A DNA stretch of 64,000 nucleotides. Origin: Takakia lepidozioides (Eukaryota > Plantae > Bryophyta). The position numbers and the translations under genes are program-made. This document shows positions 1 through 64,000 of the stretch, one piece after another (the first letter of the stretch is position 1; every line of letters starts with the position of its first letter). The notes beneath the pieces were generated by a model. That model was given only the letters and a program-made list of their open reading frames with translations, had not been told where the DNA came from and ran no database searches. The DNA lies in assembly GCA_030704615.1 (NCBI GenBank), contig CM060733.1, forward strand, positions 42,656,001 through 42,720,000, read 5' to 3'.

Positions 1-3000
1 TGAAACTGATTCTGATTATGTGGCGAGCTTAGTGCTTGTGAACTGCGGGCTGCGTTTCCTACGCTTTATGCAAGAATAAGCAATCAACATAGGATACGGT
101 TTCAGAGGCGCAGCTATGTGATTCAGGAAAACAGATCTCTCTCTATCGAATGAAGTTCCCGTGGAGGGGGTGAGCACGACAGGCTGCTGAGGGTCGGATG
201 AGAGAGACGGCGATCATTAGCATCAAGCTGGCTGGACATGGTGGTGTGGACACAAGTAGTGGAAGTACTTCACGGACATGGTTTCCTGCTCCACAACAGA
301 CGTCCATGAAAGGAAACACAAAAGCCAGAGAGGGATTGCGCACCACGTGCACTTCAAGTGTCCTACTCCAGGTTTGCAAAAACAAGTGTTCCTGACTGTG
401 CACCACATTCGTTGACAGTAAGTGTGTTGTTCAATCGGACCTCGTCCTTTTGGAGGTGTGCCGGATAATATAGTTAATTTCCCACATCGTGATAGTCCAA
501 CTGAAGGTGTTCAAGAGCTGTTGAAGAAGGGGGACGAAGTTCACGTTGACTGAAATGCGCAAAGTATTCTAGCTCTAGGGAAGGTTTTGACCATGACGAT
601 TTGAGAAAGAAGATTTGCAGCTGGGACATACCCGTATGTGCCTGGTTGGGTGATCTGCACAAGTCAGAGCCATTGCAAGTGAGTCCGGAAGATAGGGCTT
701 CCAATGCTCCAGATGCAGACCTCTTTCCTTGTGGTGCAGACCAGTTTGCTGCAACTCCGCTGTAGCGTGGAGGATGGTAGAGAGGTTGTCATCTGCGAAT
801 CGTTGCGTGCGAAATGCTGATGTGAGGATGAGAGGCGGACTGAAGAGATAAGTAGGAAATCGCAGCTTCACTGCTTCCCTGGAGGTGCTTGTTCTAAGCC
901 GAGTGCTGTGGTGTACTAGACTTCCAAGCATTCACTGGACATCCTGTGTGAGTGGAACCAGCTTGAACCTCGTGAGCCTGAAGGGGAGCGAGGGTGATTT
1001 CTGGTTTTGAGTGTTGTGTACGACAAAGAGTAGGTAGCCGTGAGGACTGAGCAGAACCAGGAGCTGGTAGGAGCTGACGGGCATCTCTGCTGCATGGCTT
1101 TGGAGATTGACGAGCATGCAAGCTGCTCATGTGCAACCCTTTGATCAGGTCTTTGATCGGCCGAATCGGCCAACACCCCGCACCACCTCCTTGTTCCTGC
1201 TTGCTTGCGCAGGCTTGGCCATCGCTGCCATCATCTGCGTCCGCCTTGCCTCTCTCCCCTGAGCATACTGAATGCGTGATTAATGTGAGGACATTTCTTT
1301 CAGGACCAATTGGCCTTGCAGTTTATGAGTCCAAGGAATTCTTAGGGAACCAGGGAACAGGGAACCAAGACAAGTATTGAAAAAAATAAAAATAAAAAAT
1401 TCCTTGTATTTGTTTTGTCTTATTAATTTTATTTTATTTTTAAAAAAATGTTATGTTTAAAGAGCATGGTTGGTCATATCTTTGTCAAATGAGCTCCGTT
1501 TGACTCAGTTTTTGAGAGGATAGCTGCAGAAAGGGGAAATCTACCTATGCAGACCTGGTTTTTGTTTTTTGGACTCTGCTAAAAATCTATGGAATTTTTA
1601 GAGTGTGAGTGTGCCATGAAAGATCCACAATTCTGTTTCTAGAACCTGTTCTGGTCTATATGAGAGACAAGCCTGTGGATGTCCTCCTTGTATGGCTGGG
1701 GGAAATGAGGACGTAATTGAAGGGTAGGTCTCGACTCTTAACCTGTGCACACAAGGGAACAAGATTTATGTTTCCCAAGGAACTCAGACTGATTTGAGTA
1801 GAGAACAGTTGGACGAGTTGATTGCATACTGGGAGTCAGGCATTAGCAGTAGACAACAGACTGCTGTAGTTGGCGTTGAGGGCCTCAATATCGCCTTGGA
1901 CAATCAGAACTCTATTGGAGCCAGCAGTTCTGCAGCTGTAGGTGAAATACCAAAGTGGGTTAAAGGTAGGCTTGGAACACAGCCAAAGACAGCCCCGGGG
2001 ACCAAGGTGTTCAGCCACAAGGCCGTGTGTGTATTGGAGTAGAGGAGCAGGAGCTACACAAGTTTGTGCAATCAGAGAGCGTTGCAGCCGGACACGCTCT
2101 GCACAAGACAACCACGAGCGGGGGTTCATTAGCGAGGACAAGTTTGTTCTGTTTGAAGGAGATGCAGTCATTCGCAATGAGGACACCCGCAACCGTCTCA
2201 AAGCTTTCGAGTTGAGAGACTATCAGACCCTACCTTTGTTTTCTTTAGTGTTCAGTGAGCGGGAGATAGGGGAGTATTGATTTGTCTCTACATGGTAGAA
2301 AGAGGAGGAGGGTTGGTTAGAGCGAGCTACTGTAGCTTAGGACAAGGTTAGTGGCAGGTTTCTGGACATAGATATACCTCCTACACCTTACCATCATGCA
2401 GAGCGAGGCACTTTGAGAGAAGTCTGGCAGTTGATAGCATAGATCAGGATTAGATCTTGCTTGGTCGGGCTTCTATTCTTCCCCTCCATCTCTTTACTAT
2501 TTTCATTACTTTGTACTTGTAGTTGCCAAAGTCTCTCTTGGTGGAGGCCAGTCAGTCCGGGGTTTTGGGCTGGGATATTCTGCAGGTCAGCACTGCAGAT
2601 GGATTTTGGTGTGGGGGTGTTGATGTTTTGATTTCTTGTGTTTGGATCCCCCCCAACACCTGCATGCTTGACTGTGCGCCATGTTGGTTTTGTGTGGGTG
2701 CTTGCTTTCATAGGGATTAGGCCGGATTTGATCACCGGTCAATCCTAGAGTATGTTGTCGGTGGTGAGGCTGGAGTGATGACCAGCAAGACCACCAGTGT
2801 TTCTTCTATGGTGAGACTGGGTTGATGACCAGCCAACCATAGGAGTTCTTGCAGTGGATGCAGGTGCAGGTGCCCTGAGCCACTGGGATATGACCCTTAA
2901 AACTGCAACAGGTGCCTACCCGTGTCACTATTAGAATTAGTAATAGAGCCTTATAGTGTCACGTGGGGGAGGTACACATTGTGAGTGTCATCACGGAGTT

Positions 3001-3163
3001 ACCCAGGGGTTCTGAGGGGAGTACGGCTACAGGCAATAGCAGTGAGAGTGGGTTCACCAGACGAGGTGTTCGTTTCAGACCACCTTCACCTCCACCCTCA
3101 ACTAGTGCAGAGTCAAACACAGACTCGGAGGCTTCATCAACAGGTGTGTAGTTTCATTCGCCA

Positions 3164-3300
3164 TTGTTGTGGGACGACATGGAGGAGATGTATGGAGCTA
3201 CCAAGGGGCCTCGTAGGTACTCTGGAGCTGTGGGCACAATCGAGTTGGATGACTTTATCCAGGAGTTCGACAGCTGGTGTGATTTGCAGCAGATGCGCTG
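3164..3300 (+). pseudogene. Short LTR-retrotransposon gag-like fragment
   Basis: YSGAVGTIELDDFIQEFDSWCDLQQMR resembles the N-terminal capsid region of Gypsy gag. The similarity stops at about 3300, where MULE-family sequence begins. Confidence 0.45.
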
Positions 3301-5420
3301 TGAGGAGTCACCTGCCTCGATGCAGTTCCAGCTTGCGAGCGCAACACCCGGGCAGGAGTATTCAAAGTTGATTGTGTTGGGTCGCCCCCCTGCGATCCCT
3401 CCCCAGCTTCCATGTCAAACAAATAGGAAAACATGGCACACTGCACGCAAAAAAAAAGGTGTAAAGGGAAGAGTGCGTATGGAGGGCTTCACATCCGCGA
3501 AGCACGAATCTCTCACTGGTGGGCGATCCGAGTCTCCGGATAACGAGGTCTACATTTCCTGCATGAGACGGAGCTTCAGTCGTGTCGTCGGCGGCTTCCC
3601 AAAATCCCGCGTCCTCCTTCTCTGCGCCATAGTCGCCTGACCTTCCACAAACTCTAGGCTAACACTATGTTGCATAAAGAGAGGAAACGCAGAAGAATAT
3701 CACCGCAGAAAGGCAAGGAGCGAGAGAGCGAAGCGGTGGAACATGCAACGAGCGTACACGAGCAGATGGGGAAGCAGCCACGTCTCACCAAGCGTTGCCA
3801 CCGTCCACCACTTTCCACCGTATGGGTGATGAAGAGATTGCGACCCCTGACACGTTCGGACGGATGAAGTCGCCTGGAACGCGACGCGTGCCTGTTCAAG
3901 CCACCAGAAGAAGACGCTTTATCCGAATTGCGGTGTCGAAATACCATTCCGTTCACCGGATGCTGTTCCCGGAGCAGCCGGCATTGAATGCACTGTCCGC
4001 ATATCATGAAACCCAACCGCCATAAAACCAAACGACGAACCGACAGTCAGGTCGGTACGTTTCATCCGCGGAAGGATGAATTTCGGCGCCGAAAATCATC
4101 CTATGCAAGTGCTTTCATACACAAACATTTGAATTTTGGCGCCGAAATTCATCGCTTCCCCAGTCCTCATCCGTCATGAGCACACCTGTCAATCGGATAT
4201 CGGAACCAGAATTAATTTCGGCCAAGTGCAGAACGCTGCACTTGGGCACATTTCATCCATATTTCGGCGCCGAAATTCATTAAGAATATCTCCGTCCGCG
4301 CGCAAACGAAGTGAAATCATCCATATTTTGGCGCCGAAATACATCTAGCCCAAAGAGTAAACTGGCACCATGCCATGTTTTCTTGCCATCAATGCCCATC
4401 ACGGTTGCTGTCCATGCATGTTGAACTTGCCATGTCTGGACTTTTGAATTTAATTTTGGCGCCGAAATTATACATTAATTGGGGCAACATCATGTACGAA
4501 AAAAGACCATTTAATGGATACGCTCGGTTTCAAATGAAAACAACGACTGGAATGCAATTAAGTTTCTCCCAACTTGAGAAAATATCCCCTTACGTCATTG
4601 AATATCGGCATTTTGGAAGACATAAGGGGTTAAATGTGCCGATTTCTTCATTTAATACAAAATATTCGTGTTTTCTCTGTCTGAATGGGTGATTTCATCC
4701 GATTTTCGGAACCTTACATCATCCCGAAGCAAGAAGTAAATGTCGGTTTCGGATGAATTTCGGCGCCGAAATACATTATCGCATGGAAAATGCAATATTG
4801 GAGTTACCGTTTGCCAACAATATGGATGAATTTCGGCGCCGAAATTCATTGCTCGCAAAGAAAAAAATATAATTGGAGTGAGGACTTTGGATGAATTTCG
4901 GCGCCAAAATTCCTCGCTCGCTACGAAAAAAATTAATGGAGATTCGGACTTCGGATGAATTTCGGCGTCGAAATTCATTGGCAGAACAACAAAACACTTT
5001 CGAAGAAACAGAAGAAAAATGAATTTCGGCGCCAAAATTCATCCACCCTCCTCCCTCCAATAAATTTTTTTCCATGCGAACGATGAATTTCAACACCGAA
5101 ATTCATCCCTACTGTCGTTTCAGGGTTACTGTCAACCAGATTTCGGCACCGAAATCCTTATATATGGTGAATCATGATTTTCATCACGAACATATTCATC
5201 CTTATTTTGGAGCCGAAATTCATCTTTTATTTGCATAAACAATTTCATGAAGAACATGTTCATCTGAATTTCGGCACCGAAAGTCTTCCGTCGGGTGCTA
5301 GCTTAGTTTCATGAGATGAATTAATTCCGAATTTTGTCGCTGGAATTCATCCCGTCGCTTCCAAATCTGTTACGTGACACACGTGTTCATCCGGATTTCG
5401 GTGACGAATTTCATGAGAAG
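3300..5420 (-). mobile_element. Internal remnant of a GCM-MULE family element (subfamily R0): first exon of the cargo gene plus its upstream palindrome array
   Basis: Minus strand 3630-3517 reads MAQRRRTRDFGKPPTTRLKLRLMQEM*...PP and ends at CCACCA|GTGAGA. This matches cargo exon 1 of the intact element (FGRRPMPKGRKQMRLQEEI...PP, same donor). GAGGGATCGCAG is shared downstream. The array lies upstream of the exon, as in the intact element. No TIRs seen. Confidence 0.65.
4071..5415. repeat. Array of about 16 palindromes, consensus GGATGAATTTCGGCGCCGAAATTCATCC
   Basis: Core CGGCGCCG-like octamers at about 4084, 4137, 4265, 4329, 4457, 4761, 4834, 4899, 4963, 5027, 5091, 5144, 5208, 5272, 5335 and 5399. 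Spacers are dissimilar; spacing is mostly 64 or 53 bp. Confidence 0.92.
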
Positions 5421-5479
5421 ACTTGATTTATTGAAGCCCAACTGGTGGTATATCACAATTCAAGCATCCAATTTCCGAT

Positions 5480-8400
5480 GTGAATTTGCTTTGGACATCC
5501 ATATTTGTCACGTACGTTACACACCTTCATCCATACTTGCACTGATAACCCATCCTGTTGGATACAGAATCCTCCAGAAAATGATTGTGGTATTATGTAG
5601 GACACCCTTTTTTCATTGCAAGACTTCGCTGCGGAGCCTACCGAGAGTTGCTATCTTCAACATGGACTCTCGTGTTTGGGTAAACGTGTACTTCCATCCT
5701 GATTCTTTGAAAGCTAAAATACCCTACGACCATCCCGTCTCCACGAAATGGGAAATGCAAAGATTGTTCTCATAATGCCTAATGAGGAGGCCTTACCACA
5801 ATTTGTGAGACTGCCAATTGATGGAGAGGGTAACTACTTTACCATTCAGCTGATAGAAGATTTTGCATATGCTGCGTGTTTTAACTACAGTGAACTTGGT
5901 CACATCAAAATGGACTGCCCAACAGTTAAACGTAAGAGATCCCCTCCAGCTCCTCCGTCGACAAAGCAAAATATTGACCACATGTTGCCACCATCATCGA
6001 CCTCCAACCAGGCTCAAAGGAATGATACCACTATCCTGGTCCATCAAAGGCAAAAGACAGGCAATCTGATCAACTCCAAGATCTGGACTATTTGGACTCT
6101 ATGCAGCTCAAACCCAGGCCCCCTTCACCCTCCAACCTTGACGTCAACTGGGACCCTATGCAAGAGGAGGTCAGAGTCCATCTATGGAGGATCTTAATTA
6201 ACAAAGGCAAAGGAAAGATCGATGACAATTGGATTTCACACGCAGTCCAACTGACAAGCCTTACAACCAGGCGCGCTCCAAAAATAACTAGAGGTATTTC
6301 GTGCAACTCATCCTTTGCCAACCTCTGCCTTAACACTTGCTCGTTTCCAAACCTGGACCTGCTAGGTTGCTCTGCCCTTGAAACAATTGCACCACCCAAG
6401 GCTTCCTGTGTCACACCACTGATCTTCAGGAAATGCAACCCCCCTGCAATTCTAATTATAGCTGATGATCTGGAGTGCATGGAGTCTCTTTGGATCACTA
6501 CCTTAGATGTCAAGCATTTTGCCAAAGTAAACCCGCCGAACAGTATCCCACAAATTCTGTTTAAACACAAGATTCAAGCTTTCTTTGAGGCTTTTCTGCC
6601 ACACTACTTCTTGTCTCCTTCAACCAAAATCTCTTGGGGTGCTTACCTGGAAGAGCACCCCGGATTAAGCTACAAGCCAAGTATACAGGTGCTGGCCCTA
6701 ATGGAAGAGGCCGAAGTTTACCATTTCCCCCCTCCTTTGGGGGCAATATGGACTTACAAGCAATGACTCTCAGCCCCTCGGGGAAGTCACCTACTTCAGA
6801 TTTGGAACCAAGACACCTTATTCAACGGCTTCCAGCTACTGTCATCACTCCTGGAGTCGGAAATAGACAAAGAAAATCACAGGATGGAAGTACAAAGGAC
6901 CAGAGAGTATATCAATGGGAGCGATAAGAAGGCCAGAGCCTCGAGCACATCCTTGGTCTCTTCGGACACCAGTGTTGTGTCTTCGCCGGATGACTATAGC
7001 AGCGATAAGGACTATTTGGCAACAGGGGTAACCACCATATCTCACCACCAGTCAATGAGGTCACCAGCCTTGATTCTCCACCAAACAGATTGATGCTACT
7101 CAGCATATCTCACCACCAGTCAATGAGGTCACCAGCCTTGATTTTGCACCAAACAGATTGGATGCTACTCGGCCAACTGTCAACGAGGACCCCCCATCTG
7201 AGGTTCATCCACCCAATCCTCCATCATCTCCTACTCAGGTTCTCAGCTATCCTTCCCCTTGTTTTTTCTTCCAAATGCTTAAGAAAGACTCTAATAGATG
7301 TTGGATGTTATGCAAAAAGGCAAAACACCATGATGGAAATCAGGTGAGACATATGCTACCAGCCTATGACCTTGCAGCTTGTATACCTTCGGGCACGTTA
7401 CCATCGGATGGCTCCCTGACAGACAAATATCCACAGCTTTTATCTTTGTTTTTGGTTGGATTCTTCCCTGTGGGGGTGGCAGTTCAAAATGTGACAATCT
7501 CAAGAGTACCTCATGAACAGTTTCAGCCCTTGCCCCCAAATCCTCAGCTTCCTGCTATGAAGTCAGTAAGAAGAGCCAAAAACCGCTAGACCCTTACGCA
7601 TGGATCACTTCTCTGCGCCCTCGCGATAGCAAGGTTAAGTTCTCTTTCCAATTTTACAGGCCATCAAATTTGACCTATGGTCCAAGCCTACCTCAACTTT
7701 TACATGATAATTAATCTTCACTCCTGGAATCTCAGAGGTTTTGGGGCAGACCCCACTTCTCTAAAAAGAGTGCAAATTAAGAATTGGCTCGCACCCTTTC
7801 TCCCAAATGATTTCATAGTATTTCTGCAAGAGCACAAGCTAGATCAGGGTAAAATAGATAGCCTCACAGATCACATGTGGCCTTTGGCCAATGCACTTTG
7901 GAAACCAACTTCTGAAGGAACAAGGGGGGGGACAACAATTCTCTTTTCCCCATCCCTTCACCCATTTTTATCCTTAGACTCCATCTGGCTACCAGGAAGG
8001 ATATAGTTTCGTTCAATAACTCTCCCTAACAGCGCCGGTATATTAGGATTGGTTAACATTTATGCGCCAAACTCAACAGCTGAATGAGTAGAATTTTGGA
8101 TTACTCTCAATGCAAAGATGAGGGAATAACCTTCTATTGATAGCTGGATCATCTCTGGTGTTTTCAATATGGTGGAAGCCCCAGAGGATAGGAGAGGTCA
8201 AGATTCTTTCAATCCCAATCCAGAGGAGATGGATCACTGGTTCTCGTGCGTACAAACTCATTCTTTTGCCACAACCCCCAAAGCCATGGCAGACCTCTCC
8301 TGCAACGATTTCCAGCTATCTACAGAAAAGGCTCTATCATTGAAAGGGGAGTTTACTGACATAGAATTGCAAGATGCCTTAGACAAACTTCAAAACAACA

Positions 8401-8725
8401 AATCCCCCGGTATGGATGGCCTTTCTGTTGAGTTTTTTCAAGGCATTATGGTCTGATATAGCCTCTCACTGACATGGCAAACCATCTCTTCCAACAAGGA
8501 TCCCTGCCCGCGGTTTTGTCCAAGGGAGTGATCACCCTACTTTACAAGAAAGGTGATAGAACCAACATTTCCAACTACAGACCCATTACCCTATTAAATG
8601 TCGCCTAATCTTGCCTTTTATAGCAAAGGCACTGGCTCTTCGACTCCAGCCTCTCCTTCCAACTCTCATCCGACAAAATCAGATTGGATTCATAAAAGGA
8701 AGATTTATCCTTGACAATCTCCTGC
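5480..8725 (+). mobile_element. Degenerate L1-type non-LTR retrotransposon (ORF1 zinc knuckle, APE endonuclease, start of RT), internally deleted and 3'-truncated
   Basis: Knuckle CFNYSELGHIKMDC at about 5875. APE motifs SWNLRG, FLQEHK, GGTTIL and NIYAP at 7704-8070. RT-proximal motifs KSPGMDG, LLYKKGD...NYRPITLLN and QIGFIKGRFILDN at 8400-8720. Several stops and frameshifts. Confidence 0.85.
7036..7170 (+). repeat. Tandem duplication of about 69 bp inside the LINE
   Basis: catatctcaccaccagtcaatgaggtcaccagccttgatt...gatgctactc occurs twice in tandem. Confidence 0.85.
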
Positions 8726-9439
8726 TCCGGCTGGTATTGGCAATTCCAATACTATGGTTGATAACCGGACCGGCTGGTATTGCCAAGGCAAAACCCGACC
8801 CGTATTATGGGCAAAAACAAGGACTATCCATTGGTATGAATAGGAAATTGGCTAGGTGCACAATATGTCAAGGTCAGGGTAAGAGGGTGCACATGTCCGG
8901 GAGGGCATGTCCAACCCCAAGGCCCGCCACTACGCTTCATTTCTTATCACATGTAAGGTTTATTTATTTTTAACATACCTAGGGTGTCTTATGAGGACCT
9001 CAGTGCAAATGCTGGTTTATTTGATAATGAAGGTTGCAATCAGTCTTCTTTTAACTAAGCTTGCTTCAATTTGGATACTAAAATCTGCAATGTTGTTATT
9101 ATGTAATGTAAAGACTGAATTTTGCAACATAATAGTTAATTTCTTTGTAAAATCAACTGAAATCTTCTAAATTCAATACATATTAATGATTTAGTGGTTA
9201 TTTAGATTTTTAATTTTTATTATTTATACCCGGGTTGATAACCGGCTGGTATTACATTGGAGTACCCATCCTATTGATACCCATCCGCAAATCAAAAATC
9301 ATATTACTATTGAGAACCGGCTAGTATTAAAATTAAGGGAATCTTTCAATACTATGGAACCGGCTGGTATTGCAAATTAATTTCTTTTCAATACCCGGAC
9401 CCGGCTGGTATTAGAAAAAAAAATACCCGCCCAACACTG
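8726..9439. mobile_element. One-ended non-autonomous hAT-like/MITE remnant with CCGGCTGGTATT subterminal repeats
   Basis: At least 6 copies of ccggct(g/a)gtatt. The right end reads CAGTGTTGGGCGGGTATTT on the minus strand, a hAT-like terminus. No matching left TIR found. Confidence 0.5.
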
Positions 9440-10027
9440 GTCGCCACCTCAACAATTGGTTAAATAGGTCGAGTGAAAATAAAAAAGTAAAAATAATTAC
9501 TCAACGGAAAATCGACTTTGGACAACGAGCTGACAGGTTTGAGCCACGTCCCGTTGTAATTGACATCTGGGGTTTCAACAAACAACCACGGTGGCAATTC
9601 AGAACTGATAGAACCCCTAACCCTAACTTGTTGATGAGGGGCCAAGGCACTCCACTATGTCCTTCCGCTGACGAAGGCTGCCGGAAGAAAGATCGCCAAA
9701 TGACGGGAGGGAATCGATAGCAAAATCGTGTGCCCAGCCCGCCCCCATGCACAAGGCCCTCTACCACCCATGCCTGGGCATACTAAAAAGGTATCCCTCT
9801 CTAAGGTCCCCAGCATGCAGAAAAAGGGAGGAGAGACCTGACTAGGGAGTATACGTGGTACTAGGACAAGCAATTCTTCACTGGGCTTACCCATGCCATT
9901 CTTCTTGAGGTCAGTTGTCAAGTGATTTTACCCAAAAGGTCACTGGAAGCTGAGTGCTAAAATCCTAGTCGTCTATGTTGGGCGGGTTCACTGTTCATGA
10001 GAAGGATTGAACATCATGGATCACTAA

Positions 10028-13000
10028 TCAAAGCAGCATTGTTGGGTCACTGTCGAACAAGGGCTTAGGACTTTTCAGTGGGGTTCTAAGAAGACGGAGA
10101 GGGGTGGTTGACATGCCCATGTGTTGCCGTGTGTAGAACTCAGAGAAATCAAGGCGGAAGGAAAGGAACTTGAGGTCAACATGCTGTTGCACTGGCAGTT
10201 GAGCAATGAAGCCTTCCAAGAGTGATGAATACTCCACAGCAATCCCATCCATCTCCTCCCCCATGCTTGTCAGGAAATCCCCAGACAGTTGCGAGCTTGA
10301 CAGCTTTCTCTGCCCAGCAGATAACTTGGAAGGAACACCTTTCTTGACCTTTTGCCTGGCTCCCTCACCTCTGCAAAAGCAAAGTTTCAATTCCCTTCAG
10401 ACTTCCCCAATAGCCCTCTTTCAGCCCAGAAAAACATTAGGTTGAATATGGGACGGGCAGCTACCATAGATAGAGTTATAGGGATTAAGGGAAAAGCATA
10501 CCTAGCCTGCACTTCGCGTGCATTTTCATACAGGCGATCAGCCAGCCCTCGAAATCGAAGAATGAGGTCAAAGAGGGTAAAGAGCGTCTTGCAAAGCAGC
10601 TGGGAACGCTCACCCAGCAGTGCTTTCTCTAAAATAGAGCCCAAATACTTCTCATGTGCAGCAATTAATTCATCAAGATCGTGAGCATCTTCCATCTCTT
10701 CCAAGAAATTGGCCCATGAGTATTCAAGCACCTCAAACATGATATAATACTGGAGATTTGTTACAAAGTGGTTCATCTCGTTTCGCAGTGTCTGACACCG
10801 CCGCAAGACAAGAGTCAACTGTGATTGCCCCCCCCCATCCTTGTTGGACCATAGGCGTGCAATTGAACAGTTCGGCTTCATTGTCTGCCATGTGGCACTC
10901 AGTGCATGCTCCACACGCTTCAGCCTCCAAAGGAAATTGAATATCCTTAGATAGTTACTCATCACCTCCACAGTGAATACTGTGGTTAGAGGGTCACGTG
11001 CATTGTATTCAAGGGAGAATACATCCCAACCCCTGTCACCATCACTATGGGGCATCATGCGCACCCTCAGCCGGTCCAAAACATCTCCGTCGTCATACTG
11101 TGCATTGGATGCTCGCACTGCACTCTCTAGCGTCCCAGAGAGCTTAAAAGAGCTCAGGGTGTTGGCAGGAAGTGTGAGCTCAGGTCCGACCAGGTCCATG
11201 AGATACTGTATGAAGTCTCCCTGCCCCAGAAGCAGGTACCTTTTGATTGCTAGGCAGTGATCCCGAAATCTATAACGATTATACATAATTTGAATAAGAT
11301 GCTGGTCAATTCGTCCTGCCGCTTCCACAACCAGTGCCTCAAGGGCTTCAGTCTCCCCATAGCCAAGACTGCCCCCACTAGCAGATGCTCCAGCAGCAGC
11401 GACAGCATCAGCAGCAGCTTGTGCCCAACCTTGGTCCGAACAGCAAACCCTCAGGAAGTTAATTGATTTTCCTGTTCTCAGAATCCGTTGAGCTAGAGGC
11501 TCTGGTATAAAAGAAGGCAGCATGGCAGTCTGAAGCTGATAACCATCACGCCATAATGCCTCTGCCTTAACAGACTGTGCAACCACGAAAAACTCGCCAT
11601 AATAGTCATCAACTTCCCCTTCAAGCACCCACCTACAGTACACAAAACTTTAAGCTCAGCAATTGAGCAATCAGACAAAATAATGCCAATGAGAAAAGGT
11701 GGCAAACCACATATATGAACAAGGTTGTACCAACATAAAAACTTTATCCAGTAGAACAACCCTACCTCCGAACCATCTCGAAGAGTGGTGAGCAGACCTG
11801 GCGCAGCAGCCGCCTCAAGAAAGCACGGATAAAAGGGTCCCCATGCTGTGCATGCATGTGGATGGCCCCTGCCATGGCCCCCCCTCTCAGTGTTTTGCAA
11901 TCATCCACCAGCACGGCCATCAGTCGCATTCGTACTAATGGTTCTGCTAGCCACACAGCCAAGCGCCTCAATGACAGGTAATTCCCTATGGTCTTCATGC
12001 CCTCAGCGCTTGACAAGAATGGAGCAGGGTTATGGGCCTGACCCTCCAAGACAGCCATTAGCCTGTAGTAATCAGAAAGTTCTTCCTGCAATGCAGCACA
12101 GAATGCCTGGCCCACGGTACCAATGGCCTCCAATGGGCCATCTTCTAAACTCTCCGAAATGTGGTTTTTCACCCGTTGGAATAGCCAGCCCACCTCACAC
12201 AGACGTCGGACCAATGTTCTGGCTGCTCTGGGGAGCTTGACTGATTCATCGACAGAATATCCATCAGCATCCTTGTCGAATTTGACAAAGCGCCCATCAA
12301 TGCCTTGGCACACGTACACCACATCTCGCACCAAGGCCATCTCTGACACATCTGATTCCATTTGACTGATTTCCACATATTCTCTCAACGCAGCGGCCCT
12401 GACATCAGAATCGTCTTTCGAAAGGATCAACACGCCGCCAGGAGAGCCCCGACTGCTAGAGTCAGGTGTCTGTACCCTGGGCGTCTGTACCCTCGAATGA
12501 GGCTGAGAGATTCCATTTTTCGGGAAGTGTTTATTTGGAGAGGGCGAAAGAGACTCTGGGGCTTCATTTGGAATCTTAGAATGGGAAATAGGATGCGCTA
12601 ACGCAGGTAAACCACCTCGAAGTGCAGCACCAGAAAGGCTGGATGTGTAAGGGGCAGCAGTACCCCGTGTTTCAGCCCTTTCCCTCCTTTGATCCTCAGA
12701 TATGGCGTGAAGAAGATAGAGCAGCGACCAGCGATTCTCTATACAACCAGGTCCACTCTGAGATGACAAGCGCCGGTGCAAGTCTGAGAAGGTTAGGGCA
12801 TCCGATGACCTGTTTTCCAGCACTAGCTGCCGTTTGATCGCTTCGGCCATGGCAGCTTCATCGTTGGCGAGAGACGGAGCAATCCGGCTGCCAATAATGC
12901 GCATGGCATATCGGTGCGCACGCTCCACCACTGGTTCCACGTCCCTCCATTGACGTCCACCTTCCCCAGAGCCATTCTCTGCTGCTTTGCTGGCGCTTGG

Positions 13001-13054
13001 AAATATTCGACCCACAAGCTGTCTCACCAGATCTGCCACTGCATCCCCTTCCAT
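10028..13054 (-). CDS. GCP3: Gamma-tubulin complex component 3 (Spc98/GCP3); exons 13054-11766, 11632-10502, 10370-10028; about 920 aa
   Basis: Characteristic segments: LVRDVVYVCQGIDG, VGQAFCAALQEELSDYY, AIKRYLLLGQGDFIQYLMD, GWDVFSLEY, YLRIFNFLWRLKRVEHAL, LKFLSFRLDFSEFY. Two phase-2 GT-AG introns give a continuous 2763-nt frame. Confidence 0.95.
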
Positions 13055-13466
13055 AGCCAGCCACCCGCCTTCACTGCCCACTTGCAGCGAGGCTCTCTGG
13101 TAACCACAAGCTTCTTGACATCGCAGCCGGACTACAAGGGAAGCTCGGGCCAAGAAGCATCCTCACATCCTTCACATCACCCCCAAGTACCGCTCTCCTC
13201 CATGTTGCATAAGGCATCCCTGAGACGATCGAATTGCTTGTGATTGTGGAAGCTCGCGATGCTTTTCAAAGCAGATCGCGGAGTGTGCCTGCCTCGCAGC
13301 GATGGCGGGAAGCTCTCTTCACTCTCTCTCTCTCTCTCTTTTTGCATTCCTTCTTCAAAATGCGCTTACGTGCTTCGAACTTTTCTCGTTTTCTTTCCAA
13401 ATTATTTTCTTAAAAACAATTAAGAGTTTTTTTTTAAATAATTCGGAAAATAGCACGAATAGATAC

Positions 13467-13700
13467 AGAGTTTTGCAAAAATTAGGCGTATATTCTGTTC
13501 ATCCATTCAAATTAGGACAGAATCATCCACATCCATACTTTCATCCATATTTTGCGAATTCATCCATAATTTTATTTGCTTGGGAGAAATTTGGCGATTT
13601 CATCCATGAAAAAACATGGAATTTGCTACGGAATATTCTTTTTCTATTTTTTGAGGTTGCCATTTGGCAAAAATTCGCAAAAAAAAAAAATAACAGACTA
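13467..13700. repeat. AT-rich MITE-like repeat upstream of GCP3
   Basis: Starts cagagttttgcaaaaattaggcg and ends ggcaaaaattcgcaaaaaaaaaaaa, with repeated atccat motifs. Termini are imperfect. Confidence 0.3.
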
Positions 13701-13839
13701 ATATCCCAAAAGACAAAATATCCCCTAGGCGGCCGGATGATACGGGAATAGAGGCTGAACTGTAAACCGCACTTTCTGTCCGAGTTCGAACGCGGCGCGT
13801 GATCACTGGCGCCCCTTCCCGCCGTTGTTGCATTAATAG

Positions 13840-16800
13840 GTCTAGCAGACTTACACATGATCATAATGACGGCTCAACAGACCCAACGCAAATAGACTTG
13901 CGCCACAGCAGACTATGACAGTCTAGCTGACTGATATCAGAAGAGACGGACAGACCAGCAGTCCGACGCTCAGCAGACTCACGACAATGCGGATAATTAA
14001 AAGGTAGTAGTTAAACGAACTCATATCCGAAGAGACGGACTTCCAGCTGACCGACGGTTCAACATACTGACGAGAGAAGAGACTTCGGGGATAAGACGAG
14101 AGAAAACGACTCTGCAATTGCCTCTGATGATGGGGTGGTCATGCTTTCCGATGTGAATGCATGTTATGGTGTACGCTGGGCCGAAGTTCCCGATGTAGTA
14201 CTGTTTGGCATTGCACACTGCCATGCACGTAGGGGCTGCGTTGCAATGGGCACACTTGAAAGTCCCTGCAGGAACTCTACCTTGAGGCCAAAATGGGATC
14301 GACGAATTGCCAATCCAGTCAGTCTCATTCCGGGTGCCTTTGCTCGTGTAGTGGTAACACGTGCTCGAGAAACATTTAAGATGTCCAGCACACAATACAT
14401 ATCTCACTCGATCTCCATCACCCAGATTGGACAATGAAGTTTTGATGACACACCATGGGTGGCCGTTATGTTTCATGTTCATTCCTGCCAGAAGACACTT
14501 TGGAATTCGGCAGGCAGTGACGGCCTAGTTGTCCAGTGAAGAACAGACTCGCGCGACACCTGACTGGTACCCCTACAGACCAACAGTCCAGCAGACCAGA
14601 CTGATATCCCAGCAGAACCACGCTTGGAGTCGCCGTCATGCCGTGGTTGCATTTCATCCGTCCAGCAGACTTACATATGCCCATACTCATGGCACAACAC
14701 ACTGCTTAGAGAAAGTACTGACAAAGACGCAGTCGAAGAGCCTGTTGATCCACGTGCATTTGCAGTCGTAAGGACCTCGAACATCCACAAACAACGTGAA
14801 TCCACATCTCTCAAGCTACGTCTCTTTTCCCATTGTCCAATTTTCACTGAGACGGTAGTGGTTGAGATATAATGTTACAAGAGGTGCATCTGGATGTTTG
14901 AGGACCTTCGGACTGGATCCTGTTCTGTTCACACTCTCCGCAGTTCCCAGACATGTGGTGGCAGAGACGTCCTCCCCTGAACAGTCTCATTGATGGACAT
15001 AAATTCTGCAATGTATACATGTCCCCACGTGCATATGCCTCCGCGATTTCTGCTATCGTGTTACCAATGGTTTCCTGCTCCATACGAAGGAGCTCGGACT
15101 CGGACACACACCACAAACCGTAAACGCATGCAATTTTTCCACATATCGTCCTAAAAAATAAGCACGTCAGCACAAAACGAAGGCGAAAATAGTGGAAGCA
15201 TATGCACGATGGTGGCTGTAGAGCCCCACCAGCCCTCTCATGTTCAGGCACACCCTTCATCGTCATTAAAATCTTCCTAAACAAGAAAAACGGCCGCGTG
15301 CGTGCAAAGTCAGCTTTGCAACATTGGACAACAAAGAGCCTCAAGAACGAGACAACAAGAACGAGTGGGCGAGTTTGTGGCAGGATGTTGCGATTTTCCA
15401 TGCCCTAAACATGGATGGCGCGGATGGGTTTTTCAAAATGGACGATCCAGATCATTCGGCCGGCGCGGACTGGCAGACTGGCAGACCGGGGGCAGCAGAC
15501 GGGCACAGCGGACTGTTGGGTGGACTTGCGGGGACTGGCAGTTTGGCGGACTAAGAGGAACTGGACTCACGGGCAGCGGACTGGCGGGCGGACTGGCCGC
15601 GGGGCGCGGCTGGTGGGCCGTGGTAGCAGCTGGGCGACCGCGCGTAGCGGCTGGGGATTTCAGGTGGGGGGAGCCCCGTGCGCGGGGCCCACCGATCAGC
15701 TCGCGCGTGCGCCATAACGTCCCAATTATTGTAAAATGAGAAGCCTTCCGTCCAGAGAAATTAGTCTATTGTCGTGCAAATTACTCTGTGTCAGTCTCTT
15801 CGTCAGTCTGTTGAACCTTCCGTCTACTGGACTGTCCGTGCAGTGACATATGAGTATGTTGTTGCACAAGTTTGTTTGCAGTGGGTCTGTTCGGCCGTTA
15901 TGTCATTAGGTGTAAGTCTATTGGACGCAATAAATGCAGCGACGGTGGTAAAGAGGCCCAGTCACATTGCGCCACATCATCAGCCTCCGCACCAGACTCC
16001 GTACTCGCCTTAGTCTCTTTGTCCGTCCGCTTAACCTCAGTCGTCAGTCTGTCCTTGCGGTGGCATATGAATCTGTTGTTGAGGGTACTGGTCTACTCGG
16101 CCATCTTTGTCATCAGGAGTAAGTCTGCTGGACTTAATGAATACGGCGATGGCAGACTAACGATAGTCTCACTCATTCCGTCTGCCTCAGTCTCTTCTTC
16201 ATTCTGTTGAACCTTCCGTCTGCTGGACTGTCCGTGCAGTGGCATACCGACAGCATGTGTGAGGGGTCTGCAACTATTAATGCGATGGCGGCCAAAAAAA
16301 GGCGCCGGTGAAATCTCGTCACGTCACTCCGCGGCATGCGTCGGCATGTAGGGTTATACCTATTCTGTACTTACCGCTGGACTTCTTTCGCACTATTTTG
16401 TTTTAGGCCCGTCCACCTCCCATTTGTGCGAGCCCGCTTTCCTTTGTGTGTGTTAGCTTTTCAAGGCGCGGACAGTCGCATGAGCACCGAGTCGTTGCAA
16501 CAACCGTCGCCTCCACAACACACCCGGTGAGCTTTCTTCTTTGTGCTTTGGTTTCTTTCCATTCTCTTTTCCGGTCTTCTCTGCTTTCTTATTCTTAGTT
16601 TATCTGTCACTCATTGTCGATGCATCTCTTGTCTGATTCTGTAGCCATGGAGGATGCTTGTGAAAAGGGTGGAGCGGACTGGTTGCATTTGATTCACGAC
16701 CACACTGACTCGGAGGACCCAACTACACTTCCTGTCCACAAGTCCGGATCCTGGCTCGTTGAACAGAGTCGGCTGCACTGGCCTCAACGGGACCATGTCT

Positions 16801-17420
16801 CTGAATTTCTACGGAGTTCTATCAGTGCATTGACGGAGTCTTCTTTTCCCGCCGGGCCATCTTCACATATTGGTGCATCATTTGAGGATATAAACAAGTC
16901 ACCGATAAACCATTCTTCTCCAGTGCCCCATGGCCTGCCATCTATTTCCATTCAGCTCAGCCCGGTTTTGGTTCGTTCACTTGCGAAAGCTTTAGATGAT
17001 TCTTACGTGACCGACCGTAATATGGGAACTCAACCCCGTATCATTGACCTTACTGAAGAACTAGACGATGTAGTTGCCGCGGATAATTTAGATGTCGGCG
17101 GTAGTCAAGCTTTTTCTGCATCAGACCTTGAAGAGACAGTTGACTTGCAAGTTGATAGATTGATCTCCTCCCTGCAAGAGCAGACCGACCACGAGATTGA
17201 TCACCAAGCTGAACAGCAGACTGATCAGAGTGGCGAGCAGACTGAGCACCAGACTAACGCTGAACATGGACAGACTAAGGGCCAACATGCCGTTCCCCCC
17301 TGCCCACGAGAGTGTCCACCAGACTCGACAGCAGACTGACCAGAGCGGCGAGCAGACTGAGCACCAGGTTGACCAGATTGAGGATAATGAGTAGCAGACT
17401 GACGCTAATATTGGACAGAC
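13840..17420. repeat. Region rich in dispersed CAGACT/GGACT (AGTCTG) motifs surrounding the GCM fragment
   Basis: Dozens of (g)cagact/cggact motifs on plus (13840-14760, 15460-15600, 17180-17420) and agtct(g) motifs (15780-16300). A direct repeat of about 50 bp at about 15800 and 16200. Confidence 0.55.
14110..14530 (-). pseudogene. GCM-like domain fragment of a further GCM-MULE transposase copy
   Basis: KHNGHPWCVIKTS...VRYVLCAGHLKC...RNETDW...FKCAHC...CNAKQYY...CIHIGKHDHP aligns co-linearly with 46450-46820. Confidence 0.88.
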
Positions 17421-17669
17421 TGAGGGCCAACATGCCGCGCACTTTGCAAATAAATCAAAGGAGAAAGATTCTAAAGTAGTTCTGCTATAAAAGAATTCAC
17501 CTCCTGATCTTGTCAGAACAGATAGATTGCCTGTCGTAGCCTCAGTAAGGAAGAAAAATAATCCCAATGCTAAATGGTTAATGGACCAAGTTTGGGAATT
17601 ACTACAACCTGACAAATGACCCCTTTGCTGGTTCTGCCCTCTTGGATTGCTTGATAGCCCTGCAAAAGA

Positions 17670-18143
17670 TTACTCAAATGTCCAGAGACCAGTGTCTTCA
17701 TCACAATAGATTCGGCCTAACCAAATAGGTTCCAAAAGAGGACTCCTCTTTTGATCTTGACCTTGAGTTCCCAACAGCCCAAGAATCTCGGCACAGACGT
17801 TGTCCATGGGTAGCTCATATTCTTCGGGGTATGACGTGCGTGGAACGTAAGTCTCTGGACTGTATGTTTCTGGAACGTATGTAGGGTAGAATAACATGTA
17901 TTCATATGGCCGTTGGATATTTCGTTTAGAGGAAGAAATGTACTGTGGTGAGGTTGGCATGTATTCGGGGGAGGATGGATAATATCCAGGCGAGTCTGCT
18001 GCCTCTGAACCGGATGATGAGTAGGCTATTTCAGGTGGTTCAATGAGGTCCAGAAGCTCGTATTTGGGAGTTCCGGGAATTGGGTAGAAGCTCGATGAGT
18101 ATTCGATCGTTTCATCCTTTCCAGAATAATCACTCATACACAA
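17670..18143 (-). CDS. Hypothetical Tyr/Pro/Ser-rich ORF with YxPxSP-like heptads
   Basis: 157-aa ORF containing YYPSSPE-YMPTSPQ-YISSS and YVPET-YSPET-YVP. No recognised family. Confidence 0.25.
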   Translation of the reverse strand: MCMSDYSGKDETIEYSSSFYPIPGTPKYELLDLIEPPEIAYSSSGSEAADSPGYYPSSPEYMPTSPQYISSSKRNIQRPYEYMLFYPTYVPETYSPETYVPRTSYPEEYELPMDNVCAEILGLLGTQGQDQKRSPLLEPIWLGRIYCDEDTGLWTFE

Positions 18144-18219
18144 CCACCTATGAACTGCCTCAATTCATTGAAACACAAAATATTGTTGATCCTACTTTTC
18201 CAAAGAATTGTTCTAAATT

Positions 18220-19030
18220 AACTCGACCTAGACATGAATGTCGACGTCCATTTGCAGAAGAACATTTTCCTAAATTGCCTATCCTGAGTAGACAGCAAGT
18301 GACTGTTAGTTTCAACCTATCTCACATGACGCTTCATTATCTACTGAAATAACTGCAGTTAGATTTACGCTCCACTTAATATAACTCTATTGTTATATAG
18401 AGTTATATCAGAATCTTAACGTCGACATTAATGTCGAGGTTCTTCATCTATTGTTTATTGATTAACAGTACTTGAGGTAATTGTAATCTTCAGTCCACGT
18501 ATAGTTGTGAAAAAAACTAATCTTATTGCATGAGAACGTTGACATTAATGTCGAGGTCCAATTCCATCGTTGGACAGTCAACTAACGTGTTCATCCAAAT
18601 TCTGTTAAAAAAAACGTGAAATCTACAAATGCTATTACAAAAAGCTAATGTCTAGGCTTACCTCCCCATCCTCGACACTAATATAAGAGTCCTAAACACC
18701 TCGACATTAATGTCTAGGAAGTTTAAAAGGTTCATCAGCAACCTGCTTATGTACACTGGAAAACTGAGAGATGTTCAATTTATACATGATGCCTCTAGAC
18801 CTTGACATTCATATCGAGGTTCCCTTCTATAACAAAGGTGGTCATGTAGATGGTTGACAATATATGACACCCATACATGGGACCGAAACATCTACACCCA
18901 TACTGGGGTCCCGAAATGCCTACATGCATTCATGTACCTCGACATCAATGTCAAGATTGTTTACAAAGAGAGTCGTCCCGATGTCCACCTACATTGCACA
19001 TTATGTTGACATTACAATAGACCTACTTTG
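18220..19030. repeat. Dispersed palindromes, consensus CCTCGACATTAATGTCGAGG
   Basis: Copies near 18228, 18421, 18538, 18670, 18699, 18800, 18937 and 19005 in AT-rich DNA. Confidence 0.75.
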
Positions 19031-19539
19031 CAAACTCGGGCAACATTATGTCAAACTACATTGGAGAGATACTCCAAATTTACTCGAGATTTGTGTGTGT
19101 GAGAGATTCGCTCTAGGCGTGTGTTTGTGATTTGCTCTAGGTGTGTGCGTGTGTGTCTGCATTTTTAATTAATCCTAGGTGTGTGTGATTGTATATTCTA
19201 CTGATTTTCTCTAGGTGCGTTCATTGAGTTATACCTGGCCATGAGTATGCTCCAACCTCACTCACTTTAACCTGCAAACAAGGTAGACAACTGTCAAATG
19301 GTGGACCAATGAAATCAAACTCAAGATAATTCAAAACGAGTCATCTATTATACATGCTGCAATTTGGAATTGTGTTTGTACCTCTATTTTATCTCTGCCC
19401 TACTGGAATGTATTTGTTGCCCGTGCTGCTCATATGCAGCTCTTGTTGCTCATGTCCCTACTCAGCCTATTGGAGCTTGAATTGCAGGGCTAAGGTTCTG
19501 AAATCCTTATTTGAACAAGCACATGGACAAAGAGATAGA

Positions 19540-19680
19540 GTCAACCATATGCAAATTGAACCAGGGTGTTTGGTGTGGCGGACCTTGCTTGGCGCCTACA
19601 GAATTCTCGGCAACGTGAAGTTAGCAGAATATGTGACAAAATGCCTACTCAAGTTGGATCCACAGGACGCTGGAACTTAA
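19540..19680 (+). pseudogene. PLS-class PPR E-domain fragment
   Basis: MQIEPGCLVWRTLLGAYRILGNVKLAEYVTKCLLKLDPQDAGT* matches the E1 pattern MPxxP..VW..LLGAC..HGN..LA....L.L.P.D. Isolated and truncated. Confidence 0.8.
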
Positions 19681-20430
19681 ATGGTAGGTGGAGCACTCAT
19701 AAATGTCATCCATTGCTATTGCACCAAACGAGCGGCACAGGGATTACCCAACCTTTGGGGAGGGATGCAGGGCCACTAGCAAAATAAAATCATAAATGTT
19801 TCACCTAGCACACCGTTTAAGTCCAGAATTAGCAAATGTTTCTTTGCTGGTCCAGGAAGTAAAGAGTCATCTGGCTTCAACATGTGAGGGGGAGAAAGTT
19901 AAGCAACCTCCTTGTGTGTTTTGCAGTCACTGTTTGCATCTGCATCTTCCTCCCCATTTAAACTCCCATATACCTGCATACCAGAATCCGGTGTGCCAGG
20001 CTCCTCTGTCACCATTGCCCCCTGGACTGCTACTTCCTTTGGAGGTTTGCTATTTCATGAGCATGAGCGGCATGAGCGGCATGAGCGGAGTAGTAAGACA
20101 ATCGGTTTTCATGAGCAGAAGTACAAATTTCGAAAATAAAAAACAATAAAAAACAATAATTTAATGCAATGTGTCAGGAAAAACAAATATATTATTCGGC
20201 CCCTTGAAGGGAAAATTGCAGTTTTGACAGTTGTGCTCATGATATTTCGTCTTCCGCTCATGCCAATTCCCAGCGACATGTGCAAATATGGCGCCGAATT
20301 TCGCGGTAATAGGGTCCGTAACTTGAAAAAACGGCAACGTATTTCGTGGTAATAGGTCTCTCTGGCGAAAAATGGTGCCGAATTCCGCGGCTATAGGTCC
20401 CCTCATGACAGGTAATTCGGCGCCATTTTT

Positions 20431-20720
20431 CCAGTGCATGTTTGGACTTAGCCAGTTTTCGGCGCAAAATAGGGAAATTCGGCGCCATTTTTCCAGACAC
20501 TGTACCAGTGCATGTTGGGACTTAGCCAGTTTTCGGCCCAAAAAAGAGAAATTCGGCGCCATTTTTCCAGACACGGTACCAGTGCATGTTGGGACTTAGC
20601 CAGTTTTCGGCCCAAAAAAGAGAAATTCGGCGCCATTTTCCCAGACACAGGTACTAGTGCATGTTGGGACTTAGCCAGTTTTCGGCCCCAAAAAGAGAAA
20701 TTCGGCGCCATTTTTCCAGA
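20431..20720 (+). repeat. Subterminal tandem repeat, 4 x 74-75 bp, each with an AAATTCGGCGCCATTTT site
   Basis: Unit (c/t)agtgcatgttgggacttagccagttttcggcccaaaaaagagaaattcggcgccatttttccagacac starts at about 20432, 20506, 20580 and 20655. Confidence 0.92.
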
Positions 20721-20874
20721 AATGGCCCCACAACTGCTTCTGTTGGATCTCAGTTTGAATGGAATATTGCCTCATTCCAGGAGTTTTGGGGTGCATTTCA
20801 TTACATTGCAAAAAAAAGTCTGATACAGCAAAATGCAATTGAAAATATCCATATGGAGGATTCTCTTTGCCCCA

Positions 20875-23800
20875 TCAATGATTTCTGGAATCCCTAAGGA
20901 GGAGTTTGTGCAGCTCGTTCACGCTCAACGCTGGTGCATGAATAAAGTCATCAATAGTCACGTTCATCCTCAACCTCTTCAGGTAAATGTAATACAGATG
21001 CTTGCACGGATAATACTTCGAACCCTTCTTTGCTTCCATCAACGAGAAGTCCGTACAATTGCAAGTCGGCTCCACTCCAATCGTAATTGTGTATACATCG
21101 TCGCGTACAGCCGAGCCGGCCGTTGCCATCCGATACACACGCCCAAGGCCGGATGGGGGTACGTCCATGGAGCTCTGAATAGTGCAAGCCATCCCAAGAG
21201 CATTGGCAATCCGAGTCTCATTCAACTTGTTGGGAGGGTGTCGTCTCTTCACTCTTCCGAATCGCATTGTGGGATGTGCAGAATTGTCCAATCCGTCTCT
21301 ACTAGACCGAGCAGTCTGCAATGGCTGGGTCTGAGGAACCGGAAATGCGTGGGCCGGGATGTCTGTGCGTTGCACCATTCAAAATCATGCTGCCGATAGA
21401 GCATCCGCCTCATTCTGAGAGAGGCTGCAACCCGGTGCAACAGGCCAGACGCCCGGAGGCTCCGACATTCCCTGAATCCCGTACTTGGGCTTGTCAAATA
21501 CACATGTCATTATGTCGTGCCTACAGAACCAAAATGTCTGCGTTGTGGCGTGAGCAAATGTGGGAGTCAAAAATCTGCCGCTGAAACAAGGTGCAGGTAC
21601 AGCACCGTGTGGGTTCCTCCGAATCATCTCACCACAGCGTGCTCTCGTATCCACCTGGATGGCGCAGCACTTCCCTCGAAATGCCGGCAATGTCCTCGCA
21701 ATTCTCCACTGTGATTCCGACACTCTTGTCTCCATAATGGGAATGTTGTACTGCTTTACTACAGATGGCTCGTTATGTTGCCGGGGCACGCGCCCTGTGC
21801 TCAAAGGAGATAGCGATCTTGAACGTGCAGGACTTGCGGTGCTCGACGAGACCTCCTCGGGCAACATCACCGGACCACGAGGGAGCGTGCGAATATTCTT
21901 GTCAGCTCGCCATGAATCCTCTTCTCCGCCAGGTGCCTCGTCAAGTCTTCGTCTCACTGGACGGGTATGAACATCTCCTTCCAAATGTTGGCCTCTTTGC
22001 AGCAATGGCGTGTCCCGAAGACCCTCTCGCAAGGCCGCCGCCCACTTCCGAGGATTCTTCGATTTGGAGGCAGTCCGCATCGGCATTTCCTGCCTGTCCG
22101 GCCCCAAGCCCCACTGTTTCCCTTTCAAGAACTCGTTGTACCTGCATTGCTGCATAATTGACCTCACAATGTCCTCCGTTGTGGCAGTGAGGATGTCCAC
22201 CAGATGCGCCGCAGAGGAGGCACGCCAGGAAGAGTGCACTGATTCGGCCATGTTTGTCGTGGGCATGTCGGTGTCGGAGTCGAGACACATTTCCTGCACA
22301 AGCACATGTTGAGGTTACAAGCAAGTTACAAATATGACCAAGAATAATATTCAACGGGACGCAAATTCGTGCAACTCACCTCCCGCATATAGTCGCCGAA
22401 CTGGAGGAAACGATAATGCCACCATGCTAGCCAACTAACCATTGCTCCCTCGTCTGATTTCCTTACAGCACCTGACAATGTCCACCAAGCCCGTATACAT
22501 GCAAACTGTGTCTCTGCATCATCCAAGGTGGGAGCGCGCTTCCACGCAAGGCACATGGAACGGTGCTCCTCTTTGAAATCTGGCGCCACGAGCCTGGTTG
22601 TGTACTGCGAAAGGCTCTGCAGAAAATGGAACCCACAAGATCTCTCCTTGCCTTCCATCGGAACATTGGGGTCTTGCCCGTACACCCTTCGGATGGCAGC
22701 CCAATTTGCTTGTGCATTGTCCGCCATGAAACCACGGAAATTGGGAGGGGGGCAATCCCGCCTTGGCCATCTGTTCGTTTATTCCCTGCCAAAGAAGCAT
22801 CTCCGATTGTGTGTCCTCTCCTTTCATCTCACAAATAGCAATTGTCATTAACACTCTGGCTGCATAATCCTCAGGGAAAAAGAAGAAGAAACGTGCACGT
22901 CCTCCAACCGCAGGTAGAGAGGATCACTGATGCTTCTCGTGTTCTTGTAGCTTTTGTAGATTCAAGGTTGCTTTTAATCAGAACTGAAACCTAAGTGGTT
23001 GGCACCAATTCCAGTGTCTAGTTGTCAGGTGGCAGTAGCTGCAAACTTTGGGTAACGGAAACATGTCCCGAGCACTAAGAGATGTGTTTCATACTCCATT
23101 CGGGAAAGACTCTACTGACATGCTTTGGACAGCAAAAGCCCTGATGGACTATTTCAAACTACAGAAAAGGAAGTTTAAATGCTCATGAGATAGAAGAGAA
23201 AGAACAAGGATATTAGAGAATTTGCAGTGGGTGTCGTAGACATGTGCACCCATTGTCACCCACTGGTGATTTGTAATTCGCTTGATATGGTCGAACATGA
23301 CCCAACTATTTGACAAGTCCCCACTCGTCATCCTGTCGACCAGTTCGACGCCGCTGCCAGGTCCACACGTGGACATTTTGAATACGAAACAACGATCTGC
23401 CTCAGTCCCTTGTCCTGGAAATCTACTTCCATGAATGTAGTCATATCCACATCGTCGCTTCACCTCCAGAATGGAGTGCATATCCGAGCCACGCCCAATT
23501 TTCTGTTTGCATGAGACAATGTGGTTTCGGACATTCGGTGAACATACGTGGGACACCGACTCCAGCAATGCCTCCATTTCCTTCTCATCAAGAGGAACTC
23601 TATCGGAGCCGTCTTCCGACATAATTCTGGCCAATGCCATCTTATGGGCGGCTTGGAGCTGTATCTATTTGGGTTTGGCACTCGGTCTCAACTTAACCTC
23701 CTCCTGAACGAGCTCCTCTGCCTCGTGGGCAGCCTCCCGCGAGTTCCCCCTCGCCAATTTGTGACAATGGGAACCAACATGTATGCAAACTCGGGTGAGG

Positions 23801-24812
23801 TCAGGGAAACAGTGCAACACATAGAACTGCTTGGCATTACAAACAGACATGCAGTGTGGTGGTTCTTTGCAATGCGCACACTTAAATGTGGAGTTCGGAA
23901 CCTTCTCCTGAGCTCGAAATGGTTGATGAGCTGTGCCTATCCAATCGGTCTCGTTCCTGTGACCTCTGGATTTAAAGTGGAAGCAAGTTGGGGAGAAACA
24001 CCGCAACGCACCCGCACACCATCGAGCATCTTCATGCTGGTGGTTTTGGTAACGCACCAAGGATGACCGTCATGTTTTCTATCCATATCTGTCAACATTC
24101 CGGACGCCCTCGAGTAGTCCGCCCGAGGAGGGAACTCAAAGAAGATATTACCGTCGACGTCGGCGGGAAGGCATGTAACCGATTTAATTGCGAACTTGAT
24201 GTAGTCCAGCCCGGCCAGCTCCAACCGGTGTCCCTCCAGGTGAAGCCCTCGTAGAATTTCAAGAATAGATCGAACTGCGGTGGTCGTGCTGGGAATATGA
24301 CTCCCTCCTCCACTGACGTCCATTGAGGACTTGCCTGATCTCCAGGATGACCTCGGAACTTCCATGACCTCGTCTGAGTCGGACAGGTTGTGAACAACCC
24401 GGTTCTCGCTCGTCTTCATGGATGGGTTTGGCTCTGGATTTACTTCGTTGCGGACTTCTCTCTTTGAGGTAGCCACTCTCTGATTTGCGGATTGTTTCGT
24501 GGAAGGCACAAGGATAGAAGATGCATTTGGCGGGCAAATGAAATCCCCAACAGCCATGTATATGACGCTGTCCGATGGTGGAACTCGCCATTCCCTGCCA
24601 TCGCCGAAATCATCGTGGAGCACAACAATACTCTCGACAACAAGGCCATTTGAGTCCTTCCTTTCCTCCTCCAAAAAAACCGACCCCGGTTTCAGGTGGT
24701 ATCGAACGCACAGATATTTCTCCATCACCCGGCAGATGTCCCCTCTGCACGGAAATGAAGCTCTATGCTCGTGAGGAGGGCAGTACACTGTAGCGCTCGG
24801 GTTTTCCGCCAT
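20875..24812 (-). pseudogene. GCM-MULE-SWIM transposase of element 2, inactivated
   Basis: Co-linear with 45724-49330 (MAENPSATVYCPP; HDGHPWCVTKT; VMFDH; ADNAQANW; CGFH; TNMAES; CNCTDF...CKH), with the same intron after YMRE. Disrupted by a deletion at about 24010, stop codons and an insert of about 370 bp (22856-23222). Confidence 0.9.
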
Positions 24813-25260
24813 GGGAGATGTGCACACAAGACTGCCAGGATGGCGTGCGGGGAAGCTCCCTGGTAGAAGGGGGATGCAGCGATGGGAAGGAATGCGGTGC
24901 CGATTTGTCCGAGCGACAAAGCCTGATCCAAATCCAGGGAGCCAACTATCTCAAAAATCCACAGTCAGAGTGTTAATGAACCTTGTCTCCGGAATGCGGC
25001 CCCTGGTCTTTGCGCAATAACTGCCAACGGTATGCAGTCAAAAAGTGGGGGGCCGTCGGATGATGACGGCTGAAGGGGAGAAGCCGGCACCGTGCCGTCA
25101 CATTACTACCCCCGAATGGAAATTCGGCACCCAATATCCAACAGGGGCCGCACGGATGAAGTCGTCTGGGGCAGAGATGCCGGCACCTGTCCGACAGAGA
25201 ACATCCCCCGGACGGAAATTCAGCGCCGAATTTCCATTCAGATCCCCCCAAAGGAAGTCC

Positions 25261-27452
25261 TGTAGTGTGAAAAGAAGGGGCGTGAATCCCCTTCTGTATA
25301 ATTCTAATTGTGCTTCCTTCCATTCTAAGCGGAGCAAAAGAAAGAAGGTTCTTCTTTTCTGTCCTACTGTCGTCAGTTGGCTGTGGGTTTCCCTCAGCTC
25401 CTTCGTGATCAGAGTTCAAGCAATCCTCATCCACGCCGCAGCGGAAGAGAAGACATGGATGGGGAGTCAAATTGTTGTTCACTCTTGGTTCTACCTTTTA
25501 CACAACATCCTCTACCTGCAGGTACAGCACCAACTATGCTGCCACGATGTATTCAGTGATGCAATCAGCCCTATGTCAGTGATAAACACTGCCCTTGTGG
25601 GCAGTTCCCTTGGTCTGCAACACGTCGGAAGCCCCTTTTTGTAATGAGATCACGGTCTAGGTGGGTGGACAGCTCAGATCTGCCATGAACTGCAGGCCCA
25701 CTAGTTTGATCATTCAGGGTTCATGTCTTCTTGACCTTGCCTCTCCATTTGTCCATCCCTCATCAACCCTTCTCCCTTTTCACTTTTTCTTTCTCTCAAA
25801 TCCTTTTTCCTTGGTGTGTGGATTCCTCACTTTTTCACAACAGCATGGCTATGATGCAATGCAAATGCACATCCAGCCAGGCATCCAGTGCATCCATCAT
25901 TGAAGTCAACCTTGGTTACAAGACATGATCTGCCCCTCTGTCAGTCTTTCTCTTTTTCTCTCTCTCCAGTGACTGGTCCTTGCACTATCTTTCCCCAAGT
26001 GGATCCTATTTGGCCAAGGTGCTTCACAACCCTTCTACAGATCTCAAATCACACACCCTGACAGCTCTCTTTTTCTCCTCAAATGCAAACCTCAGTCATT
26101 CACATGTTGAGAACACTTCTATATATCAGATCCAAACCCCAAAACAGTATTGACTTTTCTTCCCCATCCACGTCATCCCTCTCAGTTCTTCAAATCCGTT
26201 TCTGTCTGACCATCCCTGTTCTCCTTTATCCACCAAGCTAATTCTACACTGGCTCCACTGTTTTAACATCCAGGGCTGGTTTGCTTATGCTGGCTGAAGA
26301 CACTGAAAATAAAGAAAATGAACACAACAACAGCAACCATTCTGACCCTGATGTGAGCTATCCTTGTCCCCTCTATCTTTTTCCTAATGACAGTGTAACA
26401 ACAGGTGCATCCATCTCCACCCTATCCTGGTTTGAATTCCAGTGTCTTCATTCCATTTTCAAAGGCCTTTTCTACTCCTCACATTTTTGTCCCCTTCAGC
26501 AGATACAAGAGACAGTTCCAAAAACTTCACAAAGTCATTCCTAAGTGCCCAAAAAGAGAGGCCAACACTCTTAGAACTTATCTGTCTTATACTCGTGTGA
26601 AGCGGTGGTTCTGCCTGCTAAGCTGGCACCTCACCATCGTTGTCATCAGCCATATTCAACGCTTCTTCTCATCTTGATTCCAGTTCTCATCATGTCATGA
26701 CAGCTTGCTTCATCAGCTGGCAACATCCTTGTGCTTGCCAACCTCTACCCTATCCTTCTACATGTGTACTTCTGCCCTAAGGATTGATGTGCTCCTACAG
26801 CTCTAAGACAGAAGGTAACTACAAGTCTTAATTACAGATAACCCGAGTCGCATCCACACCAGCCTGCACTTCTCATTCCCCAACAGTTGTTGCTGCGCTC
26901 TATCTCCTCATAACTGTACTCTTCAAGACAATGGCGGCAGCGGTAGTGCACCGCTCTTAGCACCTGCTCAGCTTTCAAAATTGATTATTACCACGCAGAA
27001 AGAGGCACCGCTTCTCCTTGCACAAAATGCCAAGCAGATCCCTTAACGTCGCGCTTTAAGGCAAGCTGATTCACATGGCGCAGGTGTAAGTTCCCAAGCC
27101 AGCCTGCCTGACAACTCCACGGCAGCAGCTGTGAAGAGTTGCCCGTCGTCTTCCTCCTCGTTTTCCTCAGCTCGAGTTTCTAGGTTAAACATACGCGACG
27201 AAAATCATTCATTCCAAGGATGAAAAATGCGCATGTTATGACTTAGCCATATTTTGTCCTGGCAGAGCAAGAGCATAGTGTTCCCATGGAATTACCTGTA
27301 GGCCTGGGTAATTCCCTCCCGACATTAGTACCAGGCACTCCCTTTTTCATCAATGCCGTAATTTGATGCCCAACAAAATTTTCAATGTTAATTCACACTC
27401 AATGTCAGGCCGAAAACTACATAAAAACCTACGCGGATGCATTCACACTACA
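25261..27452. mobile_element. 2.2-kb TG...CA element (solo-LTR-like or Ginger-like) inserted into the palindrome array of element 2
   Basis: 11-bp inverted termini TGTAGTGTGAA...TTCACACTACA with a 4-bp TSD GTCC (25257-25260 and 27453-27456). Removing it restores the array unit aaggaagtc...ggggggtcagg. Confidence 0.75.
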
Positions 27453-27499
27453 GTCCTATTGGGGGGTCAGGCCGAAAACTGGCCGACATAAAAACCTAC

Positions 27500-28480
27500 G
27501 CGGATGGAAAAACGGCGCCGAATTTCCATCCGAGGCCTTTCGGATGCAGTCGGCTCGGGGGAAAGGCCGCCATCTGGCCCTCACATTACAACCCCCGGAC
27601 GGAAATTCGGCACCGAATATACAACAGGGGAAACCCGGATGAAGTCGCCTCGGGCGCAGAGGCCGGCGAGTGTGCGACAGAGAACATCCCCTGGATGGAG
27701 ATTCAGCGCCGAATTTCCATCCGGGCCCCCCCAAAGGAAGTCGTGTCGGGGGGTCAGGCCGAAAACTGGCCGGCATAAAAACATCCCCAGATGGAAAAAC
27801 GGCGCCGAATTTCCATCCGGGGCGGTTCGGATGCAGTCGGGGAGGGAGGAGAGGCCGGCACCTGGCCGTCACATTTCACCTTACAACCCCCGGACGGACT
27901 TCGGCACCGAATATCCAACAGGGGACGCCCGAATGAAGTCGCCTCGGGCGTAGAGGCCGGCACGTGTTCGACAGAGAGCATCCCCTGGATTGAGATCCAG
28001 CGCCGAATTTCCATCCAGCAGGTAAGTGGAATCCCGGATGGATGGAAATCGGGCGCCGAATTTCCATCCCGCAGGTAAGTGGAATCCCGGATGGATGGAA
28101 ATTCGGCGCCGGATTTCCATCCATCCGCTTCGGAATTACCTGTGTCAGGGAAATTTGGCGCGCCGCCCTACCTGCGCGGATGGAAATCCGGCGCCGGATT
28201 TCCATCCATCCGCTTCTGAATTACCTGCGTGAGGGAAATTTGGCGCGCCGCCCTACCTTCGCGGATGGAAATCCGGCGCCGGATTTGCATCCATCCGCTT
28301 CCGAATTACCTGCGTGAGGGAAATTTCGCGCGCCGCCCTACCTTGCAGGATGGAAATTCGGCGCTGAATTTCCATCCTGCTGCGCTCCGAATTACCTGCA
28401 GGATGGAAATCCGGCGCCGGATTTCCATCCTGCAGCGCTCCGAATTACCTCTACGTTGGAAATTCCGGGCCGAGTTCCGT
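27500..28480. repeat. Palindrome array of element 2, consensus GGATGGAAATTCGGCGCCGAATTTCCATCC (continues at 25118-25236 across the insertion)
   Basis: Starts at about 27506, 27601, 27697, 27793, 27896, 27991, 28044, 28097, 28182, 28267, 28352, 28405 and 28458; spacings 95-96, 53 and 85 bp (one 103). Confidence 0.92.
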
Positions 28481-28685
28481 CGATTTTCATCCGACATGAG
28501 GGCTTCATCCGACATTTAATTGCGCAGTTGGGCAATAAATGTCCACCGCCATCCGTTTTCATTCGGGTTGGCGACACATGGCTTCCTAGATACGTACCCT
28601 AAATCTGATGCTAATCTTGGCTTAACATGCTATTCGAGGCATGTACCCCAAAAACGGAGATCTTTTTCCATTTTGGCTGGGACTT

Positions 28686-28862
28686 ATGCCGCCTGAAGGG
28701 CGTGGCTCTCCTGAGAGAGACCTCACATCCAGACCGCGGCGGAAGTTGAAAGCTCTGTACTACGGACGATGGCCAATCTCTCGCATGGCCAAACTGAAGC
28801 TCCAGCAGGAGATTCCAGTGTCTTGCTCACAACCCGCGCCAACTGAAGCCGAGTACTCTCAG
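28686..28862 (+). pseudogene. First exon of the ParB-MTase-like cargo gene of element 2 (remainder lost)
   Basis: RPRRKLKALYYGRWPISRMAKLKLQQEI aligns with RPRRKLRKLYFGRRPMPKGRKQMRLQEEI at 43350-43180, in the same position divergent from the transposase. Confidence 0.72.
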
Positions 28863-31800
28863 GCAAGCCACTTCTGCTTTCGCTTTGTTCGATTTCTTTT
28901 TGCTTTCGCTTTGTTGCCTCGCTTTGTTTTTGCATCTTCATCCTGGCTTCGCTGGATGAGTGAACTTTAGATAGTTGAGTGAACCTTAGATTGTTTGCAA
29001 TGCGTGTGCAAATCCGGCAGCTCTGGAGAAGGCTGCTTGTGCATGTCATTCTCAGGGCAATGGTTGCATTTGTTTTCATTGTTGTTGCATGGCTCTCCAT
29101 ACTTCCTAAACTTGTTATGTTTTCATTTTTGTTACACGATTGTTGCTATGGTGGTTGCGCTGCTCGTTGCGATGCTGGTTTTTGCACCGATGTTGGTTTT
29201 CACGATTTTTGGGAATGACAGAGTGACGACGCGCCCGGCACGCTGGTGGTATCATCGACAGCTCCAACTCATCGCATGTTTGAATCGCCCAACTTGGGGC
29301 CAGAGGGCAAACTTAAACCTTTTGTTGGTGGACGGGAGGACTTGCAACGACAGTACGACAGAATAGGCATTGGGGAGGTTGGTGCAGGCGGCATGGCAGG
29401 TGAAGGGCGTGAGGACATGAGGACAGCAGATCAGGCAATGGAGGTTGTTCATGCACATGCAGTAGGGCCCGCCCACGCAAAGAAAAAGAAGAAAGCTAAG
29501 GACATGCAATCCCCGGCGAGAGAGCCGTCACGGGCTGCGGAGATTGGCCACTGCCAATCTAACCAGTCATCTACACTTCCCTGCACCTCCACTGCAAAGA
29601 GACTGAGCTGTACACACTGAAATCATCCAAGAATACCTGCATGAAATCATCCAGATACTCATGAAAAGATTCACTTATCACTCTCTGAAAGGTCGCTGGT
29701 GCATTACAAAGTCCAAAGGGCATGACTTTGTATGCATAAGCCCCCCAGTCTGTGATGAAAGCTGTTTTCCCTTGGTCTTCTTCTGCCACTTGCACTTGAT
29801 TATAACCACTGAAGCCATCCATGAATGAGTACATCTCATGGCCTGCCACAGTGTCTAATACTGCTTCTGTGAATGGCAAAGGGAAAGGATCTTTCTTCGT
29901 ACAAGCATTCAGCTTCTTATAGTTCACACATACTCTTAGTTTGCCATTCTTCTTGGGAACTATTACAATGGGTGACAACCAAGTTGTATACTCTATTGGG
30001 TATATAAACTTAGCCTCAGCCAACTTCTTTATCTCTTCTCCAACCTTCTGTGCGTAGTTGGGATTCATTCTATACCTCGCATGCTTGATTGGTACTGACC
30101 CTGGTTCCAGTTCAATCTTATGCTGACAGACTTCAGGTGGTATCCCTTTTAGATCCTCATAGCTCCAAGCAAATACATCTCTGTATTTGATGAACAAGCT
30201 TTTAGCTTCTTCGAAGAATTCCGGCTCCAAATCAGCTCCTACTTTCACCATCCTCGGTTCCTCTTTAGTTCCCACATTTACTTCTCTCACTTGCTCATCA
30301 GCTGTGATTGTCCAACCAGTCACCACTTCATCCTGTAAGCTCACAGTGGCTGGTTCTTCTAGGATTTCTATTTCTCCTTCTCTTTCTTCATAGAAATGTG
30401 ATGGGTAAATGCTGGTTTCCTCTTCAGTTGGTGTTGCTGTCACTACACCACAGCAGATACCTCTCAAACAACTTAGGCTTTCCAGCCGCATCTCTGCAAC
30501 CTGCTCCCACTCTGGGTGTGCAGCAAATAGGGTAGCTTCCTGCTCCTCATCCAGTCCTCCTCTCCAGTCATACTCTCTGACTCCTCGAGGTCTTCTTGTA
30601 GCAGGTAATCTACTAGATTTCTTTGTGGTAATTTGTATCTCGTGTATCCCATTATGCACGGTTAGTAACTGAGAATTCCAGTCATGGAATACCCTGGCCT
30701 GTTTCAGCCACGGACGTCCCAATAATAAGGAGTAAGCCTCCATGACTTCATCCATTTTTAATACAGTTACTGTGATCATAAAGATCATTTTCTGTATCTG
30801 TATCTTAACTCCTCTTATTAATCCCAATGGCTGCACACTTCTTTGATCTGCCATTGTTACTGTAAATGGGGCTGGTTTCATGTTACTTAGACCAAGCTTC
30901 TTCCTTAATTGGTCTGTCATGATATTTACTCCAGAACCACCATCTATCAGTACATCAGTTAGTTCTGTGCTTCCAATTCTCAATTGGATTACTGGCATAG
31001 AATCATCAAAGTCCATGACTGTTTCTCGCCCTTCCGGCTTCACATTATAACTGGTCACCTTGCTGTTCAGGTCTGTGTTTCCTGTCTCTTGGGCAATTCG
31101 ATTGATTGCTTGATACAACCTGTGCCTACAATAAGGTGCCACAGCTAATAGCTGTCCAATGGTAATTTCTGCTTTGGTCTGACATATTACTTCAGCCAAA
31201 GTCTCTTCATTACTTTGCATGTCTGCATCTTCTTTTTTCCTTTCTTCCTCACTCCCTTCTTTTTCTCCATCCGAATCAGAGGAATTTGCCACAGGAATAT
31301 CAGTACTCTTCTACATTTCCCTTATAGTATCTGCCACTTCCTTGTGCAGTTCCTTCTCATCTTTCCAAGTCTCTTCATCTTCAGGCATATCATTGCCACT
31401 TCCAATCTCATCTTCTTCCTCTTCTACTGGAGGTATTAGTTTGGCTTTACTTCTTGTTACTATCATTGTACTTACTTCTGGTACAACACATGGCCTAACC
31501 ATGTGAGCTGCCACCACTGGGCCCTCATTCACAGGAGCTCTCATCTCATTCTGGTGTCTTATCCAGAATGAACAGGCTGCCTTGCGATGTCCTGGCTGAT
31601 TACAATAGTAACATAGTTCTTCACCATTGGGTCCTCGCCCTTGGTCTGCTCTTGGATTATTTCTGTAATCCTGATTCCCGGGCTGGTAATTCCCCCTTGG
31701 ATTACCCTGATAGTTGCCTCTGAATTTCCTTGGTAATTCCCTCTTGAATTACCTCTCCCTTCCATGCCATTGTTATAACCACCAGACCTACCATAGTGGT

Positions 31801-33528
31801 CCCGATCATTGTTTCTTCTTGGCTGGGGCTGCACCTGATGCACCCTTACTTGCCTAGGTTCTCTTGCAGCTGTCCTTCTGTTGTAGTAACAATTCTCAGT
31901 AGAATGGTTATCCATTTTACAGATGGTATAGTGTTTCTCCTTCATGTGGCATTCTGTGGTGGTATGGCCTTCATTCTGGCACTTTGCACACCATACACCC
32001 TTCCTCCAATGTGTTGCAGCCTCTGTGGCATACTTCTTCAAGATTTCTTCCAATTTTTTTTTCATAGTTATCCCTCTTCAGCTTCTTCTTTCTCTTACTC
32101 TTTCTTTTTAGTTCTTGCTCTTCTTCTTCATCTGACTCATCCTCAGAGTCCTCATCTTCTTTTTTCTCTCTCCTGAGCATTCCCAATTGCTCAATTATGT
32201 TCGCAGTTTCAAATGCCTCCTCCACTGTATTATGGGGTAACATATCCACTTTCTTTTGCAACTCTGGTCTTAGTCTACTCACAAACCAAGTCTTCTGTAA
32301 CCCGGGCGCTGGTACTGCAGCCAGCTTTTTCATCATCAATTCCATCTTCTCCATATACTCTTCAACAGTTTCATGCTTCTTCTGCTTCAGCTGTTGTAAA
32401 CTTCCATACACTTCATCCTCAGTTTTACTTATCCTGAACCTATTTCGAAATGCTGTATTCAAGCCATTCCAGGTTAGGAAATGATTATCAGGGAATCTTG
32501 CATACCATTCACTTGCTTTCTTGATAAGTGAACAAGGAAACAGTCTCATCTTGGCATCATCGCCATTCTCATTGTTCACTATACACATGTGCTCAAATTG
32601 GCTAATGTGTACATCGGGATCCCCTTTTCCTGAATATATTGGAAAGGGGGTTTTGCCCGTGTTGGTTGCAACGCCATCTGTGGCCCTACCTTCTGCCCAC
32701 TGACAGGTGCTGGCACCTTGCTGGTGCTGGTCCTTCTGGACCTGTTATTTTTGTGGTGGATCTTCCACCAAGTGGTGGCCCTTGAGCACTCCTTGCTTCT
32801 GGCCCCACGATATTCACAGTATTCCCAGCTTCAGTTGCACTACTTCCCACACTCCCTGTCCCCCCAGAGCCAGATCCAGGCAGCCCGCCTGATCCCCCTG
32901 AGCCGACACCTTCGTTGGCCTGTGATCCAAGTGCTCCACTTGATCCAGGTCCAACGGGTTGGGATGTCCTGGTTGTAGTCTCAACCTCAGCTGTTGGGTC
33001 TACTTCTTCATATTCTTCCTCTTCTAATTTCTTCTCTCTGTTTTCATCCTCCAAGTTCTGCCCTTGGGTTTCTTCTTCACTCATGTAACTCAACTGTAAT
33101 GGTGTTGGAGAGTCTGAACTCTCCGTTGGCTCTGCCACATCCTCTTCTCCTTCTTCACCTTCTGCTTCAGAAACTGGAGTTCCTGCTTTTGGTGTTCCAT
33201 GCCAACTCTTATCAAAGATTTCTGTCAAGTCTTTTATCCAAGGATGTACCTCAGATCTTTCACCTCGTGATTGATCTTCTTCCTGTACCAATTCCCTTAA
33301 TCTTTCTTGCAAAGAAACAGAAGGAGTGGCATCCAACTCTAGTTCTTCCGGTATAGGTGATGCACTCTTTGATCTTAATGGTGTGAGAGGTCCAGATGAT
33401 TCCCCTATGTCTATTCCTCTCTCCCAAAGATATGGATAATTAGCTTTCAGATAGCTTTCTCTTTTTGCTGAATATCTCTGTCGTCTAGCTTCTCTTTCAT
33501 CACTCATGTCCCATGTCTTTCATTTCTT

Positions 33529-34110
33529 TTAATGTGGCAATAACCAAAACTCTCTTCTGTAATATCTCTCGTATATGCCTGGGTTTCTTTCAAGCTTCAA
33601 TGCACCCTTGGCTATACTTGAAGTCTCTGTTACCATATAACCATATGGCAAACAAGTCTGAAAAGCTGTTCTTGGTGTGAGTTTGATCCACAAAATATCC
33701 TTTGGAATCCAATTCTTTACCAGTACAAGCTCTTCATGCATATGAGTATAAACATTCACCTTTCTTTCTTCCCAGCCTTCAAACTCTACTCGTTTAATGG
33801 ATAGCAATGCTATCACATAAACCAATGTTGGTAACCAACGTGCTCTTCCTCTACAGGCTACCTGATAAATCTTTATCACTCCTTTCTCCAGACCCCATTC
33901 TGGATCAGCATCATGCACTCGTTTAAGAATATTTTCTTTACAACCGTCTGGCAATTTCAAGAACCTTTGAAAGAATTGTTTGGACAATCTTTCTTCCTTT
34001 GTTCCACAGGGAATTTGATTCACTTCAAATTCTTTAATGGTCCAACCACCATGATCCCACCAGATGCCTGTCACATCTGGTTGTTCATGTCCCAGGTCCC
34101 CAGTATGATC
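33529..34110 (-). CDS. Accessory ORF between PBS and gag of Gypsy A
   Basis: Open frame of about 190 codons inside the element. A degenerate homologue (KWGLKGGVISITRA vs EWGLEKGVIKIYQV) sits at the same place in Gypsy B (about 59400-60000). Confidence 0.6.
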   Translation of the reverse strand, partial: DHTGDLGHEQPDVTGIWWDHGGWTIKEFEVNQIPCGTKEERLSKQFFQRFLKLPDGCKENILKRVHDADPEWGLEKGVIKIYQVACRGRARWLPTLVYVIALLSIKRVEFEGWEERKVNVYTHMHEELVLVKNWIPKDILWIKLTPRTAFQTCLPYGYMVTETSSIAKGALKLERNPGIYERYYRREFWLLPH

Positions 34111-34116
34111 GCCAAA

Positions 34117-35108
34117 TGTCGCGCGGCTTTTACTCACCCATCCCTTCGCTATTCGAGGCGGACACTCCAAGATTGAAGAGTTGGAAATCTCTAAGTACTC
34201 AGCCCGCGCAGAACAATCAGTCATGACCTACAACTAGTGTATCATGGGGGTGTTTCCTATTTGTTTCCCTTTTGGTATTCATGTTAACTATCTTACCATT
34301 GATAATTAAGTATCAGTTTGCTTTATCAATCTATTGGATTCCATCAACTCATCCATTCATTCCACAGCTTCACTCAGATCTCTCTACACAGTGTGATTGT
34401 ATCGTAAAAGTATCCGATTATGATTTATCAGGTATCAGGCCGAAGCCATTGTGTCTCTAATCTCCTCTACAATATCATTACAGCCTTGCATATATCAAGC
34501 ATCTACTAATCATCTCTCTATCTTCACTTCCGTTCTTCATCTCTGCCGATCCCCTCTCCTCTATCACCAAGAAGTCCTCCTCCGAATGATGTCCCTCAAT
34601 TCCCCGTTTCTCCCTTTATCTTCCTATCCGCGGTTCTAACCGTTTCCCTCACTAACTGTGTCTGTGAACTAACATGTTCCCTTCGCAGGTGTTGTTCCCC
34701 ACAGTCGTTCCCTGTCCTACTCTTCGTTTCCTATGATCGTGACAGCTGTGTCAAGCTGTGACTGGCTGTGTGAAACTGTGACGGGCTGTGACTGGCTGTG
34801 CGACTGTGTTTGGCTGTGTCGGGCTGTGACTGGCTGTGTCGGCTGTGTCGGCTGTGACGACTGTGACGACTGTGACGGGCTGTGTTGGCTGTGGTCGGCT
34901 GTGACGACTGTGACTGGCTGTGTTGGCTGTGTTGGCTGTGACGACTGTGACGGGCTGTGTTGGCTGTGTCGGCTGTGACGACTGTGACGGGCTGTGTAAC
35001 CCCCCTCTACAGTGCGCTGCTGTCACCCCTAAGGCTCCTGTTGGTCTCAGTCTGTGCAAAAATTAAGGGTACCCTACAGATCCCGTATAAGTGTCTAAGT
35101 CCCCGACA
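34117..35108 (-). repeat. LTR of Gypsy A with an internal (GGCTGTG/GACTGTG)n microrepeat at 34745-34997
   Basis: TG/CA inverted ends and adjacent PBS. The outer end interrupts Gypsy B integrase right after CQRMGPVLE. Confidence 0.85.
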
Positions 35109-35574
35109 GTCCTCTAACACTGGTCCCATCCTCTGGCAGACATCACACTGTTGACAGTGTTTATAAGTATCTCCAAATATAGTAGGCCACCAGTAGCCTG
35201 CTAGTAATATTTTCTTTGCTGTCAGTCCGAACTGAAGTGTCCGCAATTCCTTTGTGTAGTTCTTGCATTACTGTTTTGGCTTGGTCTTTGTTTACACATC
35301 TTCTCATTATGGAGTCAATTCCTCTTTTGTACAGAATCCCTTTGATTAATGTGTATGGTTTGCTTTTCATTGAAAGCTTCCTCCTGTCACCTTTGGTGTA
35401 ATCTTCAGGAAATTTCCCTGTGTTCAGATAGTATTTGATTGGCCATTGCCAATCATCTTGATCTTGATCCTGAATATCTTCTGATTCTTCTTTAGTGACT
35501 GTATAAGCTCCAATACTGATATTGGTCAATTCTTGATTGTTTGTTTCTTTGTTTTCATTGTCATCTTCTTCTTC
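35109..35574 (-). pseudogene. Gypsy B pol, integrase N-terminal (H2C2) region
   Basis: ILYKRGIDSIMRRCV...ELHKG...TAKKILLAGYWWPT...CQQCDVCQR. Joins the RNase H segment at 50185 in frame (EEEPDP-EEEDDNENK) once the MULE is removed. Confidence 0.88.
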
Positions 35575-36044
35575 TGGATCTGGGGGGCTGCTATTTCATG
35601 AGCCATGAGCCATGAGCGGCATGAGCCATGAGCAGAGTCGTAAGTGTGGAAAAAAACATGAGCAGCACTATTTTCCGGAAATGAGTGTCCGCGGGAATAG
35701 GGTTTAGGGTGCCACGGTCATAGGGGGAGAAGGACCTCCCGATGAAGGAGGTTCGGCAATGTTATTTAGAATTATATATTGAAAGGCAATGTTTCGCGAA
35801 TGGTAGGGTGGTACTGCTCTGTACAATGGGGGCCCATTTCAGCCTACCAGCCATTTGCAAAATTCACCCACACTCCCAATCCCAAACGAAATGAGCAATG
35901 ACGCATTCTCGGAACGATGGACACAGAATAGAATAAAAGAGGGCACAATGAGGTTTTTATTGATCCACATGAATTGCATTTGAAGCACGTCTACTGTGCT
36001 GATTGTGCCCTCAAATCTTGAGCCCTGTGCCTACTGAATACAAG

Positions 36045-37142
36045 TCACGTTGTCAATGGGACTTCGACTGCTCTCAGAACTAGCTCATGAGTCATGGGGC
36101 TCCTCCATGTAAAGTCGATTGCAGCCGTTGTACCGCCCCTAGTGATGTTCACCACAATGTCCTGCCCTTCAATCATACCACCATCGAATATGGAAATCTT
36201 CACGTTTTCGTCGTCCACACCAATGCGAATGTCCCCATACAATGGAGAAGAGGAGCGCACTCCTCGAGGAGAATAGGTCTCTCCGATGGAGTCCACCCAC
36301 GTCCAGTGGCAGCAGTTCCACCGCAACAGCATAGCAGTGCGCCTTCTTCTGCATGGGTGACCGTCGTAGCTGGGAAAATCGGAATCGAGGATGCGCAGGA
36401 GCCACGGACTCCTCAGACCAAGATCGTCACCCCGCTCGAAGGCGTAGTGGCCTACGATATACTCAAAAGCCACCAATGTTTCCACAATCGAACCAGTATC
36501 TTCTGTGTAATCTGTGTACCAGATAACAATGTCTCCCGATGTGGCCGAATACATTGCATAATCGATGCCTCCAAAGGGGCAGTCGTCCCGGTTCCGGAAG
36601 CACGGCATCCTTGCAAAGGAGGACCTGAGGACGACTTGGATGCCGATGACCTTGCGGACAGCTACGAAGCCCTTAGATTTTGGAAAAGATACGAAGCGGA
36701 AGAGCAGTCCGGCCTCCAAAATGGAGCATCTGGGTCACACGTACCCACCGACGGAGGTGGAACGTGTTCATCACGCCAGCGGTGGATGAAGCCATACATC
36801 TTTCTCATCAACAAGTTATAGTTTGAGATCTGCCACCGAAGTCCATCCCCCCGGATGGAAATTCGGCGCCGCATTTACATCGAAGAGGGGATGGACTTCG
36901 TCGTGTCCAGTGGCTATCGGCCCACCTGGCAGTGACTGCCCATAGTTTGCATGGCAGGGTAGGAAACTGAAACGGCTACATTCATGCAGCAGCCAATCTT
37001 CATCGGTCCAGGATCCTGTACGGGGGAAATTTAAATGTGCCCTGGAGTGTGCCCTGGAATGTACCTCACTTCTGTATGACTGTGTTTCATTGTGTTGAAT
37101 AACTCTCGGATTTGGCCCACTGTTTACAATTTGATGTCTCAT
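36045..37142 (-). CDS. Third gene of element 1, unknown function (probably spliced)
   Basis: ORFs 37142-36816 and 36719-36045 on one strand. A candidate donor GAT|GTAAAT at about 36878 opens an intron that holds one palindrome. A palindrome array lies directly upstream. Exon structure uncertain. Confidence 0.45.
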
Positions 37143-37235
37143 TTCTACAATTTGTCTGTCTGGTTGAATAAAGCAGAGTAACCGGTATGTGAGTCATGTG
37201 TCAAGAATATACCAGAGTAACGCCATGTCGGACAT

Positions 37236-37950
37236 TGAAATGCGGCGCCGCATTTCCATGTCGGCATCGAAATGCGGCACCGCATTTCCATGTCGGACAT
37301 CGAAATGCGGCACCGCATTTCCATGTGGGACAAGAAAATGCGGTGCATCATTTCCGTCCAGGTACACGAAATACCAACACGGGTCTATAAATTGATCAGA
37401 AAACGAGGTTGGCATTGCAAATGCGGCGACGCATTTCCAGCTTGGCAATGGAAACTTCTTTTTGGACAAGGGAATGCGGTGCCGCATTTCCGTCCAACAC
37501 TTCGAAAAGTGCACCTATTTCCGACCAGCGCGATGGAATGCGTTACCGCATTTCCGAGAGAGGGTCTGCAAATTGACAAATTGCGATGTCCGTTCTGGAA
37601 ATGCGGCGCCGCATTTCCATGTCCGTCATCGATTTTTTTTTTACAATGGAATGCGGTGCCAGTTTTTGCTGATGGGTCTGCAGTTCGAACAACCACCATC
37701 CCCAATATGGAAATGCGGCACCGCATTTCCAATCCCGCCATGTCGGCCTCCTTGTTCGACCTCCTTGTTCGACCTCTGTAAGCGTGGTGGCATCCATGCA
37801 ATGAGCGGGAGAGGCCAAAACTGGCGTGTGGACAAAGGAAATTTTGGAAATGCGGCACCGCATTCCCAATTCAGATTACTTTTTACTATGCCAACATTGA
37901 AATGGAAAATTAGTCCCTCCCCTGTTTTGGAAATGCGGTGCCGCATTTCC
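37236..37950. repeat. Palindrome array (about 12 copies of GGAAATGCGGYRCCGCATTTCC) upstream of the third gene
   Basis: Starts at about 37236, 37268, 37301, 37334, 37417, 37470, 37534, 37597, 37647, 37709, 37846 and 37929. Confidence 0.9.
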
Positions 37951-38138
37951 AAAAGAGGTTCTTAGAGTTGCCAAAATTTTGGAAATGCCCTGACCCATTT
38001 CTGATTTTGGGAGCGTCCTGGTTTGGGCGATTGTGTGGCTGGAATGCACACTGGAGAGGGGTCACGAATGTCGGGCAGAATTTTCTTTATATACTCTGGA
38101 AGAGAATTTACATTTACAGAGACTTCATTAAAATTCTA

Positions 38139-41100
38139 TTAATCTTGAAAATCATCGGAATCCTCATCCTGTTCTAGACTGTCCTGCTCCTCCTCCACCC
38201 CCTCAGTGCCTCTCTCATCTCCAGCGGACTGCTCGTTGGCCAGGCTTTCGAAAATCCCATCTTCCCCTTGCGGAACTGTCCATCTCACCTCCGTTGGGTC
38301 GTCCTCCTCCCTGTCTGCGTCGCTCTCATCCGCTGAATCACATATGTACTTTCGTACCCGTCTACCTGTCTGAGCTGCTGCCAACTCTTTCCTTATCCTT
38401 CTGTCCTCCCTAGCCCTCTCCAAAATCTGCTCTACTTTACTGGGATTCTCACTTCTTCTAATCGCTGTATTTGCGAGTTTAGCTGCATAACTAGGAAGGG
38501 AGTAGTCCCTCACCGGGCTCGTCATGAAGTCGGCCCTCGCAAAGAACGGGACATTCTTCCTGGCAGGAAGTGTAGGCCCTACATGTTTCGACCCGGACCC
38601 TGCAATCCTGCACATGACAATCATCAACGAGACTAATGAGAACCACAGTCGGGAAATTCCTTTGACATAAATGACCCAGAAGGCTTTGCAAACTTACAAT
38701 GTTTGCACTCACTCGTATTCCGGGTTCTCCTCTGCATCAATGTCCACTGTGTCTTCCTCGGACTCCGACGAATCCGAGGAGACTTCCGCTCTGTCGGGAG
38801 CCTTCACATTCCGTTGCAGCCCCTCCAGATGGGATCCCCACACGGATGAATCCTCCTCGTAGGCAAAGAGGTGCCGGTCGGAAAACCGCCCAGCCCACAT
38901 TGAGGCACCTGTTACAATGCCATCCACACATTACCACATGGCGCTTCAGATGTTGCGAACTACATCCTAACGAGAATTTGCAGAACAGCAGAGATCAAGA
39001 TTCTGCATACCTGTCCCACAGATGAGGTCCAGCACTGTGCCCTCCACGTCTGTGCATGTCTCCATAATTGTCTGAATGAAGGCAGGGCTCCGAGTCCGTG
39101 AGTACCGCAGGGGTTCCGTTGAAGTGAGGCTATGAGGGAGAAGTTCCTTGGGAACGTTGTTGAACAGAACGTCGTAATCGAGTGGGTCGCAGTTCGGGTC
39201 AACCTTTCCTCCCTCCTTCCGGAAAGCAAAGGTGGAGTTTTCCTTCACAAAGCAGTATGCATCGAACTGCTTCGTCTGCATACACAGGGGGAAAACGATT
39301 AGAAACCGAATGCGGCACCGCATTTGAAAGCACCCAAGCAAATGAATGGACGAGTGCCAGTGTCGTAATCACCTTCTTCCCTTCCGACCGAAGGCCCAGT
39401 GTGTTGATGCACGTCCACTTCTTTTTCAGAATCGGGACGGCGCTCTTGCGGGTCCACTTCGCAATTCCTGTCTGAGTGTTTTTTCCTCTGCTCGCCAGGA
39501 CAACCACACAGCCTCTGTCGTCCAACACCATGCGGGCAAGCCCGAATCCTTTCTTCCAAAAGTCCTCCGAGTACCTGTTCCAAGATGGCAAAGCTTGCAG
39601 TCCTTCCACAGGCTCTCCGTCCGGAATATCCAAGATGATCATATCGCAAGACCACTCGGTGGCATTTCCGCCCCTCCTACAATCCTTGTCTGCACACACC
39701 CTCTCAAAGAACGAGACCATATTCTGAAATCCTGGGGTGTCGGAAGGCTCTTCGGCAGTCGCCTTCTTCAGTGCTCTGCCCTTCAGACCCTCCATGGTCT
39801 TCATGTATGCCAACTTGGCTGCCCGTCCATCCAAAGCCGCCAAGAAACTCTCATTTACACACTGGACTACAGTTTCGGGAGCCACTTTCGGCCTCTTCAT
39901 TTCCACCGGCTCGAAAGGGTGCCCCCCTGGGGGGTTGAAGAGTGCCTTCTTTGCCGAGCCAGTTCTCGTGCCTCTCGTGACAACGGTGGGCACAGGGGAG
40001 GCAGCCTGCGTTTGGGGGGGTGGGCTGGTTGCAAAGTCTCCATCGGAGTCCTCTTCCTCACCCTCTTCCTGAACAGGCTGTTTCTGCTTCTTCGTTTTGG
40101 CGGGTGTCACAACAGCTGCTCCTTGCTGGCGAGTCCTCTTCTTCGACCCCTTCTGTTGGGCCTGCACAGCTGCATCCACCGTCTTTTGTGCCATCTCAGC
40201 TGCCTTTCTGGATTCTTCCAGAGCAGCAGATTCCTTTGCCGACTTTGGCCCAGCAGGGACACGTCTTTCCTTTCTCTTCTCTTCTGCCAAGGCGTGCAGA
40301 TCTTTCTCAGACTCGTCAACAATACCGCCAGACATGTCCAGGTACCACGGGCATCCAACGAGATGCGCGGGATGCCATTGTTTCTGCATCTCGGGTGTGT
40401 AGACACAGCTTGGGCCCGCCACGGTCCAAGCCATGAAGAACGGGGGCTCTTGAGCCAGGGCCCCTGTCTGAAGGAGCACGTATTTCATATACCTGCAAGG
40501 CAGTCAGCATGCGTGAGCAAAACTTGAGACCAACCTACTGGCAGAGTGCCACCGAAAACATAAAATGCGAATGCGGTGCCGCATTTCCGAGACAAACCTC
40601 GTAACCAGGCTTCGCATACAAGGGCAGCTGTGCTTCACCTGTAAACAATTCGCATTGCAGCTTTCCCCGCTCCCTCCTGATGTGTAAACTCCACGCTCCT
40701 TCTTGCTGTCTGTAGCTCTCTGGCGAAAAGGTTGTCCTTGTACGCACATCTGAAACGTGTCACGTAGTCTTCCAATGTCTGTGTTCCATCCCATTTGACG
40801 TACAAGCCGAACGAATTTGTGTGCATTACGACTTGCTCCTTTGCATTCGACATTACCTGCCATTCCCAAATGCATTGTCACGTAGCAGTTCAGGGAATTC
40901 ATGTCAGAAAAGCAAATCTGGGGAAGTACCTTGAATTACCTGGAACCACCAAGTCATACGGTTGAGCCACACATCCACTGCAGGGTCGGAAACTTCCAGT
41001 GGAAAAGACCACATTGTCCTTATGCTCTCGGATGCATTCCAGATCGACAGCCACCGTGTCTGCCATTTCCGATCCAATGTCAGTGGCTGGAAGAGAGTGG

Positions 41101-43350
41101 CTATTGCTAGGAAGGAAATTCAGTGCATTGAAACCTCACCTTCTCTTTCGCCTCCACACATGCCGTTGAGAGGTGATGCAGTTTCTCCAATTGCATGGTC
41201 GGCTGCATGGCCCGAGAATAGTGTTTTGCAATCTCGGGGATGAAGTCCTTTCCAAGTGCCGGATCTGCAATTGCCACCAGCTTCACAAGCTTTGACTTGT
41301 ATTTGGTTCTGGACTTGACACCGGCTTCCTTCAAGTGCTCAGTCAATGACTGCAACGTTTTGACCTGCCCCTCACTTTCCATGAAGAAGCGTTTGGCATG
41401 GGCCAAATCCAGCTTGATGTTTGACTGCCAACAAAAACATGCAGAAGCGTTACATTCGATTCATGTGGAAACATTACTGGAAATTGGGGAAGGATGAGCA
41501 GAGGGAAATTGGAGCACGACTTACTTCGTATATCACCTCCACCATTCCATCCATAGTGAGACGATACCATGTCCGGTCTGTTTTTGCAACGGCTTTCTGA
41601 ATGAGCTCCGGCTCCAGCATTTCCGCAAACATCTGCGGATCAGTAAGACCAGTTTTCCTCACCCTGTACAGCATATGTGCCATGTGGGTATGCACGTACG
41701 CATTCTCAGTGACCCTGCAAGGCACACTCTCCAGTTCAGTACACGGAAGCACGGAATCAAACCAGAATGGAAACCGAAATGCGGCACCGCATTTCGAATG
41801 TGCTAGGGAGGGTATGAGTATCTTACGAGTTGAGGTCCGCCATGGCATTCTTGAGGAGGGAGGAGTCTGCCGCCTTCACCTTGAGGATGACACACTCCAC
41901 CATGTAATGCCAGCCAATGTGCTTGGCATGGTTCTGCTTGATGTACTCCCACCAGGCGAGAAGTCGGTGATTCCCGTCCCACACAAAGAACATTTTTCCC
42001 GACATATGGCCGAAGTCGGGATCACCCTTCAGCGTCGCCTCGAATTCGTGGTTGCGAGTGTGCCAGTGGGTATCCCACGTTGACAATTCATCGGCAGTGG
42101 GTCCACGGGTTTCGCCGTCCTCATTCTCTATGGAAACGTAAAACGCTGCCGATCCCAGACGGTACCCTTCTCGAAATGCGAACTTGAGCTTATCCACATC
42201 TCCGGGAAGGGCCTGCCTGACGATGGGAAGGGAGACCATGCGACAGAGTGGGATTCGAAGAGTCCGCTGGAATACCCTGCTGCCCAGAACTCTGCCAATG
42301 CTACTGTGTGTCTCCTCCAACATTTTATCCGCTGCACTTTTGAAATCCTCCGGAGACATGTCTGTAGGTGCCGGTAGTGGCTGAGCAGGTGGAGCATCCT
42401 CAACTGGAGCTGCACTCTGGGGCCTGTGTGCGGGCAATTCTGCCATTGCAGAGGCCTCCTCCGGGCCTGCTAGCTCATCGGTGGTGAGGTCTGCCTGCGA
42501 ACGTTCAGCGGCAGCACCCTCCTCCGGTACCAAATCGAGATCAACGGTCGATCCCATTGCCTTCGCTGCAGCAGAGTCGGCCCCAACATCTGCAGGCGGG
42601 AAATCCTCCAGGAACTGAGCTTCAGCTCGTGGAAGCGGTTTTGCGGGAGATTGTTCGGCCGTCGCCCTGATTGCCTTCTGCTTCCTCATCCTTGCAGGTG
42701 AAGGTGTCTGCTGCAATAGAATCTGTCTTCTACCCTGCTGCTTCATTCGCGTTGGGGGGGGTGAATCGGCCTGAGCCGGTTCAGAAGCCAGTAGAGGGAC
42801 GGGCTGCTTCTTCTTCGACTTTGCTGGAGAAGGGCCCGACCCCTGCTGGCGATTCTCCATGATCGAAGAACGCGAGTCGATCTCTGAGACTTTGAACTTG
42901 CCCTTCGAAGACGCGTCTTTGAATCGCAGAGGGCTAGGCCCGGCAGGAGTACCCGCGCTCGGGGATCGGGTGGGTGTACGTGCTGCAGCTAGCTCCTCGG
43001 ACTCTTCCTGCGGCTCTTCGGATTCCTGCGATCCCTCCAGCACGTCCACCTTTCCTGTTAGGCATGCAAACATGTTCTGCATTCAAGTCTCCTAGCATTC
43101 AGTCTAAGAATTACAGAAGCAAAATGGGGGGTTCGGTGCTCGATCAGCTGCGCGCAGCCCGATCGCATGGAGCTCTCACTGGTGGCTGGGTTGCCTGAGT
43201 GGCCTGCTGCTCGGAGATGGCAATCTCCTCCTGTAGACGCATCTGCTTCCTCCCCTTCGGCATTGGCCTACGTCCGAAGTATAATTTCCGGAGCTTGCGA
43301 CGAGGTCTCCTGTCTGGTGCACGAACTCCCCCCCTCTCAGGTTCGAGCAT
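38139..43350 (-). CDS. ParB/Srx-like domain + beta-class N4C/N6A DNA methyltransferase-like fusion protein, about 1400 aa. Exons approx. 43350-43180, ~43050-41827, 41714-41525, 41424-41140, 41086(or 41059)-40940, 40856-40639, 40492-39373, 39275-39011, 38908-38713, 38607-38139
   Basis: ParB-like: LRIPLCRMV...VRQALPGDVDKLKFAFREGY...FFVWDGNHRLLAW. MTase-like: CDMIILDIPD (motif IV position), LARMVLDDRGCVVV, RSPAFIQTIMETCTDVEGTVLDLICGTG|ASMWAGRFSDRHLFAYEED (motifs X-I-II, joined across a phase-1 intron). Eight GT-AG introns from exon 2 onward are phase-compatible with no stops. The exon 2 acceptor is uncertain. Confidence 0.8.
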
Positions 43351-43698
43351 AAGAAGAACAGAGAGAGGGAAAAGGGGCAAAGAGTGCAGATGGAAAGGGC
43401 GCGAGAGGGGTGACTGAGGAGACACGACAAAAGTAGATGAAACGGCGGTGATGCACCACTTGGGTTCGAAAGGTTGGACGAAAGTGTCTCCTCGTGGAGT
43501 TTGCGTCATTACGAAATTCGAATCGTTGAGGGTACGCCCGCCGTCCGAAAATCAAACATCATTATCCAACGGTCAGGCCGCGCCGCCTCATGCCCCTTCA
43601 GTCAGATAGAGTGCCGACATGTGCAGCAATTCCGTTGCTCCACGTGTTCACATTTCAAGGCATTTCCGTCCCAGCGTCTGATGAGTTGGAGCGAGAAT

Positions 43699-45297
43699 GC
43701 GAATGCGGCGCCGCATTTCCGTTAAGTACGATCACTCTGCTACACATCCGTACTTGTTGGAAGAAAATGCGGCACCGCATTTCCGTTCCACCTTCACATA
43801 CCTTAGTTGTTGAACGGAAATACGGTGCCGCATTTCCGTCCCACAGCTCCATGTATGAGATTCAGAAGGGAAATGCGGCGCCGCATTTCCGTTCCCACTT
43901 CACATACGTTAGTTGATGAATGGAAATGCCGTGCCACATTTCCGTTCGGGAAAGTATAGAGGTCTCACCTGGACAGAAATGCGGTGTCGCATTTCCGGTC
44001 TGGAAAGGTTGAAGGTCTCACATGGATGGAAATGCGGCAACACATTTCCGTAGCACAGCTCCAGGCCGAATATACAAAACGGAAATGCGGCGCCGCATTT
44101 CCGTTCGAGAATGTCGGAAGGTGCGACTCGAACGGAAATGCGGTGCCGCATTTCTGTACCCGTTGCGCACGATTTTCAGTCAGAATGGAAATGCGGTACC
44201 GCATTTCCGTTCTGTAGAGTATTAACGTCTGACGCTGGCGGAAATGCCTTCCCGCATTTTCGTTCCACAGCTCCATGCCTCACATACAAAACGGAAATGC
44301 GGTGCCGCATTTCCGTTTTGGAATGTCGGATGGTGGGACTCCGACGGAAATGCGGTACCGCATTTCAATTCCGATGTTTCAGGATATTTCATCAGAACGG
44401 AAATGCGGTGCCGCATTTCCCTTTTAAATCTAATACATTCCGTTCTGGAATGTTGGGAGGTGCGACTCGGATGGAAATGCGCTGCCGCATTTCAGTTCCG
44501 ATGGTTCACGATTTTCAGTCAGAACGGAAATGCGGTGCCGCATTTCCGTTCTGGAATGATGGTAGGTGCGACTCGGATGGAAATACGGTGCCGCATTTCA
44601 GTTCAGATAGTTCACGATTTTCAGTCAGAACGGAAATGCGGTGCCGCATTTCCGTTCTGGATAGTGTGAATGTCTCAACCGCTCGGAATTGCGCTGTATG
44701 AAGCTGTCGGAATCTTACTCGGCTCCAGGCATCAGATACAAAATGGAAATGCGGCCCGCATTTCCTTTATGGAATGTCGAAAAGTGCGACTTTGACGGAA
44801 ATGCGGTGCCGCATTTCTGTTCCCGTTGTTCATAATTCTCAATCAGAACGGAAATGCGGTACCGCATTTCCGTTCCACCTTCACATACCGTGCTTGTTGA
44901 ATGAAAATGCGGTACCGCATTTCCGTTCTCGAGAGTATGAATGTCTTTTAAGGACGGAAATGTGCTGCAGCATTTCTATCCCTCAGCTCCATGCATCAGA
45001 TACAAAATGGAAATGCGGCGCCGCATTCCCGTTCTGGAATGTCGAAAAGTGCGACTCGGACGGAAATGCGGTGCCGCATTTCTGTTCCCGTTGTTCATAA
45101 TCTCAATCAGAACGGAAATGCGGTACCGCATTTCCGTTCCACCTTCACATACCGTGCTTGCTGGATGGAAATGCGTTACCGCATTTCCGTTCTGGAGAGT
45201 ATAAAGGTTTCCCCCGGACGGAAACTCGGTGCCGCATTTCCGTCGCTCTGTTGCATGACCAAGATGCAATACGGAAATGCGGCGCCGTATTTCCGTC
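43699..45297. repeat. Array of about 30 palindromes (AC)GGAAATGCGGYRCCGCATTTCC(GT) with 53-bp period, between the divergent cargo and transposase starts
   Basis: Starts at 43763, 43816, 43869, 43922, 43975, 44028, 44081, 44134, 44187, 44240, 44293, 44346, 44399, 44473, 44526, 44579, 44632, 44685, 44745, 44797, 44850, 44903, 44956, 45009, 45062, 45114, 45167, 45220 and 45273. Spacers fall into about 5 diverged classes. Confidence 0.96.
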
Positions 45298-45723
45298 CAC
45301 CAGCAATCGACAGAATCACTCGTGACGGGAAATCTGGAACCTCAATGGGTTGCATTGTTCCGAAACAACACAATTGCGGCCAGTCTTGATGAGCACAACT
45401 TGGTTGTCTGACCGTTTTAACCAGCAGTCCTGGCACTTGTCAGTGCGAACGTTCCTGTCTGCACCGAGAATACTGCTGGATCCACCCTCAGGAGAAACTG
45501 TCAGGAGATGTTATTTCGTCGCCGAATCGGCCATCATTGTCCTACTCACTGGCTATGGAATCAAACCTCCCACCTTCATGCATGTAGCTTGAAACAATAC
45601 TTTCCACTTCAATGTGCGACTTCCAATTGTCGATGGACTCCGCAGATCCACTTAGATGGTGCCTGTGAGCCTTGGTCTGTCGCTATACTGAACCTCGCAC
45701 TTGCCAACTCCGTGCGGTGTTCG

Positions 45724-48700
45724 ATGGCTCCGAATTCCTACGCTATAGTTTGCTGTCCTCCGCAACTTGGGAGAGCCTGGATCCCAAACGAGGGAGGACT
45801 TTGCAGAGTGACTGAAACTTACCTTTGTTCCAAATTCAAGCTCAAACCGGGCACAGTTTATTTGGAAGAAGAAAGGAAGGATGTTCCTGGACAGGTTGAC
45901 GAGACCATTGTCGTGCTAGGTAACGACGGAGGTTGCGGAATCGAATGGCACGTTCCCCCGTCAGACACCATCCTGTACCGAGCTGTGGGAATGCCCATTC
46001 CCTTTCCGAATCAGTCGCTGCCCACACCATCCACAAAGGAGTCCGGAAACCGAGAGGCGGCCACTGCCAACAGAGAGGTATGCAACGATAATCATTCCCG
46101 ACCTGGACCGTCAAGACCCTCCATAGCTTCTCGTGTGGACGTATTCGACATTTCCGACGAGGAAGATGATTGCATTGAGGTACCCATGTCCTCCACACGG
46201 TCGTTCAAATCCGGCATGGACGTCTCTGTAGGTGCTACGCATGTGCCCTCGAGCATAACTCCAACCCGGTCCATTGTGCAGCTCCTACGACAACATCACC
46301 TCGATGGTTCTCGCTCCGAGCTGGCTGCTCTCGACTATGCCAAATTCCCAGTCAGAAAGGTAACGTTTCTGCCTCCCGAAGTCGATGGCAATGTCATCTT
46401 CGAGTTTCCACCTGTTTCTTCGTCAAAGAAAGCCTCCGGGATGTTAACAGACATGGATCGAAAGCATGACGGACACCCCTGGTGTGTGACGAAGACCAGT
46501 AGCACGAAAATTGCTGATGGTGTTCGTGTACGATATGTCCTCTGTGCGGGGAAGCTGAGGTGCCTCAATCCCACCTGCTTCCACTTTCTCTCCAAAGGAG
46601 GGCGGAGAAACGAGACGGATTGGACTGGCACAACGCATCATCCATTCATTGTCTCCAGCCAAGCTCCTGCGGGTTCTTTCAAGTGTGCACATTGCAAAGA
46701 ACCACCGACGTGCATGTCCATGTGCAGAGCCAAGCAATATTACGTAATCCATTTGCTCCCGGACTTGACTAGAGCTTGCATACACGTTGGGGTCCACTGC
46801 CACCCCTTGGCGAGAGGCAACATGCGTGAGGCTGTGCAGGAAGCACACGACATCATAAAAGAGGAGGTGAAATTGAGCCCCGGAGCCAGACCAAAGCAGA
46901 TTCAGCTGAAGGCAGCCCACAAGATTGCTCTTGGCAAAATCATGTCTGAAGATGGTTCCGACCGAGAGCCCTTGACCGAAGACGAGATGCGTGACCTCTT
47001 GGAGTCCGTCTCGCACGTTTGTAGTCCGAATGTGCGGAATCACATCGTATCTTGCAAGCAGGAGTTCGGCAGGGGGTCGGACATGTACTCAATCCTGGAG
47101 GTGAAACGAATGACTGGATATGACTACATCCAAGGTAGCAGGTTTCCAGGGCAAGGCAGCGAATCCGATCGTTGTTACATTTTCAAAATGTCGACGTGTG
47201 GGCCTGGGAGTGGAGTCGACTTGGTCACTCGCATGACAACTGGAAACTTGTCGAATGCTTGGGTGATGTTTGATCACATCAAGCGAATTACAAACCATCA
47301 GTGGGTGACTATGGGTGCGCATGTTTATGACTATCACTCCAAGAGGCTCATGACGATTGCAATCTGCGAGATGAAAGGGGAGGACACACAGTCCGAGATG
47401 CATCTGTGGGAGGGCATAAACCAGCAGATGGCAAGGGCGGGATTGCCAGAGCCCAATTTCAGGGGATTCATGGCAGACAACGCTCAGGCCAACTGGGCAG
47501 CGGTGCGGCGTGTGTACGGTGAGGACCCCAATGTTCCAATGGAGGGGAAAGAGAGATCCTGTGGATTCCATTGGATGCAGAGTCTATCCCACTACACTAC
47601 CAAATTTGTTGCTAGCTCATTCCAGGCTGAACACCGTGTCCTTTGTACGGCGTGGAAGGATGCACCCACATTTGATGACGCGGAGGTTAAGTTTGCTATC
47701 ATCGAGGCTTGGTGGAACACGTCAGGTGCAGTGGAGACAACCAATCTGGGAGCATTGCACAGCTGGTTGGGGTGGTGGCATTTTCGGTATCGACAGTTCG
47801 GACAGTACATGCGGGAGGTAGGCTGCTGTCAATTTCGTTCATTTGTCTTTCTGTTACGGACATTTCGATTGGTCCCTCACCGTTGTTTGTGTCCTTCTAG
47901 GAGCGGTGCTTGGATTCCGACACGGACATGCCGAACACGAATATGGCAGAATCGGTCCACTCCTCCTGGCGAGCGTCTTCTGCCGCACATCTGGTGGACG
48001 TAGTGACGGCCACAACGGAGGACATCGACAGAGCAATCATGCAGCAAGCCACGTACTACAAGTTCCTGAGCGGCAAACAATGGGGCTTTGGGCCGGACAG
48101 GGAGGAATTGTTGGTACGAACAGCTTCGAGGTCCAAGAATCCAGTGAAATGGGCGACAGCATTGCGAGAGAAGATCAAAGGGACGCCTCTGCACCGCAGA
48201 GGTGAACACCTAGAGGGGGACGTCCGGACTCGCCCTGTCAGGCGGAGGATTGAAGAGGAACCCGGGTGCGAAGAGGATTCCTGGAGATCCGACAGGAACA
48301 TTCGGACAGCACCTCGAGGTCCCGTCATGTTGCCGCACAATGTGTCTTCCAGCAGTGGAAGCCCAAGAAATTCCAGATCGCCGTCGCCTTCAACCGGGGA
48401 TTTCGTGCAACAAATTCCCACCGCTCCCTTGCCCCACATTCCGCCCGCTGTTATGCAGTATGGCCAAGCCATTGTGGAGACGACTGTGTCTGCCTCACAG
48501 TGGAGAATTGCTCGCACAAAGCCGTCGTTTCGAGGAAGGTGTTCCGCAATTCGTGTGGATACACGGCAACGTTGTTTAGAGATGATAAGGAGGAATCCAG
48601 ATGGGGCTGTCCCTGCTCCTACTTTTACAGGAAGATTTGTCCATGCAAAGTTTGCGGAGGCGACAACCACCCAGTTCTGGTTCTGCAGGCACGACATTAT

Positions 48701-49330
48701 GACTTGCGTGTATGGAAAGCCCAAGTACGGCATACAGACAATGCCAGAGGCTCCCCCGGTGTGGCCGGTGGAACCAGGCTGCGATCTGAGTCAGGTTGAG
48801 GCCGACGCCCTTACCGCCGCAGGATTTCGGATGGTGCAGCGCACTGACGTGCCCAGACACCATTTCCGCTTCCACAGCCTCCACCACCGACCCCTGTGAG
48901 AGCAAGAACAATGGGACACGACAGCTCTAAGCATCCTACACACCGTTGGGGGAAACCGAAGAGGCGGCGACCTCCCTCAAAAGTGAACGAGACAAGGATG
49001 GGGAATGCACTTCGGATGAACTGTACAATCCAGAGCTCGACAGAAGTGCCCCCACCAGGATTCGGGCGTGTGTATCAAATGGCCACGGCGGGCTCAGCTG
49101 TTCGCAATGAGGTGTACACCATCACCATTTCAGAATTACCCACCTGCAATTGCACCGACTTCCAGATCATGGCGAACAAGGGGGCATCATACTGCCCTTG
49201 CAAGCATTTGTACTACGTGTACCTAAAGAGACTCCGTTGTAATTCCACAACTCATCACTTCATACATGCACCAGGGTTGAGCCCCCAGGAGGTTCACACT
49301 CTTCTGAATATGGATCCAGGGGACCAGTGA
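45724..49330 (+). CDS. MULE-type DDE transposase with N-terminal GCM-like Zn domain and C-terminal SWIM finger. Exons 45724-47817 and 47901-49330; one apparent 1-nt frameshift at about 48864
   Basis: GCM-like W...CxGxxxCxxxxC...CxxC...C...GxHxHP (46480-46810). Putative catalytic D (VMFDH), D (FMADNA) + CGFH, and E (TNMAES). SWIM CNCTDF-x-CKH. The intron position is conserved in element 2, where the SWIM region is in frame with the DDE region. Confidence 0.9.
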
Positions 49331-50184
49331 GCTTGGCTTGCGGTCCACATACAATGGTACGCCCATCGGATAGTAGAACTGTACTGCTGCCAGTACCTCA
49401 GACTCTGGCCACACAAAGGTCCGACATATGTCTTGCCTACCAGTAACCTGTTTTGATCGAACTAAGATATTACTATATCGTTCACTTGTTTCCACGTGCA
49501 TGTATTTTTGTATGTTGGAGGGTTCATGTTTTTCTGCTTTCCGAAAACTTGCTCTCCTCATTCGACCTCCGACAAGGAAATGCGGCGCCGAATTTCCAAG
49601 TATCGTCGTAGGTACCCCCAGAGGCGGCCTTCGCCAACACCAACCCGCTCCGAAATTTCGCACGTGCGAACCCTAATGCGGCATCCTATTTCCCAGTTCA
49701 GTTGCAAACCTTTCCCGCCGAATACCCGAAGAAGACAGAATTGTGAAGTACTGCAGACTGTATTGGTGCAGACTCCATTGGTTCAATCGCGGCAAAAGGG
49801 TCAGCTTCATTCCAATGTTAAGGCATGTAAAACCGCGGAATACTCTATACAGGCCAGTATGCGACGTCCTTTTGCAGTGGTATACTGGATTTCCCGTTGC
49901 ACGGTCACTTATTTCCATGAGCGGATCTATAAAACCATGAGCGGACTTGTTACTGACGACATATCTTCGCCGCATTACATGATCTGGAACGTCCAAAAAC
50001 GGCAAGGTCAAATAAAAAAACTATTATTTTAATACTTGTTTAATCTGCCGCATTTCCAAATTTGGAGGAGTCCGCTCATGAAATCCGCGTATCTTAGACT
50101 TCGGCTCACCGCTCATGCGGCTCATGCGGCTCATGGCTCATGGCTCATGGTTTCTGCTCATGAAATAGTAAACCTCTGGATCTG

Positions 50185-51019
50185 GCTCTTCTTCAATAAT
50201 AAGTCCTTCATCAAGAGGTTCATCTTCATCGGATGAATCTTCTTCTTCATCCGTGTCGTCCATGAGTTTGAGAGCATTTGGAAGGTCATAGTCTCCTTGA
50301 AACATTCCCAGAGCATTTATAGGATCTGTCTCTTCATCTGGTGCTTCTGGTTGAACAGCAAACAAAAATGCATCGGGAAGTTGATCCTCTACCCCCGTGG
50401 CTAGTTCTCCTATAGTAATCCTTGACAGATGATCTGCTGTAACATGTAATCTCCCTGGTTTATGAACAACTTCAAAGTCATACTCATGAAGAAGTAATAA
50501 CCATCGAGCAACCCTGCCACTAGCTAGTGGTCGATTTGCTAAATGAACTAGAGCCTGATGATCAACAATAAACTTAAAGCGATTGCCAAGTAAATAATGC
50601 CGAAATTTTTGAACAGAATAAATCATTGCCAATGCTTCTCTTTCTGTGGTGCTATAGTTCTTTTCTGCTGTTGTTAACAATCTGCTTGCATAATAGAGGT
50701 GAATCTATTGTGCCTGTCACATTCTGAGCTAGAACCGCTCCCAAGGCAATGTCTGATGCATCACTGTGTACATGAAATGGTAAATCCCATCTTGGATTTA
50801 TCAGAATTGGTGCTGCTGTGAGTGCCCTTTTTAGTGAATCAAATGATTCCTGGCAAGCTGGAGACCATCTGTATTCGGCATCTTGCTTCAGTAGTCTATA
50901 GACTAGTGCTGCTCTGTGAGCATATTTGTCCATGTACCTTCTGTAATAGCTCGTCTGTCCCATAAATCTCTTGAGTTTCTTGGGATTTTCTGGTGGTGGT
51001 ATTTTCTGTAACCTCCACT
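50185..51019 (-). pseudogene. Gypsy B pol, RT thumb/RNase H
   Basis: LKRFMGQTSYYRRY, FHVHSDASDIALGAVLAQ, NYSTTEREALAMIYSVQKFRHYL, FIVDHQAL, ADHLSR. Confidence 0.92.
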
Positions 51020-52199
51020 CACTAGAAGAGAAACCGGCTTTTTCCACGGGTATGCCATCTCACACCTGGCACATTCCACGGCTTTTATCACGGGTCTGTA
51101 GAGTGAGCCAAGGTGTGGTTCAAAATATGCCCTAATTGTGGGGTGTCTCACATGTGATCCACACCTGAGGCAAGAACGGTGTGAAAACAACCATGAGCGT
51201 GGCGGGAGTTGGCTTAGTTTACATGGCATGTTACACACATGTGTGAAATGGGTCCATAGAATTTCCACATTTGTGGTGTATGGGGAGTTTGAGAATGATG
51301 CCCTTGGAAAATGATCATGAGCTTCATGTTCATGTTTAGAAATCTGCACGATGGGCTACTAGCAAGCGAAGAATCACCCCCTGCTACACCCCATTTTCAA
51401 TCTCTACATTATGAAGTCTATAATGCCCTTGGTGAAATGAGCATGGGGATCGCATTCAAAGGTGACCATGTTCCGTTGCAACCTATGACAACTAGGACAA
51501 ACAAGCATAGGCATGATTTACATTTTTTGCCACAAATCACTTGCATCATCCTTACGTTGAACTCCTTCTTTATGTGACATGCTTGGACTTTGTCATCTCA
51601 CACATCAAAGAAAAAACCAGAATATTTCAAAAAAATCCATAGAATTTTAACAAGAGACCAAAAAGGAAACCCAGGTCTAGGTGGGTAGCATGGCGAGTCT
51701 CTATACAAGGTGATTTATTTTAAATTGTAAGTGGTTTCAACAACTTCATTAGCAACTCCACAATTATATTTTAAATTCATGTAAATTGAAATATATAAAT
51801 CAGTATTAGATAGAAATAGTTGTTTTAACTACTCATTTCATGACTATGAACCTTACCCAGTAAATAAATTAACCAAGGCCTTTGTACCTTGTTATATATA
51901 TACGTTTTGCACCCTAACATATATATATAGCTAAAAATACCTTCACATAATTACATGGACCATATAATTATTTTATATAATGTTAGGGTGCAAAACATTC
52001 AAAAACTTCAAAAGTTGGCTCGAATTTAGGGCTGCTAGGTCGCGGTGTGCAGGGTTGGGACTTAGCGTTTTTTGGGGTCCGGTCTTTCTTAGTGCCAAGC
52101 ATCGTGATAGCAGGAACTCGAGGCCAATGTGGTGAGGGCACATTTTTCTTCGACCTATTTCAGCATGTTTTGCCCTATCATCAGACTCGGCCCTAAATT

Positions 52200-52940
52200 T
52201 GCAGCACGGAGCAGAGTTGGCATGAGTTTTACCCTTCACGATGGTGGGACAACAGCCCTGAGTTTTCCAAGGATGCGAAGGGCGTGTTTGACGAAATGGC
52301 TGCCAAGATGTCGTGTCATGGAATGCAATGATCGCAGTGTGGTACGAAGGCTTTGGAGACATATGAGGAAATGATGCCAGACAGGTTGAGCCCTAACGCA
52401 GGCTGTGTTTCAATCTCTGCCCGCTCAATTGCACCGTGGTGGTTCTCATTGACCAATCCGACATTGCCAGACTACAAACACATGCAGCACACACAAGAGG
52501 TCCTCTTGGGTTCATGGTCAGCCAAATCCTCCATGGGTCATGACACAAGGTCGAGGACAATGTGGTGAGGGCACTTTCTTCTTCGACCTATTTCAGCCTG
52601 TTTTGTCCTCTCATCAGACTCAGCCCTGAATTTGCAGCACGGACCAGAGCTGGCATGAGTTTCTTCACGATGGTGGGACAATCGCAATCGCAAGGTGTGG
52701 CTTTTTCTTAATGTAGGATGTAAAGAAGTTTGTCCATCCTACAAATGTGGGCTTTTGGCTCCTGTTAGTACCATGCATGTTGTACCCAATGTCATTCTGA
52801 ACACTGCCCTGGTGGACTGCATTTATGCCAAATATGGGTGTATCGAGGATGCAAAGGAAGTGTTCGATAGTATGGCTGAACGAGATGTGGTGTCGTGGAG
52901 TGCGATGATTGCAAGATATGCACAGCAAGGGCGCGGATGG
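52200..52940 (+). pseudogene. Captured fragments: OSB-type PDF motifs interleaved with PLS-PPR repeats
   Basis: TEQSWHEFYPSRWWDNS, DAKGVFDEM, NPTLPDYKH, RWWDNRNRK, and NVILNTALVDCIYAKYGCIEDAKEVFDSMAERDVVSWSAMIARYAQQG. A unit of about 130 bp is duplicated at about 52120 and 52555. Confidence 0.78.
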
Positions 52941-55315
52941 AGGCTTTGGAGACCTATGAGCAATGATGCGGGAATGGGTGATTCCCTATGGGAAAATAGA
53001 CATAGCTGTAATGATAGAGTGAGGCATGAAGCAAGCTTTGGATGGCACAGACATGAGAGCGTAGGTACTAAAAGGTAGTAGGAACTGGGAATATGTTTGC
53101 ATTACAGAGCGTAACTTTATAGGCAAGAGAAAATGGTCACAAGCTTGTAAGATGAGTGCTTCAATCTGTTCTTATACAAGGTTCTCCTCAGTTTCTGATA
53201 GTCTGTTCGCTAGCTTTCTAGTTGCAGGGAACCCTTGGGTGTTGATTTCGTGCTCCACGTCAGCCCAATGGCCAAGGTCAGCTTTGTTCATGATGGCCTT
53301 CCGGGGCTTTTGGTGGTGGATGGAGAGGACCTGAGGAAGGGCTATGCTGTGGCAACACCACCAACTCGGTCATAGATTTTCAAGCCTGTCTGCAGCTTGT
53401 GGATTTCAAGCCCATTATGCTCTACAATCCACTCCCAGAATCAAATTCGTCAAGGACAAATTCAAGCGTTGCTTTCAGATCCTGCGTCAGCATTGCATGG
53501 GCAAGGACATATCTGTTTTTAGTCAACCCTACGAGCCAATGAGGAGCATCGAGCTGTGCCACTATCTCCAAGTTGTTATGGGCCAGGCCAACCTCGACGA
53601 CATTAGCCAGATCTTTGAACGGTATCACACTAACTCTAAGGAAAGAACGCCACAAATCTGGGCTTACATTCTCATTGATCAACCCTCTCAAACACCTTTT
53701 GGTGGCCATAATCTGATCATCTCAAAGACAACATGTGAACACAAGGGTTGCAAGCGGCTTGAATCCCTGACGAATGCTGCCAAATTGCTGGAAAAGGCTG
53801 GGTGTCATCAGGAGGCAATCTTAAAATTGCTTCAGGCTCTGTGGCTGATGCTGCTATATTGGGGCAATGGCAACACGGAATGGCATCTCAGGCCTTCTAA
53901 TGAGGCCCTTGGGGTGCTGCAGGAAACTCAATCCCTGATACAAAGAGAAGGGATCAGCATTGATGTTGTATTATTGCATGAACTCCAACTTCTGCAATCA
54001 GTGAGATCTGGCACATTCCATGTAGACAAGGAGAACTGGGACAAGGCAAAGACACCAAAACCATTCAGGCTTAGGCTGATCTCATGCCATCAGGCTGCCC
54101 CATATGCTAGCCAGATTTCTAGACCAGTGGAGGCACAACGCAACGCACAAGCTCTCACTTTTCAGGGTTTCAAATTAACTAAGTGTCATGGTCTCTTTGA
54201 GGAGGCTGTTTCTCCCTGCGCCACTGCATGTATTGGGCGTATGAAGATGTGTGCAGGTTATGGCCAATCTGTTGCTCCGTCAAATTTCACCCACGCGTTG
54301 GCTGGTAGTTTTTCCCTCAACTCCGAGTTTGACAAACTAAGCACCCCGGGGTATGGAAGCATTGGCGAGTGGGCTGCCATTCTTTTCCTTGCCACTAAGG
54401 CTGATCGACTGGGGTTGAGTATGGTGGGTGGGCTTTGACGTTGCTTGGGACTCTCAACTTCACAGATTCAGGCTGCCCAACCTCTGAACCTGGTCTCTTT
54501 CCTCGGATGGTGTCTGCAGGTACAATGACCTCTTTACTTCACCTCCTGTTTATGATGTATACTCAATGGCACATGCCCCTGTTCTTGGATCAACATTATA
54601 CTTCTGATCATTTTACTCTCATGCACATGCCCGCTTTCCAAATGTACATGCCACACTCCCCCCTCTATTTGATAAAAATCCAGGGATATCTGTACGTGCT
54701 CTTTATGTTGTCTTGTTCTATGATTTCATTATCTCACTTCCATTCTATGATATGTATTTAGAGATACATGCCCCGGTTCTTGGATCAACACTCAGTATCT
54801 TATTTTTACATACTTATCTGAAGTCTACTTACCAAATGGCGCATGTTATCAACTGCTGTACCAGTAATTACTATAACCATGCTGACAATGTTCTATGTCT
54901 CCAACCTATGCACCCTAAGGCACATGCCCCTGCCACACCATACAGGAACTCGGACTTATAATTATGAGCACTAACAATATATGTACATTTCCGCTATGCT
55001 TAAGACAACAGGTTGCTGCTCACCATCTCAAAACATCCACAACAATGACAGACCAAGGACTCTCACATTATGAAAACACCAGAATGCAGGTCAGGTTACA
55101 TGCCCTATATCCTCCCCACTTCGTCTCAAGTGATATCCAACTACAAGCGACCATGGTGAAGCAGCTCATTGAATCTCCCATGTACCATTCCCCCTCTATG
55201 AACTTGTGTTCTTTTCAATGCCATGTCATTTCACTCTGTTTTCCCCTCTTATCAGAATCACCCTAAATTTTCATGTTTCAAGAATTCTGCAAGTTAGCTG
55301 GTTGAGTGAACCTTT

Positions 55316-55865
55316 GATAGTTTGGAGTGACTTTGACATGATACTGCCAAAGTGACAACAAGAAAGTATCCAGAAATAGGTAACAGAGAGGAGAAGTTGT
55401 GGAATGAATACTTTTCTGACCCCAGTCAATGGTGGGACAACCGTCTTGGAAGGTAAATGCCTTTGGATTACAGAGTGGTAGATGCAATTGAGAATATGGA
55501 CTGGTGTGATAAGTTGAGTTGGGTGTTTGCTGAAACAAATCTAGGCTGCCATTGTCAGCTGCTAACATCAATGCAAGGATGTATGCATGATCTGTGCAGA
55601 GGCATGGATAGCTGAAGGAGCAGGGATAGAGTGTCATCCAAGAGGGCCGGATTTCAAGCTCCAGATTACTTATGATTCCCTGTGGAAGGATAGCTACAAG
55701 AAACCTGCATGGGTAGATGGTACATAGTTTGGAGTGATTTTGACATGATACTGCCAAAGTAACAATAGGAAAGTATCCAGAAACATGTAACAGAGATGAG
55801 GAGAAACTGTGGAATGAATGCTTTTCTGACCCCAGTCAAGGGTGGGACAACCGAGGGAAAAAGGT
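55316..55865 (+). pseudogene. Captured OSB-type PDF-motif repeats (two exon-like units)
   Basis: REEKLWNEYFSDPSQWWDNRLG followed by a GT donor; HPRGPDFKLQITYDSLWKDSYKKPAWVD; EKLWNECFSDPSQGWDNRGK followed by a GT donor. Confidence 0.78.
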
Positions 55866-56491
55866 GAATGCCTATTAGATTACAGAGAGTAGGAGACGCA
55901 ACTCAACATAGACACTAAGGCAAACTCTCCTTTCCTACAAGGGTGTGTTTTGGTATCTGAGCGAATAAATATAGTTTTTAAAAACATAATTTCAATATTT
56001 TGTTATTTAATAATGTTCTCATCGAGGCCACTGTCCATTTTCCCTATAATAATAATAATAATAATAAATTAAATCCATTAATATTCAAACTTAATATTGG
56101 AAATCCATTAATAATTAATTAATGCGTACCACCACACAGGAACGAACATGTGTTGCATAATGACTTGTTTGAAGGTGTGAAATATGACACGTGTCGCATA
56201 GTGGCTTGTTCAAGGTGTGAAATCCGCCGTGAAACATGCCACACTGGCTTTTTTCACACTCTGCCATGTCAGCAATGCCATCGGCCATGTCAGCGGCCAT
56301 GTCACCATGCACCCCGTGAAAAAATCCACCCGTGGACTTTTCCACAGGGCCACCCGAGAGCCAGGCCGTCCACGGGGTGTCCGAAAGCACTAGTCGTTTC
56401 TTACACCCATGGCAGGTGTGGACTGCGGTTGATTCCACAACAAAAAGTGTGAAAAAAGCCGTGGAAAAAGCCGGTTTCTCTTCTTGTGACT

Positions 56492-59400
56492 TTCTTTGGA
56501 TCTACCAGAATTCCCTGTTGGCACACAATGTGTCCCAATAATAATCCTGAATTCACACATAATGTACATTTTTCCGGGTTGAGACTTACTCCATTGTTTC
56601 TGCAGCCTTGTAGGCAAAGTTTTAACTGTGCCAAATGTTTGGATTTATGTCCGAAGACACTGAAATCATCCAAAAATACCTGCATAAAATCATTGAGATA
56701 GTTCTTGAATATCTCAGATACTGCTCGTTGAAATGTGGCTGGTGCATTGCAAAGTCCAAATGGCATGACTTTGTAAGCATATGCTCCCCATTCAGTGATG
56801 AATGCGGTCTTTCCTCGGTCTTCTTCTGCCATCTGTACCTGGTTGTACCCACTAAACCCATCCATGAATGAGTACATCTCATGTCCAGCCACTGTGTCCA
56901 ACACTATTTCAGTGAAAGGTAGTGGAAAAGGGTCTTTCTTGGTTCCTGCCTTTAACTTACGGTAGTCCACACACACTCGCAGTTTTCCATTTTTCTTGGG
57001 TACTATCACAATGGGTGATAACCATTGTGGTGTCTCTACTGGGTATATGAATCCTGCATCCAGTAACTTCTTGATTTCTTCCCAAACTTTAGCTGCATAG
57101 TTGGGGTTCATTCTGTAACGGTTCTGACGAATTGGTTTTGTCGACTTCCAATTCAATTCGGTGTTGACAGATATTAGAAGGTATACCCTTCAAATCTTTA
57201 GAGTTCCAGACAAATACATCATTGTATTCAGTGAATAATGCAGTAGCTTCTTGTAGAAATGTTTCTTCAAGACCTGCACTTACTCGTATTATTTGTGGTT
57301 CTTCCACTGTTCCCAGATTCACTTGAATCAATTGAGTTTCTTCCGTTACTGTCCATCCTGCAGTTTCTTGTCCGATGGTTGCAATTGTGGTAGGTAGGTA
57401 CTCACTGATTTGAATGTCTTCTTCCCTTTCTTGATAGAAACGGGCAGGGTGTTGAGGTGTGTCCATCGCTTCTTCCTCTGAATCTTCCGTTCTCGAAGTA
57501 TTTGGTTCTCCTTGAGTGTTCACCATGTGACATCCTACTGTTGTGGTATGCTTGACCACTAGTTGCCCAATAGGTTCCAATTGTGGATGTGCTGCGTATA
57601 CTGTGGCTTCTTCTTCATCCGACAGTCCACTGGACCAATCATACTCTTCCACTATGCAAGGTCGTTTCTCTCGCGGAATAGTACCTCGTTGCTTGGTAGT
57701 GATGGTGACTTGTTTTGCTCCCTTTTTTATTGGGCTTGTGTTAACCATGGTCGGCCAAGTAGTAGCGGATATCCTTCTGCCACATCCTCCATTCTGAGAA
57801 TGGTTATTAATACTTCGTATACTAGTCCTGCTACTTCCATTGCAAGTCGTCTGATGATCCCCAATGGCTGCACTTTTCATTGATCAGCCATTCGTACCTC
57901 CATCGATGAGTACATCCGTTACCATCTTCCTTCCAATATGTACTTGTATTACGGGTATTGCTTCGTCGTAATCGGGAGTTTGTCGTATAGTTGTGGGTTT
58001 AATCGTGTAAACTTCTAGTGTTGGTTTTTGTTTTTGTGTGGGGGTCAATGCCTCGATTGCCCGGAACAAAGTTTTCTTGCAGTGCGGAGCAATTTTTAAT
58101 AATTGTCCAATGGTAATTTGGGTCTTGGTCTGGCAGATTACTTCGGCCAATTCTGTTTCCGTGGTTGTATTCTTCGTTTCTCATCGTTGGTCTGATTTGC
58201 TTATCTGGAGTTGGCTCCCCAGAAGGTATATGAGTCCCCTCTTGCATTTGAGCTATGGCTTTACTTACCTCCTGGTGTAAGCTCTTTTCCTCCTGCCATG
58301 CTGCACTTTCTGGATATTGTTTCCGTTCTTCTTCAATCTCCTTATCTGGAGGTTTCTGTTTCTTGGCTTGAGTTCAGGTTATCGCAAGGGTATCCACTAC
58401 AGGGGTTACCACACTTACGGCTACACTTGGTCCGGCTTCCATATTTCCCACTTCTGCCTCATGCTTGATTCGCAACTGGCATTCATGTTTCCAGTGCCCT
58501 TCTTTCTTGCAATAGTGGCATCTCGTGCTTTCTTTGTTTCTGGGGATGTTCCCTATCTGGATATTCATTTGTTGGCCTATCTGGAACGATTACCCATATT
58601 GTATCGTCTTGGTTTGTATCCGATCCTCCCCGTCGGATTTGAACTTGGTGTACCCCCACCTCTCGTGTGTACCCAGTCTTCTTAGCCCGTTGGTTGTAAA
58701 TACAATGGCTGGTATTATGATTGTTCATATGACAAATATCATAGTATTTGTCCTTCATATGGCATTCTGTTGCCAAGTGTCCTGCAGTCCCGCATTTGTG
58801 ACACCATGTTGCCTTTCGTGGCCCTTCATCTTTAAAGTTCTTGATAGCCTCTGCTATCTTCTGATCCAAAGTGGTTTTGTCAATCACTTCTTTCTTCTTT
58901 TGCTTGGGCTTTTCTTCATCATCAGAGTCTTCTTCCTCCAAGAGATCCTTGGAATCTTTGCTTCTGCTTTGATGGAAACAGTGATTCAGAGCTAGGAGGT
59001 CCTTGTCCCAATGATAGTCGTCTTCCAGCTGCTGTCCCTACTAAGCTTAATGAATCTTTAAAAGCTTTGAGTGCAGTTCTGGTTATCCTTTCTGGAGAAG
59101 TGCTTTCACTTCTTTCACCTTCTTCACTTAGAATGTTCTCAAATCTTTCTTCTAATATTTCAGCAAAACCTCGTTTTGGACTTGTTACTGTAGAAGGTCC
59201 TTAAGATCTTTCTTGTATTAACCATTCATCAAGTACATTATTGGCAACTTCTTCTGGTGTAGTGTTCCCATTCAAGTTCTGTAATTATGGGAACTCTTCT
59301 CTTAACCGAACCTCCTTTTCTGCAGCATATTTCTCTATTCGTTCAGCTCTGTCTTGTTTAGCTTTTTTTTTAATTTCCTCATTCATTCCCACGTCATATG

Positions 59401-60837
59401 TAGAATTCCTTTTCGGCACCCTTTAAACAATCTTGGTATGTCAGTAAAGAAAATTTATAGTGGTCTCTACCCTTTCTTCAAAGATTTATCCTATCTTGCA
59501 AGAATCCATATTACGACTTAATTTTCCTTTTTACTGATTGATCACCAAACTTTTAATGGGCACAATAATACCATTTGTCTTCTTCAGTGTATCTGACTTG
59601 CAATAAGTCTTTGGGTATCCAGTACTCCACTGCTTCTATGATTGTGTGACAGTATTCATAATTTGAACATCATTCTCTGAAAATATAACTAGTGTAGCAA
59701 GCTTTTCTGATTGGGATTAGAGTAATCAATAGAGCTAGACGAGACAACCACTCTTCACTTCTAATCCTACATTCCCAAGGTGCTCGTGTAATACTGATCA
59801 CTCCTCCCTTCAATCCCCATTTGTCATCTTCTTTCGCGACTGAAAGAAAGATTTTCTGTTGTATTGCTCTTGGAAAAACCATCAAATTTTTCCAGGAATG
59901 TTTTCCATTCCTTTGCTTCTCTTGACTTGTTCTGTCGTGATTTCAAGAAATCACTGAGTAACCATCCTTCTTTGAGTACTCTTGAACTCAACATACCGTT
60001 AGTCCCCAGTATGGTCGCCAAATGTTAACCGCTAGTTTATGATTTAGACAAAACAGACTATCGACACTACTGCCCATTTCCTAAGACATGCAACAGAGGT
60101 TGTCTGACGGTATGCTTTCAGAAACAATTACGAAGTAATTGTTTTAAGGATAGCTAAACCATGAACGTCATATGAAACCATATTCATGTAGGCTGCTTAA
60201 TCCTATTGATTAAGCCCAATCTACAATCTCTTAATATAAAAGATTTTAGTCAAAAGGACTAAGGTCTCTGGGTTCATACAACAGAGGGTAGTCAAGACAA
60301 AACAAGAACTATTATGAGATGATACACATTCTCACCATATCACGTTCTCTCATAATGCACATTCTCTCCATCCCACATTCACTCTACACAGAGATACTTC
60401 GAATAGCATGACTTTACTTCAGAGCTCGTCACTTCATCACAGAAGTACACACTGATCCCCGATACTCATACTACACACCTTCTAAGTTGCGTGTAGTTTT
60501 TTTATACTATGCTCAAAAGAGCTGTTACAGTCTGCGGTCGTTAATGACCGTTTGCCTAACTGCCTACGCAACCTAAAAGGTTTGCTAAAAAGTGGCTCGT
60601 TGCAGTGTTCGTGAGCCATAGTGGTAAACGGTCCACTACTCTCTCTATTGGTTAAAACCGATGCTAACGTGGCCGTGTGATATCGTGGTTCACGGCTCAC
60701 AGTTACTACACTACTCACTACTGTTCTCGTGGTAATATACCCTTGTCCCGCCATTGGCTAAGTACCGCGTACTTAGCCGTCTCTGCCTGTGGCCCAGGTA
60801 ATGTACGTCCATCACTCGTAGTATAGCCGTTATCACA
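56492..60837 (-). mobile_element. Gypsy B 5' part: LTR (about 60023-60837), PBS, accessory ORF, deleted gag, protease, RT
   Basis: PBS TTTGGCGACCATACTGGGGA at 60003-60022. Knuckles CHKCGTAGHLATEC and CHYCKKEGHWKHEC, protease VLIDGG, RT DGFSGYNQ and FLDDF. Multiple frameshifts. Confidence 0.9.
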
Positions 60838-61112
60838 CCAGTGGGTGACAATGGCTGCACATGTCTACGACACCCACTGCAAGATGCTAATGACAATTGT
60901 TATTTGTGAGATGAAAGGAGAGGACACACAATTGGAGATGCTTCTTTGGCAGGGAATAAACGAACAGATGGCCAGGGCGGGATTGCCCCATCCAAATTTC
61001 CGTGGTTTCATGGCAGACAACGCACAAGCAAATTGGGCTGCCATCCGAAGGGTGTACGGGGAAGACCCCAATGTTCCGATGGAAGGCAAGGAGAGATCTT
61101 GTGGGTTCCATT
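60838..61112 (+). pseudogene. Fragment of another GCM-MULE transposase copy (DDE core)
   Basis: WVTMAAHVYDTHCKMLMTIVICEMKGEDTQ...FMADNAQANWAAIRRVYG...ERSCGFH, nearly identical to element 2 but without its insert of about 370 bp. Confidence 0.92.
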
Positions 61113-62345
61113 TTACTACCTTGTTCATGGTCAGTGCCCACCTAGTTATGGTAAGGAGCAGAGGAAGAGAATCGCTATCAAAGCTTTACCTTATACTATG
61201 GTAGGAAGCAGAATGTATAAGTTAGGACCTGATGGAGTACTAAAACGATGCTTGTACCACCATGAAGTGAATAAAGTTTTGGCGGAAGTTCATAAAGGAG
61301 TGGCGGGAGGTCATTTTGGAGAAGAGACTACCAGTAGAAAGATACTACTCGCAGGATACTGGTGGCCTACTTTGTTCAAAGATGTACACGAGTATTGTCA
61401 GAAGTGTGATGAATGTCAGAGGCTAGGACCTTTGCAGAGATCAAGAAGGATGGCCTTGCATCCTACAATGCCTACGGAACCATTTCAGAAATGGGGACTA
61501 GACTTTGTTGGACCAATTAACCCACCATCCAAGAATACACGAAACAGGTACATAATTACAGCCACTGATTATACTACAAAGTGGGTGGAAGCTAAAGCTT
61601 TGAGGGACAACACAGCCAAGTCCACAGCAAGGTTCTTGTACGAGAACATACTTACACGATTTGGCTGTCCCTTAGAATTTATCAGTGATCAAGGAAGTCA
61701 CTTCATGAATGAGACCATTGAGTTGTTGACTAAAGAGTTTATGATTGTGCATAGAAAGAGTACAACATATTACCCACAGGGTAATGGGTAATGGGCAAGA
61801 GGGCTACCAACAAAATACTATGTACTATCTTGGCTAAGATAGTCAATGCAAACAGAACGGATTGGGATACGAAGCTGCTGACAGCTTTGTGGTCATACAG
61901 GACTTCATATAAAGTCACCACTAAGTATACACCATTCCAATTAGTTTATGGTATGGAAGCCTTACTTCCAGTGGAATTCCTGTTACCTACCATGAGAACG
62001 GAGTGGGGAAAGAGAATGGAATTGCAAGACTCCATCAAGGTCAGGAAACATGAATTATACCATGTGGAAGAAGTACGTGCTGATGCAGCTGATAATATGA
62101 CCAGAATTCAGATGAAGCGAAAGGAACAGTTTTGATGAAGGCAAGTTAAAAGACTTTTAAGACGGGGGATTTGGTTCTATGGTTGCAGAAGAAAGGAAAG
62201 ATTCAAGCTTCTAAGCTTAAATCACCATGGAAAGGACCTTATGTCATACAAAAAAGTATGATAACAACACCGCCATGTTACAAACCATTAACAAAGAAAT
62301 GCTGGGAAGAGTCAATGCAAATAAGTTGAAGGGGTACAGTGGTAT
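61113..62345 (+). pseudogene. Gypsy C integrase (H2C2, rve core), degenerate
   Basis: GGHFG...GYWWPTLFKDV...CQKCDECQR, KWGLDFVGP, ISDQGSHF, YYPQGNG, TPFQLVYG. Confidence 0.92.
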
Positions 62346-62409
62346 CCATGACAAACCCTGCAACATGATTTGCATGTTGAACCGCAAGAGCAGTCACGAG
62401 CTGCACCAG

Positions 62410-62700
62410 TGTTACGAACGGAGTATGGAGCACTTGTCGCTAGGCCCAGCATATATGACCAGGGTGGGCAAAACAAACGTGACACAGCCTATCACAGCCC
62501 AGCACGGCGCAACACAGCCTATCACAGCCCATCACGACGTGTGACACAGCCTATCACAGCCCAGCACGGCGCAACACAGCCTATCACAACCTACCATAGC
62601 GTGTCACAGCCTATCACAGCTTACCACAGTGCATCACAGCCTATCACAGCGTAACACAGTATGACACAGCCTGTCACAGCTCAACACAGCCTACTAAAGT
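62410..62700 (+). repeat. Probable LTR start with a (CACAGCCTAT)-type microrepeat
   Basis: TGTTACG at 62410, followed by acacagcctatcacagc repeats at 62480-62695; same layout as the Gypsy A LTR. The other end was not identified. Confidence 0.5.
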
Positions 62701-64000
62701 TACACGATCCATAGAATCAGTGACAAGTGGACGCATAATAACTTCAGGAAAATGGCTGACGGAAGAGGAAACGGAAATTACTTTAAAAATAGACACGTGG
62801 AGGTCAGGGCGCGACACACAGTCGAGAAGGAAGTGCAAGAACAGGTGTCAAAAAGAAAGATGACAAGAACGGCCGTCAAAAGGGATGAAAGGCGGGCCCA
62901 TTAATGAGTACGGAAAAAGGGAAACGGAACGAACGGCAAGTACAGAAAAGCGGAATTCTTGTCATGTGTGATCCTAGTGGACTATCCAACAGGGAAAGTC
63001 CACTAAAGAAGATAAAATCTAAATCCAGTCACAGCGGATACAGCCATAGAAAACCAGAGAAAGGATCAAGAAAATGGAGGGAAATTGAGCGCAAGAGGCG
63101 GCGTCGTTCTGAGTAACGGGCGTCTCGACAGGACAGACCATCAATGCTATAACTTGGAAACTATGGAGGAACTAACAGACTATACGCTCGCAATATTACT
63201 TACGCAGTGGCATAGACACGAAAGGACAGAGCAGAGCTTTTCTCTCGAGCGATGCTTGCAAGCCCCGCAGGCTTACAAGAAATTACCCATAGCTTTCTGC
63301 GGCAACCATACGTTTATGCTTTGTGCACTACAGGCATTCCTGCAGTTGTTACAGCCCAAACAGTTCTGTGAGTCTAAAATGAAGAGAGTGAGAGGAATGG
63401 AGGAAATCAGGGTGAAGAGCACCACAATTCTGCAGAAACAAACGATTGCTACCCCACAGGCGATACAGATACTGGAGGAGCTGAGATTGCAAGGATTGCA
63501 AAGCCTAGATTGGACACTACACCATAGACAGTACATGTTACAATTTTTGCAGAACTTTGAGCCAAGGACAGAACAACAACGGTGAAGGGAGTTGAATTAA
63601 TGATTACTCCCCTATACCTCCAGCAATTGTTTCGATTGCCAGCAGGTCAGGTGCATGTGGAGGAACACAGGGCAAGACTGCAAATAGGGGACTTATTCAA
63701 GAAGGGAGTTTCTTTAAAACTCAGGGTTATGCTTGTACCAAGGCTGTGTACCCAGGGTTAAAAGAGGTAGGCCAGGTATTGAACGTTCTGATTGCCATGA
63801 AACAGAACCAACAGTATTTGAGCAGATCCTTCACGGAGGAAATACTCAAAGGCCTGAAGGGACAAGAGGTACAATGGGCGGACATAATGTACAACGCACT
63901 GGTAGAGGAGATGAAAAGATTACAAGGTACTACCGCAAAGTCTCCTATAATAGTGTCTGGCCCAATCATTGCTCAAATAATCCTTGATTCTGGCATACTT

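Follow-up and report, generated by a model that had tools for sequence, protein, structure and literature searches.

In the brown alga Ectocarpus, the large DNA transposon Sola1-1_Ec32 of the Sola superfamily carries on its opposite strand an accessory gene for a protein of ~1,100 amino acids with a ParB-like domain and an N4C/N6A methylase, and this protein is suggested to act on its own element by binding and modifying it (PMC12477816, accessible text). In the Plavaka elements of Bostrychia, which carry the genes PAG3 and PAG2, the ParB-like PAG3 adjoins inverted-repeat arrays and self-binding has been proposed; ParB-like cargo genes are reported from red-algal Mutator elements too (bioRxiv 10.1101/2025.02.11.637652, accessible text). 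A ParB-like cargo that binds the inverted-repeat arrays of its own transposon is therefore already in print for red algae. VANC of the Arabidopsis VANDAL elements, which are Mutator-like elements (MULEs), recognises family-specific tandem motifs and brings about element-wide loss of methylation (PMC5735166, accessible text). ParB-HTH methylases of chlorophytes and phage ParB-terminase loci have also been described (PMC4738411, accessible text), while the accessible parts of two further sources add little on a cargo system of this kind (PMC3834811; bioRxiv 2021.02.12.428880).

Here we describe a cargo gene of a Mutator-like element, designated element A, in a window of 64,000 nucleotides (the whole stretch of Takakia lepidozioides DNA that was analysed). 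Like Sola1-1_Ec32, with which it is compared by description, element A is a large DNA transposon with an accessory protein that joins a ParB-like to a methylase domain, but its host is a land plant and its superfamily Mutator-like. Palindromes are absent from the accessible account of Sola1-1_Ec32, in which the methylase is taken to be active, whereas the catalytic motif of the present cargo is non-canonical. The Plavaka elements share with element A a ParB-like N-terminal domain and tandem inverted-repeat arrays beside the gene; as far as the source's accessible text goes, however, their ParB domain is fused to a 2OG oxygenase and their adenine methylase is a separate, SET-fused gene, whereas ParB and methylase-like domains here form one protein. 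The likeness to the VANC system comprises a Mutator-like host and motif arrays that lie in non-coding DNA, namely introns, intergenic stretches and terminal parts. The VANC motifs reported in the accessible text are asymmetric words of 8–9 bp, whereas those of element A are 22-bp palindromes; moreover, anti-silencing by VANC is demonstrated, whereas that by the cargo is read from layout and CpG signature, and the likeness is one without a known shared domain, Pfam scans having given no informative family. With the ParB/Noc/KorB clamps the cargo has in common the N-domain fold, a pocket Arg and Asn, a helical domain that comes next, and palindromic sites, but it differs in having GNHR instead of GERRxR, large insertions, a 22-bp site unlike parS, a methylase-like C-terminus and a spliced eukaryotic gene, and no ParA-like frame was noticed among the ORFs of element A (ORF list and Pfam).

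Structure of the element and its genes

Element A is inserted in a gypsy pol gene, the RNase H part of which forms its right flank. Its main features are the following.

35584..50176, no strand assigned: element A, Mutator-like DNA transposon, ~14.6 kb, inserted in the gypsy pol gene
35575-35583 and 50177-50185: target duplication TGGATCTGG flanking element A, 9 bp, up to 11 bp shared
35584..35633, plus strand: left terminal inverted repeat, CTATTTCATGAGC with tandem 7-9-mer repeats
50111..50176, minus strand: right terminal inverted repeat, its start identical to the end of element B near 20040
45421..49330, plus strand: Mutator-like transposase with a Cys/His-rich N-terminal domain, D..D..CxxH..E, an intron (47819-47900) and a SWIM finger
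36045..36734, minus strand: open frame without assigned function, 229 aa from stop to stop, within element A

The terminal inverted repeats and the 9–11-bp target duplication typical of MULEs are both present, and element A is called Mutator-like because of this duplication together with the transposase residues D..D..CxxH..E and a SWIM-like finger. These residues occur in the expected order. The SWIM finger was detected with E-values below the Pfam cut-off (0.03 in element A, 0.001 in element B), and the transposase copy of element A changes frame near 48850, before this finger. Pfam returned neither a MULE nor a GCM match for the transposase, and PDB sequence and profile searches returned no match for its N-terminus, which resembles a GCM domain by eye. 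The 229-aa frame had no Pfam match and no match among 80 related loci. A first reading of the sequence alone had placed the ParB-like domain in a plant transposon, and the terminal inverted repeats, target duplication and transposase gene bear this out. A sister element B (about 20040-28900) shares with element A its end, a related transposase and a related palindrome, and retains a remnant of cargo exon 1 at 28683-28832. Contigs of two small runs covered 30/30 and 29/30 bins of the cargo, many of them at an identity of at least 95–99%, as expected for a multi-copy family.

The cargo gene lies on the minus strand, divergent from the transposase gene, with the main palindrome array between the two. 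Its ten predicted exons, all with GT..AG ends, give an open frame of 1,407 aa.

43180..43350, minus strand: exon 1, predicted to encode a basic peptide at the N-terminus; element B has a homologous piece
41827..43076, minus strand: exon 2, with a predicted acceptor, coding for a low-complexity stretch that is likely disordered and is followed by the ParB/Srx domain
41829..42323, minus strand: ParB/Srx-fold domain, with IPLCR..VR, WDGNHRLxAW at 41981 and MxDxN at the exon end
41525..41714, minus strand: exon 3, first part of a candidate DNA-binding domain, made of conserved helices that directly follow the ParB domain
41140..41424, minus strand: exon 4, second part of the candidate DNA-binding domain, with a helical hairpin and the helix VAxADPxLG (donor seen spliced)
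40940..41059, minus strand: exon 5, helices rich in Trp (splicing seen at both ends)
40639..40856, minus strand: exon 6 (acceptor seen spliced)
39373..40492, minus strand: exon 7, Trp/Cys-rich module, acidic linker and start of the methylase-like domain, motif IV DIPDG at 39630
39011..39215, minus strand: exon 8, with an uncertain acceptor, coding for the half of the methylase-like domain that serves SAM binding and includes motif I (DLICGTG, 39029)
38713..38908, minus strand: exon 9, end of the methylase-like domain and acidic tail
38139..38607, minus strand: exon 10, YxLPxYA motif (also in the Riccia homologues), acidic end and stop

The frame of exon 2 is that of the ORF at 41823-43082 (419 aa), which reaches a GT donor at 41826. 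Introns 4 and 5 (two of nine) were found spliced in one contig of run X1, presumed to be RNA, from which the exon-5 acceptor at 41059 was taken, and the other seven are predicted. Among the 40 listed of 223 cargo variants, 11/11 in amino acids 301-1300 are synonymous and 10/10 in amino acids 1-300 change the protein. Eight of the ten cargo homologues that were looked up could be named and come from Riccia sorocarpa and Adiantum, and the methylase half had one match from Ceratodon. A search for longer homologues, run with an over-long length window, gave none, which is weak evidence. Peptides resembling exon 1 were seen by eye in two related loci (L017 and L025). The domain order of the cargo is identical to that of phage ParB_N-N6_N4_Mtase fusions (PMC4738411, accessible text). 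Such fusions are the likely source of the cargo's domain fusion, with Atlas scores of 0.82–0.83, below 0.9; viral contigs gave 17 pattern matches and no confirmed relative.

The ParB/Srx-fold domain and the helices that follow it

The sequence-only reading had recognised VWDGNHRLLAW as a DGxxR-type ParB/Srx signature preceded by a segment typical of ParB N-terminal domains, here IPLCR...VR...L...F..GY. Both stand on the minus strand in the same ORF, with IPLCR starting at 42254 (aa 332 of the protein model) and WDGNHR at 41981 (aa 423), and the signature is corroborated by 493 relatives at E ≤ 0.001 in a search of 1.84 billion representatives (150 of them listed) and by the predicted fold. The AlphaFold model of the domain has a pLDDT of 92 and a pTM of 0.87. 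All eight VIA structural matches at Z ≥ 5, and 12 of 13 at Z ≥ 2, are ParB/Srx-superfamily proteins, with KorB the best (Z 7.9, rmsd 2.5, 89 aligned), followed by PadC and Srx; Z below 8 can, by the tool's own warning, reflect a common arrangement, but the matches here converge on one superfamily. SerK, SbnI, SspE, BrxU, Osa and Atu1540 are counted among its members. Foldseek agrees with ParB/Srx at weak E-values (best PDB match E 0.017; two BFVD matches at E ≤ 0.001). Pfam scans gave no ParB match, and PDB sequence and profile searches gave none for this domain. On the strength of the model, we confidently assign a ParB/Srx fold to the exon-2 stretch. A chance motif is ruled out by the number of relatives, the pLDDT and the consistency of the structural matches, and a sulfiredoxin proper is rejected, since the motif is without the catalytic Cys and Srx scores below ParB in the longer model described below.

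The GxxR phosphate motif reads GNHR in 75 of 90 parsed motifs among the 150 listed relatives. The arginine patch of the GERRxR type, the motif of CTP clamps (PMC10786196; PMC11790492; accessible text), is absent and replaced by GNHRLLA, so that one of its three Arg is kept; a G[EA]RRxx[AG] string, counted wherever it lay in the protein, was found in 1 of the 150 listed relatives. In 20 close relatives, G-N-H-R, an upstream Arg and a final Asn are at least 90% conserved. By motif position the GNHR Arg sits at the place of KorB R117, and the structural alignment ends with the nearly invariant Asn (N165) paired to KorB residue 146; KorB N146 is required for CTP hydrolysis (PMC11790492, accessible text). 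With this Arg and Asn kept, the GNHR pocket is conserved.

A helix-turn-helix after the ParB domain was sought in a long model of the Riccia homologue P0076 (131-row alignment), which is ~24% identical to the cargo protein. The helices after the ParB domain are mostly confident, and over residues 166-536 the model can be aligned, in sequence order, to almost complete ParB/Noc fragments comprising the N-domain and the DNA-binding domain: 179/180 residues of 7bm8 (Z 8.8), 193/194 of 7o0n (Z 8.7) and 199/199 of 7ng0 (Z 8.0), as against Z 5.7 for Srx. Alignments that include the DNA-binding part are loose (rmsd 7.6–8.4 Å), and the tighter ones (2.7–3.5 Å) are limited to the N-domain. Since the model is also that of a homologue, it suggests, and does no more than suggest, that the cargo has a ParB-type DNA-binding domain with insertions, and with it a helix-turn-helix, after the N-domain. 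Structure searches recognised no C-terminal dimerisation domain, and no fold was recognised in residues from about 540 to 750 of the model. A two-copy prediction of residues 150-620 scored 0.00, with the alignment unused and the fold uncertain.

The methylase-like domain

Motif IV (DIPDG) precedes motif I (DLICGTG) in the cargo, an order found in beta-class N4C/N6A DNA methyltransferases and one that points to membership of this class. PF01555 was detected in 7/7 Riccia homologues scanned, with E-values between 1e-5 and 0.14, none of which reached the curated cut-off, and PDB sequence and profile searches gave no match for this domain. The catalytic [DNS]PP[YFW] was found in 0/44 homologues; motif IV mostly reads DxPx[GEN], with an aromatic residue at position 4 in 1/44 (3 of 47 rows were dropped for gaps, and most rows are Riccia paralogues). 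In the relatives' sequences motif I is often degenerate, without its first Gly. The domain is likely to be non-catalytic in the cargo lineage, although it may have an altered chemistry, and its most likely role is to bind SAM or DNA, not to write methyl marks. The idea that spreading ParB would deliver a methylase along the element is accordingly left doubtful as regards an active enzyme, because the canonical catalytic motif is missing in all 44 homologues. Kinship with the Marchantia methylase DN4MT1 was considered and rejected, as DN4MT1 has TSPPY and the accessible text mentions no ParB (bioRxiv 2021.02.12.428880).

Arrays of a family-specific palindrome

The 22-bp palindrome GGAAATGCGG-NN-CCGCATTTCC has 51 matches in the window at up to 3 mismatches (42 in element A and 9 in element B), compared with none in 100 shuffles. 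At up to 5 mismatches element A holds 45 palindromes, and 45/45 lie outside coding DNA, which accounts for 8,824 of its 14,585 bases. They are distributed as follows.

43699..45294, no strand assigned: main array of palindromes, with a period of 53 bp, in the gap from which the cargo and transposase genes diverge
36857..38002, no strand assigned: second palindrome cluster, downstream of the cargo gene
41775..41796, no strand assigned: single palindrome in cargo intron 2
40567 and 39306: single palindromes in cargo introns 6 and 7
49576..49597, no strand assigned: single palindrome in the right subterminal region

The arms are conserved (80–90 of 90 half-sites at positions 2-10). At the central CG, 47 of the 90 half-sites have C, 42 T and 1 G; such near-exclusive C/T variation fits some methylation there, which we count against the anti-silencing reading discussed below. 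The palindromes had been described as parS-like: they are real and are arrayed beside a gene of the ParB fold, but their sequence is unlike canonical parS. Identity with parS is rejected, as parS-like words are at chance level in the window (1 match to the parS consensus at 3 mismatches, 2.6 expected).

Of 151 related loci found, 80 were kept, and the 33 of these with a length of at least 2.4 kb were searched for palindromes. Eleven of the 33 have a palindrome of their own in at least 3 copies (shuffles gave at most 2), in many cases with a CGG-NN-CCG core and differing outer arms; the other 22, including long AT-rich, decayed loci, showed no palindrome family at the threshold. In 10 loci, in which only the matched exons are known, 0 of 81 palindrome copies fall in these exons. 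Twelve loci have at least 4 kb of upstream sequence; in 7 of them (five distinct elements) this sequence holds a related transposase in head-to-head orientation, and in the other 5 none was found. Two more palindrome arrays occur in the window (4077-5265 and 18226-18936), with no detectable ParB or methylase remnant nearby.

CpG retention and substitution pattern

The observed/expected CpG ratio is 0.71–1.30 across element A and 0.76–0.80 in element B. Gypsy stretches have only 0.21–0.39 and a LINE-like stretch has 0.42, while a gamma-tubulin-complex gene of the host, with a similar GC content, has 0.54. Transitions are also few among cargo copies: the transition/transversion ratio is 0.69 (18/26) and 0.70 (80/115) in the two runs, which give 3.1 (100/32) and 2.6 (126/48) for a gypsy element (p 4e-5 and 2e-9 by Fisher's test). 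The control is an imperfect one: a retroelement may owe some of its transitions to reverse transcription, and rare variants are lost from contigs. The CpG retention could instead reflect a recent arrival of element A.

Competing explanations

A self-binding helper through which element A likely escapes silencing is the leading reading. In the form that we favour, to which we give somewhat less than an even chance, a cargo dimer binds the palindromes of its family and keeps the element free of CG methylation in the manner of VANC. The helices after its ParB domain are the predicted means by which the cargo binds the 22-bp palindromes, and the dimer would read both half-sites; a nucleotide in the GNHR/Asn pocket would gate binding or release, and the bound, perhaps locally spread, cargo would exclude or reverse 5mC. 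Family-specific motifs in tandem arrays of non-coding element parts are what we found, which is the layout reported for VANC targets (PMC5735166, accessible text).

Clamp spreading by the cargo is a plausible hypothesis. A complete eukaryotic ParB-type clamp, which in transposons of seed-free land plants would load at family-specific palindromes, close on nucleotide, slide over the 14.6-kb element and shield it from CG methylation, nevertheless seems unlikely to us. We regard as similarly unlikely a version in which an NTP-gated sliding clamp loads at the palindromes and spreads while an active amino-methylase writes 4mC or 6mA. The conserved pocket Arg and Asn speak for a clamp, as do the nucleotide-bound ParB structures that are the best structural matches of the long P0076 model, and KorB, which also departs from GERRxR and still clamps (PMC11790492, accessible text); the retention of only one GERRxR Arg counts against it. 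CpG retention is element-wide, beyond the arrays, as spreading would have it, although we would expect nucleosomes to impede sliding. As for the methylase, the domain is under purifying selection (among the 40 listed of 223 variants) and the nearest named Atlas clusters are the phage ParB-methylase fusions, at 0.82–0.83 a lead only, whereas the lack of a canonical motif IV in all 44 homologues (mostly Riccia paralogues), the single aromatic position 4 and a motif I often without its first Gly argue against active writing.

It is also improbable, to about the same degree, that the palindromes are bound by the N-terminal zinc domain of the transposase, which would activate or hypomethylate its own family, and that the cargo has a different job and no site preference. 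The half-site ATGCGG resembles a GCM site, which counts for the transposase, as does the GCM-like look of its N-terminus by eye; however, no Pfam or PDB match supports a GCM identity, and the half-sites of other families (ATTCGG, TCTCGG, GGCGG, GGTCG) lose the resemblance. The Mutator transposase AtMu1 alone binds and hypomethylates cognate copies, but its peaks are at the terminal inverted repeats (bioRxiv 2026.08.24.746577, accessible text), and element A has separate terminal heptamer repeats, which would be the usual transposase sites. Arrays without a ParB gene in the window favour the transposase, whereas palindromes within introns of the ParB gene, and Plavaka arrays that adjoin ParB-like genes in elements with an unrelated transposase (bioRxiv 2025.02.11.637652, accessible text), favour the cargo.

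A role in transposition, with palindrome-bound cargo bridging or compacting the element or joining its ends and CpG retention as a side effect, is less probable still: ParB proteins bridge and condense DNA (PMC10786196, accessible text), the palindromes lie near both ends and the centre of element A, and the same transposase recurs head-to-head in the 7 of 12 loci above, but the algal cargoes, by the accessible accounts, ride different transposon superfamilies, which suits a portable chromatin function more, and synapsis should need no methylase-like domain.

Significance

A land-plant description of such a cargo was not found in the open-licence literature, nor was the system found there for the lineage of this cargo, i.e., liverworts, ferns and mosses (the last through the match of the methylase half). 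To the algal precedents the present locus adds a cargo gene that looks intact, a confidently predicted fold in which the pocket residues are mapped, palindromes that are specific to their families at several loci, and a signature of methylation escape set against controls. The VANC work leaves the question of how a whole transposon can be cleared of methylation by an anti-silencing protein that recognises a short motif. Loading at palindromes and spreading from there, by a protein derived from ParB, would be a concrete and testable answer. The clamp, if true, would explain the protection of a whole transposon by a short motif and would constitute a programmable, spreading anti-silencer; with many natural protein-palindrome pairs, specificity is open to swap tests. 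If the cargo only binds, land-plant MULEs would still have in it a second and independent means of anti-silencing or self-recognition, assembled from prokaryotic components.

Sister element and other features of the window

Besides element A, the Mutator-like transposon of about 14.6 kb at 35584..50176, the window contains the following features.

4077-5414: palindrome array of the GATGAATTTCGGCGCCGAAATTCATC type, at least 13 copies with a period of about 64 bp
10387-13162: host gamma-tubulin complex component gene, with Pfam GCP N and C domains
14021-14524 and 60836-61112: related transposase fragments
18226-18936: at least 6 copies of a different 22-bp palindrome, of the ACCTCGACATTAATGTCGAGGT type
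20040-28900: sister element B, with terminal sequence identical to that of element A
36045-36821: within element A, open frames of 229 and 245 aa that overlap on opposite strands
52659-53078: PPR-repeat gene fragment

The palindrome of element B reads GGAAATTCGG-CG-CCGAATTTCC. Its cargo, which in element A is a 10-exon gene joining a ParB/Srx-fold domain to a methylase-like domain, is reduced to exon 1, beyond which the sequence changes. The element B transposase is broken and akin to that of element A, but it runs in a single frame through the stretch where the latter changes frame (48848-48899), ahead of the SWIM finger. Neither the 229-aa nor the 245-aa open frame had a Pfam match or was found in the related loci.

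The CpG observed/expected ratio is 1.4 at the GATGAATTTCGGCGCCGAAATTCATC-type array, near which no ParB, methylase or transposase remnants were found, and 0.54 for the gamma-tubulin complex component gene.

Array placement in related loci

In two loci related to the cargo (L017:1123-4254 and L025:527-2800), the palindrome array seems to have the basic exon-1 peptide on one side and the ParB exon on the other, which would place it in the first intron. A second array, with a 51-bp period and an interrupted palindrome, adjoins the transposase start in L043 (4879-5385); it is not the same as the 22-bp palindrome that neighbours the ParB gene.

Substitutions among cargo copies and distant relatives

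Among cargo copies (window 38000-43500), C>G and G>C together made up 16 of 44 changes in sequencing run X3 and 40 of 195 in X4. They were far rarer on the gypsy control from the same runs (4/132 and 6/174). The excess among cargo copies could have arisen through abasic-site bypass. Contigs from runs X1 and X2 matched the cargo only in the surroundings of the WDGNHR motif (window 41929-41994) and were divergent beyond, which indicates that the same organism holds more distant members of the family.
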